Shown: positions 1 to 64,000 of the stretch, one piece after another
Layout of the letters: the number at the start of each line of letters is the position of its first letter
Position numbering within the stretch: the first letter of the stretch is position 1
Source: an archaeon
GTDB lineage: Archaea; Iainarchaeota; Iainarchaeia; Iainarchaeales; JAAZKV01
DNA length: 64,000 nucleotides
Assembly (NCBI GenBank): GCA_041659525.1
Contig: JBAZYC010000001.1
Coordinates: forward strand, 653,731-717,730
Direction: 5' to 3'
Notes under the pieces: model-generated
Databases searched by the model: none
Told to the model about the DNA's origin: nothing
Seen by the model: the letters and a program-made list of their open reading frames with translations, nothing else
Position numbers and translations under genes: made by a program

Positions 1-38
1 TTTATTATTGTTTTTGTTTTAATTATTTGGTTATTTTT

Positions 39-827
39 ATGGCTAGAGTTATTGCTGTTGCTTCTGGAAAAGGCGGTACAGGTAAAACAACGATTACCGC
101 GAATTTAGGAATTGCTCTTTCTAAACTTGGGCAAAAAGTTCTCCTAATCGATGCAGATGTGGCAATGGCAAATCTTTCACTAATACTTGGAATGCAATCT
201 TCTCCAATTACTCTTCACGATGTATTACTTGGAGAGGCCCAAGTTCATGATGCTATTTATGACGGACCAGAAGGAGTTAGATTTATTCCTTCTGGATTAA
301 GTCTTGATAATTACAAAAGAGTTGATAGCGAGAGACTAAGTAGTGTTGTTTCTCAATTAACTGAAGAGTACGATTTTATTTTACTTGATGTGGCTGCAGG
401 AATTGAAAAAAATGTTTTATCAGCTCTTAGTGCTTCTCAAGAAACTTTAATGGTTACAATGCCAACCTCTCCAGCAATCGCTGATGCTTTGAAAACAAAA
501 ATAGTTGCTCAAAGACTTGGCTCAAAAGTAATTGGGGTAATAATTAATTTTGTAATGAGTGAAAAAGGAGAAATAACAAAGAATGATATTTCAAATATGC
601 TTGAACTTCCTGTTTATGGGAGTGTTCCTTATGATCCTGAAGTAAGGAAAAGTTTTATGCAAGAAAAAGTGGCTCCGGTTATTGTAAGAAAACCTGATTG
701 CCCAGCTGCAGAAGAGATAGCTAAAATAGCATCTAGAATGACTGGATTAAAAGTGCAGGAAAAAGTTGCTGCAAAAAAAATTGGACTCTTGGAAAAATTT
801 ATTTCTTTTTTCAAGAAGAAAAAATGA
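39..827 (+). CDS. minD: MinD/ParA-family P-loop ATPase (archaeal MinD type)
   Basis: Deviant Walker A SGKGGTGKTT near the N-terminus and an LLIDAD strand. ATG at 39 lies inside track ORF 27..827 (27 is TTG). C-terminal amphipathic basic tail GLLEKFISFFKKKK. Confidence 0.85.
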   Translation: MARVIAVASGKGGTGKTTITANLGIALSKLGQKVLLIDADVAMANLSLILGMQSSPITLHDVLLGEAQVHDAIYDGPEGVRFIPSGLSLDNYKRVDSERLSSVVSQLTEEYDFILLDVAAGIEKNVLSALSASQETLMVTMPTSPAIADALKTKIVAQRLGSKVIGVIINFVMSEKGEITKNDISNMLELPVYGSVPYDPEVRKSFMQEKVAPVIVRKPDCPAAEEIAKIASRMTGLKVQEKVAAKKIGLLEKFISFFKKKK

Positions 828-836
828 GGTGTTTAG

Positions 837-1055
837 ATGAATAATAGACCATTCGATTTATTGAATGACGCAATAGAAAAAGAAGTACTAGTTGTACTAA
901 AAGGAAACAACCAAATAAGGGGAACCCTAAAAGCATTTGATGTGCACATGAACTTGCACCTTGAAAACGCCTCACAAATAGTAGAAGGGGAAATGAAGAC
1001 TAAATATGGAAAAGTAATGGTACGCGGAGACAGCGTAATATTAATTTCTCCTTAA
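837..1055 (+). CDS. Sm-like (LSm/SmAP) RNA-binding protein
   Basis: 72 aa. Sm1/Sm2-like pattern (VLVVLKGNNQIRGTLKAFDVHMNLHL ... VMVRGDSVILI). AGGTG 5 nt upstream of the ATG. Confidence 0.85.
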   Translation: MNNRPFDLLNDAIEKEVLVVLKGNNQIRGTLKAFDVHMNLHLENASQIVEGEMKTKYGKVMVRGDSVILISP

Positions 1056-1075
1056 ACAAGTTTAGGGCATGTATG

Positions 1076-1110
1076 GAGCAGGCAAAAGGCTTGCTCTTTC
1101 TTTATTTTTT
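1076..1110 (+). terminator. Hairpin plus T-tract after the Sm gene
   Basis: GAGCAGGC / GCTTGCTC stem (1076-1096) followed by TTTCTTTATTTTTT. Confidence 0.5.
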
Positions 1111-1211
1111 ATCTCTGTTTTTTGAATGCATAAGCTTTTTATTCAAGAATTACTAACTTATAACTGATTAGTCGTATTCGTTGTAATGGTTAGTCATACT
1201 TGGCGATATTA

Positions 1212-2885
1212 ATGGATAAGCGAGAAACAGTCATTGAATCTATTCAGAAACTTTTGGCTTTAGGGGTGGCTGATTCTGAGATTGCTGAAAATCTTTACGA
1301 TGTTGGAATAGCTAAAGAGGAAGCAAGAGATTTAATTTTGTCTGCAAAAAATCCTCCAATTTTAAAAGAAAATTCTGCCCTGGCAGCTATTCAACAAAAC
1401 ACTCAAAGTGTTAAGCAAAATGATTTGTTTGAAGAAGCTCCTTCAAAACTTAGTATGAATGATCAAATAATTAATCAACTTCCAATTGATAAAAAAGCGG
1501 AAGTTCAACCAGTTGCAAAAAAAGTTGTTTCTAGTGCTGAAGAATCAAATAATATTGCTGATAAAATAATGCTTGATGTTTCCCAACAGGATGGGAACGA
1601 AGAAGAGGGAGAGGACATTGAGGATGAAGTTGAAAAAACACTTAATGCAGTAAACAAATATCAATCACAACAACAAGTAAATCAAAATCAACAAAACAAT
1701 AATCAACCTTCTCAATCACAAAAAAACCAATCCGCTTTAACTCCTGAACAAAAAGCAATTGACCAAAGATTAGTTCTTCAAAAATCAATTGCTGCACTTA
1801 AAGCTCAAAATAATCAAGTTCCAAATTCACAAAATGTTTCTCAGTCACAGCAAGTTGCTCCTTCACAAGTTTCTCAACAAAATCAATTCCAATCGCAGCA
1901 ATCTCAATTTCAACAAAAATCTTTTTCACAAATACCTAATGTTGGTTTTCCGGTTAATTCTGCTAATAATCAAAATCCTTTTTCGACAAGACCAAGTGTT
2001 TCAATGGATTCAAGTCCTGATTTTGAAGAACTTTGGAAAAAAGGAATTGTTGTTGCAGTGAATGCAAAACTAGCTGAGATGAAGCACTTAAATGAAGATA
2101 TTTCTGCACAAATACAAGACCGTGTTGATGAAGCAGTTAGAAAAGAATTGTATCAATTCAAAATACTGCAGGATTCTCAAAAGGAATTAATGATTTCAAG
2201 TAACAGAGAAGCACTTGATCAGAAACAAAAAGAAATTGTTTTTATTATTGATTCAAAAATAATGGAAATAAAGCAACACAACAAACAGTTATCTGAAACA
2301 CTTTCTGCAATTGAGTCTTCAAGAAAACAACAAGAAATGGCCCTTACTCAAATTTCTCAAGCACTTGATGATGCAAAGAAAGTAAAGTCACAAATGATAG
2401 TGGAAATGAATTCTGAAATGATTAAAACAAAGTCACAAGCCCAAGCGTTTATTGATAATGCTACTACTCACCTCAACCAAATGGATGAAAGAATAAATAA
2501 AACTCTTGAACTTGAAAAAAATATTGCTGAAGGAATGTTAGCTCAAGCAGAACAAAAGATAGAAAATCTTACAATTCAAAAAGCGGATGATTTAATCGCA
2601 AATATGGAAGTAGAGCTAAATAGACTTCAAACTATTAGTAAAAAGATTTCTCCTGAAATGCTTGAGCAAAAGATTTCTGTTCTTGAAGAATTCAAAAAGC
2701 AATTCCTTACAAGTATGCAACAAAATTTAACTCAAATCAATTCAGCAATTGATGAATTGAATCAAAAGAATATTTTAGCTGAAAGAACTCTACAAGAAAA
2801 AACTCTTGCAATTGATGCAAAGATAGAGGAACTTTCTAAGTTTGAAAAATCTTTTACTGAAAAGATTAATCAAATGCTTCAATAG
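1212..2885 (+). CDS. Hypothetical protein: small helical N-domain, Q/N/S-rich low-complexity linker, long C-terminal coiled coil
   Basis: Long uninterrupted ORF; first ATG at 1212 (track start 1200 is TTG). Residues ~150-260 are Q/N/S repeats. The C-terminal ~280 aa is heptad-like and rich in E/K/Q/L. I recognise no catalytic motif. Confidence 0.6.
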   Translation: MDKRETVIESIQKLLALGVADSEIAENLYDVGIAKEEARDLILSAKNPPILKENSALAAIQQNTQSVKQNDLFEEAPSKLSMNDQIINQLPIDKKAEVQPVAKKVVSSAEESNNIADKIMLDVSQQDGNEEEGEDIEDEVEKTLNAVNKYQSQQQVNQNQQNNNQPSQSQKNQSALTPEQKAIDQRLVLQKSIAALKAQNNQVPNSQNVSQSQQVAPSQVSQQNQFQSQQSQFQQKSFSQIPNVGFPVNSANNQNPFSTRPSVSMDSSPDFEELWKKGIVVAVNAKLAEMKHLNEDISAQIQDRVDEAVRKELYQFKILQDSQKELMISSNREALDQKQKEIVFIIDSKIMEIKQHNKQLSETLSAIESSRKQQEMALTQISQALDDAKKVKSQMIVEMNSEMIKTKSQAQAFIDNATTHLNQMDERINKTLELEKNIAEGMLAQAEQKIENLTIQKADDLIANMEVELNRLQTISKKISPEMLEQKISVLEEFKKQFLTSMQQNLTQINSAIDELNQKNILAERTLQEKTLAIDAKIEELSKFEKSFTEKINQMLQ

Positions 2886-2948
2886 ATTTTTTGATTTAGT
2901 AATTAATTCTAATTTTAAAAATTAAATTCTTTGATTAGAATTTTATGA

Positions 2949-4037
2949 TTAATTTCCTTTTGTAGTTCTGCAAGTAAGGGTTTGATTATATTTTTTTAAG
3001 TGGGTTTTATCTTCTTTTTTTCCTTTGCTTTGCCCATCTTGTTTCTTTGATTCATTTTTTATTGTGTTAATCATTTCACAAGCTTTACATAATTCTTTTT
3101 CAGTTGGCTCCTGGCAGTTTTTGCATTCGTGCAGAGCTTTGTTTAGCACAATTTTTTGTTTCTCTGTTGGTTTGATGCTGTTTTTTAATTTTTCATAAAA
3201 TCTTAAAATAGAATATTCTGTTCCAGGGAATCTGTTCTCAAAAGTGTTTAGCATTTCTCGGTACTCATTTCTTTTTGCAGTCCAAGAATAAGGACAGCAT
3301 TCTTGCGAATAGTGTTTTATTCCTTTGAATGCACAATACGCGATTATTTCTTTTTCAGGAGTTTCATAAAGTGGTTTTATTCTTTTCACAAATCCTTCAT
3401 GATCAATTATTCCGCTTGTTGCACTCATTCTTTTCATTCTTTCAAAATCATTGTTGAAAACATTCATTACAAAGCTTTGAACTTCATCATCAAGGTTGTG
3501 TCCGGTTGCTAGTTTATCCGCATTAAATTTCTTCGCATATTTATTCATAATATTTCTTCTTAGAGTTCCGCAAAAAGCACAAGTTCCGCCAAGTTTCGGG
3601 TTTGATAAAATTAGGGGCATTAGTTTATCGTTAGTTATTCCAAATTCTTTCTTAAAAGAAATTACAGTACAATCTATTCCAAGTTCTTTACAAGTTTTTT
3701 CTGCGAGTTTTATTGCATTATCTCTGTATCCTTTTACCCCTTCATCAATCACAATTGCTTGGAGAGTATTGTTTCTTGAATAATATTTTTTCATTAAGTG
3801 TAATAGCACAGCTGAATCTTTTCCTCCGCTGTAAGCGATTAAGATTTTTTCTTTAGTTCTAAAAAGATTGTACTTTCTAATAGTTTTTTTGAATCTGTTT
3901 TCAAAGAATTGAACAAAGTGTTTCTCGCAAAAATAATGCGGTCCGTAAGCTAGTGTAATTGCAACTTTGGCATTACACTTATCACACTTTTTTGGAGTAG
4001 GGTTTTGAGTAGTTTCCACTTCTTTTTTGCCTGTCAT
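2949..4037 (-). CDS. PP-loop ATPase of the tRNA 2-thiolation family (TtuA/NcsA-like)
   Basis: SGGKDS PP-loop (AYSGGKDSAVLL). N-terminal CDKC...C..H zinc-finger pattern, internal GTCAFCG, C-terminal CKNC..CKAC. ATG at 4037 (track start 4058 is TTG). Confidence 0.8.
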   Translation of the reverse strand: MTGKKEVETTQNPTPKKCDKCNAKVAITLAYGPHYFCEKHFVQFFENRFKKTIRKYNLFRTKEKILIAYSGGKDSAVLLHLMKKYYSRNNTLQAIVIDEGVKGYRDNAIKLAEKTCKELGIDCTVISFKKEFGITNDKLMPLILSNPKLGGTCAFCGTLRRNIMNKYAKKFNADKLATGHNLDDEVQSFVMNVFNNDFERMKRMSATSGIIDHEGFVKRIKPLYETPEKEIIAYCAFKGIKHYSQECCPYSWTAKRNEYREMLNTFENRFPGTEYSILRFYEKLKNSIKPTEKQKIVLNKALHECKNCQEPTEKELCKACEMINTIKNESKKQDGQSKGKKEDKTHLKKYNQTLTCRTTKGN

Positions 4038-4060
4038 AGTGGAATTTATATATGACAAAG

Positions 4061-4075
4061 TTTAAAGGTATTTAG
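4061..4075. promoter_or_regulatory. TATA-like TTTAAA element between divergent transcription units
   Basis: AGTTTAAAGGTATTT lies ~25 nt from the ATG at 4037 (minus strand) and ~25 nt from the start of the GC-rich island (plus strand). TTTAAA is palindromic, so it could serve both directions. Confidence 0.3.
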
Positions 4076-4087
4076 TGGTTCTATGCG

Positions 4088-4345
4088 CCCAATTAGTTCT
4101 TTGTTTAAACCATCTGCTCAAGGGAAAAGAAAACCCTCTCCCAGACTTGCAAAAATAAGGGCGAGCGTTGAAGGAAGACTTGCAAGAGTAATTATGCGTA
4201 AAGCCCCTATTGGAATGAGTCCGCTTATGCGTCTTGCTGACGGGAACTTTTTTGTTTTACCAAAGCGAAAAGTTGTTTTGCCAAAAAAAATTAATGGAAG
4301 AGTTCCTCTTCGCTCTGTACTCAGGCGGGTACGCTAATAAGGTTT
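4088..4345 (+). ncRNA. Candidate structured ncRNA, class unresolved (a reduced RNase P RNA is the leading guess, SRP RNA not excluded)
   Basis: G+C-enriched island in AT-rich DNA. The overlapping 84-aa ORF uses CGC/CCG/GCG/CGG/GGG codons that neighbouring genes avoid, and it lacks a GGTGA SD. CCCAAUUAG (4088-4096) is complementary to CUAAUAAGG (4334-4342). GAGCG (4163-4167) pairs with CGCUC (4311-4315), and GUCCGC (4219-4224) with GCGGGU (4325-4330). A T-run follows at 4343-4353. Confidence 0.35.
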
Positions 4346-4446
4346 CTTTTTTTGGACCTTAACAGTAAATTTATAAATGCTTTTTTGGGAAGTTTTGTTA
4401 TACTGGTGAGTTAAACGGCAGTATTTTTTTAAATGGTGAATTTTAG

Positions 4447-5040
4447 ATGGGCGCAGCAAAATACATTAAGAAAGCATTCCAAAGTGAATGGAAAGGGGTA
4501 AAGGATTCTAATTACGATTATTCTTTAATGATGAGACAAAGAGGTCTTGCATACAGAAATGATGAGTTAGCTGTTGTTAAAGTTGATAAGCCTACTAATT
4601 TACCTTCTGCTAGAAGTGTTGGTTATAAAGCAAAGCAAGGAATTTTTGTTGTTAGAGTTAGAGTGAGAAAAGGAACAGGAACTCACCACAGACCAAAAAA
4701 CAAAAGAAGACCAAAGAGACAAGGACAAGCTAAACTTTCAAGAAAAATTAGTACTCAAGCAATGGCTGAACAAAAATCTTCAAAAAGATTTGAGAACGCT
4801 GAAAGTTTAGGTTCTTACAAAGTTGCTGAAGATGGTAAATGGCACTACTTTGAAGTTGTTATGGCTGATAGAGAAGCTTCAACAATTGCTAGTGACAAGA
4901 ATTTGAAATACTTAGCACACGGTCACAAAGGAAGATCAGAGAGAGGAAAGACTTTCGCTGGTGGATCAAATAAAGAATTTAACAAGAAGAACAAGAAAAA
5001 GCACAGAGCAAAAATTGCGCTTGATCACCACTTCGGTTAA
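4447..5040 (+). CDS. rpl15e: 50S ribosomal protein L15e
   Basis: MGAAKYIKKAFQ... N-terminus and a strongly basic RVRVRKGTGTHHRPKNKRRPKRQG segment typical of L15e. GGTGA SD. Confidence 0.9.
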   Translation: MGAAKYIKKAFQSEWKGVKDSNYDYSLMMRQRGLAYRNDELAVVKVDKPTNLPSARSVGYKAKQGIFVVRVRVRKGTGTHHRPKNKRRPKRQGQAKLSRKISTQAMAEQKSSKRFENAESLGSYKVAEDGKWHYFEVVMADREASTIASDKNLKYLAHGHKGRSERGKTFAGGSNKEFNKKNKKKHRAKIALDHHFG

Positions 5041-5060
5041 ATAAATTAAACTGAAAATAG

Positions 5061-5094
5061 TTGCTAGGGCAAAGCTCTAGCAATTTTGATTTTT
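5061..5094 (+). terminator. Hairpin plus T-tract after rpl15e (terminator or attenuator-like)
   Basis: TTGCTAGGGC AAA GCTCTAGCAA stem-loop followed by TTTTGATTTTT. It abuts the next start codon, so it may only attenuate. Confidence 0.4.
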
Positions 5095-5658
5095 ATGGAT
5101 ATGGTTTATACTCAGCCACTCAAAGAGTTGCTGCAAGTTAGTACTTATTTCAAAGAACAGTTAGTTGTTCTCGTAGAAAACGAGAAAGATGAAAAAGTAG
5201 CAAAATCAAACGACTTATTTCCTTGCTATTTAATTAAAGAAGCTACTTCTGAAAGTGACTTACAAAAACTTTCTTCAAAAACAAAAGCTGTTCTTGGCGG
5301 AAGCATTAAAGCTAATGAACTTGCTGTGAGACTAAAAGCAGATTATTTACTTGCTCCTTCTAATGAAAAACAATTCTTTGACTTGGGTTTAGCTCAAAAG
5401 CTTTCTTTGAATGGTACTTGCGTTGTTTTAATGTTTGAAGATTTATTGAAAGCAAATTCTTTTGAGAGACACCAATATTGGAAAAACTATGTTGAACTTG
5501 TTCGTTATTGCAAACAAAAAAAAGTAAAATTTATTGTTGCAAGTGGAACAAAAGATCCTTTGTTACTAAGACCTCCTAAAGTTAGAGAGGCGCTAGCAAT
5601 TCTATTAGGTTTACCTAAAGACAAAGCGAAGGAGTATTTAGAAGAACAATTAAAGTAA
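5095..5658 (+). CDS. rnp3: RNase P protein component 3 (Rpp30 family), assigned mainly by context
   Basis: Position between L15e and Pop5 matches the conserved archaeal superoperon. The size and the C-terminal ASGTKDPLLLRPPKVREALAILLGL segment resemble the Rpp30 TIM-barrel family. Confidence 0.6.
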   Translation: MDMVYTQPLKELLQVSTYFKEQLVVLVENEKDEKVAKSNDLFPCYLIKEATSESDLQKLSSKTKAVLGGSIKANELAVRLKADYLLAPSNEKQFFDLGLAQKLSLNGTCVVLMFEDLLKANSFERHQYWKNYVELVRYCKQKKVKFIVASGTKDPLLLRPPKVREALAILLGLPKDKAKEYLEEQLK

Positions 5659-5714
5659 AACAAAATTAAAAAATAAAAAAGTTATTTGAATTGAAGTAAT
5701 TTGTAGTTGGTTAT

Positions 5715-6065
5715 ATGAAGATTGAAAAAAACAAGAAAGCGATTGTTCCTCTTTCAAAGAGAGAGCGTAAGCGCTACATTTTGTTTGAAATACTAAACGC
5801 AGAAGTTGCGGAAAAGGATTTTTACTTTGGTTTTTGGATTGATTTACTTTCTTTCTTTGGATCAAAAGGTTTAGCTGAAATTAACCCTAAAATGGTTTTA
5901 TTTAAAGCAAATAAAGCAATTGTTAAGTGCCAGCGTGGAAAAGAACTTGATTTAATTGCAGGAACTGCTTTTGTTCAAAAAATCAGGAACAAAAAAATAA
6001 TCATTAACCCTTTACTTACTTCAGGAACAATAAAAACACTCAAAGAACACGCAAAAATAGAATAA
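5715..6065 (+). CDS. rnp2: RNase P protein component 2 (Pop5 family)
   Basis: KRERKRYILFEI N-terminal signature; ~116 aa; superoperon position. Confidence 0.75.
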   Translation: MKIEKNKKAIVPLSKRERKRYILFEILNAEVAEKDFYFGFWIDLLSFFGSKGLAEINPKMVLFKANKAIVKCQRGKELDLIAGTAFVQKIRNKKIIINPLLTSGTIKTLKEHAKIE

Positions 6066-6209
6066 ATTAGACTTGCATTTTTCCATTCAAACAACCTTTT
6101 TAAACCATTCCAATTGTCATTATATCGAGCAAAATAAAGGGGAAAAAAGCGCTTTGTTTGGAGCGTTTGTTAGTTTCTTTTTACAATTTAAAGAATTGAA
6201 GGTGATTTG

Positions 6210-6929
6210 ATGTATCCGGTACAAAATTCTAAAGTTCCAGCTTATGATAAAGCTGCTACAATGTTCTCTCCTGATGGAAGACTTTACCAAGTAGAATATG
6301 CTTCAAAGATTGTTGAACAAGGAACTACTGGAGTAGGAATTATTTTTGACGGCGGAGTAGTACTTGCAGCTGATAAAAGTATTACAAGTAAATTAGTTAT
6401 CCCTGAGTCAATTGAAAAAATATTTAAAATTGATGAAAACATTGCAGTTGTTTCTGCTGGTTTAGTTGGAGATGCTAGAAGATTAGTTGGGATAGCAAGA
6501 AGACAAGCCCAAGACAACAAAATGGTTTACTCTGAAAGAATTCAAGTTGAAACAATGGCTAAAGAAATAGCTGAAACAAAACAAGCATTTACTCAATACG
6601 GTGGACTTAGACCATTTGGAGTTGCTTTTATTATTGGTGGGCTTGATGAGAAGGGCTCAAAATTATTTGAAACAGAACCAAGCGGAGCACTTGCTGAATA
6701 CAAAGCAGTTGCGGTTGGAAGAAACAAAGACAAAGCAATGGAAGTATTTGAAAAAGAATTCAAAGAAGGTTTAACTCTTAACGAAGCAGCTGCTATTGCT
6801 TACAAAGCAATTGAAAAAAGTTTGCCTGAGAAAGAAAAAATGATTCCTGGAAGACTGGAATTTGCAATAGTGGATAAGAAAGGATTTAGACACCTTTCTG
6901 AAAAAGAATTGAAAGCAGTTTTCAAATAA
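6210..6929 (+). CDS. psmA: Proteasome alpha subunit
   Basis: YDKAATMFSPDGRLYQVEYA alpha-subunit N-terminal signature. GGTGA SD. ATG at 6210. Confidence 0.95.
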   Translation: MYPVQNSKVPAYDKAATMFSPDGRLYQVEYASKIVEQGTTGVGIIFDGGVVLAADKSITSKLVIPESIEKIFKIDENIAVVSAGLVGDARRLVGIARRQAQDNKMVYSERIQVETMAKEIAETKQAFTQYGGLRPFGVAFIIGGLDEKGSKLFETEPSGALAEYKAVAVGRNKDKAMEVFEKEFKEGLTLNEAAAIAYKAIEKSLPEKEKMIPGRLEFAIVDKKGFRHLSEKELKAVFK

Positions 6930-7013
6930 ATTACATTAATTATCTAATAAGTTCCAAGTGAGGGAAAGCTAGAAAAAGCTTGGATCATAAATATAGCAAA
7001 AGAAGGAAAGAAT

Positions 7014-7715
7014 ATGGTTAGAGTAGAGGACGCTGTAGTTGCGCGCTTAGAACGATTCGGTTTTAAATTTGAAATACTAGTTGACCCTATTCTTGCTATG
7101 CAAGTAAAACACGGAATAGAAGTTCCAATGGATAAGTTACTTGCAATTGAAAGAGTATTCAAAGACCATAAAGCTGGAGATGAACAATCTCTTGAAAACA
7201 TGAAGAAAGCTTTTGCAACAGAAGATTTTTCAGTTATAGTAAAAAAAATTATTAATGATGGAGAAGTACAATTAACAACTGAACAAAGAAGACAGATGAT
7301 TGAGAGAAAGCGACTTGAAATAATTAATTTCATTTCAAGAAACACAATTAATCCTCAAACAAAAACTCCTCACCCTCCGCAGAGAATTGAGAATGCAATG
7401 GAAGTAGAAAAAATTCATATTGATCCGTTTAAGAGTGTAGAAGAACAAGTAAACGAAATTGTGAAAGCCATTAGACACTTAATTCCAATTTCAATGGAGA
7501 AAATTGATTTTGCAATTAAAGTACCAGCACAATATTCAGGAAAATGTGCTAGTATTATTAGAAAATATGAAATAAAAAAAGAAGAATGGTTAAATGATGG
7601 TTCACTTGCAGCTCATTTTGTTTTGCCCGCAGGAGCACAACAAGATTTGTTAAACGAACTCAATTCAGTAACACACGGAGAAATTGTAGTTAAAATAATT
7701 GGAACGGCAATGTAA
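7014..7715 (+). CDS. SBDS-family ribosome maturation protein (Sdo1)
   Basis: [22 protein letters not shown]-domain start; ~233 aa; conserved position between psmA and rrp4. Confidence 0.85.
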
Positions 7716-7788
7716 AAATTATTTTTTGGATTTAAGATTTTATGAATTTGATTTTAGAATTATAGTTATATTTTACGAAGGTGAATGA

Positions 7789-8508
7789 ATGAAGAAATTG
7801 GTAGTACCTGGAGAATTAATTTCTCAAGAAAGAAAACGTCTTGGAAGCAACGTCTTTGTTTCTAACGGCAAAATATATTCCAAAGTACTTGGAATAACAG
7901 AATTAGGAGACGAAAAAGCAAGCGTAGTTCCGCTTGAGGGAAAATACATGCCTCAACAGGACGACGTAGTAATTGGTGTAGTGAATAGAGTAGTATTCGC
8001 AGGTTACGGAGTTAACCTAAACTCGTTCACAGAATCTTTTATACCAAAATCTGGTGTGAGAGAAGAACTAAAGAGCGGAGATTTAATTTCAGCAAAAATT
8101 AGTTACGTAAACGAATTAAGAGAAGCTGACCTTGATTTCCCAAGAAGAATGTTTGGCGGAGAAGTAATAGAAGTTACTCCTGTTAGAACACCAAGATTAA
8201 TTGGAAAAAATGGTTCAATGCTTGAACTATTAAAACAAGGAACTGGATGCGATATTGTTATCGGAAAAAACGGCAGAGTATGGGCAAAAAATGGTAACTT
8301 GGAAGTGTTGAGAAAAGTTGTTAATTTCATTAATGACAATTCCTACAAAAGCAACTTGACTAATTCAGTAGAAGCTTTTTTCAAAGCTGAAGGAATCCAA
8401 GTTAGTGTTCCAAAAAGAGAAGACAATGTTAATGCAAAACCAAAAATGGAAGAAAATGAGAACTTGGAAGAATCAGAAGTTCTTTCAGAAACAGAGAGTA
8501 CAAATTAA
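7789..8508 (+). CDS. rrp4: Exosome RNA-binding subunit Rrp4 (S1 + KH)
   Basis: VVPGELIS N-terminus, an S1-like middle and KH-like LIGKNGSMLELLKQGTGCDIVIGKNGRVW. Lies upstream of rrp41/rrp42. Confidence 0.85.
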   Translation: MKKLVVPGELISQERKRLGSNVFVSNGKIYSKVLGITELGDEKASVVPLEGKYMPQQDDVVIGVVNRVVFAGYGVNLNSFTESFIPKSGVREELKSGDLISAKISYVNELREADLDFPRRMFGGEVIEVTPVRTPRLIGKNGSMLELLKQGTGCDIVIGKNGRVWAKNGNLEVLRKVVNFINDNSYKSNLTNSVEAFFKAEGIQVSVPKREDNVNAKPKMEENENLEESEVLSETESTN

Positions 8509-8534
8509 GGAGATAACGATTAAAGGTGAATTAC

Positions 8535-9431
8535 ATGAGTGGACGAGAACGAGACGATGCTCCTGATTATAAGAAGGAGAAAAAAAGAGTAGACGGAAGA
8601 AAAATGGATGAGTTAAGACCATTAAGCATAAAGGTAGGCGTGCTACCAAATGCAGACGGCTCAGCTTATTTAGAATGGGGACAGAACAAAGTTTATGCAG
8701 CCGTGTTTGGACCAAGAGAAGCTTTACCAAAGCACACTCAAAATCCATACAAAGCGGTAGTAAAATTAAATTACCGAATGGCAACTTTCTCAGTTCCAGA
8801 AAGAAAACAACCAAGACCAAATAGAAGAGATTCAGAAATCTCAAAAGTTTTAGGAGAAGCACTTGATAAAGCAATTTTTACTGAGCAATTCCCTAACACA
8901 GAAATTTCTATAATCGTTGAAGTTGTTGATTCAAACGCAGGTTCAAGAGTTGCTTGCTTAACTGCTGCTTCATGCGCTTTAGCTGATGCAGGAATCCCAA
9001 TGAGAGACTTAGTTTCTGCTACGGGAGTAGGAAAAGCATTCAATGAATTAATCGTTGATTTGAATAAAGAAGAAGAAGATGCTTCTGACGCAGTAGATAT
9101 TCCAATTGCAATACTACCTAATTCAGAAGAAATTGTTCTACTACAAATGGACGGACTTTTGACTAAAGAAGAGCTTGACAAAATAATGCCAATGGCAATG
9201 AAAGCTTGTAAGCAAGTATATGAAGTACAAAAGAAAGCTTTGCAAGAAAAATTCAAGTTAACTGAAGTATCAGAAGCTAACGTTGAAGCAGAAGTTGCTG
9301 GAAAAGATTCTAAAGACTCTAAAGAGTCCAAGGACAAAGTTCCTGCAAAAGAGTCTAAAGACTCTAAAGAATCTAAAGATTCTAAGAAAGATTCAAAGAA
9401 AGACGCAAAAGCTAAGAAGGTGAAAAAATGA
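8535..9431 (+). CDS. rrp41: Exosome catalytic subunit Rrp41 (RNase PH fold) with a K/S/D-rich C-terminal tail
   Basis: RVDGRKMDELRPLSIKVGVLPNADGSAYLEWGQNKVYAAVFGPRE. ATG at 8535 after GGTGA. The tail is KDSKDSKESKD...KKVKK. Confidence 0.9.
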   Translation: MSGRERDDAPDYKKEKKRVDGRKMDELRPLSIKVGVLPNADGSAYLEWGQNKVYAAVFGPREALPKHTQNPYKAVVKLNYRMATFSVPERKQPRPNRRDSEISKVLGEALDKAIFTEQFPNTEISIIVEVVDSNAGSRVACLTAASCALADAGIPMRDLVSATGVGKAFNELIVDLNKEEEDASDAVDIPIAILPNSEEIVLLQMDGLLTKEELDKIMPMAMKACKQVYEVQKKALQEKFKLTEVSEANVEAEVAGKDSKDSKESKDKVPAKESKDSKESKDSKKDSKKDAKAKKVKK

Positions 9432-10228
9432 GAACTACAGTACTTGAATACGATGTTTCAAAAATAACTGAACTTGCAAGACAAGGAAAAAGACTTGATG
9501 GAAGAGCTCTTGATCAAATGAGAGATTTCACTATTGAGACTGATAGATACTTGAATGCAGAAGGATCAGCAAGAATACTTTTAGGTAACACTGAAGTAAT
9601 CGCAGGAATAAAAATTGCTGTAGACAAACCTTATCCTGATAATCAAGACGAAGGAGCAATTTCTGTTGGAGCTGAACTATTACCATTAGCTCACTCTGAA
9701 TACGAAGCTGGTCCCCCCTCAATGGATGAGATTGAAGTAGCTAGAGTTGTAGATAGAGGAATTAGAGAAAGTAAAGCAATCGATTTCACAAAGCTTTGTA
9801 TAAAAGAAGGGGAATCTTGCTGGGTAGCTTTCATGGATTTCTACGCAATTAACTCTGATGGAAACTTGTTTGATGCTGGTTCAATTGCAGGACTTGCAGC
9901 TTTCATGAACGCAAAAATGCCTAAGCTTAATGATAAAAATAGAATAATTAAGCACGAGTATGAAGGAAAAATAGAATTAAAGAGATTACCTCTTTTAACA
10001 ACTTTTGTAAAAGTTGGTGGAAAGATAATGGTTGATCCAACATACTTAGAAGAGAAAGCAGCAGAGAGCAGATTTTCAGTTGCAACAACTGAAGATGGCT
10101 TTATGAGTGCAATGCAAAAAGGAATGGGTGGCTCATTTACTGCCGATGAAATAAATATGATGGTAGATAAAGCATTCATTATAGCAGCTGAAAATAGAAA
10201 AAAGTTGCTAAAAATGGTAAAAAGGTAA
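9428..10228 (+). CDS. rrp42: Exosome subunit Rrp42 (RNase PH fold, non-catalytic)
   Basis: RLDGRALDQMRDFTIETD...AEGSARILLGNTEVIAGIK. Its start overlaps the rrp41 stop by 4 nt (ATGA). Confidence 0.9.
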   Translation: MRTTVLEYDVSKITELARQGKRLDGRALDQMRDFTIETDRYLNAEGSARILLGNTEVIAGIKIAVDKPYPDNQDEGAISVGAELLPLAHSEYEAGPPSMDEIEVARVVDRGIRESKAIDFTKLCIKEGESCWVAFMDFYAINSDGNLFDAGSIAGLAAFMNAKMPKLNDKNRIIKHEYEGKIELKRLPLLTTFVKVGGKIMVDPTYLEEKAAESRFSVATTEDGFMSAMQKGMGGSFTADEINMMVDKAFIIAAENRKKLLKMVKR

Positions 10229-10242
10229 ATAAAGTTGTTTAG

Positions 10243-10285
10243 CTTTGAGGCTGGGTCAAAAAAAGGCCCTAGCCTTGAAGTTTTT
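10243..10285 (+). terminator. Imperfect hairpin plus T-run after rrp42
   Basis: CTTTGAGGCTGGG ... CCCTAGCCTTGAAG inverted repeat followed by TTTTT. Confidence 0.45.
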
Positions 10286-10325
10286 AAAGCTTTGTAATTG
10301 ATAAATTTGTATTGGTGAGCTAAAT

Positions 10326-10769
10326 ATGGGGAATACTAAAAAAGTTGGAACAGCTGGAAGATTCAGTTCTAGATACGGTGTTGGAGTAAGAAAAAGAGTT
10401 GTAGCCGTTGAAAATAAAATGGAGAGACACATTACTTGTCCTTTCTGCGGATTTGCTCAAGCAAAGAGAATCGCTCCTGGATTATATTTATGTAAAAAAT
10501 GCGAAGCTAAATTTACTGGCGGAGCATACGAACCAAAGACTTTGGTTGGAAAAACAATTAGCAAAATGGTTTCACAAAAACAATTTGCTGCTAGTGCACA
10601 AGTGTTAGAAACTGTAAAAGAATCTTCTTTCTCTGATATTGAAAAAGAAGTTGAAAGAGCTTTGAATAATGATAATAAAACAGCTGACTCACCAAGAGAA
10701 AACAACGAAAAGAAATCTAAGAAAAAAAGAGAAGCTGTTGTTGAATCAGAAACTAACGAAGAGAACTAA
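10326..10769 (+). CDS. rpl37ae: 50S ribosomal protein L37Ae (L43e) with a ~60-aa charged C-terminal extension
   Basis: TAGRFSSRYGVGVRKR start and a CPFCG...CKKC zinc ribbon. The extension runs beyond ~aa 85. Confidence 0.9.
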   Translation: MGNTKKVGTAGRFSSRYGVGVRKRVVAVENKMERHITCPFCGFAQAKRIAPGLYLCKKCEAKFTGGAYEPKTLVGKTISKMVSQKQFAASAQVLETVKESSFSDIEKEVERALNNDNKTADSPRENNEKKSKKKREAVVESETNEEN

Positions 10770-10782
10770 AGGGTGAAATAAA

Positions 10783-10917
10783 ATGGCTTACAAATGTGCT
10801 AAATGCGGAACAGAAGTAACAAATGTTTCTGAAGGACTTGTTAGATGTCCATCATGCGGACACAGAATATTATACAAAACAAGAGAACCAATTTCAAAAA
10901 CAATTAGAACTGATTAA
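10783..10917 (+). CDS. rpoP: DNA-directed RNA polymerase subunit P (Rpo12/RpoP)
   Basis: Not in the ORF track (44 aa): MAYKCAKCGTEVTNVSEGLVRCPSCGHRILYKTREPISKTIRTD. CxxC...CxxC zinc ribbon. GGGTGA SD 6 nt upstream. Confidence 0.85.
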   Translation: MAYKCAKCGTEVTNVSEGLVRCPSCGHRILYKTREPISKTIRTD

Positions 10918-10924
10918 ATTAAAC

Positions 10925-10968
10925 CTAAAGCAGGAAAGGAAATCTTTAGTTCCTGCTTTTTTATTTTT
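10925..10968 (+). terminator. Hairpin plus T-tract after rpoP
   Basis: AAGCAGGAA ... TTCCTGCTT stem followed by TTTTTTATTTTT. Confidence 0.5.
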
Positions 10969-11205
10969 ATGTTTTCACTTGTTGTAAAACTAGCATTTGA
11001 TTCAAAAGAAAGTGCAAAGCGTTTCTTTAAATCAATAGAGCCAGAACTTTGTGAAGATTTTTTGAGAAGTAAATTAACTATTTCTCAAAAAGAAAGTTCA
11101 TTAGAAATTAAGGTTAGCGCTCAAGACAAAACAGCTTTAAGGGCTTCGCTTAACTCAATATTAAAGCCAATAGTGTTATTTGAACAATTGGAAAAGATGA
11201 ATTAG
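10969..11205 (+). CDS. pcc1: KEOPS subunit Pcc1-like protein
   Basis: 78 aa. The A.DKTALRASLNSILKPI segment matches the Pcc1/CTAG signature as I remember it. Superoperon position. Confidence 0.6.
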   Translation: MFSLVVKLAFDSKESAKRFFKSIEPELCEDFLRSKLTISQKESSLEIKVSAQDKTALRASLNSILKPIVLFEQLEKMN

Positions 11206-11253
11206 TAATTTTTAATATGTAAGGATTTATTTTTATTTTTTGGAGGAATTTTG

Positions 11254-11634
11254 ATGGATGAAGGAGAACAAAGAGCAATGATTCTCGAATTTGAGAAGAA
11301 TAGACAAATGTTGATGGGTATAACTCAACAAAAACAACAAATAACAATGCAACTTGAAATGATGACTGCTTCTCTTGAAGAACTTGCTAAAACTAAAGAG
11401 AAAACTGTTTACAAAGTAGTTGGAAACGTTTTGTTCCAAAAAGATGCTAAAGAAATGGAAAAAGAATTAAAAGAAAAGAAAGATGTTTATGAATTAAGAC
11501 TAAAAACTGTTGAAAAACAAGAAGACACTTTAGTAAAGAAACTTAATTCAATCAGAGCAAAAATCGAGGGCACAGAAAAAGATAGTGTTCCTGCAAACGA
11601 AAAAGAAGAAAAATCTGATAAGAAAAGAAAGTAA
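11254..11634 (+). CDS. pfdB: Prefoldin beta subunit
   Basis: Two coiled-coil arms flanking a VYKVVGNVLFQKD beta-hairpin core; ~125 aa. Confidence 0.85.
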   Translation: MDEGEQRAMILEFEKNRQMLMGITQQKQQITMQLEMMTASLEELAKTKEKTVYKVVGNVLFQKDAKEMEKELKEKKDVYELRLKTVEKQEDTLVKKLNSIRAKIEGTEKDSVPANEKEEKSDKKRK

Positions 11635-11730
11635 ATTAATTCTATTGTAAAATACTTGCGTTTTGATAAGCGCGAGTATTTTTTAATTTTATTAGGGAGT
11701 ATTAATATACTCAAAAAGGTTGTCTCTTAT

Positions 11731-12978
11731 ATGATTAACAATAAACTTACTAAATATTTGTCTGTGCCTTCTATTGTTCAAACTGGGCAGAAAATTTCAA
11801 GTAGTTGTTTAAATTTTGTTGACATCCTAAGCAAACCTAAACTAAAAGTTGCTTTAATTACTTATTATTTTGAAAAACCTTCTCATAATGGGACTGCGAT
11901 ACATGTTCAAAATTTAGCAAAATATCTTTCAGAGCATGATTGTGAAGTTCATGTTTTTTGTACAGGGAAAGAAGATTTTATTTATAAAGATGGAAAAGTC
12001 ATTGTTCACACAATCGGAAAAGTATTTTCTTCACTAAATATGAATGTGCCCAAAACTAGATTAGAATATGACCTTTTTGAATCAGAAGTAGTTAAATCAA
12101 TAATAAGAGAAAATACTAAAAAACAATTTGATATTATACACACACATGGTGAACTTGTAAAAGCTGCTTTTATATTAAAAAAAGTTTATGGTATAAAATG
12201 GATTCACACTTTTCATGCAATAGAAAAATTAAGAGTTGAACAGTTAAGCGTAGAAGAAAAAGAATTTGGGGATTTAATATCTTGGATTGAAAGTACTACT
12301 AATTATTGCGATGGAGCAATTTTTGTATCTAAAGATTTGCTAAAAGAAGGAGTAAAATATTATAAGTTGAAATCTATGCGGGTTATTCCTAACGGAGTTG
12401 ATTTAAGTTTATTTAATTATACTCCTTTGCGTAAAAAAAATGTTTTGTTTATTGGGAGGTTTAGTAAAGACAAAGGTATTCACTATATGCCTAAACTAAT
12501 TGAAATTGTAATGTCTGTTCCAAATGCAACTTTTACTATTTGTGCACCATATGAAACACCAACTCCTGAGTTAAAAGCAATAGAAAAAAGAATTCATGAT
12601 CAAAAAAAAGTGTTTGGTGATCGCTTAATTTTAATTTTGCAAGCCCAAAGACAAGATGTTATAAGAGATTTGTACAAAGAGTGTCAAGTATATATTCAGC
12701 CTTCTAAGTATGAATCTTTTGGATTATGCATTGTTGAAGCAATGGCTACTGGTCGGCCCGTAGTCGCATTTCATGTTGGAGGAATTCCTGAAGTAATTGG
12801 TGGTGCTGGTTTTACTGTGGAAAATATAAATGCTTTTGTGAACAAAATTAAAGAGTTATTAAAAGATGAATCAACTTGTGTTAGTATCGGAAAACAAGCA
12901 AGTATTAGGGCAAAAAGTTTTGATTGGGATTTAATAACTCAACAAACAATTAAATATTATAAAGAGGTTATGAAATGA
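11731..12978 (+). CDS. Glycosyltransferase family 4 (GT-B)
   Basis: KVALITYYF...NGTAIHV N-domain and C-terminal ESFGLCIVEAMATGRPVVA (E..G...EAMA.G.PV motif). ATG at 11731 inside the track ORF. Confidence 0.8.
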   Translation: MINNKLTKYLSVPSIVQTGQKISSSCLNFVDILSKPKLKVALITYYFEKPSHNGTAIHVQNLAKYLSEHDCEVHVFCTGKEDFIYKDGKVIVHTIGKVFSSLNMNVPKTRLEYDLFESEVVKSIIRENTKKQFDIIHTHGELVKAAFILKKVYGIKWIHTFHAIEKLRVEQLSVEEKEFGDLISWIESTTNYCDGAIFVSKDLLKEGVKYYKLKSMRVIPNGVDLSLFNYTPLRKKNVLFIGRFSKDKGIHYMPKLIEIVMSVPNATFTICAPYETPTPELKAIEKRIHDQKKVFGDRLILILQAQRQDVIRDLYKECQVYIQPSKYESFGLCIVEAMATGRPVVAFHVGGIPEVIGGAGFTVENINAFVNKIKELLKDESTCVSIGKQASIRAKSFDWDLITQQTIKYYKEVMK

Positions 12979-13586
12979 TTGAAAATTTAATTGAAAGTAT
13001 TTTTTATCCGTTTCTGTTAATTATTATAGGCTTTTTTGTTGCCTCTTTGTTTTTAATATTTTTTAATCATGTTTCCATAAAACTTATAAAACTCTTTCAG
13101 TTGTATCCTGAATCAAAAGGAATTTTAGTAACTTCATTCAGATTTATTTCTTGGTTTATTAGTGCTGCGATTTTTTTGTTATTTTTAAGACTGGCTTTAA
13201 AAATATGGGGGCTTGATTTTACATTGAGTATTATTGAGGCCGTAATAGTTGCTTCGCCAAAGTACATTATCGCTATTCTTGTTATTCTTTGTGGTTTTTA
13301 TGTGTCTAGAATAATACACGAAAAATCAAAGGATTACGATTTTGAATATAGGAATCGGATTTTGGTGGTTATAGACTTTATAATTCACATGACTTTTGTA
13401 TTTACTGCATTGTATGTTATTGGAGTGAATATAACTTTCTTTTTAGAATTTTACAAAGCGGTTTTGCTTGTAGTGGGTGCGATTTTGGTTTTGGTTATAA
13501 GTATGACAATAGGGATTCCTTTAGGGATTAATGTATATGAAAGAATGAAAGTTGAGAAAAAAACAAAATTAAAGAAAAGAAAATAA
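12975..13586 (+). CDS. Hypothetical polytopic membrane protein
   Basis: 4-5 hydrophobic helices. The 4-nt ATGA overlap with the upstream GT4 gene implies co-translation. Confidence 0.6.
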   Translation: MIENLIESIFYPFLLIIIGFFVASLFLIFFNHVSIKLIKLFQLYPESKGILVTSFRFISWFISAAIFLLFLRLALKIWGLDFTLSIIEAVIVASPKYIIAILVILCGFYVSRIIHEKSKDYDFEYRNRILVVIDFIIHMTFVFTALYVIGVNITFFLEFYKAVLLVVGAILVLVISMTIGIPLGINVYERMKVEKKTKLKKRK

Positions 13587-13673
13587 TCGCTGTGTTTGAG
13601 CTTGTTTTTATAAGCCTCTTATTTATTTTAGCAATCTATAATAACTACTTTAGGTCTAGTATTCATAGTGTTT

Positions 13674-14711
13674 ATGTCTAAACTTACTCCTCAAAAGTTA
13701 ATCAAGTTGTGCAAGAAGAAGAGTGTTCTTTTGTTGTGTCATGATAATGCTGACCTTGATTCTTTTTGTTCTGCAGCAATTATTCAAAGATTTCTAAAAA
13801 AGAAGGGAATTAGTTCTTCAATTGGGGTTCCCAGTCATATTAATGATCAGGCTCAGAATTTTGCTTTTGGTGAGAGAGTTTCTTTTACAATTAACCCTAA
13901 TTTAAAAGAATTTGAACTTGTTTTGCTTTTTGATTTAAATGATTTTAATCAACTTGGAAAATTAAAAAAGGAGTTTGAAACTCTTCTTAATTGCAAATGC
14001 ATTAAAGTAATTGTTTTTGATCATCATGTTCCGCATGAAAAGAGTATTGTAAATAAATCAAATTCTGTAATTGATTCGACTTGTGTTTCGACCACTCAAG
14101 TTACTTACAATTTCCTGGTTGGGCAAAACAAGGTTTTGCAACCCCCAAAAAAGAAACGCTTTTTCTTGGACACTCTGGACAATAAGATGAATTTTTGGAA
14201 TTGTATTGGTATATTAGAAGACACTGGTCACTTTACAGTAGGGAATACTAACGCTTTCACCTCTTTTTCAAATTCTTTAAAGAATTCAAAGAAAAGTTAT
14301 TCTGATGTATTAAATTATTCAAGGCATGTTATCCCTGATGGAGAGAGAATTGCTTTCTTAAAAGCTGCAAAAAGAGCACAAATAATAAAAATTGGTGAAG
14401 CAATTGTTGTAACTAGTGAACTTTCTTTTTACCAGAGTGCTGCGGCAACAAAACTTCTTAGTTTTGGAGCAGATATTGCGCTTGTTTGCGGTAAAGAAAA
14501 AACTGGGTTAACCACTCTTTCTGTAAGAGCAGAGAGTGGGTTTTGTAATAAACACAAATTTAATTTAGTAAAAGATTTGCTAACTTCCCTTCAAAAACAA
14601 TTTAGTGGTGAAATGGGTGGGCACTCAGGTGCTGCTCAATGGAAAGGAAAAGTTCTACCCACTCAAATTTTGAGTGAATGTATCTCTATTCTTAGAAAAA
14701 AGTTAATTTGA
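13674..14711 (+). CDS. DHH/DHHA1 phosphoesterase (NrnA/RecJ-like)
   Basis: CHDNADLDS (motif I/II), VFDHH (DHH motif), GGHSGAAQ (DHHA1 GGH motif). Confidence 0.8.
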   Translation: MSKLTPQKLIKLCKKKSVLLLCHDNADLDSFCSAAIIQRFLKKKGISSSIGVPSHINDQAQNFAFGERVSFTINPNLKEFELVLLFDLNDFNQLGKLKKEFETLLNCKCIKVIVFDHHVPHEKSIVNKSNSVIDSTCVSTTQVTYNFLVGQNKVLQPPKKKRFFLDTLDNKMNFWNCIGILEDTGHFTVGNTNAFTSFSNSLKNSKKSYSDVLNYSRHVIPDGERIAFLKAAKRAQIIKIGEAIVVTSELSFYQSAAATKLLSFGADIALVCGKEKTGLTTLSVRAESGFCNKHKFNLVKDLLTSLQKQFSGEMGGHSGAAQWKGKVLPTQILSECISILRKKLI

Positions 14712-14736
14712 ATAAGAAAGATTTTTTTTAATTAAT

Positions 14737-15144
14737 TTACTTCAAATAAACTACGTTTGCGCCTTTCTTTATTTTGCCTCTGTCAGCGTATTTTAGTAAA
14801 TAGTGTACAGTTGATTTTGGAATATTAGTTATTTTCTCGATTTCTCTTACTGTTTGGAAATCTTTTCTTAGTTCAATTATTTGAAGCATTTTATCCATTG
14901 GGATGTCAATTGCTCTTCCTCTTCTTTTTTCAATTGCAAGTGAGATTCCTTTTTCTTTTAATTTCTTTTGTGTTTTTGTTGGCAATCTTTTTAGGCAGGA
15001 GGAGGAAAGAGTAATTGTTCTAATAGGGCATCTTGAAACTAGGTTTAGTAATTTTTCTTTTTTTATTGGTCTTACTAAGTGTATTTCTGCAGTGTCGCGG
15101 GGAATTTTTTCAATGTCAGTTTCTTCTGTTATAGAGTATTTCAT
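14737..15144 (-). CDS. Small protein with C-terminal helix-turn-helix
   Basis: TVREIEKITNIPKSTVHYLLKY resembles a resolvase-type HTH. Starts 4 nt downstream of the PHP gene on the same strand. Confidence 0.5.
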   Translation of the reverse strand: MKYSITEETDIEKIPRDTAEIHLVRPIKKEKLLNLVSRCPIRTITLSSSCLKRLPTKTQKKLKEKGISLAIEKRRGRAIDIPMDKMLQIIELRKDFQTVREIEKITNIPKSTVHYLLKYADRGKIKKGANVVYLK

Positions 15145-15147
15145 TTT

Positions 15148-16206
15148 TTATAACCCCATCTTTTTCTTCAAGTTTTTTATTCTTTTTTTGAGTTCTAATT
15201 TTGGCATTTTTGTCTTGATTTGTCCAAGATTTGCCTCTTTAGATATTCTTTTTATTGTTTTTATTCTTTTGCTTAAGTGTATTTTCTTAGAAATTTTGCC
15301 AGTAATTGCACTTTTTCTTGTTCCTGCGCTTTTTTTAGTTAAATAAGCAAGTCCTTCAATTAGTTCTTTTCTTCCAATTATATCAACTGGATTCTTTGAA
15401 TAAATATTTGGGCCCTTCCAAAGAGTTTCTTTTTTTCTAATCATATTCAAAAAGTCTTTTTCGTTCTTTGGTTTTCTTTTTAATTCAATTATTGAGCTTC
15501 CAATTGAACGCGGATAGTGAGCATCGCTTCCCACTGTAACAAAAGAAGCGTTATTTGAAAAAATCATTCCTTTTTTTACTCTGTTTAGTGTATCTTCTGC
15601 TAGTTTTTCAATTTTTTCTTTAGTAGGTTTAGTAGTTTTGCTTAATCTTAGTGCACTAGTTGCTTTATTTTTTTCAACAAAACTTAAGGCTCCATAGAAT
15701 TTCTTTGCCCAGTTTCTTCCAAACAATAATTCGTTTGCGCTAGCAAGCATTCCATTGTAATATTCAATTCCTATTTTATATTTTTTTAATAATTGCTTTG
15801 TTTTAACTTCTCCAATTACTTCGCAAGTAGAATCTGTTTTGTATCCAAATGGATGAGCAAAGCTTGCTAGTAAATGGTTTTCATTAACAGCTTTTAGTGC
15901 TTTTTCAATATCAACATTCATTTTTTGAAGCAAAGGGATATCATAAACGCTTTCGTCCCATCCATAGATTAGTAAATCTCCTGCACTTGTTTTTGCTTCA
16001 AAACCCGGTATTAGCATTATTCCTTTTGGTTGAGTTTCTTTTAGTCTCAAATAGGCTTCTTTTGGTTTGTAATTAGAGTGTTCAGTTATTGCTACTATTG
16101 TTAATTTTTTCTCTTTAACTGCTTTCCACCAATCACTTGTTTTGAGCTTTTTTTCGATTAAGTGGGTGTGCATATCCACAATGACAGGGTTCTTTTTTCT
16201 TTGCAT
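15148..16206 (-). CDS. PHP-domain metal-dependent phosphoesterase with a lysine-rich tail
   Basis: DMHTHL, ITEHSNY and GSDAHYP histidine motifs of the PHP fold. Confidence 0.7.
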   Translation of the reverse strand: MQRKKNPVIVDMHTHLIEKKLKTSDWWKAVKEKKLTIVAITEHSNYKPKEAYLRLKETQPKGIMLIPGFEAKTSAGDLLIYGWDESVYDIPLLQKMNVDIEKALKAVNENHLLASFAHPFGYKTDSTCEVIGEVKTKQLLKKYKIGIEYYNGMLASANELLFGRNWAKKFYGALSFVEKNKATSALRLSKTTKPTKEKIEKLAEDTLNRVKKGMIFSNNASFVTVGSDAHYPRSIGSSIIELKRKPKNEKDFLNMIRKKETLWKGPNIYSKNPVDIIGRKELIEGLAYLTKKSAGTRKSAITGKISKKIHLSKRIKTIKRISKEANLGQIKTKMPKLELKKRIKNLKKKMGL

Positions 16207-16318
16207 GTATATTTTTGCGTCAAACTACTTTAAATATTCTCTTTTCTTGGACATTGGCAAGGTCAAAAAACCTATTTTAATAATGTTTTGGCTCAAGAAT
16301 TAATTATAGGTGACTTGT

Positions 16319-17593
16319 TTGATTGACTCAAAAATTATTAGAGAAAACCCAGAAATGGTGAAAACTAACTTAATGAAGAGAAAGAATCCTGCTGTAATTA
16401 AAAAGTTAGATTCATGGGTAGCTTCTGATAATCAATGGCGTAAATTAAAACAAGAAGTGGATGATTTGCGTGCGAAGAGAAATGTTATTACTGAAGAGAT
16501 TAAAGTAGCTAAATCTAGTGGTAAAGATATTGCTTCTCTTTTAGCTAAAGCTAAACTTCTTCCTGAGGAACTAAAACAAAAAGAAATTCAACTTAAGGAA
16601 CTTGAAGTTCAAAATAAAGCTTTGTTAATGAGTATTCCTAATATTTTACTTGAAGATGTTTCTTTTGGAAAAGATGAAACTGAAAATGAAGTAGTTCGTT
16701 CTTTTGGGGTAGCGAAAAAAATTGATGGGCTCAAGCATCACGGTCAATTCGTTGAAGGATTGGGTATTGCTGAATTTAATAGAGCAGTAAAAATTTCTGG
16801 AGAAGGATTTTATGCACTAAAAGGAGATTTGGCTCTTCTTAATTTGGCTTTACTAAATTATGCGGTTGAACTTTTATCGAAAAGAGGGTTCTCTTTAGTA
16901 ATTCCTCCTGCTATGATGAATAGAAAATCTTATGAAGGAGTTACTGATTTAGGGGATTTTGAAAGTGTAATGTACAAAATTGAGGGCGAGGATCATTATA
17001 TGATTGCTACTGCGGAGCACCCATTAACTGCAATGTATATGGATGAAACTATTGAAGAAAAAGATCTTCCAATAGTTCAAGTAGGTTATTCTACTAATTT
17101 TAGAAAAGAAATAGGAAAACATGGTCTTGATGAAAGAGGGCTTTTTAGATTGCATCAATTTGATAAAGTTGAGCAAATAGTTTTCTGTAAGCCCGAAGAT
17201 AGTGCTAAATGGCATGAAGAAATGGTGAAGAATGCTGAGGATTTTGTTAAAGCAATGGAACTTCCTTATAGAGTAGTAAAAATTTGTACAGGGGATATTG
17301 GTACTGTTGCTGCAAAGAAATATGATATTGAGTGTTGGTCTCCAAGAGAAGGAAAGTATTTTGAAACTCATTCTTTGAGTAATTGTACTTCTTACCAAGC
17401 TACTAGATTGAATATTAAATATAAAAATGCAAAAGGAGAAAAAGAATATCTTCACACTCTTAACGCTACTGAGGTTGCAATTCCTAGAATGCTAAGAGCA
17501 ATAATTGAGAATCACCAAACAAAAGAAGGGACAATTAAAGTTCCAAAAGCACTTGTTCCTTATATGTATGGTAAAACAGAGATCAAAGCTTAA
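16319..17593 (+). CDS. serS: Seryl-tRNA synthetase
   Basis: N-terminal coiled-coil arm. Class II motifs (FRKE..G..GLFRLHQFDKVEQ, TAEHPL, GTVAAKKYDIE). The likely TTG start at 16319 sits 5 nt after GGTGA and gives MIDSKIIRENPE (track start 16310). Confidence 0.9.
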   Translation: MIDSKIIRENPEMVKTNLMKRKNPAVIKKLDSWVASDNQWRKLKQEVDDLRAKRNVITEEIKVAKSSGKDIASLLAKAKLLPEELKQKEIQLKELEVQNKALLMSIPNILLEDVSFGKDETENEVVRSFGVAKKIDGLKHHGQFVEGLGIAEFNRAVKISGEGFYALKGDLALLNLALLNYAVELLSKRGFSLVIPPAMMNRKSYEGVTDLGDFESVMYKIEGEDHYMIATAEHPLTAMYMDETIEEKDLPIVQVGYSTNFRKEIGKHGLDERGLFRLHQFDKVEQIVFCKPEDSAKWHEEMVKNAEDFVKAMELPYRVVKICTGDIGTVAAKKYDIECWSPREGKYFETHSLSNCTSYQATRLNIKYKNAKGEKEYLHTLNATEVAIPRMLRAIIENHQTKEGTIKVPKALVPYMYGKTEIKA

Positions 17594-17673
17594 CGCTTTG
17601 ATTTTTTATTCTTTTTTTTATAAAACTTTTTAATTTTATTTTTTAAATAAGGTTTTTTTTTAGTTTTATTTTT

Positions 17674-18246
17674 TTATTCGTGGCTTAGTTGGTCTTGTAC
17701 CATTTTATTAGAGAAATCAAACTCTGTTTTTGGTTTTACTATAAATTTGCATCGCTCTCCGCTAATTGCAGCGCATTCTGTTTCTACGCAATCAATATCT
17801 TCTTCAAAGATTTTTGAAAATACACCTGCGAGTACTCCGCGAAGGAAAGTATCTGCGGGGAGTTGTGTTTTTGATTTTAGTGCAGTTGCAAATGGAGAAC
17901 TGTCAACCACAAGAATTGCCCTTTTTGCTTCTGATTGAACATCAATACTTTGAATATGTCCCCATCCAGATGCGGTAAAAAATGTTTCAATTAGTTCTAG
18001 TTCTTTTTTCTTTTCTACTCCAAAATTTGCCCCAAATTCTTTCATTAAATTTTCTTGAGTGCTTTTTTTAGTAGTTAAATAAATTTTTTTCAAGAATTCA
18101 GTATCTTGTACTCCTGCAATTCCAGTAAGTGAATCAATTGGGGCAATTACAAAGGGAATATCTACTAAGTAGAAGTTGTTGTGAGTGTACTTCAGGGTGC
18201 TTGTGAAAATGAATTTATCAAAAAAATTGTTAAGCATTCTTTTCAC
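17674..18246 (-). CDS. V4R (4-vinyl reductase) domain protein
   Basis: C-terminal DCVETECAAISGERCKFIVKP matches the V4R E..C...G..C.F pattern. Confidence 0.6.
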   Translation of the reverse strand: MKRMLNNFFDKFIFTSTLKYTHNNFYLVDIPFVIAPIDSLTGIAGVQDTEFLKKIYLTTKKSTQENLMKEFGANFGVEKKKELELIETFFTASGWGHIQSIDVQSEAKRAILVVDSSPFATALKSKTQLPADTFLRGVLAGVFSKIFEEDIDCVETECAAISGERCKFIVKPKTEFDFSNKMVQDQLSHE

Positions 18247-18586
18247 CTTCTTTTTGTCTGTGATAAATCATGGCTAAGTGTTCGGGTTCGTGTTGTTGCA
18301 AAATATTATGAATCGCCCTGTACTTTTCAACGAGTATTGGCCAAACGATTATACTATTTCCCGCTTTTTTTGAGAGCAAGAGCTTTTTTTCAGTGAGTTT
18401 TCTTAAATAATAGGCGTATTTTGTGCTTGCTCTGCGTTTATCCTCTCGGTTAGAGATTTTTTCTCTTAGTTCAATTGCTATTTCAAGTGGAGTAGTTGGC
18501 CAATGATTCAAAATGAAAGAGTAAATCTTTTTTTCTTTCTCACTAAGCTCGAGTAAATCTGGCATTGCAGAATTGTTTTTAGTCAT
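18230..18586 (-). CDS. Small winged-helix DNA-binding protein
   Basis: EKEKKIYSFILNHWPTTPLEIAIEL looks like a wHTH. Overlaps the V4R gene start, so the two are probably one operon. Confidence 0.5.
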   Translation of the reverse strand: MTKNNSAMPDLLELSEKEKKIYSFILNHWPTTPLEIAIELREKISNREDKRRASTKYAYYLRKLTEKKLLLSKKAGNSIIVWPILVEKYRAIHNILQQHEPEHLAMIYHRQKEGEKNA

Positions 18587-18673
18587 AACTTCTAAATTTA
18601 GTAATTAAGTAGTATTTAATACTTGGAGTTCTGGCATTGCAGATATTAGCCCTATTGCTTCAAAGACTCTATA

Positions 18674-19174
18674 TTACAGAATTTTCCAATACAATTCTCT
18701 ATCTACGAATTTTCCTTTATCAAAGTAATAATCTTTTAGAGTTCCCACTAACTTAAATCCGTTTTTTGTGAGAACTATTTTGCTTGCTTTGTTTTTTGGA
18801 TCTACTGTTGCTTCGCAAGTGTGAAATCCTTTTTGTTTCATAAAAGCTAATCCGAGTTTAGTAGCTTTTGTTGCAATTCCTTTTTCCCAAAACTCTTTTT
18901 TTACCCCATACCCTATTGAAGCCCGTTTATCACTTAAACTTGCTTTGTAAATATCAATCACTCCAGCACTTTCTTTTCCAAAGAGAATAATAAAATAGAA
19001 TTGTTGATTTTTCTCTGACCCGCGTTTTGCTCTTCTTATTTCATTTTCAGCATCAATAATGCTTTTTGGAATTAGTCTTTCTAAGTAGTGTTTTTGGTAT
19101 TCTTTGTCTTGCATTATTTCATAAACAAATTTTGCATCAGTTTCTTCTGCAAGTCTTAGAGATACTTTAGGCAT
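18674..19174 (-). CDS. GNAT-family N-acetyltransferase (RimJ/RimL-like)
   Basis: LRLAEETDAKFVYEI start and an acetyl-CoA motif-A-like GYGVKKEFWEKGIATKATKLGLAF. Confidence 0.75.
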   Translation of the reverse strand: MPKVSLRLAEETDAKFVYEIMQDKEYQKHYLERLIPKSIIDAENEIRRAKRGSEKNQQFYFIILFGKESAGVIDIYKASLSDKRASIGYGVKKEFWEKGIATKATKLGLAFMKQKGFHTCEATVDPKNKASKIVLTKNGFKLVGTLKDYYFDKGKFVDRELYWKIL

Positions 19175-19199
19175 AAGTAGAATAAGAAATAATCCTCTT

Positions 19200-19877
19200 T
19201 TAACTCTTGCTTAGGATTTGTTTTGCAAGTATTGCAAGGGCAGGTTCAAAGCAGAGTTGCTTTTTCTTATTTAAAATTGTGCAATCACTGTTTATGGTTT
19301 CTTCAACAAGAGTTTGGTTGCTCTCAATTAGTGCTTGTTCAAATAGTGCTGAAATAGTTTCATTATTTATTGTAGTAACTAAGGGAGTAATATTTTCAAT
19401 TCTATAAAGATCATCTAACCTTATCGCATAAGCAGTGTAATCAGCTTTTCTTTCCACAATTCTTTTTTGTACAAGCCCCCAGTTCTTTCTAACAAATTGA
19501 GCTAATTTTTTTGTTTGAAATAATTCTAGTTCCCAATTTTTGTTAATAACCATTGTCCAATCAGAATTATTCAAAAGCGATCTATTTGTTACTCTTATTT
19601 TGATTGTGTTTTTTCCTAAGGCTCCAAAAGAAAATTTTTGGTCAAGTGTAATTCCTTTGTATTCATAATCCACTCCAAAGTGATTATCTTCAACGTGTTT
19701 TGTTTCAATTGGAAGTGATCTTTTCAAAATTGATCTAATAGTATTTTGTTCTAAGCAAACAGGTTCAATATTTCTCATTTTTTTTCTAAAAGAAAATTTT
19801 CTGCAATTTTTTGCGCGAGATACTTCTAAGAAAACTTCTAGTTCAGGCAAAAAGGCGTTGTTTGATAGTTCAAACAT
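19200..19877 (-). CDS. Hypothetical protein, paralog of 19916..20653 (possible PD-(D/E)xK-like core)
   Basis: Shares the block GVDY...D.KF.FG.LG...IKIRV..R.L.N..DW with the neighbouring gene. Confidence 0.55.
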   Translation of the reverse strand: MFELSNNAFLPELEVFLEVSRAKNCRKFSFRKKMRNIEPVCLEQNTIRSILKRSLPIETKHVEDNHFGVDYEYKGITLDQKFSFGALGKNTIKIRVTNRSLLNNSDWTMVINKNWELELFQTKKLAQFVRKNWGLVQKRIVERKADYTAYAIRLDDLYRIENITPLVTTINNETISALFEQALIESNQTLVEETINSDCTILNKKKQLCFEPALAILAKQILSKS

Positions 19878-19915
19878 CGCTAATATATACGAACACTAAT
19901 TTATATTCTTTTTGT

Positions 19916-20653
19916 CTAGCGGTTTCTATTTACAGTTTTGTGAAAATTTGGTTTAATTATTATTCTTTTATCAATTCGGGTTTTTCTAAGAACTAATTTT
20001 GGTTGTTTGTGGTTTTGTTCTAATGGTTTTACATTTTTAATTGGACCTTTTTTCTCGGTAACTGGGCTGACCTTTTTTCTTTTGAATTGAATTTCTCTCA
20101 TTTTTTTTATTGCTTGAGCCAATCCTTCAGTAGTGAGTGGAGAAATTATTGGTTTAACTCCAAGGGTTGAATATAAGCTTACTAAATTTACTGGTAATTC
20201 AGAGTAACTTCCTTTGTTGATTACATTTGTTTTTGAAATGCTTCCCCAAGCAGAGTTAACATATTGTCTTAGTGCACTAGTTTGAAAAATATGGGCTTGG
20301 TTATTTCTATCAATTGCAAAAACCCAATCCGCTTCATTAATTAGTTTTCTTTCTCTTACTCTTATTTTTATTACTCCATCTCCAAGTAATCCAAAAGCGA
20401 ATTTTAAATCAATTTTCATGCTTTTTCTTTGTTTTCCAATAAAAAAAGTGTGTAAGTAATCTACTCCAGTCCCTATTTCTCTAGTTGGTTTGAGTGAGAG
20501 TTGTTTTATCATTGAGTTAAATCTTCCTCTTAAGTGATTTTGTTTTATTACATCTTGGTGAAGATTTACTTTTCCAACAGCTTTTCTTCTTGAATAAGGG
20601 ATTTTGGCTCTGCCATTACTTCTCATATTTTTTCTTTGTAAAGGTCTAGGCAT
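19916..20653 (-). CDS. Hypothetical protein, paralog of 19200..19877, with a basic N-terminal extension
   Basis: KFAFGLLGDGVIKIRVRERKLINEADW aligns with KFSFGALGKNTIKIRVTNRSLLNNSDW of the neighbour. Confidence 0.55.
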   Translation of the reverse strand: MPRPLQRKNMRSNGRAKIPYSRRKAVGKVNLHQDVIKQNHLRGRFNSMIKQLSLKPTREIGTGVDYLHTFFIGKQRKSMKIDLKFAFGLLGDGVIKIRVRERKLINEADWVFAIDRNNQAHIFQTSALRQYVNSAWGSISKTNVINKGSYSELPVNLVSLYSTLGVKPIISPLTTEGLAQAIKKMREIQFKRKKVSPVTEKKGPIKNVKPLEQNHKQPKLVLRKTRIDKRIIIKPNFHKTVNRNR

Positions 20654-20659
20654 AAGTAT

Positions 20660-21796
20660 TCACTCTACGAATTTTATTTTGCCAATTGATTTTTTTGCTT
20701 TCTCAAAATTTTTGTTAAAATCTTCATAGAATTTTGTAGCATAAGGTATTCCGTATTTTGCTTTGCATTCTCCGCACAAGTTCTTTCCGCCTACACATTC
20801 TTCAAACATTTGATTTAGTATTTTATCATCTTTGATGAAGTGATTTTTGCAGTACTCATAAACTATGCATTTTTCTATTTCTCCGCCCTTTGCTTTTTGT
20901 TCTTCTCTTGTAGGTCTTCCGCCTGTTAGGGCTTTATTGATTTTTTTCTCTATTAATTTCAAATCTTTTTCAGGGATTTCCAATTTAGCATTTCCTTCAT
21001 CATTCTTACTCATCTTAAATGAACCATTTAGAGTAGAAGTGTATTTGTTGTATATTGCACTTGGTAAAAAGAAACCATAATCTTGTTTTAGTCTTCTTGC
21101 CACATCTCTAACCATTCTAATGTGTGGTGCTTGGTCTATTCCAACTGGAATTATTCCCGGCATTTTTTCTTCTAATTGAGGATAGAGTATATCTCCCATT
21201 TGAGTAAAAGCACTCATTATTTTTGAGGGGTGCAAACTTCCATATATTGCACGAAATTCGTTTTCAGTTATTTTCTGAGAACAAATTGCTGCGAGGTTAC
21301 TTACTTTTTTGTTTTCGCTTTGTAAATAAAAATTTGTTTTATCAATATCAAGTCCTAGTGCAATGTATGCTGGTATGTGAAATTCCATTGCTCTTCTTTT
21401 TCCTTCTTCAAGAGATACTCCTCTTGTTGCTTGGGATTCTACATCAGCAATGAGTACAAATGTTTTTGCTCCGTGGTCCTGAAAGTATCTAATATTTTGG
21501 ATTACTGTTTCTGTCCCTAAGTGTATTTTTTCACTTGAAGGCATTATTCCGCTTAGAACATAAAAAGGTTTTTTGCTGTTTATGGCTGTCGCTATTTGTT
21601 CTAAATCTTGTCCACCAAAATTGATTCCTCTTCTCATTTGGAGATTTGGTTGGGGAAAAATGGTGTTGTCAAATGGTTGCATTCCAAATTCTTTTATGAG
21701 TCTTGAGTAGTCTTCCACGAGTGCTTTTCCCCACGGGTCAACGATTACTTCTTGTGCAGCCATTTTTTCACTTTCCTTTTCCTTTGTCTTTCGCAT
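20660..21796 (-). CDS. trpS: Tryptophanyl-tRNA synthetase (archaeal/eukaryotic type)
   Basis: VDPWG...DYSRLIKEFG N-terminus, an HLGT HIGH-like motif and FKMSKN (KMSKS). An alternative ATG at 21763 is possible. Confidence 0.85.
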   Translation of the reverse strand: MRKTKEKESEKMAAQEVIVDPWGKALVEDYSRLIKEFGMQPFDNTIFPQPNLQMRRGINFGGQDLEQIATAINSKKPFYVLSGIMPSSEKIHLGTETVIQNIRYFQDHGAKTFVLIADVESQATRGVSLEEGKRRAMEFHIPAYIALGLDIDKTNFYLQSENKKVSNLAAICSQKITENEFRAIYGSLHPSKIMSAFTQMGDILYPQLEEKMPGIIPVGIDQAPHIRMVRDVARRLKQDYGFFLPSAIYNKYTSTLNGSFKMSKNDEGNAKLEIPEKDLKLIEKKINKALTGGRPTREEQKAKGGEIEKCIVYEYCKNHFIKDDKILNQMFEECVGGKNLCGECKAKYGIPYATKFYEDFNKNFEKAKKSIGKIKFVE

Positions 21797-21882
21797 ATAA
21801 TCACTTCCTTTCCCTTTTTTAATTTCTCCTTTAGCTTTTTAAAAAGAAAAAGCGCTGGAGTTTGTTCTCCAGCTACTTTTTT

Positions 21883-23169
21883 TTATAGGTCTAACACTTT
21901 TTCGTATGATGCTAAATCAAGTACTCCGTTTCCACTCAAATTGAACACAATTGTTTTTCCATCATTTTTCTTTGCATGTTCAATTGCACTTTTTAGTGCG
22001 TGGCTTGATTCTGGCGCAGCAATTATTCCTTCTGTTTCAGCAAATAACTTTGCAGCTAAGAAACACTCTTTTTGGGTGTAGCTCTCTGCTTTCACTAATT
22101 TGTGATCAATTAGTGCTGAAATTATTGGAGCTACTCCATGGTATCTTAATCCGCCTGCATAAATTGCTTCTGGGACAAAATCGCTTCCAAGGGTGTACAT
22201 TTTCAAAAGGGGGGTTTGTTTTCCTGTGTCTCCGTAATCATATTTGTATTCTCCTTTTGTCATACTTGGTACTTCTGCTGGTTCTACTCCAATTATTTCT
22301 ATTTCTTTTCCTTTTAATTTATCAGGAATAAATGGAAGAGCTATTCCTCCAAAATTACTTCCTCCTCCGACACAGCCAATTACTACATCTGCACTCTCTC
22401 CAATTTTTTCAAGTTGTTTTTTTGTTTCTTGTCCTATAATTGTTTGGTGCATTAGTACGTGGTTGAGTACGCTTCCTAAACTATATACTGTATCTTCATT
22501 TTCTTTTGCTACTTCTACTGCTTCAGCAATAGCCATTCCTAAACTCCCTGGAGTATTAGGAAATCTTTTTTGCATTTCTCTACCAATTTTTGTAGTATCA
22601 CTTGGACTGGCAATTACTTTTGACCCGTATAATTTCATTATGGTTCTTCTTGCTGGTTTTTGATCATAACTACACTTCACTTGGTAGACTGTGCAATTCA
22701 AATCAAATAATTTGCATGCAAGTGAGAGCGCGCTTCCCCATTGTCCTGCCCCTGTTTCTGTTGTAACTTTTTTGTAACCTGCTTTTTTTATGTAATAAGC
22801 TTGTGCGAGTGCAGTATTTATTTTGTGACTTCCTTGCAAGGTTGTGTCTTCTCTTTTGAAAAATATTTTGCAATTCGTTCCAAGTGCTTTTTCCAAGTTC
22901 TCTGCTCGTTGTAACGGAGTGGGTCTCCCTACTTTTGCATAAATCTCTCTTACTTCTTTTGGAATCTCGATGTATCTTTCAGCACTCATTTCTTGTCCAA
23001 GTATTTCTTGAGGAAATATTTTTCCCAGTACTGATAGATCTCCTGTTGGGGGATCGAGCCCGAAAGGCAAATCCGCTAGCACGTTGTAAAAGTGCGTGGG
23101 TATTTCGTCTTTATCTAGCATTACTACTTTTGTGCCTAAGCTCTCTTTATTGTTGCCAGGCTGACTCAC
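21883..23169 (-). CDS. trpB: Tryptophan synthase beta chain, TrpB2 type (stand-alone)
   Basis: PLP-lysine motif SHKINTALAQAY, GGGSNFGG, and the TrpB2-type N-terminal extension IPTHFYNVLADLP. Confidence 0.85.
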   Translation of the reverse strand: MSQPGNNKESLGTKVVMLDKDEIPTHFYNVLADLPFGLDPPTGDLSVLGKIFPQEILGQEMSAERYIEIPKEVREIYAKVGRPTPLQRAENLEKALGTNCKIFFKREDTTLQGSHKINTALAQAYYIKKAGYKKVTTETGAGQWGSALSLACKLFDLNCTVYQVKCSYDQKPARRTIMKLYGSKVIASPSDTTKIGREMQKRFPNTPGSLGMAIAEAVEVAKENEDTVYSLGSVLNHVLMHQTIIGQETKKQLEKIGESADVVIGCVGGGSNFGGIALPFIPDKLKGKEIEIIGVEPAEVPSMTKGEYKYDYGDTGKQTPLLKMYTLGSDFVPEAIYAGGLRYHGVAPIISALIDHKLVKAESYTQKECFLAAKLFAETEGIIAAPESSHALKSAIEHAKKNDGKTIVFNLSGNGVLDLASYEKVLDL

Positions 23170-23246
23170 TTTTTTTATTTTTTTCTAAACTTTTTTCATT
23201 TTTCATTTTTTCATCTCCATGAATATTTTTTTTAATTTTTTTATGA

Positions 23247-23317
23247 TGGGGTTGCAGGGAATCGAACCCTGTTCTGAAGGTCTGGAGCCATCCGTACTGC
23301 CGGTATACTACAACCCC
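23247..23317 (-). tRNA. tRNA-Trp (anticodon CCA)
   Basis: Reverse complement folds as a cloverleaf: acceptor GGGGTTG/CAACCCC, D arm GTAT-ACCGGCA-GTAC, anticodon loop CTCCAGA, T arm CAGGG-TTCGATT-CCCTG, discriminator A. CCA is not encoded. One U-U mismatch in the anticodon stem. Confidence 0.85.
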
Positions 23318-23426
23318 CTTTGTTTCCATTGAATTAGTAGGGTCGCCAACTGAATAAGTTTAGTTTTGAGTTTGAGAAAGTATTAGGAAATAGAATTGTT
23401 TTAGAAAAAAGAATTGAGGTGAATTG

Positions 23427-23485
23427 GATTTTAGTCTGGAGCCTAAGCCTGGTGAGCCTATAAGTAGTGACTCCAGACAAAATCC
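23427..23485. other. 59-nt near-perfect hairpin in the tRNA-Trp / lysS intergenic region
   Basis: GGATTTTAGTCTGGAG ... CTCCAGACAAAATCC arms (one bulged A) enclose GCCTAAGCCTGGTGAGCCTATAAGTAGTGA, which contains GAGCCTA twice. Confidence 0.4.
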
Positions 23486-23676
23486 TTAAATTTCATAATA
23501 CATTAGTGTTCCTGATTATTATTAAATAGTCTGGGGACTTTAGTGTACTATTTTGTACATTCATTTGAATTTGGTTTAGTAAAAAGTACAATGAAAGGTG
23601 CTTTGGGTTAAGGGCACTATTTTGTTAGTTGCTTTAAAACCAAGCTTTTTTAATGTTTATTTGCGACTTATTAGTT

Positions 23677-25152
23677 ATGGAGAACGATTTAGTTAAGGCA
23701 AAAAAAGATAATTTGCGTAAACTCAGAGATAAAGGAGTTAATCCTTATCCTTACAAGTTTGAAATTACTGCTAAATCGACCGAGCTTGTAGAAAAATTTG
23801 TTTCTCTAAAGAACGAAGAAAAAGGACCCCAGTTTAGTATTGCTGGCAGAGTAATGGCGAAGAGAAGTTTTGGAGCAATTGCTTTTTTTAAAGTTGCTGA
23901 TGATTTTGGAACTATTCAATTTTTTATGAGAAAAGGAGAGACTCCTCAAGAAGTATTTGATTTAATGGAGTTCGTTGATTTAGGGGATATAGTTGGCGGA
24001 AAAGGTAGTGTGTATAGAACTCAAAGAGGAGAGTTATCTATTTTAGTTGATTCGTTAGAAATGCTTTGTAAATCAGTTTTGCCTTTGCCAGAAAAATTCC
24101 ACGGACTACAAGATATTGAAATTAGACAAAGACAAAGATACCTTGATTTGATAATGAATCCTGAAGTGAAAGAAACTTTCATTAAGAGATCAAAAATTAT
24201 TTCTGCTTGGAGAGAATTTTTAGATAGCAAAGGATTTTTGGAAGTAGAAATACCTACTCTTCAACAAAATTATGGTGGAGCAAGTGCAAGACCTTACACC
24301 ACTGTTTCTAATGCTTGGAAATCAACTTTTTATTTAAGTATTTCTCCTGAACTTTATTTGAAAAGACTTTTAGTAGGCGGAATTCAAAAAGTTTATACTG
24401 TTGGAAAGAATTTTAGAAACGAAGATGTGGATAAAACTCATAACCCTGAATTCACTATGTCTGAATTTTATTGGGCTTACTCTGACTTGAATGATATGAT
24501 GACTCTTACTGAAGAGTTAGTTGAGTTCGTTGCAAAAAAAGTTAATGGTTCTACTAAAGTTGTTTACGAAGGAAAAGAAATTGATCTTAAAGCTCCTTGG
24601 AAAAGAATTCAAATGCTTCCGGCTTTAAGCGAAAAAATTGGGATGAATGTTAATTCTCTTTCGTTAGAAGATTTGCTTGAAATTGCTAAAAAAGAAAAAG
24701 TAGAAATTGCAGAGGACTCAAAGAAATGGGGTCTTGTTGTTGCTGAATTATTTGATCACTTCTGGGAAGCAGAATTAATCCAACCAACTTGGGTAACTGA
24801 ATATCCTAAAGAAACTACTCCTCTTTGCAAGCCTTCAAGAATTGATTCTGAAAAATTAATTGAAAGAACCGAGTGCTATGTTAACGGGGGAGAACTTTGT
24901 AATGGTTACTCTGAATTAAATGACCCGATTTTGCAAAGACAATTCTTTGAAGAACAAAAAGACCAGGGAAGAGCTAAAGGAGAGAATCATCCTCTTGATG
25001 ATGATTTCCTAGAAGCAATTGGATACGGAATGCCTCCCGCTGGCGGATTAGGATTAGGAATAGATCGATTAGTAATGCTACTAACAAATTCTTCTACAAT
25101 TAGGGATGTAATTTTCTTCCCACAAATGCGACCTGAAAAGAAAACTGAATAG
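23677..25152 (+). CDS. lysS: Lysyl-tRNA synthetase, class II
   Basis: LRKLRDKGVNPYPYKF N-terminus, an OB-fold region, and class II motifs (FRNE, GLGIDRLVMLLT). ATG at 23677 is preferred over 23653. Confidence 0.85.
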   Translation: MENDLVKAKKDNLRKLRDKGVNPYPYKFEITAKSTELVEKFVSLKNEEKGPQFSIAGRVMAKRSFGAIAFFKVADDFGTIQFFMRKGETPQEVFDLMEFVDLGDIVGGKGSVYRTQRGELSILVDSLEMLCKSVLPLPEKFHGLQDIEIRQRQRYLDLIMNPEVKETFIKRSKIISAWREFLDSKGFLEVEIPTLQQNYGGASARPYTTVSNAWKSTFYLSISPELYLKRLLVGGIQKVYTVGKNFRNEDVDKTHNPEFTMSEFYWAYSDLNDMMTLTEELVEFVAKKVNGSTKVVYEGKEIDLKAPWKRIQMLPALSEKIGMNVNSLSLEDLLEIAKKEKVEIAEDSKKWGLVVAELFDHFWEAELIQPTWVTEYPKETTPLCKPSRIDSEKLIERTECYVNGGELCNGYSELNDPILQRQFFEEQKDQGRAKGENHPLDDDFLEAIGYGMPPAGGLGLGIDRLVMLLTNSSTIRDVIFFPQMRPEKKTE

Positions 25153-25267
25153 CTGCTGTAAAATGTTATTTATTTAGTTAATACTTTTTCTAAAAACTAT
25201 TTTTTTGTAAGTCAATTGACGAAAACAGCGTTTTGTTTTAAATACTCTAATTAGTTAATCAATTTTT

Positions 25268-25585
25268 ATGATTTCTAAAGAAAGTTTTGAAGAATATTTT
25301 TTTTATCCAACTGATTTTTGCATAGTTAATTTTTCTTTTGATTCAGATTTTGGGACTGTGTTTGATTTTGCAATAATTTATTTGCATAAAGAAGAAAACA
25401 ATTTGCTTGAAATTGTTCGTTTTGATTGTAGTAATAAAGAATCTTTTCACATGCACCAGTTTTATTTTTCAAGTAAAGAAGAAAAAAGATTTATTCAAAA
25501 AGAATTGTCTTTTGAAACAATTGAGTGGTGTTTAGGGGAATTAAGAGAAAAGTGGTTTAAATATAAACTTGCATTTGATAGATAA
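25268..25585 (+). CDS. Small hypothetical protein (possible toxin-like partner of the downstream HTH gene)
   Basis: 105 aa. The IVRFDCSNKESFHMHQFY His-rich segment only vaguely recalls DUF6516/TumE-type proteins. Confidence 0.4.
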   Translation: MISKESFEEYFFYPTDFCIVNFSFDSDFGTVFDFAIIYLHKEENNLLEIVRFDCSNKESFHMHQFYFSSKEEKRFIQKELSFETIEWCLGELREKWFKYKLAFDR

Positions 25586-25614
25586 AATTAAATATAACAT
25601 TGGTGGTTATATAT

Positions 25615-25971
25615 ATGGTATTTATGAAAAAAATAATAATCAAAATTGGAGGAAATATGGTTGAAGATATGCGTAATGCTTGGCATAATCCTGATGTTTT
25701 GAGAAATGGGACTCACACAATTTATGTTAAGAATGCTGAGCAAGCAAGGAATTTACTTTCTCCTGAACGAATTAATTTACTAAAGCAGTCTATTGAATAC
25801 TCTCCTCGTGCCTGTGTCTCTGATTTAGTTGAGAAATCTGGTCGTAAGCAATCTGCTATTAGTAGGGACATTTCTGGTCTTGAAGCAATGGGTGCAATAA
25901 AAAAGCACAAGAAAGGTAGAACTGTTTTCATTGAACCAAAAATCAACTCTATTGAAATAAAGTTTGGCTAA
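25615..25971 (+). CDS. Winged-helix transcriptional regulator
   Basis: ACVSDLVEKSGRKQSAISRDISGLEAMGAIKKHKKGRTVF is an ArsR/MarR-like wHTH. The start codon is uncertain (25600 TTG, 25615 or 25624 ATG). Confidence 0.6.
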   Translation: MVFMKKIIIKIGGNMVEDMRNAWHNPDVLRNGTHTIYVKNAEQARNLLSPERINLLKQSIEYSPRACVSDLVEKSGRKQSAISRDISGLEAMGAIKKHKKGRTVFIEPKINSIEIKFG

Positions 25972-26038
25972 CTCACAAGAGTTAATACCCTCTAGTCAGC
26001 TTTAAATACAAGGTTTGTATTCTATAATGTAGATTTGC

Positions 26039-26791
26039 ATGGCTATTGAAGAAATTATTCGAACAAAGACAGGTATTCAGGGCCTTGATAAAGCTCTAAA
26101 TGGTGGTTTTCCTCAAGGAAACGCTGTACTAATTTCTGGTGGAGCAGGAACAGGTAAATCTACTTTTTGCTTACAATACTTAATTAACGGAGCTGCTCTT
26201 TTTGGAGAAAAAGGACTCTATGTTTCTACTGAACAAAACGTTTCGGAATTGTATAAACAAGCTGGTGGATTCAATTGGAGACTAGCGGAACTAGAGCAAA
26301 GAAATTTAGTTAAAATAGTTTACTTTGATATTACTGGTGGGGATAGTTTCCTTGAAAGACTAAATACTTTAGTTCAAGAATTCAAACCAAAGAGACTAAT
26401 CATTGATTCTTTAACTACACTCACAGATTCTTTAATGGTATCAGGAATCTCAGACGACAAAGGCTTCTCAATGGTACAAATCGCAGAAACCGTAAACCCA
26501 ATCCCAAGAACAGAACAAATAATCAGCAAAAGCATTTTGTATAAATTATTTAAAGAAATAAAGAAATTTGGGTTAACGACTTTATTAACTAGTGAATTGC
26601 CTGAAGACCAAAAACAATTAAGTGCTGACGGGGTTTCTGAATTCATTGCAGACGGTGTAATAATTTTAAATGCAGTTCCTGTTGGGGATACTTTAAATAG
26701 ATCCATTTTTGTAAGAAAGATGAGATATAGTCACATTGATGCTGGTATTAAATCTTATGATATTGGGGAGTCAGGAATATCAATCGAGTAG
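26039..26791 (+). CDS. KaiC/RadA-like RecA-superfamily ATPase (single domain)
   Basis: GIQGLDKALNGGFPQGNAVLISGGAGTGKSTFCLQYL (Walker A) and LIIDSLT Walker B. Confidence 0.8.
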   Translation: MAIEEIIRTKTGIQGLDKALNGGFPQGNAVLISGGAGTGKSTFCLQYLINGAALFGEKGLYVSTEQNVSELYKQAGGFNWRLAELEQRNLVKIVYFDITGGDSFLERLNTLVQEFKPKRLIIDSLTTLTDSLMVSGISDDKGFSMVQIAETVNPIPRTEQIISKSILYKLFKEIKKFGLTTLLTSELPEDQKQLSADGVSEFIADGVIILNAVPVGDTLNRSIFVRKMRYSHIDAGIKSYDIGESGISIE

Positions 26792-26797
26792 ATTTAA

Positions 26798-27934
26798 ATG
26801 TCATCTCCAACAAACACATTAACTTCTATTTTCATAAAAAATTTTATAATCCCTCGTGCACAGGTTCTTGATCAACCAGGATTTGTCTTGTTTAAAATGG
26901 GGGGTAAATCCAAAATTTATTCTAGACAAGTCATATTTCCTGAGAGTTTTTTGGTTGATTTAGAATTAGAATTAACAAAAAAATTTGGAGATTCTGCAAA
27001 AAAAGCTTTGTATGTTGCAGGTAAAAAATTTGGGGTTGTATTTGCGACTATGGGTAATTTTTTTACTATTTCAGGGTATTCTGAAAAGCAAAAATTTGTC
27101 GAGTATATTAAATTGTTAAATAATTTTATTGAAGGGACTTATGCTCAAAAAATGTATTTTGAAGCAGATATTGAAATCCCTAAATTTAATTTTCATTTAG
27201 ATCGGTTTGTAGGCTGTAATAAATCTGGATTGGGTTTCTTTTTGCCGACGGGAGCAGCGGCAGGTCTTTTATGTTATTTATTAGAACGAGATGATATTGA
27301 AGGAATTCATGAAAAATGTCAAGGTGTTGGGGAAAAAGAATGTTTAGTGACTTATGCCCCTGGAAAATTTTTTAAAGACAATAACATACAGTTTATTGAT
27401 TCAAATGGTTATGAAAAGGTTAATATAAGTCCTGAATATTCAAATTGGAATAAAGTTCAACCAACAAAATATTCTAAAGATAGTTTTCAAAAACTTTTAA
27501 ACTCTAAATTTTTTTCTTATAATCAAGGGGTAATTCAAAAAGATTCTCAACGTTATTTTATTTTTGAGACCAGTGGAATTTATATTTTAGAAACTGACCT
27601 AAAACTTAATCCTGGTTTTTTAGAGGTATTATTAGAAGTTAGTATAAAACAAGGTGTAAATTTGTGGGAGGTGGGCGCAAAGAACACCCAAGGATTAGCT
27701 GATTTTTTGACCGCATTTGGTTGGGGTGATGTTTTAATTATGAAAAAAGCCGGAAAGTATTTGGTTAACATAGATTATTATCCTTGGACCCCACTTGTTG
27801 ACAAATCTAATTTTACAATCATTCAAGGTATTTTGCAAGGAGCCCTTTCTAAGATTGATAATAGAATAGTAATTTTTTCAAATAAAAAAACAAATTTTAA
27901 TACTGGGGCTTTGTCTATTTCTTTTTTTGAGTAG
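26798..27934 (+). CDS. Protein with an N-terminal V4R domain and a second, Cys-less V4R-like half
   Basis: ALYVAGKKFG ... HEKCQGVGEKECLVTY (V4R C..G...C pattern). The second half has GWGDVLIMKKAGKYLVNIDYYPW, similar to the V4R core of 17674..18246. Starts 6 nt after the KaiC-like stop. Confidence 0.5.
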   Translation: MSSPTNTLTSIFIKNFIIPRAQVLDQPGFVLFKMGGKSKIYSRQVIFPESFLVDLELELTKKFGDSAKKALYVAGKKFGVVFATMGNFFTISGYSEKQKFVEYIKLLNNFIEGTYAQKMYFEADIEIPKFNFHLDRFVGCNKSGLGFFLPTGAAAGLLCYLLERDDIEGIHEKCQGVGEKECLVTYAPGKFFKDNNIQFIDSNGYEKVNISPEYSNWNKVQPTKYSKDSFQKLLNSKFFSYNQGVIQKDSQRYFIFETSGIYILETDLKLNPGFLEVLLEVSIKQGVNLWEVGAKNTQGLADFLTAFGWGDVLIMKKAGKYLVNIDYYPWTPLVDKSNFTIIQGILQGALSKIDNRIVIFSNKKTNFNTGALSISFFE

Positions 27935-27937
27935 GGT

Positions 27938-29842
27938 TTATTTTTTCAGAGTTACTATTAACCCGCCAAATGAAACCTTTATGGATGGAAATATCTCTTT
28001 TAAATCTGATAAGTATTCTTCGAGCAAAGGGAATTCTTGTTGAGTTGGAACATTGTGCATTACCCACATAGGGGCTCTATCATATTTTGATTTACTTACT
28101 AGTTGATAAATAACACAAGTCCCGTTTTTTTCAAGAGCATTGTATAGGTTTTTATAAAATTTTTTTCTTTTATTTTTTGGGATGTGATTCAAAACAAAAG
28201 ACAAAAATATTGTATTATATTTTTCTTTTAGAGGTTTCTCTAATATATTTTGCACAAATAAATTAATTCTTTTTAAATTTTGTTTTTTCAAACCTTCTTT
28301 TTCTTGAGTTATTAAATATTTTATTTTATTTTTTGCTATGGAAATTGATTTTGAACTTGGGTCAGTTCCTGATAAATAAACTGGTTGTTTTATTTCATCA
28401 AGTACACTTAATAAAGAAGCTCCAGTACCACAACCAAGATCCAATACTTTGTCGTGTGCTTTTAATTTATTAGTAAATGATTTAATTGCTATTTTTCTAA
28501 ATGAGTAAGGTGATTCAGTCATAAGTTTATCCCATAATATTGCGCTATTTGATTCATCAAAACTTGAATCAAAAGATGTTTTTCCTGAAACTAAAGTGTT
28601 TTTTGCTTTAGGCACCATTGAAAAGGTCCATTTGTACGAAGCTGGGTAGTGGTCTTCCATATATTTTAGTTCTTCTTTAGTTAATTTTGGCGGGGGTTTA
28701 GCTAGGTAATATTTATCGTTAGTATGTGCTATTGCTTTTTGACCAGTTAATAAGTCGAGTAAATATTCTAGCAGATACTCATTTTTAATGTTTAATTCTG
28801 TTGACAATTCTTTCATTGTAATTCCTTTTTTTAGGTGTTGGTGGGTATTTAGTTCTTCGAGAGTTTCCCAAGCATATTGAGTATATCCCTTTTTTGCGAT
28901 TTGAAGCGCTTTGAGATCTTTCCTAAACCTTGAATCAGTAATCATTTTTAAAATAAGAGTTACCATGTCTTTAGCAATTGTGTAATTTATGTTATTAACT
29001 TCAGACTTTTTATTTTTTGAAATATCACGCGGGGTATATTCATAGCTATTACTGAATAAAATTACCATAAATGCAAGATTGCTAATGATTGTATTGCCAA
29101 ACAAAGATTCACTAATAAAATTAATAAAAAATAATCCTGTTGCTTGTACATAAATTTTGTGTAATAAGTAACTATCTTTGAGTATAATAATTAATACAAT
29201 GACTAAAATTAAGGGAAAAGCCAAGGCTGGATTAACCATAAAAAATATTGGTAGTAATAGTGCAATCGATAAAAGTCTAGATAAGGGCTCGCCAACAAAA
29301 TTAGGGAATGTGTATTTGTCTTTAGTAATATCTCTTATATCTCCTATTAAATTTCTTGAATCAGTTACCAAAAATATTATTATAAAAAGATCCCAATATT
29401 TAAAAAAAATAGTCTCTAATGGGAGATAAAAACTTAATATTGTTACCAATATTGAAATTTCTAAAAAACCCCTAAATACAAAACTTATTGGTGCAAAAAT
29501 CCAGTTTTTGTTTTTTAAAGAGTAAAAGACAAAAGTTATTAGTGCAAAAATTAAGGTAAAGAAGGAATTAAAATTTAAACAAGTGCAAATTATTATTAAT
29601 AATAGTCCCATTAGTAAAGGTATTTTTTTATTAATTTTTTCGCGATTATCTGTTTCTTCATGCATAACTTCTTTGCTTAGGATAATCGTGGTCCAAAAAA
29701 GTATTCCCACTAAAATATCTCTTAAAGTTAACCAATTGAATGAATGTCCTACTATTAAGGTTGGTAGCAAACAAAGTATTGCAATGTTTATAGTTGTGTA
29801 AGGTCTTACTAGTAAAATATATTTTTTTAGGGCTTCAAACAT
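27938..29842 (-). CDS. Fusion protein: UbiA-like polytopic prenyltransferase domain + class I SAM-dependent (O-)methyltransferase
   Basis: The N-terminal ~270 aa has ~8 TM helices, YILLVRPYT, a degenerate first Asp-rich motif HEETDNREK and a second motif GDIRDITKD. The C-terminal half has a wHTH-like dimerisation region and VLDLGCGTGASLL. Confidence 0.55.
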   Translation of the reverse strand: MFEALKKYILLVRPYTTINIAILCLLPTLIVGHSFNWLTLRDILVGILFWTTIILSKEVMHEETDNREKINKKIPLLMGLLLIIICTCLNFNSFFTLIFALITFVFYSLKNKNWIFAPISFVFRGFLEISILVTILSFYLPLETIFFKYWDLFIIIFLVTDSRNLIGDIRDITKDKYTFPNFVGEPLSRLLSIALLLPIFFMVNPALAFPLILVIVLIIILKDSYLLHKIYVQATGLFFINFISESLFGNTIISNLAFMVILFSNSYEYTPRDISKNKKSEVNNINYTIAKDMVTLILKMITDSRFRKDLKALQIAKKGYTQYAWETLEELNTHQHLKKGITMKELSTELNIKNEYLLEYLLDLLTGQKAIAHTNDKYYLAKPPPKLTKEELKYMEDHYPASYKWTFSMVPKAKNTLVSGKTSFDSSFDESNSAILWDKLMTESPYSFRKIAIKSFTNKLKAHDKVLDLGCGTGASLLSVLDEIKQPVYLSGTDPSSKSISIAKNKIKYLITQEKEGLKKQNLKRINLFVQNILEKPLKEKYNTIFLSFVLNHIPKNKRKKFYKNLYNALEKNGTCVIYQLVSKSKYDRAPMWVMHNVPTQQEFPLLEEYLSDLKEIFPSIKVSFGGLIVTLKK

Positions 29843-29879
29843 TACTATTAAATATGCTTAAGAGTATAAAAGTTTTAAC

Positions 29880-30959
29880 ATGGCTGAAATAACCGTAATT
29901 GGGGCTGGTTTAGCAGGTATTTCTTCTGCTATAAAGCTTGCGAAAAACGGGTATAAAACGACGGTTTATGAGCAAAATAAATCTATTGGGTTGGGAGGGA
30001 ACAATTTTCAAGCAGTTAGAAATTATGATTTACCTGAGGATTTTTTAATTTATATGCAAAATCAAGGGGTTAATTTAACCTCATTCAATCCAATTACTAA
30101 AATTATCAAATATGCGCCATCTGGAAAAAACATGGTTGTTCAATCTGAAAAAAATCCTTTATTTTATGTGTTCAAGAGGGGCTCTGCTCCCAACTCACTT
30201 GATGCACAATTATATAAAGAAGCTTTAAAATTAGGCGTTAATTTTTCTTTTAATCAAAAAAAAACTCTTTCTTCGGGTGATATAGTTGCGAGTGGAGCTA
30301 TATTTAGAAACATTTGGGGATATGGGGCTGTGTTTGAAGGAGTAAATATTGATAGTGGCACGATACATCTTTTTATGGATAATAATTATGCCCCTAAGGG
30401 GGGTTATATTTATGCAATTCCTTTTGGTTCTGATCGAATTACAATTGCAGCTACTACTTTTGATTTAAATTCTCCTTTGCCTCTTTTATTTGAAAAATTT
30501 ATTAAGGAAAATAAAATAATTGCTGATTTAATTAAATCATCTATCAGAAGGACTTATTTTAGTGGTTATGCCTATTCTAATGTACCTATAACTGCTGAAA
30601 TAAAAGGAACTAAATTTGTAGGTTCAGCTGCAGGGTTTGTTGAAGCTGCTAGGGGTTTTGGGGTTAGGTACTCAATAGAGTCTGGTTTTTTAGCTGCAGA
30701 TTCAATTATTGAAAATAAAAGTTATGATTCTTTGTGGAAAAAATCATTTGAAAAAGAACTTTTGAATGGGCTTAAAAGAAGACTTTTTTTTGAAAGGCTA
30801 AGTAATGAAGATTTTGAGAAAATGGTACAAGCTGATAAAATTAAAGTGTCTAAATATGAAAAAGTTCCATTTGCGTTAGCCAACTTATTTAAAAAAATTG
30901 CATTCAAAAAAGAATTATCTGATTGGAAGAACAAATTTTCTATAGATAAGTTGTTCTAA
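29880..30959 (+). CDS. FAD-dependent oxidoreductase, geranylgeranyl-reductase family
   Basis: ITVIGAGLAGISSAIKLAKNGYKTTVYE Rossmann GxGxxG, and later VGSAAGFVEAARGFGVRYSIESGFLAA (GDAAG-like). Confidence 0.65.
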   Translation: MAEITVIGAGLAGISSAIKLAKNGYKTTVYEQNKSIGLGGNNFQAVRNYDLPEDFLIYMQNQGVNLTSFNPITKIIKYAPSGKNMVVQSEKNPLFYVFKRGSAPNSLDAQLYKEALKLGVNFSFNQKKTLSSGDIVASGAIFRNIWGYGAVFEGVNIDSGTIHLFMDNNYAPKGGYIYAIPFGSDRITIAATTFDLNSPLPLLFEKFIKENKIIADLIKSSIRRTYFSGYAYSNVPITAEIKGTKFVGSAAGFVEAARGFGVRYSIESGFLAADSIIENKSYDSLWKKSFEKELLNGLKRRLFFERLSNEDFEKMVQADKIKVSKYEKVPFALANLFKKIAFKKELSDWKNKFSIDKLF

Positions 30960-31093
30960 CTTATCTTTTTGTGTTGAAAGTTTATTTTTTAAATTAAAAC
31001 TTTTTTTTTGATTGCCTATACATATTGGTTATTAATTATTAGTTGTTTTGAATAGTACTATTATGATAGAGGATATAAAAACAGCGGTAGCTA

Positions 31094-31939
31094 ATGTTGC
31101 TTAAGTGCATGGTTTTTATTAGCTTTTTTTGTATATTTGGTATGGTTTTTGACTTTTCAAAGGAATCTGTTAAAGGTTGTGTTTTTTTTGTTTTAGCTAA
31201 TCAGTGGCCTCTTTCTGCGAAGGGGGTTTTCTTAAATGTTTCAAAGAGTTTGAGTAAAGCTGTTTCTTATCAGGCAGTGCATAAAATTTTGACTGAGTTT
31301 GAGTGTGAAGGAGTTATTACAAAAGAAAGTGGAAAATATATGTTGAATATTGGTTTTGTTGATTCTCAAGCTGAATTTTATTTAACTTTAAAAAATAATT
31401 TAGCTAAAGGAAAAGTAATATTGCCAGTTGGAAAAGAGCTTATCTTCGAAACTATTTATGACTCTGATAAATTTTTAGTTGGTTTAGGGATAGCTTTAAG
31501 TCCTTCTAAGGATGAATTTATTGCAATGCAGTGGACTCACTTTTGGGTTCCTTTATTTGTTGATAAAGAAGTTTATAAATCAATGAAAGATTTGATTGTT
31601 AGTTCAAATTTTTATAGTGTTACTTCTGGAGAAAGCGAAATTGATAAATGGTGTGCAAAATTTTGGGACGATTTAGGTATCAAAGAAAAAACCGGCGTCA
31701 AATTGGGCTTTGACATCAGTCTATTTATATACAAAGATTTGATTGTTCAAGTATTTTATCCAGCGGAGATTAGAGCGGAATTGGATAAAGTGTATAACTC
31801 AACAAAAGATCCATCAAAATTAAATGTAAAAGAGTTTTTTAAAACAGTTTTTGAAAAGAAAACACGAATTAGCGTGCTTGTTTCAAGAAATGAGTTTGTT
31901 GCAAAAGAATTGGCTGAACAAATTAAGAACGTTTTCTGA
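31094..31939 (+). CDS. Hypothetical protein with an N-terminal winged-helix-like segment
   Basis: SYQAVHKILTEFECEGVITKESGKYMLN looks like a recognition helix plus wing. The start is uncertain (31094, 31109 or 31142). Confidence 0.45.
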   Translation: MLLKCMVFISFFCIFGMVFDFSKESVKGCVFFVLANQWPLSAKGVFLNVSKSLSKAVSYQAVHKILTEFECEGVITKESGKYMLNIGFVDSQAEFYLTLKNNLAKGKVILPVGKELIFETIYDSDKFLVGLGIALSPSKDEFIAMQWTHFWVPLFVDKEVYKSMKDLIVSSNFYSVTSGESEIDKWCAKFWDDLGIKEKTGVKLGFDISLFIYKDLIVQVFYPAEIRAELDKVYNSTKDPSKLNVKEFFKTVFEKKTRISVLVSRNEFVAKELAEQIKNVF

Positions 31940-32226
31940 GTTTTTTGTTTTAGATTTTATGTTGTATTCTTTTACTATTTTTTTTATTTATCTATCCTAG
32001 AAAACACTTTGGGTCTAGCAAACAAAATCGAACAAAACAACTCAAAATACAAAGGATGGTGGTTTATAGTAACCAATAAAGACGACAAAGAACAATATGC
32101 TTGGTTTAACCAAACACTAAAGAACAGAACTTAAAATGTTATTAGATATTTTATTCAAAGAATAATAGATCAAAAAGTAGCTAGGTGTCTGTTTGAATGA
32201 AATAAAAACTAATTTTAATAAAAAAT

Positions 32227-33150
32227 CTATTGTTTTAAAATTGAGTTTAATGTAATTCCTCTCAGCAAATTAACTATGTGATTCTTACCAGTCAGTTTAT
32301 GTTTATTTTTCATAGGTCTTAAATTATAGGTTGAGAATAATTTCTTAGTTTTATTTGTTATTAAAGCTTCAAAGTCTATTGAGTCTTTTTCCCCAGTTTT
32401 GATTTCTGTGATAAGGTTTTTTACTCTAAGCAAGTCAATTTCTTTTTTTATAGCTAAATTTAATTTGTTTACTTGTTTTTCAAATAAAACTATATCTTTT
32501 ACGCTTTCCCAGTCAAACTTTAGCTTAGTTTTTTCAATTATTTCTAATAGCACTATTTTATTTCGATTTATGGGGGGGAAACCTATCGAATTATCAACAA
32601 GAAAGAATTTGTTTTTTTGAAAAAGGAAATGGTTTGGTCTTAAAATTGCAGGAAGCAGTTTGGCTCGTGTAAGTTTTCTTACAAGCATTTCTATTTGGCG
32701 TATTTTTTGATTATTTATTGACCCACTTAATGGTTTTGCATATATTCTTTTTGAGATTGTTATTCTTGTATAATGTTTTGGGTCTTCTACCTTCAAGACA
32801 TATTCAGGAACACGAATGTATTTTGCTTGTTTAATTGAATCTTGGAACTCGTTTTGTTTTATTAAATAATTTTTTTTTGTTAGTTCTTCCTTAACAAATA
32901 GTTCATCTCGTCCCAACCTAGTAATCCAATATCTTTTTTCAAGTTTGTTTTTATGTTTAACAAGAATTGTATTATCCATTATTTGTGCGTGTGAAATAAA
33001 AAGATTATTTGATTTTAGTGGAACCTTTTTAGTTAGTAATTCTTTAAGAATTGGCTTTTTTGATCTAAGTTCTGCATTAAGTAGTTTTTGTTTCCATTTC
33101 TCGTTTATTGTTAATACTAATTCGTTATCTAGAGTGTATTGAGTATACAT
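32227..33150 (-). CDS. Hypothetical protein, possible atypical kinase-like fold
   Basis: LRPNHFLFQKNKFFLVDNS resembles the catalytic-loop/DFG region of Kdo/RIO-type kinases. The match is weak. Confidence 0.3.
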   Translation of the reverse strand: MYTQYTLDNELVLTINEKWKQKLLNAELRSKKPILKELLTKKVPLKSNNLFISHAQIMDNTILVKHKNKLEKRYWITRLGRDELFVKEELTKKNYLIKQNEFQDSIKQAKYIRVPEYVLKVEDPKHYTRITISKRIYAKPLSGSINNQKIRQIEMLVRKLTRAKLLPAILRPNHFLFQKNKFFLVDNSIGFPPINRNKIVLLEIIEKTKLKFDWESVKDIVLFEKQVNKLNLAIKKEIDLLRVKNLITEIKTGEKDSIDFEALITNKTKKLFSTYNLRPMKNKHKLTGKNHIVNLLRGITLNSILKQ

Positions 33151-33151
33151 T

Positions 33152-34309
33152 TTATGCGCCAGGCTTTAGTTTTTCAGCATATTTTTCTAATTTCTTCTTT
33201 AATGCATTACTCTTTTCATCCAACGCAGCTAAAACAAATCTTTCTAGTGCTTTATCTTTTAAGTTTGGATTCTTTTCTGCAATCTCATAAACTAATTGGT
33301 GTGTGTATCTTCTAATGTCTTTTATTTTAGAATGACTAAACTTATCAAAAACATTGTTAAGTAATGCTTCTCCTTGACTTTTGTCTTTAGCGCAAATTTC
33401 ACTTAGCAATTCAAAATAAAACATGTTCAACCCGGTATTGTTATTTTCACTAATTAAATTTGTAATTTGGTTTGATAATTTTGTTGAAGGATTCATTTTT
33501 ACTTCTTTTAACAAACTCACTTTTGATATAATTAGGTTTTCTTTTATTACATTTGTGTTTGTTAATGGGACTTTTGCTGAATTTTTTATATTTAATCGAT
33601 TTGCCCATTCGTTAATGTCTGGTAGATTAATTGTTACGGGCATCAAGGTTGTTTCATATAAATATACTCGTTTTTTATCAATCATGCTCCATAATTGTTC
33701 AAATAATTCACTTCTCTCTGAAAAAGCACCATAAGAATGATAATCCGAACCAAAAGATACTTGTAATGCTGGTTCATTTAATATTTTTTTAAAAAAATCT
33801 TTCTCTTTTTCAAGAGTCTTATCTTTTAGCATTGAAATATGAGTTTTGTTTATTTCAATAGTTAACTTGTTTTGTTTTATAAAGTCTATAATTTTGTCAT
33901 TGGGTGTTTCCCAATAACCAACTTCAGGATGTGCAATTATTATCTTCAAGCTAGTTTTTTTTGCAAGTTCTTGGATAGCACATAAATCATTAAAATCTCT
34001 CAAATTATGATAAAATATATGGTCTAATCCGTTGCCTTCTTTTTCTAAATCTTTTATTAATTTATCAAAATCCTTTAGTTCTACTTCCACACCTTTTTTT
34101 ATATTAAGATAATCTGTTTTTTCTATTTTCAAAAGTGCTTTGTAATATTTTTCAAAGGTTGAATTATCAAGAATTTTGTCATAATGGTCTGAAAACCCTA
34201 ATGTTTTTATTCCTGCAAGCTTTGCTTCCCATGTAACTTCTTGCATGGTTGCTGGGCAACAACTAAAATCGGAATGAACATGTAAATCAATATTTGGTAA
34301 AGAAGTCAT
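33152..34309 (-). CDS. PHP-domain phosphoesterase with a helical C-terminal domain
   Basis: IDLHVHSDFS, GFSDHYD and FGSDYHS histidine motifs. Confidence 0.65.
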   Translation of the reverse strand: MTSLPNIDLHVHSDFSCCPATMQEVTWEAKLAGIKTLGFSDHYDKILDNSTFEKYYKALLKIEKTDYLNIKKGVEVELKDFDKLIKDLEKEGNGLDHIFYHNLRDFNDLCAIQELAKKTSLKIIIAHPEVGYWETPNDKIIDFIKQNKLTIEINKTHISMLKDKTLEKEKDFFKKILNEPALQVSFGSDYHSYGAFSERSELFEQLWSMIDKKRVYLYETTLMPVTINLPDINEWANRLNIKNSAKVPLTNTNVIKENLIISKVSLLKEVKMNPSTKLSNQITNLISENNNTGLNMFYFELLSEICAKDKSQGEALLNNVFDKFSHSKIKDIRRYTHQLVYEIAEKNPNLKDKALERFVLAALDEKSNALKKKLEKYAEKLKPGA

Positions 34310-34403
34310 AATATCATTTTAAGCAAACAGCCTTTTAAATTATTGTTAAGTGTTATGCCGCAATATTAACCATTTTTTAAACAAATCAGTACATTCTGTG
34401 TAT

Positions 34404-35531
34404 ATGAGGGTTTGTATTCTGTTTCACAAGTTCCAACCAGAGAACGAAGGTATTTCCATATCCATCGATCGCTTAACAAAAAACCTCTCAAATGTTGAGT
34501 TTCATATAATTTCGTCAAAAAAGGACTCATCAGGCGAAGATATTTTGAGAACCTCAATTGAAACAACTAAATATGCAAAAAATGTGTTTCTTCACCGAGT
34601 AGGTTTTATCAATACTGTAGATTCTGAGTGGTACCCAGACAGCTTGGATAATTTTTGTTTTGTGATTGAACAATTACACACAAAATACAAGTTTGATTTA
34701 ATACATTCTTACTACCTTACCCCAAATGGGTACATAGGAACATTAATTGCAAAAAAGCTTGGAATTCCTTCTCTTGTAGGGGTGCGTGGAAACGACCTCG
34801 GACGTAATTACCTTGATTATCGCAGACTTTTTTTAATATACTGGACTTTACAACATGCAGATTATCTTACCTTTTTGAATGAAGACTTACGAACCACAGC
34901 TAATATTATTTCACCTTGCAAAAATAAATCAAAAGTCGTAATGAACACTGCATACTTTCCATATCCTGAACGCGAAAACAAAGTTCTGCATAAGGAACTC
35001 ATATTCGGCTATTGGGGCGATATGAAAAGAAAAAAAGGAATTATTTATTTCCTTGACGCAATAACAAAGATTAAGAACATGCCATTTGCAGTCAAACTCT
35101 TGGGTGACATAAGCTCTGAAGAAAGAAACATTTATGAAAAAATAATTGCAAAAGAAAAACTCTCACACAAAGTAACCTTTTATTCAAGCATCAAACATGA
35201 CCAAGTTGCTGATTGGGTATCACAAATTGATGTCTTCGTATTTCCAACAATTAATGACGGATGCCCAAATGTCTTATTTGAAGCAATGTATTTGAGTAAA
35301 TGCATTATCAGCACAAATATTACTGCAGTATCCCAAGTCTTCAAAGAAGGGGAAGCAAAGCTTGTTCCCCCCAGAGACTCGAACGCATTAAGTAATGCAA
35401 TACTCTACTTTATCAAAAACCCTGAAAAAGTAACTATATTTGGAAAGAAAGCAAAAAAAGCCCTTGCTAGGTGCAACGTCAAAATCGAGTGTGAAGAATA
35501 TAACAAGATCTATAAAAAATTAGTTAAGTGA
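34404..35531 (+). CDS. Glycosyltransferase family 4
   Basis: MRVCILFHKF start (ATG 34404) and C-terminal DGCPNVLFEAMYLSKCIIST (E..G...EAM motif variant). Confidence 0.7.
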   Translation: MRVCILFHKFQPENEGISISIDRLTKNLSNVEFHIISSKKDSSGEDILRTSIETTKYAKNVFLHRVGFINTVDSEWYPDSLDNFCFVIEQLHTKYKFDLIHSYYLTPNGYIGTLIAKKLGIPSLVGVRGNDLGRNYLDYRRLFLIYWTLQHADYLTFLNEDLRTTANIISPCKNKSKVVMNTAYFPYPERENKVLHKELIFGYWGDMKRKKGIIYFLDAITKIKNMPFAVKLLGDISSEERNIYEKIIAKEKLSHKVTFYSSIKHDQVADWVSQIDVFVFPTINDGCPNVLFEAMYLSKCIISTNITAVSQVFKEGEAKLVPPRDSNALSNAILYFIKNPEKVTIFGKKAKKALARCNVKIECEEYNKIYKKLVK

Positions 35532-35536
35532 TAGTT

Positions 35537-36424
35537 ATGGCAAACATACGAAAAACATATACCCAAAAAAGACGCATAGGGTTATCACCAAAAGGTGCAA
35601 TGTATGATATTATAGAAGAAAACACTAAAAAAAGATTTGGGAATCAACAAATAAAAAAGGAAGAAGATTTTAGAACATTAAAAAGAAAAGTCTCTCCTGG
35701 TTCAGTCCGAGCACTGGCAGAACTTGCATTTTCAAGACAATTAATGCGAGCAAAAAAAAAGACAATTGCTGACGTATTTGGTTTGCAAGGAGAGAAACTT
35801 GGACTTGTACTTATTCAGCCCGAAGCATTACATCGCACTAAAGAAATTAAACAATATTTGACAAAAGTTGGTTGCACTGTTGTATATCTAAAACCGATAG
35901 TGTTTTCAAAAAGCCTTATATTTCGTTTATTCGGGGAACGACAATTACAACTATATTATGATTTTCCAATTGCTGCTACTCGATTAATGTCGGCTCCCTC
36001 AAGAATTCTCGTGTTTAAACATCCAAACCCAAGTGACTATACTCAAATTCCCAGAATGCATGCGTTAAAACAGTCTGACCCTGCAACGCATGCACATAAG
36101 TCTAAAAAAGCAAGGCAACAACCAGGGCAAGGAGCTTTTAACCGCCTTGTTAAAGGGAAACATGATAAAGTGGAAGCAGGAACAATCCGTGGGGATGTAG
36201 TCTGGCCAGAACAAATAAGAGACAGGTTTGGTACTACCAATTTAACACCAATAGCGAAAAAACTGGACCCTTTTAATTTTTTCCAGTCAAATCCACAATT
36301 TCTTGCTTTGGAGAACATTGTGGGAGTTCATGCGCCAACAGCTGATGAAATATACAGAGAAGCCGCCAATTTCTTTACTTTTGCAGAGCTCAACAAGATA
36401 AAAAATGCATTAAAAGAAAAATAA
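35537..36424 (+). CDS. Divergent nucleoside-diphosphate-kinase-like protein with a basic N-terminal extension and a large insertion
   Basis: LGLVLIQPEA, SAPSRILVFKH, AGTIRGDV and NIVGVHAPTADEIYREAANFF line up with the NDK blocks TFIMIKPDG, SGPVVAMVWEG, PGTIRGDF and NIIHGSDSVESAEKEI. The His is shifted by 2 residues. Confidence 0.45.
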   Translation: MANIRKTYTQKRRIGLSPKGAMYDIIEENTKKRFGNQQIKKEEDFRTLKRKVSPGSVRALAELAFSRQLMRAKKKTIADVFGLQGEKLGLVLIQPEALHRTKEIKQYLTKVGCTVVYLKPIVFSKSLIFRLFGERQLQLYYDFPIAATRLMSAPSRILVFKHPNPSDYTQIPRMHALKQSDPATHAHKSKKARQQPGQGAFNRLVKGKHDKVEAGTIRGDVVWPEQIRDRFGTTNLTPIAKKLDPFNFFQSNPQFLALENIVGVHAPTADEIYREAANFFTFAELNKIKNALKEK

Positions 36425-36429
36425 CTGGG

Positions 36430-37218
36430 TTATGCAATAAAAACGCTTTTATAACCCCAATAAATATCTCGCTTTTCTTTTTTTGGATCAAGTAATTTTA
36501 AATCACATGACTTCTTTTTATCCAATATAAGTCTTAAATAAAGTGTTTTATCCATAGTCTTTTTTATAATTAAGTTAGTGGTAAGTTTCTCTTTTTTCAT
36601 ACGTTTGGTTTGCACAAACACAGAATATTCTTTTTCTTTGAATGATTGTAAAAATTTTTTTAAAGATAGGGGTTTGTTGTTGTGAAGAACTATAAACCTA
36701 GGCTGATATTTTTGTAATGTTTTTGGATATTTGCTAGAATAGTTATCAATATTGAGTAACGCTATGCCACCAATCTTTAAACAACGCCAAACTTCCTCAA
36801 TCACTTTATCTTTTCGTTTAATAAATTGTATTGATACCTGACTAACTATTATATCAAAAAAGGAATTCGGAAATCTGATTTTTTCAGCGTTATAAAACGC
36901 TAACTTTGGCAGGTGTATTGTTTGAATATCTTTTTGAGTAAAGATTTTGTAATAAAGAGCAGTTGTAATCAAACTATTCGAGTTTCTAATTATGTGGTTT
37001 GCTTTGTTATTTATACCATGGATCTCAATGTTAGGGAATGCTTTTGCTAATTCAACCAACAGCTTTCCCTCGCCACATCCAATCTCTAAAAGACGTACTT
37101 TTTTATTTGACTCACCCATCGACATTATTAGTTTGGTTAGAGTGGTTTTACCAAAACGGTCACCGAATTCTTTTACTCCCCTACTTCGTGTTATTTCTCC
37201 TCTAGGGTATTCTGTCAT
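36430..37218 (-). CDS. Class I SAM-dependent methyltransferase
   Basis: Motif I VRLLEIGCGEGKL. Last gene of the minus-strand operon 36430..41512. Confidence 0.75.
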   Translation of the reverse strand: MTEYPRGEITRSRGVKEFGDRFGKTTLTKLIMSMGESNKKVRLLEIGCGEGKLLVELAKAFPNIEIHGINNKANHIIRNSNSLITTALYYKIFTQKDIQTIHLPKLAFYNAEKIRFPNSFFDIIVSQVSIQFIKRKDKVIEEVWRCLKIGGIALLNIDNYSSKYPKTLQKYQPRFIVLHNNKPLSLKKFLQSFKEKEYSVFVQTKRMKKEKLTTNLIIKKTMDKTLYLRLILDKKKSCDLKLLDPKKEKRDIYWGYKSVFIA

Positions 37219-37224
37219 ACAGCA

Positions 37225-38241
37225 TCACAGTTTTAGTTTAGTGGCCATCGAGCGATTTTGGTAAGTGTATATGCAGTTTTTGCAAAATGAATAATTAATA
37301 TGGAGGCAGGATAATCTAAAGGCGGTTGCTTGCTTGCCAAACCAGATTTCATTAAGAGGGGTTGAGAAAGTGGAACCAATTTGGTTAGTTTGGTTTTCAA
37401 GAGCAAGACAGCAAGGGTATGCTTTACCATCAATATCAATTTCAAGCTGGAAGTAGGGTAAGAAACATTTTTTTTCATTTATAATTCCGTTTTCAAATCC
37501 TCGTTCAATGCTCTCAACTGGCAATTCAAGTTTTTTTGCAAGAGTAATCACTTTGTTTTTCTGGTTGATTAGTTTTGATAACCATTTGGTATTGGGTTCA
37601 AAATTTTTTCCTCCGACCTTACTTCTAATAGTAGTAAATGAAATGCTGTCATAATTATGAGTATTTTTAATCAACAAAATGTCTTCTAATTCTTGGTAGT
37701 TTTTTTCTGATAGAGTAGTGCTTATGCAAATTCTAATTTGGTTTCTTTTTTTATTTTTATTTAACGTATCAATTGCTTTTATTATTTTGTCAAAATTTCC
37801 TTTTACTCCTCTGATTGTGTCGTGGGTATTAGCAATTGCACCGTCAAGCGAAAAAACAAAAGTGAGTTTCATGTTCTTTATTTGTGCAAGCAAGTCTTTG
37901 TATTTATTTTGAAATAATAATCCGTTTGTTATTATAGTGGTGTTTATTTCTTTTTTTTCTAGAAAATTAAGAATTTGAATTATTTGTGGGTGGAGTAATG
38001 GTTCGCCACCTGATAGAATGACCTTTTTCAACCCAAGTTTTTTTGCGCTTGTTATTAATTTACAAAATGTTTCATAATCAAAAAAGGATATATCTTTCTG
38101 AGTCCAATAGTCACAAAAATCACAATGGGAATTACATGAATTAGTTAGTTTAAATTTTAATATTTCAAGTTTAAATGGTTCTGACTTTTGAAAGGATACC
38201 TTAAGTTCTGGTAGTTCATTTTTGTCAATATCTTTGTGCAT
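37225..38241 (-). CDS. Radical SAM protein with a Cys-rich C-terminal auxiliary (SPASM/twitch-like) region
   Basis: LTNSCNSHCDFCDYW (CX3CX2C), SGGEPLLHP, C-terminal CFLPY...PCCLALEN...CKNCIY. ATG at 38241 avoids an overlap with the DegT gene (track start 38286). Confidence 0.75.
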   Translation of the reverse strand: MHKDIDKNELPELKVSFQKSEPFKLEILKFKLTNSCNSHCDFCDYWTQKDISFFDYETFCKLITSAKKLGLKKVILSGGEPLLHPQIIQILNFLEKKEINTTIITNGLLFQNKYKDLLAQIKNMKLTFVFSLDGAIANTHDTIRGVKGNFDKIIKAIDTLNKNKKRNQIRICISTTLSEKNYQELEDILLIKNTHNYDSISFTTIRSKVGGKNFEPNTKWLSKLINQKNKVITLAKKLELPVESIERGFENGIINEKKCFLPYFQLEIDIDGKAYPCCLALENQTNQIGSTFSTPLNEIWFGKQATAFRLSCLHINYSFCKNCIYTYQNRSMATKLKL

Positions 38242-38251
38242 AATATAACCA

Positions 38252-39358
38252 TCAGGATTTGTAATAACTTTCAATTGTCTTAACAATATAATTTATTTGT
38301 CTTGTTGAAAGATCAGGGTACATTGGAAGCGATATTATTTCCTTTACAACCGTTTCAGTTTTGGGTAATTCTTTAGAGTACTTAGCAAAAATAGGTTGTT
38401 GGTGCAGTGGTATTGGGTAATGAATTCCAGAAGCTATGCCATTTTGTTTTAACTTGTCAACAAGATTTTTTCTATCCTCTTGTTCAACTCGAATAACATA
38501 TTGATGAAATACATGTTTTGCGTTTTGTCTAGTGAGGGGTGTTGCAACAAGAGTTTTCAATTTTTTTGAATATTGTTTTGCTACTCTTATGCGTTTCATG
38601 TTTTGTATATCAAGTGTAGTTAAGTTTTGTCTTCCCATAGCCGCCCTTATTTCATCAAGTCTAAAGTTCATAGAAACTTCAGAACTTGAGAATTTTCCAT
38701 TTTGGCTTGAATAATCTCTTCCTTGATCTCTAAATATCTGACATTTTTTGTTTAATTCAAGATTGTTTGTAAGAACCATCCCGCCATCACCAAGTACTGA
38801 CAGGTTTTTTGTTGGAAAGAACGAAAAACAACTCAAGTCGCCAAAACTCCCTGCTTTTTTACCATTTAATTCAGCTCCGTGTGCTTGTGCTGTGTCTTCA
38901 ATAAAAGCTATGTTATTTTGCTTACAAAATCTTTCTATTTTTTCATTATCCGCAGTTTGACCATATAAATCAACGGCTATAAGTGCCTTTACATTCGTTA
39001 AGTCTTGTTCTTTTAGTGAAACATAATCAATAGTAAAGTATTCATCAATATCAACGAATACTGGTACTGCGCCAAGCATTAATATTGGAGATGCAGTTCC
39101 AACAAAAGTGTGTGAAGGTACAATAATTTTGTCACCGGCCTTTATCCCAAGTGCTTTTAATGCTATATAAATTGCGACAGTGCCACTACTTACCCCCACT
39201 CCAAATTTTCGTTCACAATAATTAGCAAATTTTTCTTCAAAAGACTCTAAAACAGGTCCTTTAACATACACTCCACTTTCAAGTGTTTTTTTTACAGCAT
39301 TTAACATTGCTGATGAAATTTTTTGGGGTTTGAATAATGGAATCAAACTTTCACCCAA
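38252..39358 (-). CDS. DegT/DnrJ/EryC1/StrS-family PLP-dependent sugar aminotransferase
   Basis: FEEKFANYC, TAQAHGA, and FSFFPTKNLSVLGDGG carrying the PLP lysine. Confidence 0.85.
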   Translation of the reverse strand: MGESLIPLFKPQKISSAMLNAVKKTLESGVYVKGPVLESFEEKFANYCERKFGVGVSSGTVAIYIALKALGIKAGDKIIVPSHTFVGTASPILMLGAVPVFVDIDEYFTIDYVSLKEQDLTNVKALIAVDLYGQTADNEKIERFCKQNNIAFIEDTAQAHGAELNGKKAGSFGDLSCFSFFPTKNLSVLGDGGMVLTNNLELNKKCQIFRDQGRDYSSQNGKFSSSEVSMNFRLDEIRAAMGRQNLTTLDIQNMKRIRVAKQYSKKLKTLVATPLTRQNAKHVFHQYVIRVEQEDRKNLVDKLKQNGIASGIHYPIPLHQQPIFAKYSKELPKTETVVKEIISLPMYPDLSTRQINYIVKTIESYYKS

Positions 39359-40323
39359 GTTTTCTTTTTTGAAGATTTGTACAAACTTTCAATGACTTCC
39401 ATTGTGCTAATTATTGCTTTAAAGTCATTAGTATTGTTGTTAATTGTTGTAACAAAGGATTGGAATGCACGCAAGTTGTTCTCAATATTCGTTTCATAAG
39501 GCGCAAAATCGAAAATGTGAGTGTCTTCTTTGAATTGTTTCATTAATACTTTACCACCTAAATTAATATTGCTTACAAGCAATTCTCCATTTGTCCCACT
39601 AATCTCAAGCTCATCATGTAAATCAGGGTAAGTACAGGTACTTAACCTAAAATAAACAATAGTGCCATTCGCATATTCAAATACTACTAGTGCGGTGTCT
39701 TCGACATTTGTTTTGGTAAACTTATTAATTTTTGTGACACAATAGACTCTTTTTGGTTTTCCCAACCATTGTATAGTGAAATCAATAAAGTGTATTGCTT
39801 GATTTATTATCACTCCTCCACCAGCTTGTTTTTTACTTCCTCTCCAACCAGTATAATAGGATTCATCACGGAGCCAATTCATTTTGAAATTTACAAATAC
39901 TATTTTCCCAAATACTTTTGTTAAGTCATTATTTTTGAGGGCTTTAAATATTCTTGATTGTCTATATTGAAAATTAACTTGAAGTCGGCATTTGTTTCTT
40001 TTACATGCATTAATTATTCTTTTAGTATCTTTTAGGTTAGTTGTTATTGGTTTTTCAATATACAAGTGTTTGCCTTTTTTTGCAGTAAGGAGAGCAATTT
40101 TTGTGTGGGTTGCTGGGGGAGTCGCTATTATAAGCGCATCCACAAAGTTAAGCATTTCAGGAACACTTTTTGCGACAACAGCGTTTAGTTTATTCCCAAT
40201 TAGATTTGCCCGAGTATTATCAATATCATAGACCTGTGTTATTTGAGCATTTTTAATTTTGCTAAGTATTGTCACATATTTTTCTGCAATTTGCCCGCAA
40301 CCAACTAAACCAAAATTAATCAT
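39343..40323 (-). CDS. Gfo/Idh/MocA-family NAD-dependent sugar oxidoreductase
   Basis: INFGLVGCGQIAEKY Rossmann start and the LYIEKP motif. Pairing with the DegT gene resembles WbpB/WbpE-type 3-amino-sugar synthesis. Confidence 0.8.
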   Translation of the reverse strand: MINFGLVGCGQIAEKYVTILSKIKNAQITQVYDIDNTRANLIGNKLNAVVAKSVPEMLNFVDALIIATPPATHTKIALLTAKKGKHLYIEKPITTNLKDTKRIINACKRNKCRLQVNFQYRQSRIFKALKNNDLTKVFGKIVFVNFKMNWLRDESYYTGWRGSKKQAGGGVIINQAIHFIDFTIQWLGKPKRVYCVTKINKFTKTNVEDTALVVFEYANGTIVYFRLSTCTYPDLHDELEISGTNGELLVSNINLGGKVLMKQFKEDTHIFDFAPYETNIENNLRAFQSFVTTINNNTNDFKAIISTMEVIESLYKSSKKKTWVKV

Positions 40324-41512
40324 GTTTTGCCCCAAGGATAGTAAGAATTTGCTTAGCTGTTTTTCTGTTATCTAAGTTTATTTCATAATCAGCTTTTTTT
40401 GACTTTAGGACTTCTCTAAATGTTTTTCTAAAACTAGCATAATCCACATATCGTTCATCAAAGAATTCAATTAGCCCTTGCCTTGAAACTTTTATACTTC
40501 TAAACATTTCTTCCTCAGTTCTTCCAACTTCAGGGAATAATATTGCTTTAGCGTTTGTTAGTAATATTTCAGCCACTGTATTATATCCTGCTCTGCTAAT
40601 AACAATGTCGGCTACATTTATTTCCTCAATTAGGCTTGAGCTAAAATTAGAGAGTATAATGTTTGGATTGTTTCTGGTCTGTGCTTCAATTTGTTTTTTT
40701 ATTTTTGCATCCAAATATAAATCTAACTGGATTTTTAACAAGTATTTTTTTGGCAGTTCATTAAATGCAGTAAGCACATATTGAAATATTTTTTCAATAT
40801 CTCCTATTCTCCCCAAAGTTACTAAAATAAGTTTTTTGTTTTTTAAATGAAGTCGCTTTATTGTTGCTTGTTTGTCTAAATCTTGTTTATTTTTTGCAGT
40901 AATTAGTCCATGATACGTTATTTTTGAACAAAAATCGTCTGAAAAACCATATTCTTTTTTGTAATCAATAACGCTTTTATTATCCATCACAAAAACATGG
41001 TCATACAAATTAGGAACATCTATTGATTCAAGTAAATGTTGATTCCTAGTGTAGTTTACAAGTAATTCCTTTGGCGAATCAATTATACCTCTTGATACTA
41101 ACCCTAACTTGAAAGCTTTTCGGTTTCGCCACTTTTCAAGAATTATTGGAGCAAGCTCCCAAGCTTGACCCGTCATATTATGTTCCACAAGTACTATATC
41201 TGGTTTAAATGATTCAAAAGTTACATTAATGATGTTTTGTCGTAACTTGAATAATTCTGATAAATCCATTTTGAGATATCTTGGCACGAGCTTTTGTTTT
41301 CCATTTTCAAATAGTATTTTAGTTGAAGGTAATTTTATTACCTCAATATTATTTTGAATAAAAACTTGAGGGATATCAGTTCCAGCAATAATTAGTATTT
41401 CTGTGTTAGGATTAGTTGATTTTATGCCCAAAGCCAATGCGAGAACCCTGTTTGTGTGTCCATGTCCAACGGAATTATTGGTGTATAGCAATATTTTGGG
41501 GTTCTTTTTCAT
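40316..41512 (-). CDS. GT-B glycosyltransferase with a MurG/GT28-like C-terminal domain
   Basis: KILLYTNNSVGHGHTNRVLALALGI N-terminus and ISRAGYNTVAEILLTNAKAILFP C-terminal motif. Confidence 0.65.
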   Translation of the reverse strand: MKKNPKILLYTNNSVGHGHTNRVLALALGIKSTNPNTEILIIAGTDIPQVFIQNNIEVIKLPSTKILFENGKQKLVPRYLKMDLSELFKLRQNIINVTFESFKPDIVLVEHNMTGQAWELAPIILEKWRNRKAFKLGLVSRGIIDSPKELLVNYTRNQHLLESIDVPNLYDHVFVMDNKSVIDYKKEYGFSDDFCSKITYHGLITAKNKQDLDKQATIKRLHLKNKKLILVTLGRIGDIEKIFQYVLTAFNELPKKYLLKIQLDLYLDAKIKKQIEAQTRNNPNIILSNFSSSLIEEINVADIVISRAGYNTVAEILLTNAKAILFPEVGRTEEEMFRSIKVSRQGLIEFFDERYVDYASFRKTFREVLKSKKADYEINLDNRKTAKQILTILGAKHD

Positions 41513-41629
41513 AAAATCAATCCTTTACATAAAAATTAGTGTGGAGTTAAATTTATCAATTTTTGTTATATCCATTTTAAATTTATTTTTTGAAATTATA
41601 TTCTTATGGCAAAATTTGCTCTAAATTCT

Positions 41630-41941
41630 TCATTTCATAGACTTTTTCTTATAGCTTGTCGTAATTAGTTGTTTTATTTCTGGGACTATTGTTTGTTGAA
41701 GGTTTTCCGACTCAACGATTTTTACTAGCCATCCTTCTGTTTTGATGGTTCCTGTTTGGGTGAGGTCAGAAATTGTTTGATCTAATTGTTTTTCATTATA
41801 ATTTGTTAAGCAGAGTAATTCGTGTTTGGAATAATACTTTTTGTCATAAAGGAGCCAGAATAAGAGTTTTTGGTGTACTTGTCCAAAATTTGGGTGTTCT
41901 TGAGCTTTTTTGAAATAAGCATTATCGAGTACTGTCATCAT
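41630..41941 (-). CDS. Small hypothetical protein, possible winged-helix regulator
   Basis: 103 aa. HELLCLTNYNEKQLDQTISDLTQTGTIK is an HTH-like segment. Its start codon directly abuts the stop of the upstream 55-aa ORF (TAAATG). Confidence 0.45.
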   Translation of the reverse strand: MMTVLDNAYFKKAQEHPNFGQVHQKLLFWLLYDKKYYSKHELLCLTNYNEKQLDQTISDLTQTGTIKTEGWLVKIVESENLQQTIVPEIKQLITTSYKKKSMK

Positions 41942-42109
41942 TTAAGGCTCACCAATAATTATGCTTTCTAAAGGAATTGATGGTTTTTTGAAAAAGAGTT
42001 GCTTTGTTTGTGTTTTGTGTTCAACGAGTAAAAAGTTTTCCGAGGCTAAGTTTGAAATTATTTCTTGGACTTGAGAAAAATCCTCGTAACCAATAATTCT
42101 CTCTTCCAT
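41942..42109 (-). CDS. Unannotated 55-aa ORF translationally coupled to 41630..41941
   Basis: MEERIIGYEDFSQVQEIISNLASENFLLVEHKTQTKQLFFKKPSIPLESIIIGEP. Below the track cutoff. The stop TAA is immediately followed by the next gene's ATG. Confidence 0.4.
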   Translation of the reverse strand: MEERIIGYEDFSQVQEIISNLASENFLLVEHKTQTKQLFFKKPSIPLESIIIGEP

Positions 42110-42153
42110 GCTAACATAGCTGCTAGAGGGATTAATATTAATGAAGTAGAAAT

Positions 42154-42175
42154 TAAATCAACTAAAAAGTTGATT
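42154..42175. promoter_or_regulatory. Palindromic operator-like site AAATCAAC-TAAAAA-GTTGATTT (copy 1)
   Basis: Perfect 8-bp inverted arms with a 6-nt spacer. Lies in the divergent intergenic region between the 55-aa ORF (42109) and the Nudix gene (42233). The 20-nt string ATCAACTAAAAAGTTGATTT (42156-42175) recurs at 44070-44089. Confidence 0.6.
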
Positions 42176-42232
42176 TTTCTTAGCAATAAGTTTTTCTTAA
42201 CTAATTTTGTAACATTGTTAAGGTGTTAGTAA

Positions 42233-42622
42233 ATGAAGCATGTTGATTCAGTAATTTTGTTTGTTTTTAATAAAAATAAAGATAAGGTTTTGATGATTGA
42301 ACGAGTAAAGAATCACTTTGGCTTTGATTGGGGCTTTGTGTGTGGAAAATTTGAAGAGGGGGAAACGGCAGACGAGTGTGCAGTAAGAGAGCTTTATGAA
42401 GAATTGGGGCTCAAAGGGCTTGTTTTAAAAAAATTTAAACAAGTAAAACACAAAAAAGATAATGAAACTTATTATCATTATTATTATGTCACTACAATTT
42501 CTGAATCTGCTCAAAAAATTAATTTCAAAAAAGACGAGATTAAGAGTGTTGTTTGGTTCAAACTTAATGAATTACCTAAAAGTAGGGCTCCTGATGATCC
42601 ATTTGAGGCAATTTCAAAATAA
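42233..42622 (+). CDS. Nudix hydrolase (A)
   Basis: Complete Nudix box GKFEEGETADECAVRELYEELGL. AAGGTG SD. Confidence 0.85.
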   Translation: MKHVDSVILFVFNKNKDKVLMIERVKNHFGFDWGFVCGKFEEGETADECAVRELYEELGLKGLVLKKFKQVKHKKDNETYYHYYYVTTISESAQKINFKKDEIKSVVWFKLNELPKSRAPDDPFEAISK

Positions 42623-42625
42623 GTC

Positions 42626-42913
42626 TTACTCTAAAATTATTCTTTTCTCAAAAGCCCCATTCTTCAAATTCTTTTTCTTTCTTAACTCGTTAATTTCTTC
42701 TTCAGTTGCCCCATATTCTTTTGCTAATGTAAGAGCAACTTCAATTAAATCAGCGATTTCTTCAATATTCCTATCTTCTTTCACTTCTTTTAGCTCTTCT
42801 TCAAGCTTAGCTATTAGGGCTTCTTCAAACTCTTTCTTATTAGCAATATGTGTTTTTGCGGTGTCCCCTTTACTTTGAATTATGTTTGGAATATTGTCTC
42901 GAACTAGTTTCAT
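42626..42913 (-). CDS. MazG-like all-alpha nucleoside triphosphate pyrophosphohydrolase
   Basis: MKLVRDNIPNII start and an EELKEVKED...EEIADLIEV acidic metal-binding helix pair. 95 aa. Confidence 0.7.
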   Translation of the reverse strand: MKLVRDNIPNIIQSKGDTAKTHIANKKEFEEALIAKLEEELKEVKEDRNIEEIADLIEVALTLAKEYGATEEEINELRKKKNLKNGAFEKRIILE

Positions 42914-42965
42914 ACAAATTACCTTTAAAGTAAGTGCTGTGAGATATATTATTCTGTCTTTTAAT

Positions 42966-43532
42966 TTATTTTTTTGTTTTTAATTGCCTTTTTAACATTA
43001 GCTCTGGTTTTCCTGCATTGAGCTCTTTACTTGTTTTTATGTTTAATGATTTAATGAAATCGTTTATTTTTTTCTTTACAATTAAGGGGTTTTTGGTTGT
43101 TTCTTTTGATTCAATTTCTAAAAACACTCCCAAACCTTTTACCTCTTCTAAAACTATTTCAAACTCTTTTGTTTCAAAAGTGTGTTTGGTATTATTCAAT
43201 TCGACTAGTTTTGTGTAACCTAATAAGCTGATTATTTTGTTAGTAGTTTCGAATTCTTTTATTTCAGTCTCATATTCATCTGAATAAACCCAAACTCCTT
43301 TTTTGTCAAATCTATCTATTTTGTATGCTAAAAAGTATTTGCCTTGTTTTGATCTTATTCTAAAACACTCCTTTGGAAAAGAGTTTCCTTTTGGTTTAAG
43401 TTTTTCGTTTTGTTCGTGAAAATAGTAAATGTCTTTAGTGTGCTTTACGATTTCCTTTGATGTTTTTGAAAGTTTCTTTAAGGCAATTTCCTTATCTTCA
43501 AATAACTCCACTAATACTTCTATTTCTTTCAT
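42966..43532 (-). CDS. CYTH-domain protein (CyaB / triphosphate tunnel metalloenzyme family)
   Basis: N-terminal KEIEVLVE strand and C-terminal EEVKGLGVFLEIE, typical of class IV cyclase/ThTPase-type CYTH proteins. Confidence 0.7.
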   Translation of the reverse strand: MKEIEVLVELFEDKEIALKKLSKTSKEIVKHTKDIYYFHEQNEKLKPKGNSFPKECFRIRSKQGKYFLAYKIDRFDKKGVWVYSDEYETEIKEFETTNKIISLLGYTKLVELNNTKHTFETKEFEIVLEEVKGLGVFLEIESKETTKNPLIVKKKINDFIKSLNIKTSKELNAGKPELMLKRQLKTKK

Positions 43533-44002
43533 TTTTTCATCTTCAAAAATTTTTCAATAGCTTCACTTGTTTCTTTGAAGGTGAATGTTTTTTTAGTTGT
43601 TTGGATGGGGGTAAAAAATATTTCGCTTATTTCACTGGTTTTTGGTTTTAAATCACTTGGAGAACCCAAATATTCTACAAAAAAGAGGGTTGTTTTTTGG
43701 CTTGAGTATTTTGCGTTTTCTTTTTTTGGAAAATCAAAATTAATGCCAAAAGGCAATTTTTTTAGTACCCTAATCTTGTTTGTTCCCAATTCTTCATTTA
43801 TTTCTCTCCAAATGGCCTGCTCAGGAGTTTCACCGAGTTTGATTCCTCCTTTAGGAATATCTATTTCTTCAATTTTTTCGTTTTCCAAAATATCTTCTCG
43901 CATTACTTTTTTTACAGCGACAATTTGATTAGGTTTCCCTTTACAAACAATAATTGCTCCAACAGCATTTCTAATTGGTAACTGATTTTCGATTGATTCC
44001 AT
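43529..44002 (-). CDS. Nudix hydrolase (B)
   Basis: Nudix box GGIKLGETPEQAIWREINEELG. 4-nt overlap with the CYTH gene start. Confidence 0.85.
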   Translation of the reverse strand: MESIENQLPIRNAVGAIIVCKGKPNQIVAVKKVMREDILENEKIEEIDIPKGGIKLGETPEQAIWREINEELGTNKIRVLKKLPFGINFDFPKKENAKYSSQKTTLFFVEYLGSPSDLKPKTSEISEIFFTPIQTTKKTFTFKETSEAIEKFLKMKK

Positions 44003-44058
44003 TCTTACAGCCTCTTTGAAAATACTAAATACAGAGTTTTCACGTTATTATAGGTTAA

Positions 44059-44089
44059 GTTGATTTTTTATCAACTAAAAAGTTGATTT
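44059..44089. promoter_or_regulatory. Palindromic operator-like site (copy 2, with an extra half-site): GTTGAT-TTTTT-ATCAAC-TAAAAA-GTTGATTT
   Basis: Contains the same 20-nt core ATCAACTAAAAAGTTGATTT as 42156..42175. Lies just upstream of a TATAATAA box for the Nudix B-CYTH-MazG operon. Confidence 0.6.
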
Positions 44090-44092
44090 ATT

Positions 44093-44557
44093 TTAATATT
44101 TTTTTATTAGTAGTTCTGTAACTTTTTCTTTGTCATAAGTTATTTTAGCAGTGAATATTCCTTTTTTGTTTAATAATGGTAGGAAATAGTAGTCTCCTTT
44201 CCACATGTTAAGTTTTTTTAGATTTTTGTTTTCTATCCATTCCAAGTCTCCTTCATTGCATTCAATTAGTTTTCCAGAAAACTTTTTTGATATGAATACA
44301 AAAACCATTGTGTATTCACCGTTATTTGTTTGGGGGTAAGTTATTATTCCTTTGAGAATTGGTTCTATTTGTAGTCCTGTTTCTTCAAGTGATTCTCTTT
44401 TTACTGCTTCTTCTGGGCTTTCGTTATGTTCTATTTTTCCTCCGACACCATTCCATTTTCCTTTATGGATATCGTTTTCTTTTTTTGTACGATGAAGCAT
44501 TAAGGTTTTTCCATTTTTTTGAATATAACACAAAACAGTCATTTTTATAGGAGTCAT
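44093..44557 (-). CDS. Nudix hydrolase (C), MutT-like
   Basis: Nudix box GGKIEHNESPEEAVKRESLEETGL. Confidence 0.85.
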   Translation of the reverse strand: MTPIKMTVLCYIQKNGKTLMLHRTKKENDIHKGKWNGVGGKIEHNESPEEAVKRESLEETGLQIEPILKGIITYPQTNNGEYTMVFVFISKKFSGKLIECNEGDLEWIENKNLKKLNMWKGDYYFLPLLNKKGIFTAKITYDKEKVTELLIKKY

Positions 44558-44676
44558 AGTAAAAAGAAGGTTTGCTAGTATTTATTCTTTACTAATTTTT
44601 CGACAAAGTATTATCTACTTCGTTTGTGATTAGGGGTTTGTAGAATTTTTTTAAGTTGTCTGATTTTCAATCCAAA

Positions 44677-45855
44677 TCAACGTCTCATTAATGTCTCGTA
44701 TACTTCAACTCTTTTTTTCAAGTATTTATTGAAGTTGTTATTTTTTTCAATCCATTTTCTGCCATTTAATCCTATTTTTTTTAATTCTTTTTTATTTGAA
44801 ATTATATAATCTAATTTTTCTTCGTATTGTTTTGGTTCGGAAGGGTTAATTGAAATTATTCCGTCTTTGAATTCAGTTAGTTCATGGTAAAGGTTTATTT
44901 CATTACTAACAAGGACTGGTTTTCCTGTGCTTAGGGCTTCTCTTGGTAAAATTGGCCCATGGATATTTACTCCAAAGTCGTGTTCTACAGATAGTAAGCA
45001 ATCTGAAGATTTCATTATTGCCGGAACCCTCCAAGGAGTAACAAAGTTGTGAAAAAATACTCTTTCACTAATACCAAGTTTTGTTAGGTGTTGTTTTAGT
45101 TCACTCTCATCTATCCCTGTTCCAATAAGTATTAAGGAATAATCATTTTTAATTTTAGAAAGAGCATTTGTTAATTCAAAAAGCCCTTTTTTTGAATCTA
45201 TTTTACCAAAATGTGTTAATATTGTTCCCGTTGGGTTTTTTCCAATTAATTTTTTTAAATTATCTTTTTTCACTTTTGGACTGAACTCGTTTTCATCAAC
45301 AGCTTTTTTTATTTCAAATACTTTATTTTTATTTACTCCTAACTTGGTAAACAAACTTGCTCCCCTTGGAAAAGTAACTATCGCGTTTGCTGAAAGAATA
45401 GTCCTCTTTAAAGCACTAATATAGTGCGGTGAGTTTAGAATTCTTGTCATGTCACTTCCTGCATGAGTTAAGACTAAGGGTTTATCAAATTGTTTTGAAA
45501 GGTAATGCGCAACAAATCCATATGGTAATAAGTAGGATCCTTCAATTACATCAATATCTTCGTTTTCTAATATTTCTATTCCTTTAGAAATAAGTTTTAT
45601 AGTAATTGGATTAAAGCTAGGGATAAATCCTGGCATTTCAAAGGGATTTGTAGAGTAAAGGTTAACATTTTTTGGTTTTAATTTGTCCAAATCTTCAACT
45701 GTTAATTGTTCTCTATAAGGGTCTTCGACCTCATAAGAATTTGTAAGAACAAATATTTTGTGTCCTCTTTTTCCCAGTCCTTTACAATACCAATAGGCGT
45801 TTGAGCTTTCGCCTCCTTCAATCGGGGGATATTTTGATATTTTTAATATATTCAA
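44677..45855 (-). CDS. Glycosyltransferase family 4, third gene of the peptide/rSAM operon
   Basis: A TTG start at 45855, 4 nt after the rSAM stop, gives MNILKISKYPPIEGGESS, a typical GT4 N-terminus. C-terminal PREALSTGKPVLVS. The track start 45909 would overlap the rSAM gene by 50 nt. Confidence 0.7.
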   Translation of the reverse strand: MNILKISKYPPIEGGESSNAYWYCKGLGKRGHKIFVLTNSYEVEDPYREQLTVEDLDKLKPKNVNLYSTNPFEMPGFIPSFNPITIKLISKGIEILENEDIDVIEGSYLLPYGFVAHYLSKQFDKPLVLTHAGSDMTRILNSPHYISALKRTILSANAIVTFPRGASLFTKLGVNKNKVFEIKKAVDENEFSPKVKKDNLKKLIGKNPTGTILTHFGKIDSKKGLFELTNALSKIKNDYSLILIGTGIDESELKQHLTKLGISERVFFHNFVTPWRVPAIMKSSDCLLSVEHDFGVNIHGPILPREALSTGKPVLVSNEINLYHELTEFKDGIISINPSEPKQYEEKLDYIISNKKELKKIGLNGRKWIEKNNNFNKYLKKRVEVYETLMRR

Positions 45856-45859
45856 ATCA

Positions 45860-46888
45860 TCATCTCCAACATTGTGGATCTGGGGAATAGTAAGATCCAG
45901 AAACGGCATATGCTACTGCGGGGCAGCCTCGACAATAGTTGAGGAGTTCGCATTTATTACATTTTTCCATTTTTTCAATCTCTCTCATTTTGTTTAATTC
46001 CTTTGATTTAAGGAATATATCTTTTAGGCTTTGATTGGGTACTTTTCCAATAACTAGAGGCATTCTTCTGCAAGCCATTACTTGTCCGTCTGAAAGAATG
46101 GATAAGTGTCGTATTCCTATTGAGCATCCTCCTGAAATAGTTTTTACTTTCTTTTTTGGATAAAACAAACCCAGGTCATGGTATAACAATGTCCATAAGT
46201 GGTCTTTTCTGCCAAATTTTGTTTTTGTTTTGCCATTAAGTTTTCGGTATTCTTCTAAAACTTCAAGCAAAAATTCTTTATATTCCTGCGGCTTAAAAAG
46301 TTGGGATTTAAGTTGTTTTCCTTTTCCCGTTGGTACTAGTCTAGCAAAATCAAAAACATCTACTTTGTCTTTTATGAAATGAATTAGAGGGATTAGATCT
46401 TTTGAATTTGTTTTGCTTAAAGTAAACATGCAAACTGTTTTTATTCTATTTTTTTTTAGAATACCAAATGCTCGTAAGCTGTCTTTAAAGCTTCCTTTTT
46501 TTCTAAAAAAATCATGTGTTTCTTCAAGACCGTCCAAACTTATTTGATAACTTTTTACCCCAAGTTCTTTCATTTTTTTTGCAAGTTCGTTTGTTACAAG
46601 ATAAGGGTTTCCGAGTATAGATACAGTTACTTTTCTTTTTTTGCATTCTTCAAGTAAATCAAAAAAATCTTTTCTTAATAATGGGTCGCCCCCAGAAAAA
46701 CTTATGTGGGGAGTTGCTCCTAAGTAGTCACTCGTTTTAACAAAGTCATCAAGAACTTTTATACATTCAGTATAGCTTAATTGGTTTTCTACTTCTGATT
46801 TATAGGTTGATGAATCATACATATAACAATGCTTACATTTTTGTTCGCATGAAGCGGTTATATGCCATTGTATAATAAAATTAGGTAT
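45860..46888 (-). CDS. Radical SAM enzyme with a C-terminal SPASM domain (candidate peptide maturase)
   Basis: The in-frame extension upstream of the track ATG (46822) encodes IIQWHITASCEQKCKHCY, the CX3CX2C cluster motif. SGGDPLL follows. SPASM cysteines: GGCSIG, ACRR, CNKCELLNYCRGC, DPQCW. No ATG/GTG/TTG lies upstream before the stop at 46907-46909, so the start is provisionally ATA at 46888, 7 nt after AGGTG. Confidence 0.75.
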   Translation of the reverse strand: MPNFIIQWHITASCEQKCKHCYMYDSSTYKSEVENQLSYTECIKVLDDFVKTSDYLGATPHISFSGGDPLLRKDFFDLLEECKKRKVTVSILGNPYLVTNELAKKMKELGVKSYQISLDGLEETHDFFRKKGSFKDSLRAFGILKKNRIKTVCMFTLSKTNSKDLIPLIHFIKDKVDVFDFARLVPTGKGKQLKSQLFKPQEYKEFLLEVLEEYRKLNGKTKTKFGRKDHLWTLLYHDLGLFYPKKKVKTISGGCSIGIRHLSILSDGQVMACRRMPLVIGKVPNQSLKDIFLKSKELNKMREIEKMEKCNKCELLNYCRGCPAVAYAVSGSYYSPDPQCWR

Positions 46889-46938
46889 TTCGATACACCT
46901 ATTTAGTTAAGATTTGTTTAGTCATTTTTTGACTTATA

Positions 46939-47064
46939 CTAATCTCCAGTACCGCCGCCACCGCAGCCTCCGCAACCACCGCATTCAGTTTGTGCAGATT
47001 TTAGTGATTTATCAGTTTTATTCCAATAGTCGTATTTTTCTAAAATGCTTTTTGGTGAACTCAT
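46939..47064 (-). CDS. Unannotated 41-aa Cys/Gly-rich peptide, candidate RiPP precursor
   Basis: MSSPKSILEKYDYWNKTDKSLKSAQTECGGCGGCGGGGTGD. GAGGGG lies 5 nt upstream of the ATG. The peptide gene ends 50 nt upstream of the rSAM/SPASM gene on the same strand. Below the 60-aa cutoff of the supplied track. Confidence 0.6.
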   Translation of the reverse strand: MSSPKSILEKYDYWNKTDKSLKSAQTECGGCGGCGGGGTGD

Positions 47065-47246
47065 GAAAACCCCTCTAATAAAATAACGGCAAATCCAATT
47101 AATAATACCTTCGGTTATTTAAAAATGAAAAGATCTACTCAAGAGCTTTTGAGTGAGCATGATAATGAGTAATTAGTCCGAATTAAACTAAATCTTTTCT
47201 TTGAATCTAATCCTCTTTTTTAAGCTTTTTCTCACATTCTATTGTT

Positions 47247-48908
47247 ATGGTTTCTAGTCGTAAAAGGGTTCTTGTTACTAGTGCGTTGCCTTATGTGAAT
47301 AATATTCCTCATTTGGGGAATTTGGTTGGTTCTGTTCTTGGGGCTGATGCTTTTTCTAGGTTTAAACGTTTAGAAGGTAATGAGGTTTTGTTTGTTCTTG
47401 GTACTGATGAGCATGGTACTACTGCTGAAGCTAAGGCGATTGAAGAGGGTTTGACTCCTAGACAGTTAGTAGATAAGTATTTTTTGATTCACAAGAGTGT
47501 TTATGAGTGGTTTAACGCGAGTGCGAATTGCTTAGGTAGATCTTCTTCAAAAGAGAATGCAGAAATTACTAAACACATTTTTTTAGCACTTTACAAGAAT
47601 GGATATTTGAAAGAAAAAATTATTACTCAGCTTTATTCAGAAAAATCGAAAAAGTTTTTGAGTGATAGGTTTGTTGAAGGAGAGTGTCCTTTGTGTCACG
47701 CAAAGGGAGCAAGAGGGGATCAGTGTGATTCTTGCGGGAATTTACTTGACCCAATGGACTTGATTAATCCCATTAGTAAGATTGATGGATCTAAACCTGT
47801 TCCTAAAGAAACTAAGCACTTGTTTATTGATTTACCAAAACTAGAACCTGAATTAAAAAAGTGGATTGATTCTAAGAGAACTACTTGGACTCCGCTTGCA
47901 CTAAATATTACTGATCAGTGGTTAAAACAAGGATTGAGAGAGAGATGTATTACTCGTGACCTTGAGTGGGGAATTCCTGTTCCGCTTGATGGTTGGGAAG
48001 GAAAAGTTATTTACAGTTGGTTTGATGCTCCAATAGCTTATATTGGAATTACAATGGAGTGTAAAGAAAAGAGTTGGGAGAGTTGGTGGAGAGCGGATGA
48101 TATTACTTTGTATCAATTCATGGGTAAAGATAATGTTCCTTTCCATTCTATTTTGTTTCCAAGTTTTTTAATTGGAACAAAAGAAAAGTGGCACTTAGTA
48201 GATTACTTGGATTCAACTGCTTATCTAAATTATGAGGACAAAAAATTCTCAAAGAGTAAAGGGACTGGCGTGTTTGGAGATGACGCAGTTAATTCAGGAA
48301 TTGCTAGCGATATTTGGAGATATTATTTATTTAGAATTCGTCCGCAAGCAACTGACTCTGTTTTTGAGTGGAGTGATTTCTTTGGAAAAGTAAATACTGA
48401 GCTTGTTGGTAACTTTGGTAATTTTGTTAACAGAGTAATTTCTTTGAACGAAAAATTGTTTGATTCAGTTAAACAAGAATCTAGTTCAACTAAATTAATT
48501 GACCAAGTAAAACCATTAGTTGAAGAGTACAAAGAGTTAATGAATAAGCTTCACTTAAGAGAGGCTTTAATGAAAGCTAATGAAATTAGTTCAGTTGGAA
48601 ACAAATACTTGCAAACAGAAGAACCTTGGATTAAAGCTAAGACTGATAAAATTGCTGCAGCTAGTGTAATTTCTGAGTGCATTGATTTAGCAAAAGTTTT
48701 AGCAGTTCTATATTATCCTTTTACTCCTAATGCTTCTGAAAAAATATTTGTAATGCTTGGAGAAAACAAAACTATTCTTGATGTTGGATTTGAGAATTGC
48801 TTTAACCAAATTCCTACTGGAACAAAGATTTCAAAAGGAGAGATTTTGTTTAAGAAACTTGAAGAAAAAGAAATTGCTGAGCTAAAAAAGAAGTTTTCAA
48901 AAGAATAA
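47247..48908 (+). CDS. metG: Methionyl-tRNA synthetase
   Basis: ALPYVNNIPHLGNLVG (HIGH region), CPLCH...CDSCG zinc knuckle, KFSKSKG (KMSKS). Confidence 0.95.
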   Translation: MVSSRKRVLVTSALPYVNNIPHLGNLVGSVLGADAFSRFKRLEGNEVLFVLGTDEHGTTAEAKAIEEGLTPRQLVDKYFLIHKSVYEWFNASANCLGRSSSKENAEITKHIFLALYKNGYLKEKIITQLYSEKSKKFLSDRFVEGECPLCHAKGARGDQCDSCGNLLDPMDLINPISKIDGSKPVPKETKHLFIDLPKLEPELKKWIDSKRTTWTPLALNITDQWLKQGLRERCITRDLEWGIPVPLDGWEGKVIYSWFDAPIAYIGITMECKEKSWESWWRADDITLYQFMGKDNVPFHSILFPSFLIGTKEKWHLVDYLDSTAYLNYEDKKFSKSKGTGVFGDDAVNSGIASDIWRYYLFRIRPQATDSVFEWSDFFGKVNTELVGNFGNFVNRVISLNEKLFDSVKQESSSTKLIDQVKPLVEEYKELMNKLHLREALMKANEISSVGNKYLQTEEPWIKAKTDKIAAASVISECIDLAKVLAVLYYPFTPNASEKIFVMLGENKTILDVGFENCFNQIPTGTKISKGEILFKKLEEKEIAELKKKFSKE

Positions 48909-49107
48909 TTCACTAATTTTTGCTTCATTTGTTGGTTTCACTTACCCCTATATATGGTTTCAGTACTAATTAGTATAGAGTTTAAGTAATTGTTTTAAGT
49001 AAAATGATTATAGTGGCGCCCAAAGCATTTAACTTAATTTTTAAACGTTTTGTAATGGAATGTTTTCAAGAGGAAAGTAGAAAAAAAGAAATCGGTTAAG
49101 TGGTAAA

Positions 49108-49560
49108 ATGATTTGTATTATAGCATTAGTAGTTTTCGCAATACTTGGCCTTATTTCAGCTAAGTATAGAGCTTATTTCTTTGAAGCCTTGGATTGTGTT
49201 TTCAAAAAAGCTACTCTAAGAAAGTGCACTACTTCTTTTGATAAAAAAATGAAGATGAAGATTACTACTAGATTATCAAAATTAAATAGTTCTCTTGGAA
49301 GAACTGTATTCAAGCACTTTGAAACCATTTCTTGGATTTTTACTATTCTAATGATTGCTTCAATGATTTGGTCTGCTTACGTTGGATTCATGGGTGTTTA
49401 CAATTGGGTTGCTTTTGGGAATTGTTATGGGCCTGATAGTACCCAGGCTTGCGTTTTAAATAATTTAACAGGAAAAGTTCAACCAGCTGGGTATACTATT
49501 ATAACTGACACTAATTTGAGTTGTGATACGAATTTGCTTTCGGGGCAAAATTTGAAGTGA
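49108..49560 (+). CDS. Hypothetical membrane protein with conserved-looking cysteines
   Basis: Two hydrophobic helices and six Cys, including GNCYGPDSTQAC. Lies upstream of a thioredoxin-fold-like exported protein. Confidence 0.5.
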   Translation: MICIIALVVFAILGLISAKYRAYFFEALDCVFKKATLRKCTTSFDKKMKMKITTRLSKLNSSLGRTVFKHFETISWIFTILMIASMIWSAYVGFMGVYNWVAFGNCYGPDSTQACVLNNLTGKVQPAGYTIITDTNLSCDTNLLSGQNLK

Positions 49561-49635
49561 TTTTTTGCGCGAGGAAGATTTTTAACCATTATTTGTTTAT
49601 TTTTTTCAATTGACTAACAATTGGAGGGTTTTGAA

Positions 49636-50676
49636 ATGAGTAATAAACACGTTAAACACAATGCTTCTGTTCATGAGCACAAAACAGAAAGCGCCCCTAA
49701 GGATAAAAAAATTCTTGGGTTCGAAATGAAAACAATAGTGCTTTTAGCTGGGTTAGTTTTAATTTCAGCAATATTAGCTACTTGGTTTGGATTTGCAGCA
49801 GGAAGCGCAAGTGCAGTTCCAACAACAGTTGCAGTAGATAAAACTGTTTTGATGAGTACTGTTGAGAGTTATATTAATAGTAATTTATTAGTAGACCCGG
49901 GCGTTTCAGCAAAAATAATTGATGCTAACGAAGTAGGCAACGGTCTTTACGCATTGTCTTTTGAAATATACCAAAACAATGCAAAAGTTAGTGCAGGAAC
50001 ATTATACGCAAATAAAGATAAAGTTCTAATAGGTCAGGCATTTGATCTTAATACTCCTTTGCCTAAAGCAGAAACACCTGCAACACCTACAGAAACTCAA
50101 GTTAAATCAGACAAACCAGTTGTTGATTTATATGTAATGAGTTTTTGTCCGTATGGTAACAAAGCTGAAGACACAATGAAACCTGTTTTTGATTTGTTAG
50201 CAAGTAAAGTAACTTTCAATGTTCACTACATTGTAAATGTTAGTGGAACAAATGTTCAATCTCTTCACGGAGCACCTGAAGTTGTGCAAAACGAAAGAGA
50301 AGCTTGTGTTCTAAAGAACTACGATTTGAACAAGTGGTTCGAATTCGCAACTTATGTAAATACTAATTGCGGAAGTAATGGTTCTTGCTGGGAAGCTGGA
50401 GCTAAGACTTTAGGAATTGACACTGCAAAAATTAGTAATTGTGTTACAACTGAAGGAGTTGCTTTAATGCAAGCTAATGCTGATGCATCTAACGCAGCTA
50501 ATGCAAATGGCTCACCTACATTGTTAATCAATGGTGTATCAAGCACAGCTGTTTACCAATACGGTAACTCAGAAGCCTACAAGCAAGCTATTTGCTCTGC
50601 ATTTAATACTGCTCCAAGTGAATGTGAAACAGTATTAAGCGGTAGTACTAGCACTGCAGCAGGCGGATCTTGCTAA
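49636..50676 (+). CDS. Membrane-anchored extracytoplasmic protein, possible GILT/DsbA-like thiol-redox fold
   Basis: N-terminal TM anchor. VDLYVMSFCPYGNKAE ... SLHGAPEVVQNEREAC recalls the GILT-family pattern (LCP.C ... HG..E...N...C). Several C-terminal Cys. GGAGGG SD before the ATG at 49636. Confidence 0.4.
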   Translation: MSNKHVKHNASVHEHKTESAPKDKKILGFEMKTIVLLAGLVLISAILATWFGFAAGSASAVPTTVAVDKTVLMSTVESYINSNLLVDPGVSAKIIDANEVGNGLYALSFEIYQNNAKVSAGTLYANKDKVLIGQAFDLNTPLPKAETPATPTETQVKSDKPVVDLYVMSFCPYGNKAEDTMKPVFDLLASKVTFNVHYIVNVSGTNVQSLHGAPEVVQNEREACVLKNYDLNKWFEFATYVNTNCGSNGSCWEAGAKTLGIDTAKISNCVTTEGVALMQANADASNAANANGSPTLLINGVSSTAVYQYGNSEAYKQAICSAFNTAPSECETVLSGSTSTAAGGSC

Positions 50677-50690
50677 ATAACTTTAAACAA

Positions 50691-50728
50691 AAGGGGACAA
50701 AAGAGTCCCCTTTTTCTTTTTTTCTTTT
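50691..50728 (+). terminator. Hairpin plus long T-tract
   Basis: AAGGGGAC AAAAGA GTCCCCTT followed by TTTCTTTTTTTCTTTTC. Confidence 0.6.
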
Positions 50729-50757
50729 CTAATATTATTCAGCACTCTTGTGATTAA

Positions 50758-51372
50758 ATGATTGATATTATTAGAAACAAATTTTTTCTTTTAATTCTTG
50801 CTCTGATTAACTTTGCTGCGGGGATTTATTCATTTTCTTATTACTTGCCCCAGCTCCAAACAAATTCTTTTTGGAGTTGGATTTTAATTGCTGATTGTCC
50901 AATTTTTGCAATTTTGTTTGGAATAAACTTAATTCTCATATTGTTGGACAAGAGGTCTGAATTGCTTTCCTTCATTTCAATTATTGGTAACATTAAGTAC
51001 GGTCTTTGGACTATTTTTGTTTTAATTATAAGTGGAGCAGCCCCTGCAAATGAATTGATTATTTTTAGTCACTTTCTTTTAATATTAGAAACAATTGTGT
51101 TGTTTGATTTGTTTTCTTTCAAAGTAAAGCACGTACTAATTGCTGCGGTTTTGTTTGCAATTAACGATTTCTTTGATTATGTACTAGGATTACACCCTTT
51201 TGTCAAAGAGGGATTTTTAGCGGATGCAGCATTGTTTTCGCTAGCTTCTACAATAATTCTTCCTTTTTTGGTTTCAATACTATTTTCAATTAGAGAGGAA
51301 TTACCTCCTAAAAAAGAGTTTCAAAATCCTAAGAAATTGATAAAAAGTACAAAAAAATGGAGTGCTCGTTAA
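50758..51372 (+). CDS. Hypothetical polytopic membrane protein
   Basis: 5-6 hydrophobic helices. I recognise no catalytic motif (it may be DUF1405-like, but I am unsure). Confidence 0.55.
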   Translation: MIDIIRNKFFLLILALINFAAGIYSFSYYLPQLQTNSFWSWILIADCPIFAILFGINLILILLDKRSELLSFISIIGNIKYGLWTIFVLIISGAAPANELIIFSHFLLILETIVLFDLFSFKVKHVLIAAVLFAINDFFDYVLGLHPFVKEGFLADAALFSLASTIILPFLVSILFSIREELPPKKEFQNPKKLIKSTKKWSAR

Positions 51373-51516
51373 ACTTACTCTAGTGGAGTTTTTGAAAATT
51401 GAACTTGACCAAAAGAATATAAAGCAGTTCTTTCTTTATTAATTTGATAATGAACTAAAAAATGAGTAAATAGTAGTAGTGCTATTTATTGAATTTTGAT
51501 AAAAAAAGTGGATTTT

Positions 51517-52800
51517 ATGACTGAAAAGAATTTTTCTATTACAGGGCACGGAGCTTGCCAAGAAGTTGGAAGAAGTGCATTTGTTTTAGATTTTGGTGAA
51601 AAGTTTTTACTAGATTTTGGAATTAAACTTAATTTAGAAGAAATAGAGTACCCTATTGAAGTAACTGAGCACGTTAAAGCAGCAATTATTTCCCACGCTC
51701 ACTTAGATCACTCAGGTCTATTACCTTACTTTTACAAGAACTCTGATTGTTTGAGTTTTATGACTCAATCTACTCTAGAGTTAGCTGATATTTTGTGGAA
51801 AGACTCAATTAAGATTGCTGAATTTGAAGGACTTGCCCCAAAATACACTAAACAAGAAATTGACAGAACTCATAATTACAATTTTGTTGTTCCTTACAAA
51901 AAACAATTAACAGTTACTAATGATACTTCTTTAGAATTCTTTGATGCAGGGCACATTTTAGGTTCTGCTTTGACAAAAGTTACTCATAAAGAAAAATCTT
52001 TTTTATACACTGGGGATTACAAAGTAAACGAAACTCAACTGCACAACGGAGCAGATCTTAATGTTGGTAAAGTTGATTATTTAATGACTGAAGCGACTTA
52101 CGGGGATCGTGAGCAAGCTGATAGAAAACTTGAAGAGAAAGCTTTTTGCGAATCTGTTCAAAGTACAGTTGAACGAGGAGGATGGGCAATTGTTCCTGTT
52201 CTTGCAATTGGAAGAAGCCAAGAAATAGTTGATATTCTTTCAAAGTATAATCTTGATGCACCAATTTTCTTAGATGGAATGGGCAAAGCGGTTTCTGAAG
52301 TTTACTTACAACACCAAGATTTAATTAAAGACCCAAAAGGGTTAGCAAGAGCGCTAAACGAAGTTGAATGGGTTCAAGGAAAACAAGGAAGAGCAGCTGC
52401 TCTAAAAAAACCAAGTGTAATAGTTACTACTTCAGGAATGCTTAAAGGCGGACCAGTTGTTGGTTACATTAACAAAATAATGGGTGATCCTAGAAGCAAG
52501 ATTCACTTAACTAGTTTCCAAGCAGAAGGAACTCCTGGAAGATTACTTGCTGAAGAAGGTAAATTACCTAAAGAAAAAACTGGTGAAATAGTTAAAGTTG
52601 GTTGCAGATACGAAAAGTTTGATTTCTCAGCTCATCCCTCTCAAGGAGAGATGATTAAAGCAATTAAGAAGTGGAATCCTAAAGAAATCTTTTTAGTTCA
52701 CGGGGACAAAGACGTAATGAAGATTTTTGCAAAAAGAATCTTAGACGAAACAGGAATCAAATCAAGAGCACTTGAAGCTGGAAAGAAAGTTGAATTCTAA
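51517..52800 (+). CDS. Metallo-beta-lactamase / beta-CASP ribonuclease (aCPSF2/RNase J-like, no KH domains)
   Basis: HAHLDHSG motif 2, DAGHILGS, TEATYGD, C-terminal LVHGD. ATG at 51517. Confidence 0.8.
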   Translation: MTEKNFSITGHGACQEVGRSAFVLDFGEKFLLDFGIKLNLEEIEYPIEVTEHVKAAIISHAHLDHSGLLPYFYKNSDCLSFMTQSTLELADILWKDSIKIAEFEGLAPKYTKQEIDRTHNYNFVVPYKKQLTVTNDTSLEFFDAGHILGSALTKVTHKEKSFLYTGDYKVNETQLHNGADLNVGKVDYLMTEATYGDREQADRKLEEKAFCESVQSTVERGGWAIVPVLAIGRSQEIVDILSKYNLDAPIFLDGMGKAVSEVYLQHQDLIKDPKGLARALNEVEWVQGKQGRAAALKKPSVIVTTSGMLKGGPVVGYINKIMGDPRSKIHLTSFQAEGTPGRLLAEEGKLPKEKTGEIVKVGCRYEKFDFSAHPSQGEMIKAIKKWNPKEIFLVHGDKDVMKIFAKRILDETGIKSRALEAGKKVEF

Positions 52801-52916
52801 TTCAGTTTTTTTATTTTTTAAAATCTTTTTTGTTTCAAAAAAACCTTTTTTTTACCCACCCACTTCTTTTAAGTAGTTGTTTCTTTCTAAGTATTTTATA
52901 CAAAAGTGATTTCGTT

Positions 52917-53615
52917 ATGGGTTTTGGAAAGTTTTGTGCTAAGTGCGGTAAATCTACTGACGCAATTATTGGTGGGATTTGCTCTGATTGCTACTTAAAG
53001 AGACACGATTTATTTACTGTTAAAGACATTAACATTGAGAAGTGCGTTAAGTGCGGAAAGATTCACTTCAAAGGAAAGTGGACTAGTATTAGTAACGAAG
53101 AAATAGCTAATGAGGTTTCTTCTAAAATTAAATTAAATTATGATTTAGATCAACCAAAAATATTTGTTGAATTAACTCCGATAACTGATATTGATTTCTC
53201 TGCCCGAATTACAGTAACGGGTTTTTTAGAAGGAATTTTGGTTGAACAATTTAGAACTACTGAAGTTTCTTTAAACAAAGTTTCTTGTGATTCTTGCATG
53301 AAACTTGTTTCTAATTATCGTGAAGCAATTATTCAATTAAGAGCAACTACTCAATCAGAAGCAGATGCAATGCTTGAGGTTGCAAGAGAATTACTAAGAA
53401 TTGAAGCAGCAAAAGATTCTCTTAGTGCAATAATTAAAACTTTTGGAATAAAAAACGCTTACGATCTTTGGATTGGCTCAAACAAAGGAGCAATTAAAGT
53501 TGCAAGAAAACTAGCAAAACTCTATAAAACAAAAATAATTGCCTCAAAGAAACTAATTGGGGAAGATGATGGTAAAAAACCAAAGTACAGATTTACTTAT
53601 TGTATAAAGAAATAG
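52917..53615 (+). CDS. NMD3-family protein (archaeal ribosome-associated Zn-ribbon protein)
   Basis: FCAKCGK...CSDCY and CVKCGKIHFKGKW double CxxC pattern at the N-terminus. ATG at 52917. Confidence 0.7.
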   Translation: MGFGKFCAKCGKSTDAIIGGICSDCYLKRHDLFTVKDINIEKCVKCGKIHFKGKWTSISNEEIANEVSSKIKLNYDLDQPKIFVELTPITDIDFSARITVTGFLEGILVEQFRTTEVSLNKVSCDSCMKLVSNYREAIIQLRATTQSEADAMLEVARELLRIEAAKDSLSAIIKTFGIKNAYDLWIGSNKGAIKVARKLAKLYKTKIIASKKLIGEDDGKKPKYRFTYCIKK

Positions 53616-53622
53616 TTTTTTT

Positions 53623-54465
53623 TTAAGTTTCTAATTTTTGCGCTTTTTGAAGTTTTTTTCTAAGATTAGCTTGTTGTTTTGATTCTTCTTTTTGAACAAC
53701 AAAAGTAAAATATTCTGCGTCTCTTGAATCTGTTAATCTAGAGTCTCTTGGAACAAATTCTTTTTTTCCTGAAAGTACTTTGAAACCAGTTCTAATTAGA
53801 CTACTAGCTACTTCTTTTTCACTGGATTTCATTATATTAAATACTAATATTCCGTTTGGTTTTAACATGGCATAAAGATTAGTTAATACTTCTTCTCTGC
53901 GTTTTGAAATGGCTGAGAATTCAAAGCTACTTGTTAGCCCTAAAGAGGAATAAATAAGGTTGAATTTTCTTCCTCTGAAAACTTTCTCTAATTGGTTTAA
54001 GTGTGCTACGTGCCAATCAATGTTTCTAAAATTTCTGTGATTCATCCACTTTTTTTCAAGAGCAGTTCCTGTTGCGGAAAAAGCTGTTTTTGGGAATAGT
54101 CCTTTTAGTTGTGAAACTGTTTTTCCTGACCCGCATCCAATTTCAAGTACGCTTCCTCCGCTTGAACCCATTTCTCTAATCATGTTTTGAAGCTTTATTC
54201 CAAGTGCTTGGTTTGTTGCTGCTAAATTTGCATGGTAACTAACTCCATAAGACAATTTTCTATCATGGGTTCTGCTTGTAGCTAATCTTAATGCTAGTTC
54301 GTGTCTTTCATAAGCTTGTTGATTTTTGGATTGACTTGCTCTTGCTACCGCATTTTGGGCAGCCTTGGAAAGCATTCTTTTTGGGATATTAATTCTCGGG
54401 GGCAAAGTTTGTAAGAATTTTTTTGTTCTTATTTTTTGTAACAAAGTAGTTTTTCTTGGAATCAT
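53623..54465 (-). CDS. Class I SAM-dependent methyltransferase with a basic N-terminal extension
   Basis: Motif I SVLEIGCGSGKT. Confidence 0.7.
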   Translation of the reverse strand: MIPRKTTLLQKIRTKKFLQTLPPRINIPKRMLSKAAQNAVARASQSKNQQAYERHELALRLATSRTHDRKLSYGVSYHANLAATNQALGIKLQNMIREMGSSGGSVLEIGCGSGKTVSQLKGLFPKTAFSATGTALEKKWMNHRNFRNIDWHVAHLNQLEKVFRGRKFNLIYSSLGLTSSFEFSAISKRREEVLTNLYAMLKPNGILVFNIMKSSEKEVASSLIRTGFKVLSGKKEFVPRDSRLTDSRDAEYFTFVVQKEESKQQANLRKKLQKAQKLET

Positions 54466-54503
54466 AATTAACTAGTGTGAGGGTTAAATAAAAGGCTTTA
54501 GTT

Positions 54504-55037
54504 TTAATTCCATCCGATTGGTTTTTGTCCTTTTAAGAGCATAATAGCGCGTTTGATTTGATATTTAATAGCCAGTCCTGTTACTCTGGAAGTGTATTCT
54601 AAATCACTTGTATAATTTCCTCTTGTTTTTCTTTGTTTTTTTGTTATTTCAAATATTCTTTTTAGATCTTCATTAGTAACATATCCATGTTGCCCAGGGG
54701 CTTCTTCAAAATCGGCTTCAATTTTGTTTAGTAATTCAATTGCTTTTGGAGTAGTTTTTGTTTTTTCTAATGCCCAATTTGCAACTAACTCAAAATTTTC
54801 TTCAGTGGATGATTTTTTTCTTTTTTCGCCATAAAGTATTTCAAATAGTTCTTTGTTTTTAATTAATATTCTTGCAATTTCTTTAGTATAAGCACTATTT
54901 GCACTGCGAGCTATTTGTCCTTTTAATTTAATTCCATTTGATATTCTCGGAAACTTTCTTCCGAATTTTATAGTAGTTGCAAGTACTCTTCGATTAACAG
55001 AATTTTTCAAAACAATTGGTTTGTTCATGTTAATCAT
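54504..55037 (-). CDS. Hypothetical protein, tandem paralog B
   Basis: KNSVNRRVLATTIKFGRKFPRISNGIKLKG...KELFEILYGE...ANWALEKTKT...AIELLNKI aligns with the upstream gene. Confidence 0.55.
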   Translation of the reverse strand: MINMNKPIVLKNSVNRRVLATTIKFGRKFPRISNGIKLKGQIARSANSAYTKEIARILIKNKELFEILYGEKRKKSSTEENFELVANWALEKTKTTPKAIELLNKIEADFEEAPGQHGYVTNEDLKRIFEITKKQRKTRGNYTSDLEYTSRVTGLAIKYQIKRAIMLLKGQKPIGWN

Positions 55038-55558
55038 TGTCCTTTCAAAAAATTAATTGCTTCAAATAGGGGTGGAAGAATAACAAAAACCCCTGTTCCT
55101 GCTGTATGATTAGTGTGTATTAAAAAATCCTCTTGTTGCGTTTTATTCAATTTTTTAATTTTTGAGATTTTTTTTAGTTCGTTTATATCAGTAGGCATTT
55201 TTTCATTATAGTTTGAACTTAAAATATCATTTTTTATTTTTTCTAATAATTCAATTGCTTCTGAGTGTGTTTTTGTTTTTCTTTTTGCCCAGTTTGCTAT
55301 TAGTTTTCGTTGTTGGCTGGGATCTAGTTTTTGTGCTTGTTCTCCTACAATTAAATCAAATAGTTCTTTGTCTTTGATGAATATTTTTGCGATTTCTTGT
55401 ATGTGTTTGCCTCTTGCTCTTACGTCCATTCTTCCAACTAGTTTAACGCCGTTGTGTATTTCTGGAAATTTTCTTTGAAATTTTAGAGTAGTTGCCAGTA
55501 TTCTTCTATTAGCAGAGTTCTTCATTAAATTTGGGTTCATAGCAAATCTACTTTTCAA
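55034..55558 (-). CDS. Hypothetical protein, tandem paralog A
   Basis: KNSANRRILATTLKFQRKFPEIHNGVKLVG...KELFDLIVGE...ANWAKRKTKT...AIELLEKI. 4-nt overlap with paralog B. Confidence 0.55.
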   Translation of the reverse strand: MKSRFAMNPNLMKNSANRRILATTLKFQRKFPEIHNGVKLVGRMDVRARGKHIQEIAKIFIKDKELFDLIVGEQAQKLDPSQQRKLIANWAKRKTKTHSEAIELLEKIKNDILSSNYNEKMPTDINELKKISKIKKLNKTQQEDFLIHTNHTAGTGVFVILPPLFEAINFLKGQ

Positions 55559-56321
55559 ATTCGCTTAGTGCTTTTGTTAGTTCTTCTATTGGCATTGAGG
55601 TTGTAATTAGAGGAATTTTTTCGCTTTCAGCGATTTTGATTGCTATTGGGTCAACTGGTTTTTCTGGAGTGAATACTCCGTGTAAGATTATCATACTTGG
55701 TCGCATATCTGTAGAAAATCTACCTACTTTTACTGCAATTAGTGGGCTTCTTCCGTTCTCAACGTGCCTAAAAATAAGTACTCTATTTGGAGTTTTTCCA
55801 TAGAGCATCATGTATTCGTGTACTGGTACTTCTAAAATAACTTTTATTGAATCAATTATAGTGTAACCAAAAACAGTTTCTTCTTTTACTTTGTGAGGCA
55901 GGCAAATAATTGTTCCATTTATTTTTTTAACTATTTCAGTTGCTTTTATTCCTGAAGTGAATTCGTGTGAATCAAATGCGCTTACTTGTTCTTGAGCAAA
56001 ATCTTTTTCAAGTTGTTTAACAGTTTTTCCGCCTTTTGATTTATCAAGTTCTATTAGAGCATTAACTAATCTAGAAATTACCCCTATTCCTGGGTTCTTT
56101 CTTCTTCCGCCCTCGTAATCAGAGATTGTTGAAGAAGATACTTTCAAAAAAGAAGCGAGTTCTGTTTGGTGGACTCCAAATATTTCTCTCCATTTCTTCA
56201 TCGATCCGCCTGGATCGCTTGAGAGAGTCATTTCTCCTGCAATAGTCATTGCTAATTTGTCCATACCAATACTAGGTTCAAAGTAATTAATAATGGTTTC
56301 GTCAGTTGTCCTCAAAGACAA
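55548..56321 (-). CDS. XRE-type HTH transcriptional regulator with a large C-terminal domain (COG1395-like)
   Basis: FGVHQTELASFLKVSSSTISDYEGGRRKNPG helix-turn-helix. Overlaps paralog A by 11 nt. Confidence 0.6.
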   Translation of the reverse strand: MSLRTTDETIINYFEPSIGMDKLAMTIAGEMTLSSDPGGSMKKWREIFGVHQTELASFLKVSSSTISDYEGGRRKNPGIGVISRLVNALIELDKSKGGKTVKQLEKDFAQEQVSAFDSHEFTSGIKATEIVKKINGTIICLPHKVKEETVFGYTIIDSIKVILEVPVHEYMMLYGKTPNRVLIFRHVENGRSPLIAVKVGRFSTDMRPSMIILHGVFTPEKPVDPIAIKIAESEKIPLITTSMPIEELTKALSEFEK

Positions 56322-56389
56322 GAGCTTTTTTCGTCAAGTGAATTGCTCTCTTGATTAGGTTTTTATACTTGGTAAATAGTAAGTTGTTT

Positions 56390-57019
56390 ATGGTTAAGAG
56401 TTTTTTTGCTATAAAGAAAGGTGGCTTGAAAAAGTCAACAATTACTGTTAGAGAGCATGGGCTTATTGGAATGGGTTCTGAAAGAGAGGTTCATGAAGCT
56501 AAAGTAGTTGTTTTGCGAAATAAGCAAGGAAAACTAAAGAGAGGAAAAACATTAAAATTGGCTTTGAAGCGTTTTGATCAAGTTTATGAACATGATCATC
56601 CTTGGAGTAATCCTTTTGTTCAAGTAAGAAATTTTAATTCGCTTAAAGAGTTGAATACTAAGAAAAAACTTGGACTCAACATTATTCCTACTTATAGATT
56701 AATTGAAGCTCCCACTAGAACTCCTGGAATAGTTGCAACAAATCTAAGAATTCTTAATTGGGAATTTTTTAAAAAAGTCCCTGAGAAAGTGAAAAAAGAA
56801 GTGTTAGATAAAATCAAAGAACAAATGGATATTGTTAAAAGTGAAGGTTTTGATATAGCTTTTGATGCTTTTGCTTTAGTTAAAGTTAAAGACGATTTGG
56901 TTCCTTATATTGCTGATTTTAGGTCAGTTCACCCTTCTCGTTCACAAGCAGAGATTGAAAAAAAACTTGCACAAATCGAAGCTCATAAAAATGGAAATCA
57001 ATCTAGAAAAGCTAAATAA
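56390..57019 (+). CDS. Hypothetical protein, possible degenerate kinase-like fold
   Basis: GMGSEREVHEAKVV...LALKRF (Gly-loop/Lys-like) and FDAFALVKVKDDLVPYIADF (catalytic/DFG-like). The match is weak. Confidence 0.3.
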   Translation: MVKSFFAIKKGGLKKSTITVREHGLIGMGSEREVHEAKVVVLRNKQGKLKRGKTLKLALKRFDQVYEHDHPWSNPFVQVRNFNSLKELNTKKKLGLNIIPTYRLIEAPTRTPGIVATNLRILNWEFFKKVPEKVKKEVLDKIKEQMDIVKSEGFDIAFDAFALVKVKDDLVPYIADFRSVHPSRSQAEIEKKLAQIEAHKNGNQSRKAK

Positions 57020-57094
57020 TTTTATTTAAATTTAATAGTTAGAAATTATGGTTAAAAAATCATTTTTAATTAAGAATAAATTTTTTTAAAGTGC

Positions 57095-57136
57095 ATAGTT
57101 ATGGGTAATCTTTTTGGAGATTGGTTTGGAGACATT
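57095..57136 (+). repeat. Direct repeat copy 1 (duplicated 5' end of gene 58875..59171)
   Basis: ATAGTTATGGGTAATCTTTTTGGAGATTGGTTTGGAGACATT. Identical to 58868..58910 except for one T/C change and one extra C. It encodes only MGNLFGDWFGDIK followed by a stop (57101..57142). Confidence 0.8.
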
Positions 57137-57213
57137 AAATAAAAAAACTTGTGAATAGATGTAAAGAAACAATATAAATAGTTAAGTGATTAATTATATT
57201 AGGGGGATTATAA

Positions 57214-57543
57214 ATGCGAACTTTTTTTAGAACAATGGCAGGAAGAGTTGCAGATAGAGTTAGTCTTTTTAGGAATCGTCAGCTTCCTTTTCGTGTCCCT
57301 AATAGTAGAAGGGGAGGAGTGCAGAGAGCTAGAATAAAAAATGGGGTGTTATTTGGAAATCAACCATCTCTTGGGGAAGGACGATTTTATGGAAGAGTTG
57401 TTGGATTATCAAAAGGTCCTGATGGATCACTTTACCCAACAAGGAATGAAGGTCCAAAAACAAAACCTTTTCCAAAAGGAGTACTCATAGTGGATAGTAG
57501 GGGTAGAACTGTAGGGGTTCGTCTTGCTGCGGAAGTAAAATAA
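57214..57543 (+). CDS. Hypothetical basic 109-aa protein (inside the repeat-flanked cassette)
   Basis: Arg/Gly-rich, no motif recognised. GGGGGA upstream of the ATG. Confidence 0.45.
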   Translation: MRTFFRTMAGRVADRVSLFRNRQLPFRVPNSRRGGVQRARIKNGVLFGNQPSLGEGRFYGRVVGLSKGPDGSLYPTRNEGPKTKPFPKGVLIVDSRGRTVGVRLAAEVK

Positions 57544-57644
57544 TCTAATCATCTTGCATTAAACGAACCAAATGGGTTCAATATTTTGCCCCAGAATTTT
57601 ATTGTGGGTAAGTTTTATTAATTCCCTAAGCCCTATTCTATTGT

Positions 57645-58808
57645 ATGGGGATTGCAACAAGAAAGATTATTGAAGCTCGTTTGAAAAAACAAAATAGCTA
57701 CTTAAAATTAAAATCAGATTCAGAGCGCAGAAGAGTTCTAGTCAATCATCTTCGCGCAGAGCAAGAGCGTATTAGTCAATTACATCCTAGTCAATTTGCT
57801 GCTTATAAAATAGTAAAAACTTTAGCAACTTCTCAATCTCCAGGAAAACCAATTAAGACAGCGAGTGTTTTGTATGATAAGCATAATGCAGTAACTGGGC
57901 GAGCAATAGAAAATGAATTTAAAAGAAGAGGAATTAAAACTCAGTCACTTGGTTTTGTTAGAGATGAACTTGATTTGAAAATGAATAGGGCTAGTTCTGA
58001 TGCACTAAGAAAGCATTCTAGAAGTGAAGCAGTTGTTTTTTTAACGAAGGGAAATAAATCCCAGTTTGATAATAATGCGGATATTGTTGTTAATGAAGTT
58101 GAACGCAGAAACGGACAAAAGAAAGGTAGTCGTTTGGCTTTGATTTATGGAATAGATAATATGAACGCAACAAGAATGGGGCTTGCTGCTACTCAAAGAA
58201 AAAATGTTTTAATGAGAAAATTTACTACAAAAACAATGAATGCTGTTAAAGGAGCAAGGCAACTAAGTGTTACTACAAGGAATGGAACAAATCTTTCTTT
58301 TTCTTTAAGTCCAAGAGTTAAATGGCTTGCAGATGATGGAGCTATAACAAAAAAACTTTGGGGTAATTTTGTTGCAGGAGAAGTTTATACTACTCCTTTG
58401 AGAGTGGATGGAACAATTGTTCTTGATATGTTTGTTACAGGAGTTGGTAATGTTGAAAAAACTCCAATACGCGCTAAAGTTAGCGGAGGAAGGATTGTAT
58501 TTGATAGTATTACTTGTGCAAGCGAATCGGTTCGTCAAAAATTTTTAAATATTCTTAGAACTGATAAAAATGCTTCAAGAATTGGAGAACTTGGACTTGG
58601 AACAAATGTTTCTATAAATAAACTAACTGGCGGAATTTTAATTGACGAAAAGTTTCCTGGACTACACGTTGCTTTTGGTGATGGTTATGGAGAATATACT
58701 GGAATTAAAGGAAGGGATAGTTTAGAACACAATGATGCTCTTTTGAGAAATCCAACTATTGTGGTTAATGGTAGAAGAATAATGGTTAATGGAAAAAGTC
58801 TTCTATAA
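57645..58808 (+). CDS. M29-family aminopeptidase (AmpS/PepS-like)
   Basis: GEVYTTPLRVDGTIVLD, IGELGLGTN and DEKFPGLHVAFGDGY match the thermophilic metalloprotease M29 blocks. Confidence 0.65.
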   Translation: MGIATRKIIEARLKKQNSYLKLKSDSERRRVLVNHLRAEQERISQLHPSQFAAYKIVKTLATSQSPGKPIKTASVLYDKHNAVTGRAIENEFKRRGIKTQSLGFVRDELDLKMNRASSDALRKHSRSEAVVFLTKGNKSQFDNNADIVVNEVERRNGQKKGSRLALIYGIDNMNATRMGLAATQRKNVLMRKFTTKTMNAVKGARQLSVTTRNGTNLSFSLSPRVKWLADDGAITKKLWGNFVAGEVYTTPLRVDGTIVLDMFVTGVGNVEKTPIRAKVSGGRIVFDSITCASESVRQKFLNILRTDKNASRIGELGLGTNVSINKLTGGILIDEKFPGLHVAFGDGYGEYTGIKGRDSLEHNDALLRNPTIVVNGRRIMVNGKSLL

Positions 58809-58867
58809 CTTCATTTGTCTACAAATTTTAGTTAGTTCATAAAGTATAAATACTCTTTTTGTTGTAT

Positions 58868-58910
58868 ATAGTTCATGGGTAACCTTTTTGGAGATTGGTT
58901 TGGAGACATT
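58868..58910 (+). repeat. Direct repeat copy 2 (intact 5' end of the membrane-protein gene)
   Basis: ATAGTTCATGGGTAACCTTTTTGGAGATTGGTTTGGAGACATT. Confidence 0.8.
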
Positions 58911-59171
58911 TCTGTAATCCTTTTTGTATTCATTGCTTTTTTGATTTTTTATTATTTCATTGCAAAGAAAGGAAAAACAAGAAACGAAGCTGTGTTAGTT
59001 TCTTCTTTAATAATTTTTTTAACATCAGCTTTCTCAGTAATTGATTCTACTTTGTTAGGAAATACTTTTTCGGGGCCAGTAATTGGATTTTATTTACTTG
59101 GAGTAATAGCAATTATTTCTTTAATTGCTTTTATTGCAGAAATAAATAGACTCTGGGAAAGAAAAAAATAG
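58875..59171 (+). CDS. Small membrane protein (3 TM helices)
   Basis: 98 aa and hydrophobic. Its first 12 codons are duplicated at 57101. Confidence 0.6.
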   Translation: MGNLFGDWFGDISVILFVFIAFLIFYYFIAKKGKTRNEAVLVSSLIIFLTSAFSVIDSTLLGNTFSGPVIGFYLLGVIAIISLIAFIAEINRLWERKK

Positions 59172-59189
59172 TTTTTCTATCTTCCTTAT

Positions 59190-59379
59190 TTAAATTATCA
59201 AATCATTGTCACCTCCGCTTTGTCGAATTTTTTCGTTGGACTCTGCTTTTCTCGACTTAAACCTTTCCCCTTTGGGTCGCTGTTGCTAAAGGTTTAATGT
59301 CTCCAAAAGCAGCGGGGCCGTCCATGAAAAAATTCGTTTTTTGCGGAGGTGGCTCAAATGATTTTTTTAAATAATTTAA
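59190..59379 (+). promoter_or_regulatory. ~190-nt imperfect hairpin that pairs an anti-SD-like CACCUCCGC with the SD and start codon of the downstream uORF
   Basis: Paired arms: TTAAATTAT (59190-98) with ATAATTTAA (59371-79); AAATCATT (59200-07) with AATGATTT (59357-64, which includes the ATG at 59358); CACCTCCGC (59210-18) with GCGGAGGTG (59343-51); CGAATTTTTTC with GAAAAAATTCG; CTGCTTTT with AAAAGCAG; TTAAACCTTT with AAAGGTTTAA. Confidence 0.6.
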
Positions 59380-59501
59380 GTAAACCCTCAAAAGAGGAAA
59401 TATTGTCAGTAAAAAGAATTGCAAGATGCAATCCTAATGATTTGGATTCAAGAGAACTTTGGGTTCTTGAACAATTTTTAGAGGGTGATGAAGATGATTA
59501 A
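59358..59501 (+). CDS. Unannotated 47-aa upstream ORF overlapping the LAGLIDADG gene start
   Basis: MIFLNNLSKPSKEEILSVKRIARCNPNDLDSRELWVLEQFLEGDEDD. A strong GGAGGTG lies 6 nt upstream of the ATG. It overlaps the next ORF by ~14-17 nt in another frame. Confidence 0.45.
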   Translation: MIFLNNLSKPSKEEILSVKRIARCNPNDLDSRELWVLEQFLEGDEDD

Positions 59502-60495
59502 TTCATCGCCGGCAAAGAACTTCCAAAGCGATTATAAAGCTCCAAACTTGGAGTCTAATATGGTTAACATTCTTTTGCCAAACTATTTACCAAAATTAGA
59601 TGAAAAAATAAAAGTGCACAATTTTCACAAGGTGCTTTTAGAGTATCATTTGGAAACTAATCTTACTATGCGAGCTGTATCTAAAATAATTGGTTTGCAT
59701 GAAGTAACTTATAGATCATATCTTAGTGGGAAGAATCGACCAGATTTTAAAATGTTAAAAAAATTAAGTAATGTTTATGGAGTTGATTTGTTACAAGTAG
59801 CATTTGAACAAAATCATGAATTTTTTATGGGTAAAAAAGTAATAAAATTACCAAGAGAATTAACTATTGATTTAGCTTATTATATTGGTTATTTGCAAGG
59901 TGATGGTTATTTAGAATCTGATAAAAAAAGTTATGGTTTTGCTGATGAATACCTTAGTCAGATAGAGCAAATGAATGTTTTAACAAAAAATATTTTTAAT
60001 GCTGAAGGACATATTTATGCAGTTGTTTCAAAAATTGCTACAAAACCTTGTTATAATTTAGTGATAAATTCTTTTGTTATTAATTCATTTATTCATGAAT
60101 TTTTTGGGATTATTAGGGGCAAAAAAATTCAATTAAGAATTCCAAAAATAATGTATTCTAATAAACAAATATTAGCATCTTATATTTCAGGCCTTTATGA
60201 TGCCGATGGAACAATCCCAAAACAACCTCAAAAAGCAAAACAACTTTTTGTAGATGTGACTATGAAAGATAAAATTTTTATGGAAGAAATAAAAGAAGTG
60301 TTGAACTCGTTTGGAATTTCTTCTTTAAAATTATATGAAAGACGAAGTCATTCAGGGGTTGGTAGCTGGGATTCACCAAGTTGGGAAATAAGAATTAGAA
60401 GACATGGTGAGATATTGAACTTCTTAAGAGAAATAGGTTTTCATCATCCTGATAAATCAAGAAGAGCAAAAGAGGTGATTTCTATGTTAACATAA
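59488..60495 (+). CDS. Free-standing double-motif LAGLIDADG protein with an N-terminal XRE-type HTH
   Basis: LAYYIGYLQGDGYL and ASYISGLYDADGTI are the two LAGLIDADG motifs. N-terminal MRAVSKIIGLHEVTYRSYLSGKNRP is an HTH. Confidence 0.8.
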   Translation: MKMINSSPAKNFQSDYKAPNLESNMVNILLPNYLPKLDEKIKVHNFHKVLLEYHLETNLTMRAVSKIIGLHEVTYRSYLSGKNRPDFKMLKKLSNVYGVDLLQVAFEQNHEFFMGKKVIKLPRELTIDLAYYIGYLQGDGYLESDKKSYGFADEYLSQIEQMNVLTKNIFNAEGHIYAVVSKIATKPCYNLVINSFVINSFIHEFFGIIRGKKIQLRIPKIMYSNKQILASYISGLYDADGTIPKQPQKAKQLFVDVTMKDKIFMEEIKEVLNSFGISSLKLYERRSHSGVGSWDSPSWEIRIRRHGEILNFLREIGFHHPDKSRRAKEVISMLT

Positions 60496-60497
60496 AA

Positions 60498-60617
60498 CGA
60501 GCCGGTCGGGAATTGGACCCGAGTCTACGCCTAACTTCAATCAATCGGGTTTGTTTTGTAAAACATTTCCAAAAAGATTCTAGGAGTGCGCGATACTATC
60601 CACTATACTACCGGCCC
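60498..60617 (-). tRNA. tRNA-Arg (anticodon CCU) with a 48-nt intron at the canonical 37/38 position
   Basis: Acceptor GGGCCGG/CCGGCTC, D arm GTAT-AGTGGATA-GTAT, anticodon loop CUCCUA|A, T arm TCGGG-TCCAATT-CCCGA. Exons are 60617..60581 and 60532..60498. Bulge-helix-bulge: central helix CUCC/GAAG, 3-nt bulges UA|G and UU|A, inner helix AAUC/GAUU. There is an A31-G39 mismatch. Confidence 0.75.
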
Positions 60618-60677
60618 GTATAAGTCTATTTGTCGGAGAACCTTTAAATTAGTTATTAATCAAACTTTTTCTTTATT

Positions 60678-61244
60678 TTACAAAAGCAATCTTATTGCAG
60701 TAGCAGTAAACAAAGGGACCCAAAGGTTGTCATCAAGTGGGAGTATTTCTATAAGGGTAGCAACTATTCCGCCAATTATTGCAATGTGTAATGGAAAGAA
60801 TAAATTGATACAAATAATTGAGACAATTAAACAAGCAATGCTTCCTTCCCAAGTTTTTTTCTTATATAGTTTGTGTTTCCCAAAGGTTATTCCAATTAGA
60901 GCCGCTGCAGAATCTGCAAATACTTGTACGCTTAGTGCTGCAAGAATTATTTGAGGGCTGTCTTTGAATAAAATTAGTAACAAAATTGCTGATACGAAAA
61001 AATATACTGCTGCTTTTCCAGGGAAATGTTTTTCATTTTCTCTTTCCACATTTTCAACCATTTTTCTAATAAAAGGAAATTCGTGTCCTCTAATTATTGC
61101 GAACGATAAAATTGTTCCTGCAATTAAGCACAATCCAATTATTAGTGCGCTCATTTGGGTTCCTGCGAATTGGATTAGCAATATAAAGAATAATCCGAAG
61201 AGTACGTGAATAGCTTTTCTTACATATTCTCTTGTGTGACTCAT
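60678..61244 (-). CDS. CTP-dependent polyprenol (dolichol) kinase / CdsA-superfamily membrane protein
   Basis: Polytopic. FADSAAALIGITFGKHKLYKKKTWEGSIA matches the D..AA..G...GK....K(S/T)WEGS motif of the cytidylyltransferase/dolichol kinase family. Confidence 0.5.
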   Translation of the reverse strand: MSHTREYVRKAIHVLFGLFFILLIQFAGTQMSALIIGLCLIAGTILSFAIIRGHEFPFIRKMVENVERENEKHFPGKAAVYFFVSAILLLILFKDSPQIILAALSVQVFADSAAALIGITFGKHKLYKKKTWEGSIACLIVSIICINLFFPLHIAIIGGIVATLIEILPLDDNLWVPLFTATAIRLLL

Positions 61245-61329
61245 TTTTTCCCTTCTGTTTTATATCCTTAATACACTAACTTCTATTTAACCACTTCTGA
61301 ATAGATTAACATTGCCAAAAATCGAGGAT

Positions 61330-61986
61330 TTACTTCTTTTTTACGAGTATTAAGTAGTGGTGTTTTTCGTAGGGTTCTATGTCAATTGTTTGTATTACTT
61401 CGAATTCTTTTTCAAGTAATTTGGTTTCATCAGAGAGTACTTTTTGGGGGGTTAGTGATTGTGAAATGCTTTTTGTTTTTAGTGCGAGTGCCCCTAGCCC
61501 TCCTTTTTTTAAGAATTGTGCGTTTCGCAGGAAAATATCCGCTTGGTTTCTTTGGGAGATATCTTGAAACATTGCATCTACTTTTTGGGTAAAAAATTCT
61601 TTGTAATTATCAGTGCTTTGTGCGTCACTTAGTATTGGAAATAAATTTGTTCTTAGTTCTGCAAGTTTAGCAAGTTTTTGCATTGCTATTTCGCTTACAT
61701 CTAAGCAAAAAACTGCTCCTTTCTCTCCAACAATATCTGAAACGTGACTTACTGTTGTTCCTTCTGCGCTTCCTAAATAAAGTACGCTTGCTCCGTCAAA
61801 GAAAATACTTTTTTTAATTCCATTAACTATTCCCGCTCCATATTTGGATCGGTGTGGGTCCCATTCGCGGTACTCAATTCCTTCTTCATTAATTAGTCTT
61901 TCTCCATAAACTCTTTTAGTGGGTAAAAGGTTTTTTGTGTAAATGGATTTATTTTTTTTATAAATTCCATCAAAAATTTGTTGCAT
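61330..61986 (-). CDS. flpA: Fibrillarin (rRNA/tRNA 2'-O-methyltransferase)
   Basis: YREWDPHRSKYGAGIVNG and VLYLGSAEGTTVSHVSDIVG. ATG at 61986. Confidence 0.95.
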   Translation of the reverse strand: MQQIFDGIYKKNKSIYTKNLLPTKRVYGERLINEEGIEYREWDPHRSKYGAGIVNGIKKSIFFDGASVLYLGSAEGTTVSHVSDIVGEKGAVFCLDVSEIAMQKLAKLAELRTNLFPILSDAQSTDNYKEFFTQKVDAMFQDISQRNQADIFLRNAQFLKKGGLGALALKTKSISQSLTPQKVLSDETKLLEKEFEVIQTIDIEPYEKHHYLILVKKK

Positions 61987-62061
61987 AAGTAAAATCCTCA
62001 AAATAGTTTTTTTTTTACTTAATTTATTTAAATTAATTTTATTCCTAAATTAATTTATTTT

Positions 62062-63408
62062 TTAGAATCTTTTTTTGAATCCGTGACTGGGCTTGCTTGC
62101 ACCCGAGCTATGCGAGGGCTTGTTGAATCTTCCTTTTCCAAAGCTTCTTCCTCTGGTTCTGTCTTGCCCGAATGAAGTTTCACTGTCTCTTGTCCGGTAT
62201 CCTCTGTCTGAGTAACCTTCTTCTCTTTCTGGTCCATAATTTGGTTTACCAAATCTTGGTTTGTCTCTATTCACTGCTTGATTTGTTCCGTGAATCGCTC
62301 TTTTTGTTTCGTAACCTGTTTTTTCTCCGCTATATTCTGAATTAGTATTTCCGTAAGATGGCCTGCCACCATAACTTGGCCTGCTGTAAGATGGTTTACC
62401 ATAACTTGACCTGTCAGCACCTGATCCACCATAAGATGGTCTTGGTGAATTGTATCTTGGTCTGTCAGTACTTGATCCGCCGTAACTAGAATTTCCTTCT
62501 GAACTTCCTCTGTATGGAGCTTTTTGTATCCAATCCCTTGGTGGGCCTCGTGTCTTGTAAGCTTTTCCCATCCCTCTTTTTTGGAAGTATGCTTTTCTTT
62601 CTTCAGGAGAAAATGTTTTGTGTTCTGCAATCGGTTTTTCTTCAGTTTCTTCTGGTGTTGCTCTCCATTCTTTTTTCTTATTTTCTTTATCAAATTGTAA
62701 TTGTCTTCTTTCATTGTTGATTGCGTCGTACTCTAATTCTTTTTGTTCTTGCTTTGCAGTAATTGGTTCTGCGATTAGTGAATCAATTCTTTTTTGCATT
62801 TCTTTTTGAACTTCCGAGGAAGTGTTTTCTCCGCCAAAGTAATCTTGTTTAAGTGCAATAGTTAATTTTCCTGCTATCATTCTTGCTGCTCTTCCTCTTT
62901 TTACTCTTGGAAGTTTTTGCATTAATGGGTGATTGAATAAGTGTCCGTGTTTTGGGCTCTTTGCATTTTTTCTAATGTGTGCAAAAAGAGCTTTTTCTGC
63001 TCCGAGTAATTGTATTGTTGATGCAGGCATCATACATAATCTTTTTTTCGAGCCAGCGCTTGCAAGTAACTTTGCTCCAATTATTGGAGTAGCTAGTACT
63101 GAAAAATTTGGGAACTCTTCATTCATTTCTTTTTCAATAAACAAAGTTAGTTTTTGTTTTTCTTCTTCAATAGTTTTATTGTTTTTTTCAAGTTCTAAGT
63201 ATGATTCTTCTGCTTCTCCTGTGGGTTGACGCATTTTCCATTCAGTAGCATTTTCTTTTAGTAAATTGTTAACAGAATTAAGGTCTTCGAGCAAATTAAC
63301 TGCTTTAATTATGTGAATTTCTTTTCCGGCAAATTTCTCGTTTATTTGGTCTTTTGCCTTTTTTAGCATTTGTTTTCGTAAGAATTCTCTTTGGTCCATA
63401 AGATTCAC
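62062..63408 (-). CDS. nop5: Nop5 (Nop56/58) box C/D RNP core protein with a ~230-aa S/Y/G/R-rich C-terminal tail
   Basis: Nop domain LGAEKALFAHIRKNAKSPKHGHLFNHPLMQ...RGRAARMIAGKLTIALKQDYF. The tail has repeated RPSYGG / SSYG / RG units. Confidence 0.9.
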   Translation of the reverse strand: MNLMDQREFLRKQMLKKAKDQINEKFAGKEIHIIKAVNLLEDLNSVNNLLKENATEWKMRQPTGEAEESYLELEKNNKTIEEEKQKLTLFIEKEMNEEFPNFSVLATPIIGAKLLASAGSKKRLCMMPASTIQLLGAEKALFAHIRKNAKSPKHGHLFNHPLMQKLPRVKRGRAARMIAGKLTIALKQDYFGGENTSSEVQKEMQKRIDSLIAEPITAKQEQKELEYDAINNERRQLQFDKENKKKEWRATPEETEEKPIAEHKTFSPEERKAYFQKRGMGKAYKTRGPPRDWIQKAPYRGSSEGNSSYGGSSTDRPRYNSPRPSYGGSGADRSSYGKPSYSRPSYGGRPSYGNTNSEYSGEKTGYETKRAIHGTNQAVNRDKPRFGKPNYGPEREEGYSDRGYRTRDSETSFGQDRTRGRSFGKGRFNKPSHSSGASKPSHGFKKRF

Positions 63409-63471
63409 TTGTTGTTCTTAGATATTTTTTATTTGTTAATCCTTATAAATAACACTATTTACAAGTATTAT

Positions 63472-64000
63472 ATGACAAGTGTAGTAGCTGTTGTTTTGGC
63501 TCATAATGAAGAAAGGGCGCTACCTAGGACTCTAAGGATTCTTTCGGGTTTTAAGCGAAAAGGGATTATAAGTAACATTATTGTGGTTAATGATGGAAGT
63601 GAAGATAGAACTGCGCTAGTAGCCCAAAAAGCTGGGGCCATTGTTGTTTCTCATGAAAAAAATATGGGAAAAAGAGAGGGGTTCATTAGTGGGGCATTTA
63701 AAGCTAGAGAACTTGGCGCGGATGCTCTAATTTCTCTTGATGCTGATATTCACCAATTTTCAGAAAAAAGTGTAAGAACTCTAATTGAACCCGTAATTAG
63801 TGGCGGAAAATTAATGAGTGTTGGAAGACAATATGAGAAACATACTACAATAGGAGTTGGGCCAATTAAAGCTATTAGAAATCTTTTTTCAAAAAATACC
63901 TCTAGAAAAGTTTCAAGTAGATTAGGTTTTTTAGAAACTTATTATGGGGGAGTGTCTAATTCTTTTTCTACTTTTCCTAGGGCAATAAAACTAACTGCTC
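63472..64000 (+). CDS. Glycosyltransferase family 2 (partial, runs off the window end)
   Basis: VAVVLAHNEE..., VVNDGSEDRT and SLDADI (DxD) are GT-A/GT2 hallmarks. No stop codon before 64000. Confidence 0.7.
   Translation, partial: MTSVVAVVLAHNEERALPRTLRILSGFKRKGIISNIIVVNDGSEDRTALVAQKAGAIVVSHEKNMGKREGFISGAFKARELGADALISLDADIHQFSEKSVRTLIEPVISGGKLMSVGRQYEKHTTIGVGPIKAIRNLFSKNTSRKVSSRLGFLETYYGGVSNSFSTFPRAIKLTA

Follow-up and report, generated by a model that had tools for sequence, protein, structure and literature searches.

A 20-nt palindrome that occurs twice in the window (the 64,000-nucleotide stretch of an archaeal genome analyzed here) forms, as judged from sequence comparisons, the central part of a control element that is linked to promoters and conserved throughout an order of small archaea. 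The 20-mer is the upstream portion of a directional promoter module, more than a bare dyad, and the comparative data solidly support a conserved, promoter-associated element. We consider it likely that this composite module is bound by a winged helix-turn-helix (wHTH) protein, most probably the 103-aa protein (R103) encoded next to one of the copies, and that it drives two leftward promoters in the window.

The exact 20-mer ATCAACTAAAAAGTTGATTT was found only twice in the 1.06-Mb genome, at window positions 42157-42176 (copy 1) and 44070-44089 (copy 2), both read on the minus strand. The first-pass annotation had given the coordinates of copy 2 correctly, but its position for copy 1 (42156-42175) was 1 nt too low. 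Likewise, the perfect 8+6+8 palindrome that it described at copy 1, AAATCAAC-N6-GTTGATTT, was borne out, although it occupies 42155-42176 and not 42154-42175. The core ATCAAC-N6-GTTGAT lies at 42157-42174 in copy 1 and at 44070-44087 in copy 2. When the whole genome (1,061,623 bases) was scanned for this core, a check that the annotation had proposed, just these two sites were obtained, both intergenic. The element exceeds what chance would give: in shuffled windows, dyads with at most one mismatch gave a mean of 0.24 matches, and two matches were reached in 0 of 100 shuffles. A fuzzy search allowing up to three mismatches and an nhmmer search with the full module revealed no further weaker sites in the genome; the whole-module HMM matched only at copy 1 (E = 1.5e-12) and copy 2 (E = 2.8e-7), in both cases on the minus strand. 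Copy 1 is located between S55, the 55-aa ORF on the minus strand (start at 42109), and the plus-strand gene Nudix A (start at 42233). Copy 2 occupies the gap that separates the Nudix C stop (44093) from the Nudix B start (44002).

The full module has the layout ATCAAC-N6-GTTGAT-N5-[A/T]TC[A/T]AC-N6-8-TATA (ATATTAAT)-about 21 nt-start. Relative to the predicted start, the dyad is at approximately -65 to -48 and the third half-site, after a 5-nt gap, at about -42 to -37. A BRE-like stretch rich in purines then leads to the TATA box at about -29 to -22. At copy 1, the third half-site (TTCTAC on the minus strand, 42146-42151) begins 5 nt past the dyad, and the TATA box ATATTAAT of the 55-aa/103-aa promoter (42131-42138, minus strand) begins 29 nt before the ATG. 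The extra GTTGAT half-site that had been noticed 5 nt from copy 2 is present at 44059-44064 and represents the third half-site ATCAAC when read on the minus strand. Copy 2 was also said to lie upstream of a promoter box for the Nudix B-CYTH-MazG operon, and we found this box, TATAATAA, on the minus strand at 44045-44052, 17 nt downstream of the dyad. The transcription start predicted from it is near 44022, giving Nudix B a predicted leader of 20 nt with a GAGG Shine-Dalgarno sequence. The centres of dyad and TATA box lie 29-30 nt from each other at both copies. Both copies face leftward, copy 1 toward the 55-aa/103-aa pair and copy 2 toward Nudix B-CYTH-MazG, and the earlier view of the dyad as a genuine promoter-associated element joining these two transcription units was upheld.

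The module TATA ATATTAAT is an unusual box. It and the third half-site differ from TTTAAA at -30, the consensus of generic promoters in this genome. Where such generic promoters are leaderless, they carry their TATA at about -30; since the TATA of copy 1 is 29 nt before the S55 ATG, the mRNA of the pair is predicted to be leaderless. A bacterial sigma-70 reading, in which GTTGAT would be the -35 and TATAAT the -10 element, was rejected on the grounds that the SSU rRNA fits the archaeal model over its full length, that the NCBI names of homologues are archaeal and that the generic TATA is at -30. The organism is an archaeon, and bacterial -10/-35 reasoning is therefore inapplicable.

The three-half-site pattern gave 85 exact matches in 49 of the 196 genomes of the order, with one to five sites per genome and single-copy modules in most relatives, whereas the reversed-pattern control gave no match in the same 196 genomes. 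Thus the conservation check suggested by the first-pass annotation came out positive. Outside the order, the pattern was absent from all 19 genomes searched. In about 17 families the half-site sequence does not vary, and the third half-site is kept as [A/T]TC[A/T]AC at the same offset in 34 unique modules. A TATA-like hexamer was found 4-8 nt past the third half-site in 62 of 65 unique modules (at 6-8 nt in 61), and an ORF of at least 45 aa begins within 400 nt in the module direction in 64 of the 65, 31 of them within 40 nt. Across 14 S55 loci of the window's family (13 relatives examined), TTCTACC and ATATTAAT form conserved blocks, the latter or a one-base variant standing at the equal position in all 14; the end of the dyad is 47-49 nt from the S55 ATG (47 nt in 12 of the 14). 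For the module, the analysis directly established its sequence, its uniqueness to two sites in the genome, its conservation and directionality, and its spacing. The genes downstream of modules differ greatly between genomes. For modules without a downstream ORF, a search for known RNA families in Rfam returned only one unrelated tRNA, and Rfam gave nothing on the relatives' modules.

The same comparisons bear on whether the palindrome acts as a nucleic-acid hairpin, that is, a terminator or processing signal of the upstream co-directional gene (Nudix C at copy 2). Copy 2 begins 3 nt past the Nudix C stop codon, many dyads of relatives sit directly behind the 3' end of a gene, the folding energies of the hairpins are -6.6 to -8.4 kcal/mol (z-scores -2.3 to -4.8), and the minus-strand loop contains a T5 run. 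However, it is the sequence that is conserved rather than the pairing: the invariant half-sites show no compensatory changes over these families, and the one-mismatch variants TTCAAC, GTTGAA, GTTGAG and GTTGAC are uncompensated. Many dyads lie between divergent genes (e.g., L034, L044 and L045), where there is nothing to terminate, and the third half-site and TATA that always follow at a fixed distance would be meaningless for a terminator. Archaeal termination needs oligo-T and not a hairpin. We regard a hairpin function as very improbable.

Inheritance or copying of a whole promoter unit, instead of stereospecific contact, could account in part for the rigid spacing. On another view, the two 20-mers are direct repeats left by recombination or insertion. 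They would be either att-like or cassette boundaries on both sides of the 1.9-kb segment (Nudix A-MazG-CYTH-Nudix B), or else copies of a promoter cassette that is mobile. The copies do share the same orientation, and four of the five hydrolase genes lie between them; modules at contig ends in one relative (G041) are a sign of repeats, one distant module stands before an integrase gene (L078), and the module fronts very different genes in different genomes. Nevertheless, no integrase or transposase is found among the island's genes or beside them, identity ends at 20 nt with flanks that are unrelated except for the module consensus, and single-module relatives show no such bracketing. Moreover, the S55 copy of the module is ancestral, being syntenic with MetRS across genera. 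These observations make a repeat origin highly unlikely, and we return to the module as a promoter element read by a DNA-binding protein.

The promoter of copy 1 precedes two small minus-strand genes. The first, S55 (41942-42109), encodes a small acidic beta-alpha-beta-beta protein of no known family, which is conserved in 15 fetched loci (hmmsearch E = 2.1e-18 to 1.1e-30). Its AF2 model has a mean pLDDT of 84, and no fold match in PDB was better than E = 0.23. A split-gene origin, in which S55 would be homologous to the C-terminal domain of the TrmB-like protein described below, was suggested by similarity seen by eye and was rejected because hhalign gave E = 0.14, no improvement over a reversed control. 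The second gene, R103 (41630-41941), has its Shine-Dalgarno sequence GGTGAG (41948-41953) inside the 3' end of the 55-aa gene and encodes a candidate dyad binder with a winged HTH and a C-terminal helix.

The 103-aa protein had been called HTH-like, and its AF2 model (mean pLDDT 77, core about 85) agrees: helices 21-33, 39-46 and 50-63 and a wing at 66-75 form the H1-b1-H2-H3-b2-b3 topology of a winged HTH. In Foldseek, its best matches were TrmBL2 and MarR, with probability 1.0 but E of about 3e-3 and TM 0.5-0.6, and other top fold matches were the small archaeal wHTH proteins AbfR2 and ST1889. PADLOC gave a match to WH_III-A (3e-4). Its fold class was established directly. At the sequence level, R103 matched no Pfam family at E <= 0.1 (the gathering score of PF01978 was not reached), no NCBIfam family, and no PDB sequence below E = 0.5. 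When the families were compared as profiles, hhalign aligned the R103 family with a TrmB-like family carried by relatives with a probability of 83% (E = 9e-6, 53 columns; reversed control E = 0.28), whereas an earlier comparison with a shallow profile had been negative. These results suggest that R103 is a candidate minimal, distant relative of the TrmB-like regulators. The putative recognition helix of R103 has a rather acidic character and is not the same as that of the module-carrying TrmB-like protein.

R103 homologues occur in 33 of the 37 members of the window's family, and in the 15 loci fetched R103 always adjoins S55 and the module. Beside dyads in distant families, the search for R103 homologues gave only sub-threshold matches (E = 0.6-2). 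These matches are small ORFs of 93-113 aa with winged-helix-like patterns adjoining the dyads (L050, L068 and L070).

The distribution of the TrmB-like protein raises a rival for the identity of the binder, namely that the promoter element is real but bound by an unlinked transcription factor, either another TrmB-family protein or a missing TrmB-like orthologue, and that S55/R103 is a mere target pair. TrmB-like (PF01978) genes have the module upstream in seven relatives (G016, G017, G031, G013, G048, G165 with two copies, and G037), and module variants or one-mismatch dyads precede them in three more (G010, G040 and G058). Outside the window's family, module presence follows the TrmB-like protein and not R103; since many families carry the module without a detectable R103 homologue, another protein must bind it there. 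The genome studied here encodes three other distant TrmB-family ORFs, which are potential binders, and it is about 89% complete, so that an unlinked TrmB-like orthologue could be absent from the assembly. Against this, none of the three ORFs has the module upstream. The TrmB-like gene is missing in about 27 of the 37 family genomes, many of which still have a well-conserved module before S55/R103, and the four family genomes without R103 are also without the three-half-site module. We therefore hold an unlinked binder to be unlikely here. R103, as a wHTH protein and candidate relative of the module-carrying TrmB-like regulator, is the best candidate binder at the two sites in the window.

The promoter of copy 2 precedes three minus-strand genes. 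Nudix B (43529-44002; PF00293, 2e-13) is the first gene of the operon and overlaps by 4 nt the gene for a CYTH protein (42966-43532; PF01928, 1.4e-12). The CYTH protein scored 74.4 bits against class IV adenylate cyclase (CyaB, TIGR00318), above the NCBIfam equivalog cut-off of 57.95, and is a candidate cyclase or triphosphatase. A gene for a MazG-like 95-aa protein (42626-42913; PF12643, a weak match at 1e-3) follows after a 52-nt gap and is probably the last gene of the operon. MazG-like homologues with 56-74% identity are found near modules in relatives. In 8 of the 15 fetched family loci, Nudix genes are no more than about 1.1 kb away from the S55 module, several of them within the same operon, and the whole 1.06-Mb genome has only 10 Nudix genes.

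Nudix A (42233-42622, plus strand; PF00293, 6e-23) starts 58 nt from the copy 1 dyad. Copy 1 had been placed in a divergent promoter region between the 55-aa/103-aa pair and Nudix A. The placement holds, but a shared divergent operator is not supported, because the parts of the module lie leftward only: facing Nudix A there is no third half-site and no TATA of the module, so copy 1 is not established as a divergent operator. A symmetric operator shared with Nudix A was rejected, as third half-site, TATA and HMM match are all on the minus strand. Regulation of Nudix A by the dyad is possible.

Our inferences on the binder and its stoichiometry, on whether it activates or represses, and on the signal are as follows. 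The 20-mer would be the high-affinity dyad of the module and would be occupied by a dimeric winged-helix regulator, in this genome most probably the adjacent R103. An additional subunit or dimer would take the third half-site, abutting the BRE, and the regulator would thereby govern TFB/TBP recruitment. The copy 1 promoter would transcribe the 55-aa/103-aa pair into a leaderless mRNA, on which translation of the 103-aa gene would be coupled to that of the 55-aa gene, and would thus be autoregulated, while the copy 2 promoter would serve Nudix B-CYTH (CyaB-like)-MazG. For the acidic S55, a modulating role is more likely than DNA binding. In archaea, TrmB-family factors bound upstream of BRE/TATA activate and those bound downstream repress (PMC4706686; PMC9426492). 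The position of the present element (about -65 to -37) resembles that of an archaeal activator-type site and not a classical repressor operator. Activation is somewhat more likely than repression, since the site is always upstream of BRE/TATA at a rigid spacing.

On a wider and speculative reading, which we think rather improbable, the module would mark a global regulon specific to this lineage. A portable promoter cassette, about 70 nt long, would front Nudix/CYTH/MazG/VTC nucleotide enzymes, radical-SAM enzymes, peptidase U32, an integrase, secreted proteins and possibly unannotated RNAs. Its two alternative readers, both autoregulated, would be a TrmB-like sensor of full length and, in one family, the two-gene S55/R103 pair as a minimal version. 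The signal to which these regulators respond might be a nucleotide that is produced or degraded by the very enzymes they control (CyaB-like CYTH, Nudix and MazG), so that feedback would act on a nucleotide second messenger or on pool sanitation. Such a regulon is so far undescribed in the literature that we searched, in which nothing relevant was found on ATCAAC/GTTGAT hexamers or palindromic TrmB sites in DPANN. Gene regulation in uncultured archaea with small genomes is, to our knowledge, almost unexplored. The present analysis provides a precisely delimited cis-element with a clear consensus and a fixed promoter geometry, together with one or two candidate regulators and a minimal regulon of two promoters in a 1-Mb genome. 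The result is a DNA-protein pair amenable to testing wholly in vitro, from synthetic DNA and recombinant protein. The analysis also ties a nucleotide-polyphosphate hydrolase cluster (Nudix, CyaB-like CYTH and MazG) to a dedicated candidate regulator, a hint that these archaea regulate the control of their nucleotide pool or of a nucleotide signal.

A winged-helix factor acting at a palindrome upstream of BRE/TATA is already well known, and the advance is a new instance, not a new principle. In the case of TFB-RF1 (PF1088), the regulator site is reportedly directly upstream of a weak BRE, suggesting TFB recruitment. The present site is also directly upstream of the BRE, with promoter core elements that depart from consensus, but the protein family is unrelated and our mechanism is deduced from position. 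Proteins of the Lrs14/AbfR and Sso10a types are dimeric DNA binders from Sulfolobales, with low sequence specificity or no such strict dyad. Like R103, they are about 100 aa long with a winged helix and a C-terminal helix, and they are among its best fold matches (6cmv AbfR2, TM 0.63; 2d1h; 1r7j), whereas a sequence relationship is undetectable.

OxsR of Haloferax volcanii, a single-domain TrmB-family wHTH protein, activates with its motif 5' of BRE/TATA, at -50 to -74 in hvo_1043 (PMC9426492). It resembles R103 as a TrmB-like protein barely larger than one winged-helix domain. However, its motif is the CG-rich semipalindrome CGGnCGnGCG, unlike the present dyad, and it is a thiol-based redox sensor matching PF01978, a Pfam model that R103 fails; R103, unlike OxsR, has a co-transcribed 55-aa partner. 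The Thermococcales glycolytic motif (TGM), TATCAC-N5-GTGATA, is bound by TrmBL1/Tgr (PMC4706686). The present module differs from TGM in its half-site (ATCAAC vs TATCAC), its spacer (6 vs 5 nt), its obligatory third half-site 5 nt downstream, its position always upstream of TATA at rigid spacing, its number of sites per genome (one to five vs about 70) and its lineage of small-genome archaea. Unlike the TGM regulator, the candidate binder encoded locally is a domain-only protein of 103 aa and has no sugar-binding domain. Yet both are hexamer dyads with a short AT-rich spacer beside an archaeal BRE/TATA, and the reader of TGM is a TrmB-type winged-helix dimer, just as the present module is borne by a TrmB-family gene in relatives.

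The 20-mer ATCAACTAAAAAGTTGATTT occurs at 42157-42176 (copy 1, between the 55-aa gene S55 and Nudix A) and 44070-44089 (copy 2, between Nudix C and Nudix B). The first-pass annotation had reported two identical 20-mers; both are present and its position for copy 2 was right, but its coordinates for copy 1 were 1 nt low. The perfect palindrome that it described around copy 1, AAATCAAC-N6-GTTGATTT, was confirmed at 42155-42176, as was an extra GTTGAT beside copy 2 at 44059-64. When the whole assembly (1,061,623 bases, 3 contigs, 32% G+C) was searched for the dyad ATCAAC-N6-GTTGAT, the two window sites were found and no others, and the runner-up match to the 20-mer had 3 mismatches. Window shuffles gave an expectation of 0.24 dyads with ≤1 mismatch, and two were reached in 0 of 100 shuffles. 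This count and the genome-wide uniqueness, together with the order-wide matches of the extended pattern described below against none for its reversed control, exclude a chance origin of the pair. The 20-mers might instead be recombination or cassette sites; against this, no recombinase was found at the island and the repeat ends at 20 nt.

We aligned the sequence flanking every dyad on both sides. Additional conserved parts were found on exactly one side of the dyad (both sides in a few cases), in the order 5 nt, a third half-site [A/T]TC[A/T]AC, usually C, ca. 5 purine-rich nt at the BRE position (CRAAGG-like), TATATTAAT or TATATAAG, and then ca. 21 nt to the start codon or leader. The consensus of 34 unique modules was aaAAATCAAC-tattTg-GTTGATTt-.ttt-TCaACC-.aa..-tATATTAaT. 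A TATA-like hexamer begins 4–8 nt past the third half-site in 62 of 65 unique modules, and an ORF of ≥45 aa, by mechanical ORF calls in relatives, starts ≤400 nt away in the module's direction in 64 of the 65. Since 31 of these ORFs start within 40 nt, their mRNAs are suggested to be leaderless. The exact three-half-site pattern gave 85 matches in 49 of the 196 genomes of the order (23 of 73 genera), its reversed control gave none in the same 196 genomes, and the pattern had no match in 19 genomes of the phylum's other orders. The module is more widespread than these exact-pattern counts indicate, since relatives such as G003 and G012 have degenerate copies. In relatives, the dyad spacer is Y-W4-R, often yielding an 18-bp palindrome (ATCAACCAATTGGTTGAT). 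A hairpin or terminator role for the dyad is unlikely: conservation is of the sequence and not of the pairing, variants with one mismatch carry no compensating change, and divergent genes flank many of the sites. In this genome, generic promoters show TTTAAA at -30 or else a Shine-Dalgarno sequence between -15 and -8, and just 6 of 867 upstream regions contain [A/T]TC[A/T]ACC; therefore, the module is a specific element distinct from the general promoter consensus. In the genome at large, the TTTAAA peak at -30 from start codons suggests many leaderless mRNAs, and GGTG, GAGG, or AGGT (ca. 280 matches in the 867 upstream regions) peaks in the bins covering -15 to -6.

The module HMM gave only two matches, both on the minus strand (C1:695907-695829, E=1.5e-12; C1:697819-697755, E=2.8e-7), so that both copies point left. 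In copy 1, the dyad (42157-42174, minus) is followed by the third half-site TTCTAC (42146-42151), the TATA ATATTAAT (42131-42138), and the S55 ATG at 42109; the S55-R103 mRNA is predicted to be leaderless. GGTGAG (within 41942-41953, minus), in the final codons of S55, encodes the conserved C-terminal Gly-Glu of S55 and doubles as the Shine-Dalgarno sequence for R103, whose ATGATG start is 6–7 nt further on. This dual use suggests that R103 is translationally coupled to S55. In copy 2, the dyad (44070-44087, minus) is followed by the third half-site ATCAAC at 44059-64, which is the extra GTTGAT read on the other strand, and the TATA TATAATAA (44045-52). Transcription of the Nudix B operon is predicted to start near 44022, with GAGG as the Shine-Dalgarno sequence ahead of the Nudix B ATG (44002). 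Read on the plus strand, both copies lack a third half-site and a TATA at module spacing. Thus, of the divergent operator proposed for copy 1, the S55/R103 side stands, but no module parts face Nudix A. Nudix A is a conserved neighbour; in G028 and G030, the orthologous gene is upstream of the dyad and has the same orientation as the dyad.

Across relatives, the dyad is kept upstream of S55/R103 within the window's family, which answers the conservation check proposed earlier. R103 homologues were found in 33 of the 37 family genomes and, apart from one marginal match (E=0.003), in none of the others among 61 relatives; with 22 representatives among 1.8 billion proteins, R103 forms a tiny family. 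A dozen of the same genomes carry a dyad ca. 220–240 nt upstream of the R103 homologue. Of 20 loci fetched, those with the pair always had S55 and R103 side by side, and among 13 relatives with an aligned module the distance from dyad end to S55 start codon was 47 nt in 11 and 48–49 nt in 2. The three-half-site module was absent from all four family genomes without R103. In G003 and G012, the S55-facing module is degenerate, and a second module (TTCAAC variant) lies right after the R103 stop codon (L047, G003:C18, 6367-6384; L048, G012:C51, 5246-5263); the next gene, which this module would drive, encodes a TyrRS/TrpRS-type synthetase in one locus and, in the other, a 1250-aa protein without known function. 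Across genera, the S55/R103 module has as its neighbour, often in divergent orientation, a gene of 545–601 aa at the MetRS position (47247-48908 in the window; loci L034, L036, L038, L040, L043, L044, L047, and L049); Pfam confirms it as methionyl-tRNA synthetase in L034 and L047. Here, the two are separated by inserted genes, namely a glycosyltransferase/radical-SAM/peptide cassette and Nudix C.

R103 (41630-41941, minus) and S55 (41942-42109, minus) match no Pfam or NCBIfam family. AF2 models were built from shallow alignments (7 and 5 sequences). The R103 model (mean pLDDT 77, core ca. 85) is a winged HTH that has additional helices at the N and C termini; its best fold matches were TrmBL2, MarR-family proteins, and two small wHTH proteins of archaea, AbfR2 and ST1889, and a PADLOC winged-helix model also matched R103. 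S55 was modelled confidently as a beta-alpha-beta-beta mini-domain, and a fold search of the model found no structural relative. Because S55 is acidic and lacks such a relative, we take it to be a putative partner or modulator. The adjacent 103-aa protein, described as HTH-like, had been named as the obvious candidate regulator; the model agrees with the HTH, but a second candidate, a TrmB-like protein (PF01978, 170–186 aa), has the same module upstream of its own gene. The module precedes its gene in G016, G017, G031, G013, G048, G165 (two copies), and G037, with a variant module in G010, a one-mismatch variant (dyad and module match) in G040, and a one-mismatch dyad in G058. Outside the window's family, module presence tracks the TrmB-like protein. 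Its orthologue is absent from this genome and from ca. 27 of the 37 family genomes, and many family genomes without it retain a well-conserved S55/R103 module. The winged helices of the two families align (hhalign probability 83%, E=9e-6; reversed control 0.28), and both families have a P-x-F-S-x-x-H motif before helix 1. Dyad-adjacent ORFs in distant families are often 93–113 aa with winged-helix-like sequence patterns. We consider it somewhat more likely than not that R103 is a minimal relative of the TrmB-like regulator and reads the module in the window's family; the main rival is that an unlinked factor reads the module instead.

The SSU rRNA fits the archaeal model along its entire length (1324 bits), and the homologues come from MAGs labelled 'archaeon' in NCBI. 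The genome is small and ca. 89% complete; we infer that it is DPANN-like. Three of its 10 Nudix genes surround the dyads: Nudix A (42233-42622, plus), Nudix B (43529-44002, minus), and Nudix C (44093-44557, minus). CYTH (42966-43532, minus) overlaps Nudix B by 4 nt, and a weakly matching MazG-like gene (42626-42913, minus) follows 52 nt further on. Since CYTH scores 74.4 bits against the NCBIfam equivalog cut-off of 57.95 bits for class IV adenylate cyclase CyaB (TIGR00318), its operon may make or destroy a nucleotide signal, beyond nucleotide-pool cleaning alone. In 8 of the 15 family loci fetched, the S55 module has Nudix genes no further than ca. 1.1 kb away. Some of these are inside the operon: G002 has a Nudix B-like gene there, G031 a Nudix gene, and G016 a gene for a 248-aa protein with a Pfam Nudix domain and, by tblastn, a MazG-like C-terminal part. 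The window's family shows a bias towards nucleotide metabolism, although not an exclusive one.

Elsewhere, the module lies ahead of genes for radical-SAM/SPASM enzymes, Orn/Lys decarboxylase, peptidase U32 (twice), a VTC (CYTH-like) protein, a DsbA-like protein, large secreted proteins, and a tyrosine recombinase of the phage integrase family (L078, G118:C9, 1581-2318; 51 nt after the module). Directly downstream of another is a 701-aa radical-SAM/HMG-CoA-reductase fusion (L035, G016:C1, 11548-13653), divergent from a Nudix gene. A further module drives a ThyA-like methyltransferase operon (L043, G030:C7, 3534-6855), whose first gene (418 aa) fuses a thymidylate-synthase-like domain to a SAM methyltransferase and is followed by two proteins without a Pfam match. 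The third ORF, as called, overlaps a MazG-like gene found 1.7 kb farther along the same strand, and there is a Nudix gene just upstream; the locus may be an operon for nucleotide modification. In distant families, some modules (L051:7378-7395, minus; L094:3972-4000, minus; L064, L066, L069, and L077/L098) have no ORF for hundreds of nt downstream, where similar GC-rich, hairpin-prone sequence lies (e.g. CAGGCG...GCCTGCTCCGG). It had no Rfam match and could be unannotated small RNAs or long leaders. Three near-identical modules in G041 (C19:37-54, C40:2-19, and C153:61-78; L071-L073) lie <80 nt from contig ends, suggesting that in this genome the module, with the sequence downstream of it, recurs often enough to break the assembly.

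In every case, the dyad (ca. -65 to -48) and third half-site (ca. -42 to -37) lie upstream of BRE/TATA. A regulator bound at both would recruit TFB/TBP, which fits the rigid spacing and the non-consensus TATA; alternatively, cooperative filling of the third half-site would block the BRE and repress transcription. Weighing the two, we give activation by recruitment barely better than an even chance and repression slightly less than one. TrmBL1 activates from sites upstream of BRE/TATA and represses from sites downstream (PMC4706686), and the same position rule has been proposed for the single-domain TrmB-like OxsR (PMC9426492). The present module, lying upstream of BRE/TATA, is placed like the activating sites of TrmBL1 and as the rule proposed for OxsR describes.

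Follow-up and report, generated by a model that had tools for sequence, protein, structure and literature searches.

Three adjoining genes on the minus strand

The window, by which we mean the whole 64 kb stretch of DNA that was analysed, carries on its minus strand adjoining genes for a 41-residue peptide, a radical SAM/SPASM enzyme (rSAM) and a GT4-type glycosyltransferase (GT). Their features, in the order in which they are read, are as follows.

47070..47075, minus strand: Shine-Dalgarno-like GAGGGG, 5 nt 5' of the peptide ATG (read from the sequence)
46939..47064, minus strand: putative precursor peptide gene, 41 aa plus stop, MSSPKSILEKYDYWNKTDKSLKSAQTECGGCGGCGGGGTGD (from the ORF list)
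47023..47037, minus strand: leader motif K-Y-D-Y-W, residues 10–14, corresponding to a conserved [KRT][YF]xxW element
46942..46983, minus strand: core CGGCGGCGGGGTGD, residues 28–41, with three Cys and with GGCG twice
46896..46900, minus strand: Shine-Dalgarno-like AGGTG, 7 nt 5' of the probable rSAM start
45860..46888, minus strand: radical SAM/SPASM enzyme, 342 aa from a probable ATA start at 46888; stop codon 45862..45860
46826..46849, minus strand: CX3CX2C (CEQKCKHC), radical-SAM [4Fe-4S] ligands (from the translation)
45869..46126, minus strand: SPASM region with seven invariant Cys, in GGC, ACRR, CNKC..C..GC and DPQCW
44677..45855, minus strand: GT4 glycosyltransferase, 392 aa, most likely from a TTG start at 45855, 4 nt past the rSAM stop

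The initial annotation had placed this cassette in an archaeon, which is borne out by the aNOP56, aCPSF-like nuclease and NMD3 genes of the window; an Rfam search returned one tRNA only. The contig is about 985 kb long, and the genome looks small and DPANN-like. The 41-residue ORF, the GAGGGG site five nucleotides ahead of its ATG and the division of the peptide into leader and three-cysteine core had also been proposed, and all three were confirmed at the coordinates listed above, with the leader now defined by a conserved motif. The core reads (CGG)3GGTGD, and its 42 nucleotides are the GC-richest stretch of that length in the 64 kb (69% versus 32% overall). With up to one mismatch allowed, TGYGGNGGNTGYGG matches the window four times, where 0.09 matches are expected by chance; three of the matches overlap within the core, while the remaining one stands alone at 7368 and has one mismatch. 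The ORF ends in TAG and has no in-frame TGA, and hence no selenocysteine codon. A second assembly (L095; Logan SRR18595301) has it as a called gene of 41 residues as well. When a profile of the leader was built without the window peptide, that peptide ranked first among the 1703 ORFs of the window. In the peptide alignment the leader Trp is invariant and the Tyr nearly so, and [KRT][YF]xxW is presumably the site at which the rSAM recognises its substrate. Neither the window peptide (searched to E≤10) nor the related peptides with Gly/Cys cores have an NCBIfam match, and for the window peptide Pfam gave nothing beyond sub-threshold matches (DUF6587, E 0.069; FeoB_associated, E 0.28). Peptide and rSAM lie in different frames with several stops between them, so read-through from one to the other was rejected.

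The rSAM contains the motifs CEQKCKHC, GGCSIG, ACRR, CNKCELLNYCRGC and DPQCW, matches the Pfam Radical_SAM (3e-23) and SPASM (3e-9) domains and retains SPASM cysteines C257, C275, C312, C315, C321, C324 and C342, which are invariant in an alignment of 27 sequences. This upholds the first description of the enzyme, which had rested on CEQKCKHC and a Cys-rich SPASM C-terminus. Its reading frame is open from 46906, following an in-frame stop at 46909, and there is no in-frame ATG, GTG or TTG between that stop and CX3CX2C. The start is probably the near-cognate ATA at 46888, which takes the place in the alignment of the ATG, TTG or GTG with which homologous enzymes begin; a GGTGAT- or GGGGGAT-type site occupies the equivalent place in most of the homologous loci examined. 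Measured to this ATA, the gap from the peptide stop is 50 nt, as had been reported. CX3CX2C then begins at residue 17 (19 in the sequence used for queries), so near to the N-terminus that there is no room for an RRE domain, and the earlier caveat to this effect also holds in the NCBIfam search. Given the likely ATA start, the public 320-residue gene call (P0001), which begins at ATG 46822 downstream of CX3CX2C, omits the cysteines of the SAM cluster and should be regarded as an annotation error.

We considered an assembly error as the cause of the missing start codon, but the sequence is identical in L095, although that assembly possibly derives from the same sample. The idea that ATA or ATT starts are common to several relatives was rejected, since an in-frame GTG lies three codons further upstream in both L005 and L097; among the loci compared, only the window rSAM is without any canonical start. 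The window enzyme could therefore be poorly expressed or inactive.

The GT gene, correctly described at the outset as lying four nucleotides past the rSAM stop, has homologues that begin MNILK[IF]SKYPPI[EQ]GG. Its product belongs to the GT4 type (GT-B fold) by both Pfam domains, Glycos_transf_1 at the C-terminus (76.9 bits, 2e-21) and Glyco_transf_4 at the N-terminus (31.7 bits), each above its gathering score. Pfam reported GT4-type domains only, with no glycocin-type GT2 (Glycos_transf_2) domain. As had been cautioned, there is no protease or exporter adjacent to the cassette, nor is there an immunity gene near it. Sugar-modification genes (GFO/IDH/MocA, DegT and other glycosyltransferases) lie close by in both the window and L001. 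The sugar cluster of the window includes a second rSAM/SPASM gene at 37225-38286, which was rejected as a paralogue (28% identity over the core only, and no specific family).

Family placement of the radical SAM enzyme

The best NCBIfam family for the rSAM is TIGR04340, of the "ACGX system" (340.1 bits, 1e-101, profile positions 2–339 of 341), with a score that falls short of the curated cut-off of 400 bits for membership. The enzyme has the build of that family, namely CX3CX2C with a full set of SPASM cysteines in about 340 residues and no N-terminal RRE, and JGI labels its gene 'radical SAM/SPASM domain protein of ACGX system'. Second is SbtM (TIGR04082), the nearest experimentally characterised family, at 225.6 bits against a cut-off of 350 and with only profile positions 199–504 matched. 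GT-linked homologues from Argoarchaeum, Planctomycetota and Methanobacteriota give the same order of families with similar scores. Such homologues score 281–341 bits on TIGR04340, compared with 440–530 bits for classical ACGX members, and in a simple neighbour-joining tree the classical ACGX and CPR members form a clade of their own, with the GT-linked enzymes outside it. The rSAM family is one already defined in silico and uncharacterised, of which the window cassette is a variant. Literature searches on ACGX, TIGR04340 and TIGR04341 yielded nothing relevant and no experimental paper, and no account of an rSAM/peptide/GT family emerged from a broader search on archaeal SPASM RiPPs. The novelty first claimed for the system stands insofar as no paper was found, but has to be qualified by the existing in silico name and the JGI label.

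The initial annotation had raised AhbD and NirJ as alternative affiliations. Profile comparison placed the rSAM with ACGX and SbtM and not with these cofactor enzymes, the models for which score 176 (AhbD), 148 (NirJ2), 131 (NirJ1) and 126 bits (NirJ) against cut-offs of 500–650. Scores of this size, although partial, lend some support to a reading in which the rSAM and GT act on a cofactor, lipid or glycan and the small ORF has either arisen by chance or encodes a metal-binding mini-protein that is left unmodified. We regard this as very improbable: the cofactor models fall far below their cut-offs, the core is a compositional outlier, and the enzymes with the nearest solved folds nearly all modify peptides or proteins.

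Those folds were identified with Foldseek from an AlphaFold model of the rSAM (pLDDT 91.8), and are SkfB, PqqE, SuiB, anSME and CteB, mostly peptide- or protein-modifying SPASM/twitch enzymes. By sequence, the nearest solved structures are SkfB (2e-12) and CteB (2e-7), both thioether-forming. This bears on a reading in which the cassette is the same and the peptide is the substrate, but the rSAM forms intramolecular thioethers as in sactipeptides, ranthipeptides and SCIFF, each linking the sulfur of a Cys either to the alpha-carbon of a Gly (sactionine) or to a carbon in a side chain (ranthionine). The nearest structures by sequence and the likeness in fold to SkfB, SuiB and CteB are in its favour, as is the full seven-Cys SPASM domain, and the Gly- and Cys-rich cores would offer C-alpha acceptors. 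It nevertheless seems to us a doubtful, if possible, account. The thioether maturase models score poorly on the window rSAM (StsB 81.5 against a cut-off of 625 bits; PapB 79.5 against 340) and on its GT-linked homologues (64–92 bits for SkfB, PapB and StsB, a range that also holds with AlbA included), compared with 205–226 bits for SbtM. Known sactipeptide and ranthipeptide synthases usually have an RRE domain, which the rSAM lacks, and the core motif matches the substrate motif of SbtM.

The gene set recurs in archaea and bacteria

A scan of metagenome contigs with a single protein returned eight loci, none of them close, and close relatives were gathered one locus at a time from contigs encoding protein matches. 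Besides the window, 12 distinct loci pair a GT homologue with an adjoining rSAM homologue, and L104 is a more distant case. The GT-linked loci represent DPANN, Argoarchaeum, Methanobacteriota, Planctomycetota and CPR. In the window and in L001, L002/3, L096, L103 and L012, the rSAM stop is either followed by the GT start at a distance of 4 nt or overlapped by it. In 10 of the 12 distinct GT-linked loci for which DNA was available, a small ORF near the rSAM gene encodes a Trp-containing leader of the [KRT][YF]xxW type followed by a tail rich in Gly and Cys (or also Ser). The ORF may precede the rSAM gene, separate it from the GT gene or follow the latter. A profile search revealed further such peptides, all unnamed or labelled "hypothetical protein", and those that had been called as genes sit on contigs equal in size to those of rSAM or GT matches. 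A Gly directly precedes 37 of 64 core cysteines, and more than 25 natural precursor sequences were collected in total.

Two predictions of the initial annotation could be followed up in this way. The suggested search for small Gly/Cys ORFs beside homologous rSAM genes recovered homologous ORFs with a shared leader in many genomes, and the small ORF proved to be conserved in both archaea and bacteria even though the genes change places. This conservation of ORF and leader motif is a further argument against a peptide that is no substrate, although the two remaining GT-linked loci, L012 and L073, together with L104, offer that reading some support: each has an rSAM near a GT and no peptide detectable by six-frame ORFs, leader profile or Cys-rich-tail filter (within about 4 kb in L012 and L073). 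The second, unrelated rSAM/SPASM gene in the sugar cluster can be counted on the same side.

The part played by the GT deserves separate consideration. DPANN relatives with rSAMs 61–62% identical to that of the window have the peptide but no GT, and the sugar-modification genes close to the cassette in the window and L001 would suit a GT4 that serves an envelope glycan and is kept in place by lineage synteny. That the GT is unrelated in this sense, or that the rSAM performs some other chemistry on the peptide (formylglycine-like Cys oxidation, epimerisation or C-C cross-linking, for which the close structural match to anSME at a TM-score of 0.73 might speak), appears unlikely. The GT-rSAM pairing spans several archaeal and bacterial lineages with differing flanking genes and gene order, and for at least 22 of the best 120 GT matches the carrying contig is equal in size to that of a top rSAM match. 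Furthermore, the GT-less relatives also have cores that are not of the Gly/Cys type; GT presence therefore tracks core type.

A proposed pathway

A gene-encoded precursor with leader and core beside a modifying enzyme, which is one part of the general definition of a RiPP, is thus found in many genomes, and the earlier proposal of a candidate archaeal RiPP operon is supported by family placement and by the conserved peptide-rSAM-GT4 sets. On these comparative genomic grounds, precursor, rSAM/SPASM and GT4 may be treated as one candidate archaeal RiPP-type operon. The label "thioether-type" given to it at first survives only in part: the rSAM/SPASM enzyme is indeed peptide-associated, but thioether formation was not established and the nearest characterised family, SbtM, makes thio(seleno)oxazoles.

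Because SbtM acts on GGUG and the core carries GGCG twice, we prefer, tentatively and with a little less than even confidence, a three-gene cassette in which a ribosomal peptide is modified post-translationally to bear SbtM-like thiooxazoles and is then glycosylated by the GT4. By analogy with SbtM we favour thiooxazoles over thioether cross-links, which are the main rival. The 41-residue precursor would comprise a hydrophilic leader, recognised through [KRT][YF]xxW, and a Gly/Cys core at its C-terminus. The RRE-less rSAM/SPASM would bind the leader directly and apply 5'-deoxyadenosyl radical chemistry to the core cysteines. If it works as SbtM does, hydrogen would be abstracted from Cys C-beta and each Gly-Cys oxidised in two steps to a 5-thiooxazole, at a cost of 4 Da per Cys. 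The translationally coupled GT4 might then glycosylate the modified peptide on Thr39 or on a sulfur. The outcome would be a metal- or redox-active peptide, rich in thiols, whose synthesis needs no oxygen. The three genes, their joint conservation, the leader motif and the family of the enzyme are observations; that the peptide is the substrate, that thiooxazoles are formed, where the sugar goes and what the product does are inferences.

Several observations weigh against the thiooxazole pathway. The rSAM reaches the curated cut-off of neither TIGR04340 nor TIGR04082 and lacks the N-terminal part of SbtM, its nearest solved structures by sequence are the thioether-forming SkfB and CteB, and its gene has no canonical start codon. 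The cassette has no protease, exporter or immunity gene nearby, and in two of the GT-linked loci (L012 and L073) a peptide is missing within about 4 kb. Lastly, the RiPP glycosyltransferases SunS and ThuS are GT2 enzymes; to our knowledge this is true of all known RiPP peptide S-/O-glycosyltransferases, none being GT4, and we know of no GT4-family peptide glycosyltransferase in any RiPP pathway.

That a genome which looks small retains a peptide together with an iron-sulfur radical enzyme and a GT suggests that the product of the cassette matters to the cell, and the same gene set is present in many other uncultured anaerobes, both archaeal and bacterial. We are aware of no radical-SAM RiPP system yet characterised in archaea. 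It is conceivable, albeit speculative, that these loci define a new RiPP class of poly-(Gly-Cys) peptides, converted without oxygen by leader-binding, RRE-less rSAM/SPASM enzymes into multi-thiooxazole or multi-thioether glycopeptides with the help of a GT4 peptide glycosyltransferase, distributed from DPANN and CPR to relatives of methanogens and serving in anaerobic metal binding or redox chemistry. Were the parallel with SbtM to hold, the products would correspond to the thiooxazole metal-binding peptides recently discovered in aerobic bacteria, but would be made independently of oxygen, and a GT4 would join the enzymes available for peptide glycosylation. For practical use the analysis yields a defined leader motif, the collection of natural precursors, and two candidate chemistries that can be distinguished by mass spectrometry.

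Comparison with known systems

Like the window cassette, the ACGX system combines a short rSAM/SPASM enzyme without an RRE with an adjacent small peptide containing Cys-Gly units. Its common classical leader, MALKNLxxWNxK, contains a Trp and resembles the KYDYWNK of the window peptide. ACGX peptides have tandem ACGX repeats, whereas the window peptide has none and does not match TIGR04341, on which the classical ACGX peptide of L066, used as a positive control, scores 58.6 bits. The partners also differ, being Zn-ADH-like, nitroreductase, PNPOx-like or TehB-like proteins at classical ACGX loci and a GT4 in the window.

The SbtM thio(seleno)oxazole system was reportedly described by Lewis et al. 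in 2021. SbtM (also SbtMa) is a SPASM enzyme, as is the window rSAM, and the two Cys versions (GGCG) of its GGUG substrate motif in the window core conform to the pattern Gly-Gly-(Sec/Cys)-Gly. SbtM has an additional N-terminal region of about 190 residues, and its system uses selenocysteine; the window peptide has neither selenocysteine nor a SECIS element. We know of no GT partner for SbtM. Its product is a thio(seleno)oxazole with a mass change of -4 Da and absorbance near 304 nm. According to two accounts, SbtM modifies the Gly-Cys(Sec) unit of the conserved GGUG, with 4 Da lost and the thiol kept (PMC9204691; PMC11002830), and the first of these reports the enzyme from Geobacter and Desulfobacteria only (PMC9204691).

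The overall fold of the rSAM is common to SkfB (6EFN), SuiB (5V1T), anSME (4K37), CteB (5WGG), PqqE (6C8V) and ChlB (9GMC), with Foldseek E-values of 1e-16 to 1e-11, TM-scores of 0.66–0.77 and sequence identities of 14–21%. The N-terminal RRE-type domains of SkfB, SuiB and CteB have no counterpart in the window enzyme, and the substrates of the solved enzymes are unrelated. anSME, which like the window rSAM is without an RRE, oxidises its peptide substrate at Cys C-beta. As for the GT, its GT4-type fold is common to SdgA/SdgB and GtfA, which glycosylate low-complexity protein repeats, and to TIGR04157 (glyco_rSAM_CFB), a glycosyltransferase family tied by name to rSAM genes in Bacteroidota; the NCBIfam matches to SdgA (E 4e-4, 19 bits against a cut-off of 800) and to TIGR04157 (E 1e-3, 18 against 400) are weak and do not demonstrate orthology. 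Finally, MNIO enzymes make thiooxazole peptide metallophores such as bufferins (bioRxiv 10.1101/2024.03.18.585515). If the thiooxazole hypothesis holds, the window product would likewise carry thiooxazoles derived from Cys and could bind soft metals, but the analogy is functional only: the DUF692/MNIO enzymes are oxygen-dependent and belong to an unrelated family, and no homology to the window rSAM is implied.

Candidate precursor peptide, radical SAM enzyme and glycosyltransferase

The cassette consists of three genes:

47064..46939, minus: putative precursor peptide, encoding MSSPKSILEKYDYWNKTDKSLKSAQTECGGCGGCGGGGTGD
frame opening 50 nt past the peptide stop, minus: radical SAM (rSAM)/SPASM enzyme, bearing CEQKCKHC and, towards the C-terminus, GGCSIG, ACRR, CNKCELLNYCRGC and DPQCW
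TTG start 4 nt past the rSAM stop, minus: GT4 glycosyltransferase, with Pfam Glycos_transf_1 and Glyco_transf_4

The initial annotation had described a 41-aa peptide gene with a Shine-Dalgarno-like site, an rSAM enzyme with CX3CX2C and a full SPASM-type C-terminus, and a GT4-type enzyme, and all three descriptions held. GAGGGG lies 5 nt ahead of the peptide ATG, the rSAM matches Pfam Radical_SAM (3e-23) and SPASM (3e-9), and the seven SPASM cysteines are invariant in an alignment of 27 homologues. A chance origin of the peptide core is rejected. Its 42 nt have a GC content of 69% against 32% for the window, the highest of all 42-nt stretches in the 64 kb, and a degenerate Cys-Gly-Gly-Cys-Gly pattern (≤1 mismatch) matches four times in the window versus 0.09 expected; three matches overlap in the peptide core and the other is an isolated one-mismatch site at 7368. 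A 14-column leader profile that left out the window peptide ranked its ORF first among 1703 in the window (E = 0.049).

Start codon of the radical SAM gene

There is no in-frame ATG, GTG or TTG from the upstream stop (46909) to the CX3CX2C motif. The public call (P0001, 320 aa) begins at ATG 46822, 3' of the cluster cysteines, so the encoded enzyme would be without its SAM cluster. Homologues start seven codons ahead of the Trp in a QWH motif, with ATG (L001, L003), TTG (L096) or GTG (L099) and, in most cases, a GGTGAT- or GGGGGAT-like Shine-Dalgarno site 6–7 nt 5' of the start. At exactly this position the window has ATA (46888), seven nt after AGGTG, and a second assembly (L095) is identical. 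Initiation at the near-cognate ATA appears likeliest; that the gene has recently been weakened is a lesser possibility. Several close homologues are likewise called ~23 residues short.

Conservation of the peptide and linkage of the glycosyltransferase

The small ORF is conserved beside homologous rSAM genes in related genomes, and the closest relatives carry window-like peptides:

L003 (rSAM 74% identical to that of the window): MNNVLKKFAYWKETS...ECGGGSCGSGACSTSCSGSGCDND
L001 (rSAM 77% identical): MSSTVLKKYDYWNRKQ...DCGGAGGCSTSCSGSGCGADD, coded 3' of the GT
L103 (archaeal MAG): ...TYNYWKPQ...SCGGGCGCGGCSCGGG
L101 (Argoarchaeum): ...RKYMVWHQ...CNSCAGCGGGGCGGCGGP
L008 (Methanobacteriota): ...RRYAFW...ECGGCDGGCGGCGGGCGGCGGGC...

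A Diapherotrites archaeon MAG encodes a peptide identical to that of L001, and window-like peptides are present too in L102 (Planctomycetota), L067 (Shapirobacteria) and L010. In the alignment the Trp is invariant and a Tyr three residues earlier nearly so. A ten-peptide profile retrieved 16 additional called proteins, all unnamed or 'hypothetical protein', several of them on contigs equal in length to those of rSAM or GT matches. Upstream of most bacterial rSAM homologues, the genome scan found an ACGX-repeat peptide of the classical type, commonly with a MALKNLxxWNxK leader; in the peptides of CPR homologues the leader contains ..NYWNKQ.. and the core is of the type SCGQGSCNCGGGCNGEC.

A window-type GT4, its homologues beginning MNILK[IF]SKYPPI[EQ]GG, lies beside the rSAM gene in L001, L002/3, L096, L103, L012, L067/L091, L101, L102, L008, L010, L073 and the contig of P0080 (a GT-linked relative), and these loci differ in gene order and neighbours. 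At least 22 of the best 120 GT matches are on a contig of the same length as that of a best-120 rSAM match, an indirect proxy for linkage, and a Woesearchaeota MAG has a GT 35% identical to the window's with an rSAM/SPASM gene 1.5 kb away. Among 12 GT-linked loci for which there is DNA, 10 have the peptide and two (L012, L073) lack it. GT-less DPANN relatives (L004–L006, L097–L100) keep the W-leader peptide but with different cores, DSDCDG...WP[ED] and CCANDMPC, and are nested inside the GT-linked DPANN group in a neighbour-joining tree; the GT thus tracks the Gly/Cys core. These patterns assign the GT4 to the peptide/rSAM set, and the conservation of all three genes across related loci supports the candidate RiPP operon first proposed.

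Variation among homologous loci

Directly 3' of the GT4 in three archaeal loci (L001 6350–6640, L103 5637–6113, P0080 contig) is a GNAT acetyltransferase gene, missing from the window, which may be an optional fourth cassette member. In L067/L091 (Candidatus Shapirobacteria) the GT4 linked to the rSAM carries a P-loop kinase domain (AAA_33/zeta-toxin-like) as a C-terminal fusion (L067:4960–6705) and the precursor is coded between rSAM and GT; the rSAM gene may be truncated, since its match spans residues 6–243 only. In L073 (3119–5035; Nanoarchaeota MAG) the rSAM frame runs on from an N-terminal methyltransferase-like region as a 638-aa ORF, with a GT4 450 nt 3' and no detectable Cys-rich peptide. 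An AgrB-family gene (Pfam 8e-44) lies directly 3' of the rSAM homologues (48–49% identity) of L087–L089 (~4062–4664), where no Cys-rich peptide was found upstream; AgrB carries out peptide processing in Agr quorum sensing. A DPANN subgroup (L004–L006, L097–L098), without GT, has another precursor type 5' of the rSAM, M..IL[QK][RG][FY]AHW..NDKMSNRLDSDCDG.....WP[ED], with one Cys and a conserved Trp-Pro-acid C-terminus; its chemistry probably differs. After the rSAM, classical ACGX loci (L021, L064, L022, L017 and others) have a redox enzyme gene (Zn-ADH-like, nitroreductase, or PNPOx-like with ferredoxin domains) and CPR loci a TehB-like methyltransferase gene, hinting at a redox or detoxification role in the wider family.

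Genomic surroundings

The window, from a contig of ~985 kb, is archaeal, with aNOP56, an aCPSF-like nuclease and NMD3. The cassette neighbours a divergent MetRS gene, three NUDIX genes, a CYTH gene and a sugar-modification cluster. The genes below are those of the cluster, the second rSAM/SPASM gene inside it (first six entries), the NUDIX/CYTH block and two further genes:

34350-35531: GT4
36430-37218: methyltransferase
37225-38286, minus: second rSAM/SPASM gene, 353 aa
38252-39358: DegT aminotransferase
39343-40335: GFO/IDH/MocA
40316-41512: GT28-like gene
42233-42622 (plus), 43529-44002 (minus), 44093-44557 (minus): NUDIX hydrolases
42966-43532, minus: CYTH-domain gene
49108-49560, plus: small Cys-containing membrane protein
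49621-50676, plus: secreted protein with a GILT/DsbA-like thiol-reductase domain

The second rSAM/SPASM protein is unrelated (28% identical to the cassette enzyme, core only) and matched no specific NCBIfam family. The NUDIX/CYTH block (42233-44557) is closely spaced and separates the sugar cluster from the cassette GT4; it looks like lineage synteny, since L001 has related neighbours. The last two genes, which lie beyond MetRS at 2–3 kb from the Cys-rich peptide, could form a thiol-disulfide pair.

Predicted chemistry and relation to known systems

NCBIfam scores of the window rSAM:

TIGR04340, 'radical SAM/SPASM domain protein, ACGX system': 340 bits (cut-off 400)
TIGR04082, SbtM (thio(seleno)oxazole maturase): 226 (350)
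AhbD: 176 (500)
NirJ2/NirJ1/NirJ: 148/131/126 (500–650)
thioether maturases StsB and PapB: ~80 (340–625)

The AhbD/NirJ alternatives raised by the initial annotation thus score well below the ACGX model. Among solved folds, those nearest the confident AlphaFold model (pLDDT 91.8) are SkfB, PqqE, SuiB, anSME, BlsE, ChlB and CteB, all peptide- or protein-modifying except BlsE (nucleoside substrate); SkfB and CteB are also closest by sequence. These structural neighbours support thioether cross-linking, the initial framing and the main rival reading, to which the profile ranking lends no support.

The nearest characterised enzyme is SbtM, which takes H from C-beta of Cys or Sec. Within a conserved GGUG motif it turns Gly-Cys(Sec) into a thio(seleno)oxazole, giving a product at minus 4 Da that absorbs at 304 nm and whose thiol remains alkylatable (PMC9204691; PMC11002830). 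The window core resembles this substrate in containing GGCG twice, and Gly directly precedes 37 of the 64 Cys in GT-linked cores. By this analogy we favour thiooxazole formation over cross-linking: the rSAM would form thiooxazoles on two or three core cysteines and the GT4 would then glycosylate the peptide, at Thr39 or a sulfur. The product would be rich in thiols and suited to anoxic metal or redox chemistry. As initially cautioned, no RRE was found in the rSAM and no protease or exporter nearby, which would fit an intracellular product and direct leader recognition.

The JGI annotation of the window rSAM already reads 'of ACGX system'. Classical ACGX enzymes (Treponema, Collinsella, one CPR bacterium) score 440–530 bits on TIGR04340 and GT-linked window relatives (Argoarchaeum, Planctomycetota, Methanobacteriota) 281–341; in the neighbour-joining tree, which carries no support values, classical and CPR rSAMs form their own clade with the GT-linked enzymes outside. 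The window system qualifies under neither of the curated ACGX models (TIGR04340 and the peptide model TIGR04341), nor under that of SbtM. It is a sister of the ACGX family defined in silico, distinguished by a Gly/Cys core and a linked GT4, and we rate it a variant of an uncharacterised type already defined computationally.

Follow-up and report, generated by a model that had tools for sequence, protein, structure and literature searches.

A covarying hairpin as the probable translation-masking leader of a mobile LAGLIDADG cassette in Iainarchaeota

To our knowledge, next to nothing is known about gene regulation in DPANN archaea. The window analyzed here, a whole stretch of 64,000 nt from an Iainarchaeota genome (contig JBAZYC010000001.1; coordinates count from the first letter of this stretch and refer to its forward strand unless noted), contains a long inverted repeat directly before a 47-codon open reading frame (sORF) and a LAGLIDADG homing-endonuclease gene. 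The original prediction read this repeat as a hairpin that hides the Shine–Dalgarno (SD) sequence and start codon of the sORF. The locus raises the question of whether the hairpin is a conserved RNA, and what its masking of a small ORF would mean for the nuclease gene that follows.

To assess the fold, RNAfold was applied to positions 59180–59380, which yielded −72.2 kcal/mol compared with −37.5 ± 3.7 kcal/mol in 200 dinucleotide shuffles, none of which was as stable. Folding of 59200–59364 gave a hairpin of about 165 nt at −72 kcal/mol (z = −9.3), and the opposite strand reached nearly equal folding energy. The repeat had been proposed to extend over about 190 nt; the hairpin is real, but its conserved part measures about 150–165 nt (59207–59357), the outermost pairing being peculiar to this copy. 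The SD GCGGAGGTG (59343–59351) lies 6 nt before the ATG at 59358, and its exact complement CACCTCCGC is found at 59210–59218, both as predicted. In the fold, these form helix 1, in which the anti-SD strand GUCACCUCCGC (59208–59218) pairs with the strand GCGGAGGUGGC (59343–59353, SD core GGAGGUG), CACCUCCGC being base-paired to the Shine–Dalgarno GCGGAGGUG. The SD bases have a probability of being unpaired of about zero in the partition function, in agreement with the predicted sequestration.

Pairing across the start codon was supported in part. The outer 5′ arm AAAUCAUU (59200–59207) spans the AUG by pairing, and the proposed segment AAATCATT at these positions indeed complements 59356–59363; this pairing is not kept in copies c2 and c3 (96% and 95% identical, respectively) and is remade with other bases in copy c4 (AAAAUCC/GGAUUUU). 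Above helix 1, the consensus structure from homologues places an inner hairpin (59225–59336). Its lower part consists of a U6/A6 helix followed by a GGAC/GUCC helix with a 7-nt bulge; further up, a covarying helix of 8 bp (CUGCUUUU/AAAAGCAG) is followed by a 3×3–4 internal loop conserved as CUC/CUCC and by a UUAAAC/GUUUAA helix, which is invariant and bulges out one U; the apical junction varies. Inspection of the loops for splicing or K-turn motifs gave no bulge–helix–bulge or K-turn geometry.

The stability of the fold bears on the thermometer logic that had been suggested for this locus, in which melting at raised temperature would permit translation. Pairing of both SD and AUG is a trait shared with ROSE and fourU elements. 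In those thermometers, however, the SD is masked by a short helix of marginal stability, which opens at physiological temperatures, whereas 46 pairs with GC-rich helices and −72 kcal/mol are far too stable for physiological melting, which makes a thermometer extremely improbable here.

To determine how widely the element occurs, a covariance model built on 11 close copies was searched against related genomes. In one order of Iainarchaeota/Diapherotrites (DPANN), 81 of 196 genomes had the element, representing 34 of 73 genera, whereas none of 19 genomes from the rest of the phylum did. Per-genome copy numbers from this search are inflated by reverse-strand matches, six matches in the present genome corresponding to four elements. 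All four are followed by an sORF and then a LAGLIDADG gene in the same orientation, the nuclease genes being otherwise unrelated. An Rfam scan of 56000–64000 at E ≤ 1 returned zero matches, even for an intron-bearing tRNA.

Covariation was counted in an alignment of 44 homologues, collected at a stricter E-value and from forward matches alone, since the near-palindrome also matches in reverse. In this alignment, which was fitted to the model and therefore somewhat inflates pairing, 94.4% of cells were paired and compensatory changes occurred at 36 of 46 pairs (143 cells), so that the repeats in homologous loci are compensatory. None of 500 shuffles reached the observed compensatory pairing, and slid controls were 45–60% paired. 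An independent MAFFT/RNAalifold alignment of the 11 close members contained six compensatory pairs; RNAalifold on a plain MAFFT alignment of 24 diverse copies failed to give a consensus structure because indels misaligned the stems. Judged by this comparison, the hairpin is a real conserved RNA structure and a member of an uncatalogued RNA family.

The covariation extends to the masking helix. Double changes were found at 10 of 10 pairs of helix 1 across the 44 homologues, and in three loci (L031, L034 and L063) a variant SD, GGAGGCG, is met by CGCCUCC in the anti-SD arm. Elsewhere in the structure, two loci (L022 and L029) have the 8-bp helix swapped for GCGCGGCG/CGCCGCGC, and one (L027) has lost the whole inner hairpin and retains the basal anti-SD:SD stem. 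The double changes in helix 1 and the stem retained in L027 support SD sequestration as the selected feature. The family is also strand-specific: the forward strand scores 181 bits versus 57 for the reverse, and one pair is U-G in 23 of 44 homologues. Such pairs become C-A mismatches on the opposite strand, which indicates that the RNA acts from the forward (mRNA) strand. Among 46 copies read, 44 adjoin an SD (GGAGG) and a start codon, always in the same orientation, and the other two have a variant SD or lie at a contig end; the SD-to-start spacer is 7–8 nt in most of 45 homologues. Comparison of the copies revealed no conserved sequence 5′ of the hairpin foot.

The genomic context shows that the hairpin belongs to a larger inserted unit. 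In the relative G019 (locus L075), just 8 nt separate the orthologous membrane-gene stop from the 3′ end of tRNA-Arg. Here, a unit of about 1.3 kb (59172–60496) lies between the stop (59169–59171) of a 98-aa membrane-protein gene and a tRNA-Arg(CCU) with a 48-nt intron (60497–60618, reverse strand; ARAGORN intron mode), which remains outside it. The presence or absence of the unit at a defined site (8 nt in G019 versus 1.32 kb here) is thus confirmed, and the empty site identifies it as an inserted cassette. A sister copy is located between gatA and gatB, next to a duplicated gatB 5′ stub. The 5′ module is 95–98% identical among cassettes with unrelated nuclease genes, suggesting recombination or gene conversion. 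A literature search for Iainarchaeota or Diapherotrites together with LAGLIDADG or homing endonucleases found nothing relevant. Both the cassette nature of the unit and the leaderless-type motif of its LAGLIDADG gene, described below, go beyond the original prediction.

Near-identical modules before unrelated nucleases, the multiple copies and the ability of both strands to fold could point to an element acting as DNA, i.e., a MITE, an IS200/IS605-type end or a cruciform used in cassette transposition or recombination. The loci read, however, contained no transposase, no matching 3′-end hairpin and no solo copies; conservation is strand-asymmetric, with U-G tolerated on the mRNA strand only, and 44 of 46 copies are in phase with an SD and start codon. 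A MITE would be expected as many copies lacking an ORF, flanked by terminal inverted repeats and target-site duplications and lying in either orientation to the genes, whereas all four copies of this genome have an SD, a start codon and an ORF in fixed orientation. We consider a DNA role very unlikely. The concern that the repeat might be a multi-copy MITE is borne out as to copy number, there being four in the genome, but the fixed-orientation SD and start codon in 44 of 46 copies argue against an autonomous MITE.

Alternatively, the hairpin could chiefly terminate transcription arriving from the upstream host gene or insulate against it, or be a stable sRNA in its own right, with SD pairing secondary. 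The T6 and T7 runs are conserved, one of them immediately after the hairpin, the cassette displaces the downstream region of the host gene, and GAATTTTTTC reads on both strands. The T6 run in the 5′ arm (59228–59233) is nearly invariant, the U:A pairs of the U6/A6 helix being unchanged in 41–43 of 44 homologues, and is possibly an archaeal oligo-T terminator against incoming transcription; other T-runs occur at 59337–59342 and 59362–59368. On the other hand, oligo-T alone suffices for archaeal termination and would not need a 46-bp covarying structure, and an anti-SD that covaries with SD variants, together with the fixed 7–8 nt SD–AUG spacing, points to translation control. Termination as the main function is therefore unlikely.

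The masked sORF (59358–59501, 47 aa plus TAA; MIFLNNLSKPSKEEILSVKRIARCNPNDLDSRELWVLEQFLEGDEDD) belongs to class A and shows protein-level conservation in two alignments (A6 and A8). Its family comprises about 80 representative clusters at 50% identity, essentially all of 35–96 aa, and none of these clusters contained a fused sORF–nuclease homologue. On this evidence, the sORF is a genuine stand-alone small-protein family, and the suggestion that it might be the remnant of a frameshift is not upheld. A programmed +1 frameshift joining it to the nuclease was likewise rejected, given the lack of fused homologues and the conserved stop/start overlaps that favor coupling. Searches of Pfam, PDB sequences and Foldseek for a function of the sORF gave no meaningful match; an AF2 model shows a two-helix hairpin (pLDDT 77). 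Across the family, the small first ORFs fall into classes A, B and C, and the RNA is unchanged across classes.

As predicted, the sORF overlaps the LAGLIDADG gene in another frame. The junction (59485–59501) contains GTG 59485, ATG 59488 and ATG 59494, all in the +1 frame relative to the sORF, whose stop lies at 59499–59501. ATGA- or GTGA-type overlaps, often ATGA, recur between the sORF and the next ORF in many other families. The overlap of stop and start in many lineages supports translational coupling, which had been suggested for this locus and is plausible for the sORF and the LAGLIDADG ORF. A mini-hairpin within the sORF (59463–59487) was set aside as a family feature, its synonymous compensatory changes being confined to a few relatives.

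The nuclease gene has two candidate forms. The long form would start at 59485–59494, and the short, leaderless form (59560–60495) encodes a 311-aa HTH-LAGLIDADG protein beginning MVNILLPNY, with Pfam matches to LAGLIDADG_3 (1.6e-16) and HTH_3 (2.7e-9) and double LAGLIDADG motifs, LAYYIGYLQGDGYL and ISGLYDADGTI. At homologous loci, 21 of 40 downstream ORFs matched LAGLIDADG_3. Between the two starts lies a conserved BRE/TATA-like DNA motif with a palindromic GCCGGC upstream element, GCCGGCA-N3-AAC-TTCC-AAA-N2-G-A-TTATAAA (59508–59538). Within it, third codon positions do not vary even where the encoded residues differ radically, which indicates constraint at the DNA level. From TTATAAA (59532) to ATG 59560 the distance is 28 nt, a value kept exactly in 14 of 15 same-family copies. 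The motif also occurs upstream of RPA and, in non-coding DNA, 28–29 nt upstream of the ATG in a DNA methyltransferase gene and a 544-aa ORF.

Archaeal leaderless promoters carry BRE/TATA elements about 25–28 nt before the start codon. In this genome, TATA elements peak at −30 to −27 before ATG (148 of 641 genes in a crude gene set), and the TTATAAA-to-ATG spacing of the cassette matches this peak. Since the motif has the geometry of the genome's leaderless promoters, the LAGLIDADG gene probably also carries its own promoter. Unlike typical leaderless promoters, it has an additional conserved GCCGGCA...CACTTCC upstream element and sits within a longer reading frame overlapping the sORF.

Taken together, we consider it probable that this hairpin forms the 5′ leader RNA of a mobile cassette encoding a LAGLIDADG homing endonuclease and serves as a cis-acting translational silencer or insulator. 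On transcripts that contain the 5′ arm, the anti-SD and its neighbors would pair the SD, and in this copy also the AUG, of the 47-aa ORF, so that ribosomes could not load; because the nuclease ORF begins within the end of the sORF, coupled translation of the nuclease would be silenced too. The module starts abruptly at the hairpin foot and has no promoter of its own upstream, so the 5′ arm should be carried chiefly by transcripts that read through from host genes. The hairpin would thereby insulate the cassette, preventing host transcription from leading to translation of a selfish and potentially toxic nuclease. In addition, the nuclease may be transcribed from the BRE/TATA-type promoter 28 nt before the internal ATG, yielding a leaderless mRNA. 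If the nuclease were made chiefly from that promoter, the hairpin would control the sORF rather than the nuclease. The invariant UUAAAC/GUUUAA helix and the internal loops exceed what simple masking needs and hint that they do something more, for instance bind a protein, act as a promoter or serve processing.

How, or if at all, the masking is relieved could be explained by a two-transcript switch with a promoter inside the hairpin, a refinement of the silencing leader rather than an exclusion of it. The candidate TATA box is TTTAAT (59293–59298), following AAAGG, with a predicted transcription start at about 59321. The cassette's own transcripts would then start beyond the anti-SD arm and could be translated; masking would affect only host read-through transcripts, many of which would end at the T6 run. 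Of 45 homologues, 44 have TTTAAT at this position, the hexamer being completed by the bulged U; hexamers of this type occur 27–30 nt before ATG genome-wide, and TTTAATG in native promoters. The module has no conserved sequence 5′ of the hairpin, and the truncated RNA is weakly folded (−16.5 kcal/mol), with the SD partly open. T4 offers a precedent, since its homing endonuclease genes have a late promoter inside the hairpin that produces unmasked mRNA (PMC2988022). Nevertheless, AT-rich hexamers are common at 32% GC, and the 5′ arm that pairs with TTTAAT varies just as little; conservation of the hexamer could therefore be structural or reflect a binding site. Locus L027, moreover, lacks the TTTAAT segment, and its sORF and nuclease gene are intact. 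We therefore treat the switch as possible, somewhat short of an even chance.

The same invariant positions could instead belong to a sensor, i.e., an autoregulatory protein-binding site or a riboswitch-like element that shifts the anti-SD:SD equilibrium, with the sORF peptide, the nuclease, a ribosomal protein or a small ligand binding at the invariant loops and UUAAAC helix. Such positions stand out among otherwise covarying stems, the 3′ arm has another conserved CCUCC in its internal loop, and T4 I-TevI is autoregulated through an operator (PMC2988022). Against this, no mutually exclusive alternative fold freeing the SD was found and no Rfam family matched, and a hairpin of −72 kcal/mol would be hard for a ligand to open. 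That sORF classes differ while the RNA stays constant argues against the sORF peptide as ligand. A sensor leader is accordingly decidedly unlikely.

A broader, more tentative hypothesis, which we rate as rather doubtful, is that the silencing leader forms part of a portable T4-like device. The invariant TATA box in the 3′ arm would make the cassette's own mRNA translatable, and host read-through would meet first the oligo-T terminator and then translational blinding by the anti-SD arm. A module of about 340 nt (hairpin, sORF and GCCGGCA/TATA promoter) would recombine between unrelated LAGLIDADG genes. Because RPA and DNA methyltransferase genes share this promoter motif upstream, the module could plug nucleases into a host DNA-metabolism regulon.

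The silencing-leader reading would add a well-supported structured RNA family, absent from Rfam, to the DPANN archaea. The RNA and its linked promoter motif may serve as markers of mobile LAGLIDADG cassettes and leaderless promoters in Iainarchaeota, and corrected gene starts are suggested, e.g., ATG 59560. A modular 5′ unit before unrelated nucleases would be an unusual shared regulatory cassette kept by recombination, and the parallel with T4 would be a case of convergence, in which archaeal selfish nuclease cassettes and the phage share one answer, masking of the ribosome-binding site (RBS) on host-derived transcripts.

Phage T4 uses stable hairpins to hide the RBS of I-TevI, I-TevII, I-TevIII, segB and mobE on read-through transcripts (PMC2988022). 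Like these genes and mobE of Aeh1, the archaeal cassette has a stable hairpin whose helix pairs the SD of the regulated ORF just before the AUG, would meet transcripts entering from host genes, has candidate promoters in or near the element, and appears to keep nuclease levels low through several layers of control. It differs in its archaeal host and in encoding a LAGLIDADG rather than a GIY-YIG or HNH nuclease. Whereas the T4 hairpins are short and idiosyncratic, the archaeal RNA of about 150 nt has conserved loops and a three-way tip and forms a family across 34 genera. The ORF masked here is a gene of its own, of 47 aa, and the nuclease would be coupled to it, and the internal promoter of the archaeal hairpin is, unlike that of T4, a predicted one.

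A conserved structured RNA directly 5′ of a nuclease ORF is also known from HEARO and the IscB omega-RNA, which occur as multi-copy mobile units; LAGLIDADG enzymes, in contrast, are protein-guided. Unlike those RNAs, the archaeal one contains the ORF's own SD together with an anti-SD, a cis-regulatory logic, and no guide-like variable segment was seen in it. Free-standing homing endonuclease cassettes such as the T4 seg and mob genes and fungal mitochondrial mobile ORFs insert at gene ends. The Iainarchaeota unit of about 1.3 kb is similarly present or absent at an intergenic or gene-end site, and it differs from them in that its cassettes share a portable 5′ module composed of hairpin, sORF and promoter motif.

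The anti-SD strand CACCTCCGC (59210–59218, + strand) is the exact complement of the SD strand GCGGAGGTG (59343–59351, +), which is followed 6 nt later by the ATG (59358) of a 47-codon small ORF (sORF), and an outer 5' arm AAATCATT (59200–59207, +) is complementary to the start-codon region; the sequences and coordinates first described for 59190–59501 were thus confirmed on the window sequence. RNAfold assigned to 59180–59380 a folding energy of −72.2 kcal/mol vs. −37.5 ± 3.7 kcal/mol for 200 dinucleotide-preserving shuffles (z = −9.3), and the partition function gave the SD bases a P(unpaired) of ~0. The hairpin thus exists and greatly exceeds chance expectation, with the SD paired as the original prediction held; the opposite strand folds nearly equally. 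An inverted repeat of about 190 nt had been proposed, and the extended hairpin is present, with a conserved part of only ~150–165 nt. Sequestration of the SD and AUG had also been read as the logic of an RNA thermometer, which a stability of −72 kcal/mol renders implausible.

To analyze the hairpin in related genomes, a covariance model (R1; 158 positions, 46 pairs) was employed, with pairs counted on 44 forward-strand homologues aligned to it. Standard pairs occupied 94.4% of cells, a value flattered by the R1-fitted alignment, and changes on both sides were found in 36 of the 46 pairs (143 cells), the compensatory covariation expected of the proposed structure. None of 500 column shuffles attained any of five measures, and sliding the 3' partner by 1–3 columns left 45–60% pairing and a covariation score of ~0.05, down from 0.243. 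In the raw sequences, paired exchanges are plain: the helix CUGCUUUU/AAAAGCAG, for instance, is replaced by GCGCGGCG/CGCCGCGC at two of the homologous loci (L022, L029). Furthermore, 11 close copies aligned with MAFFT/RNAalifold, independently of the model, showed six compensatory pairs. The forward strand scored about three times higher than the reverse (181 vs. 57 bits), and U-G pairs, whose reverse-strand counterparts would be C-A mismatches, are common (23/44 at one pair); selection thus acts on the RNA of the + strand, the same strand as the SD and ORF. Within the basal anti-SD:SD helix, double changes affected all ten pairs: an SD GGAGGCG is matched by the 5'-arm CGCCUCC in L031, L034, and L063, the SD variant AAAGGAGGUGA pairs with CCUUCUUUUU-type arms in L021, L023, and L024, and L027 has lost the whole inner hairpin and kept the 12-bp anti-SD:SD stem. 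The SD-to-start spacer is 7–8 nt in most of 45 copies. This pattern bears out the sequestered SD and marks SD masking as the selected feature.

The 1.06-Mb genome carries four hairpin copies, each of them in + orientation on contig 1; two of the others are 95–96% and one 81% identical to the window copy. Behind each of the four comes the same small ORF, with a double-motif LAGLIDADG gene next in order. Similarity among the loci begins sharply 2–3 nt 5' of the anti-SD, spans the hairpin and sORF, and stops ~40–60 nt past the sORF stop, while the upstream flanks and the nuclease bodies (336, 377, 462, and 315 aa) are mutually unrelated; the common part is therefore a 5' module of ~340 nt heading different nuclease genes. 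The element is multi-copy, as a MITE would be, yet it always lies within the same unit, and with every genomic copy joined to an sORF and a LAGLIDADG gene, a MITE is ruled out.

Of 61 relatives, 31 gave a BLASTN match to the module, and within the same order R1 matched 81 of 196 genomes (34 of 73 genera), with no match in the remaining 19 genomes of the phylum. Per-genome R1 counts of up to ~13 are inflated by reverse-strand matches of the near-palindrome; in the genome studied, six matches correspond to the four elements. Homologues of the sORF carry the public names 'Candidatus Diapherotrites archaeon' and 'Candidatus ainarchaeum', of the DPANN lineage Iainarchaeota. Rfam 15 holds no family matching the hairpin, and a literature search found no paper on it. 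The hairpins form an uncatalogued family of cis-regulatory RNA in DPANN archaea, with strong covariation.

The sORF (stop TAA at 59499–59501, +) overlaps the LAGLIDADG frame in its upstream part and had alternatively been regarded as the remnant of a frameshift. Its homologues (class A) vary in DNA and keep the protein pattern (F/L)P.P(S/T).EEI..VK.(I/L)A..NPE.LD.RELWIL..F, with P10, E14, and W35 invariant. When 1.84 billion representatives were searched exhaustively with a profile, 80 clusters were recovered, essentially all of 35–96 aa and none fused to a nuclease; one 813-aa match, composed of four short stretches, looks spurious. The sORF is a real gene, a stand-alone small-protein family, and the frameshift scar is rejected. 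No relatives were found in Pfam or PDB, and the AlphaFold model (two helices, 12–24 and 31–41; pLDDT 77) gave no significant Foldseek match. An 8-bp mini-hairpin (UUCAAGAG...UUCUUGAA; 59463–59487) lies within the sORF codons DSRELWVLE, with synonymous compensatory changes (TCA/CTT to TCG/CTC) in L022, L027, and L029, and is unconserved family-wide. Elsewhere in the RNA family, the first ORF is of class B, ~34 aa (MSFSQKFSE.RGNPFS.GFSL), or of class C, ~30 aa, the latter followed by a 67-aa and a DUF6573-like 104-aa protein and no nuclease; the RNA leader is the constant part, and the first ORF is always short. Such non-nuclease operons (MNYLDKKQVFGRGFTCQELL... in the ~30-aa sORF, MKLKEITVNVSQKV..YGSKGFGLSATAEL in the 67-aa protein) were observed in L026, L028, L030, L032, and L035.

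Upstream in-frame LAGLIDADG starts overlapped by the sORF are GTG 59485, ATG 59488, and ATG 59494 (all +), the last 5 nt ahead of the sORF stop. In many families the sORF and the next ORF share an ATGA or GTGA stop/start overlap (e.g., L018, L027, L031, L051, L054, L060, L064, L068, L070), a recurrent geometry that supports the suggested translational coupling of the nuclease to the sORF. The seemingly conserved nuclease N-terminus (SSPAKNFQSDYK) is in reality a promoter-like DNA motif, GCCGGCA-N3-(A/C)AC-TYCC-AAA-N2-G-(A/T)-TTATAAA (59508–59538, +): its third codon positions (CCG, GCA, CAA) are invariant, and the encoded residues change radically. It recurs in non-coding DNA 28–29 nt 5' of the ATG of an N6/N4 DNA methyltransferase gene and of a 544-aa ORF, upstream of an RPA-like ssDNA-binding gene, and at a fourth locus; these genes may make up a small regulon for DNA metabolism in which the palindromic GCCGGC serves as operator. 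The sites lie at 523928(+), 818535(−), 488118(−), and 404803(−) of contig 1 (G000:C1). The 544-aa ORF has no Pfam match, nor does an 86-aa ORF ~300 nt beyond the fourth motif, whose likeness to a PC4-type ssDNA-binding protein was judged by eye only. Across the genome, TATA-like hexamers show a sharp peak 27–30 nt 5' of the ATG (148/641 crude genes, ~23%), and GGAGG-type SDs occur at −13 to −9 in ~80 genes (~12% of crude gene calls), so leaderless and SD-led mRNAs exist side by side in this organism. An ATG stands exactly 28 nt past the TATA in 14 of 15 same-family cassettes, with the 21 nt between varying; here it is ATG 59560 (+), opening a short 311-aa form (MVNILLPNY). The nuclease gene can probably yield two products: a long form, translated by coupling to the masked sORF, and a short form, expressed from the gene's own leaderless promoter; some other families lack the ATG at +28 and have the coupled start alone. 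L013, L019, and L023 contain an extra ~55 nt in the stretch from the sORF stop to the CCGGCA motif; these insertions preserve the nuclease reading frame and bring one or two additional small hairpins (e.g., GCAAAACCTCAGAGGTTTTGC).

The cassette of hairpin, sORF, and nuclease (59172–60496, 1.32 kb) lies between a 98-aa membrane-protein gene and a tRNA-Arg(CCU) with a 48-nt intron (60497–60618, −), which was absent from Rfam-scan and default ARAGORN output and found in ARAGORN intron mode only. In a relative (G019), the membrane-protein ortholog ends 8 nt short of the 3' end of a tRNA-Arg(CCU) that has no intron; the same dolichol-kinase-like and fibrillarin genes come next. This comparison indicates that the 1.32-kb unit is an insertion. 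A sister cassette sits between gatA and gatB, adjoining a duplicated gatB 5' stub. This 20-codon stub, resembling the gatB N-terminus (MIGLEIHAYLGTESKLF), lies upstream of the sister cassette at L009 3930–4010 (G000:C1 ~726430–726510), and intact gatB begins downstream, overlapping the end of the nuclease gene. Separately, a 42-nt direct repeat (57095–57136 and 58869–58911; one substitution, one 1-nt indel), a duplicate of the 98-aa membrane-protein gene's 5' end, lies on either side of 1.7 kb of DNA containing a 109-aa ORF rich in Arg/Gly and an M29-peptidase-like gene; this is a second inserted cassette, immediately upstream of the first.

Together, our results identify a hairpin family that masks the first gene's start site in mobile LAGLIDADG cassettes; it is neither a thermometer, a frameshift scar, nor a MITE. 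Since sequence conservation of the module does not extend 5' of the hairpin, transcription coming in from host DNA would be the main source of the 5' arm; on such read-through RNAs the SD and AUG would be locked, leaving the sORF and the coupled nuclease untranslated. In phage T4 endonuclease genes, an inhibitory hairpin forms only on early/middle read-through transcripts, and a late promoter within the hairpin yields a translatable mRNA (PMC2988022). Masking here may be relieved by a parallel route. The 3'-arm stretch AAAGG-TTTAAT-G is the most conserved of the element, with TTTAAT present in 44 of 45 copies and completed by a bulged, invariant U; as a candidate internal TATA, it would at the genome's own spacing place a transcription start near 59321, with a 5' UTR of ~37 nt. 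The predicted truncated RNA lacks the anti-SD arm and folds weakly (−16.5 kcal/mol), with the SD partly open. Conserved T6/T7 runs (59228–33, 59337–42, and 59362–68, +) could terminate incoming transcription. We consider the finding of this uncatalogued RNA family of DPANN archaea real and worthwhile. The element is proposed to work like the T4 endonuclease hairpins, by start-site masking of a nuclease unit, whereas it differs from them in domain of life, nuclease family, size, and conservation, in the small gene in between, and in its modular spread.
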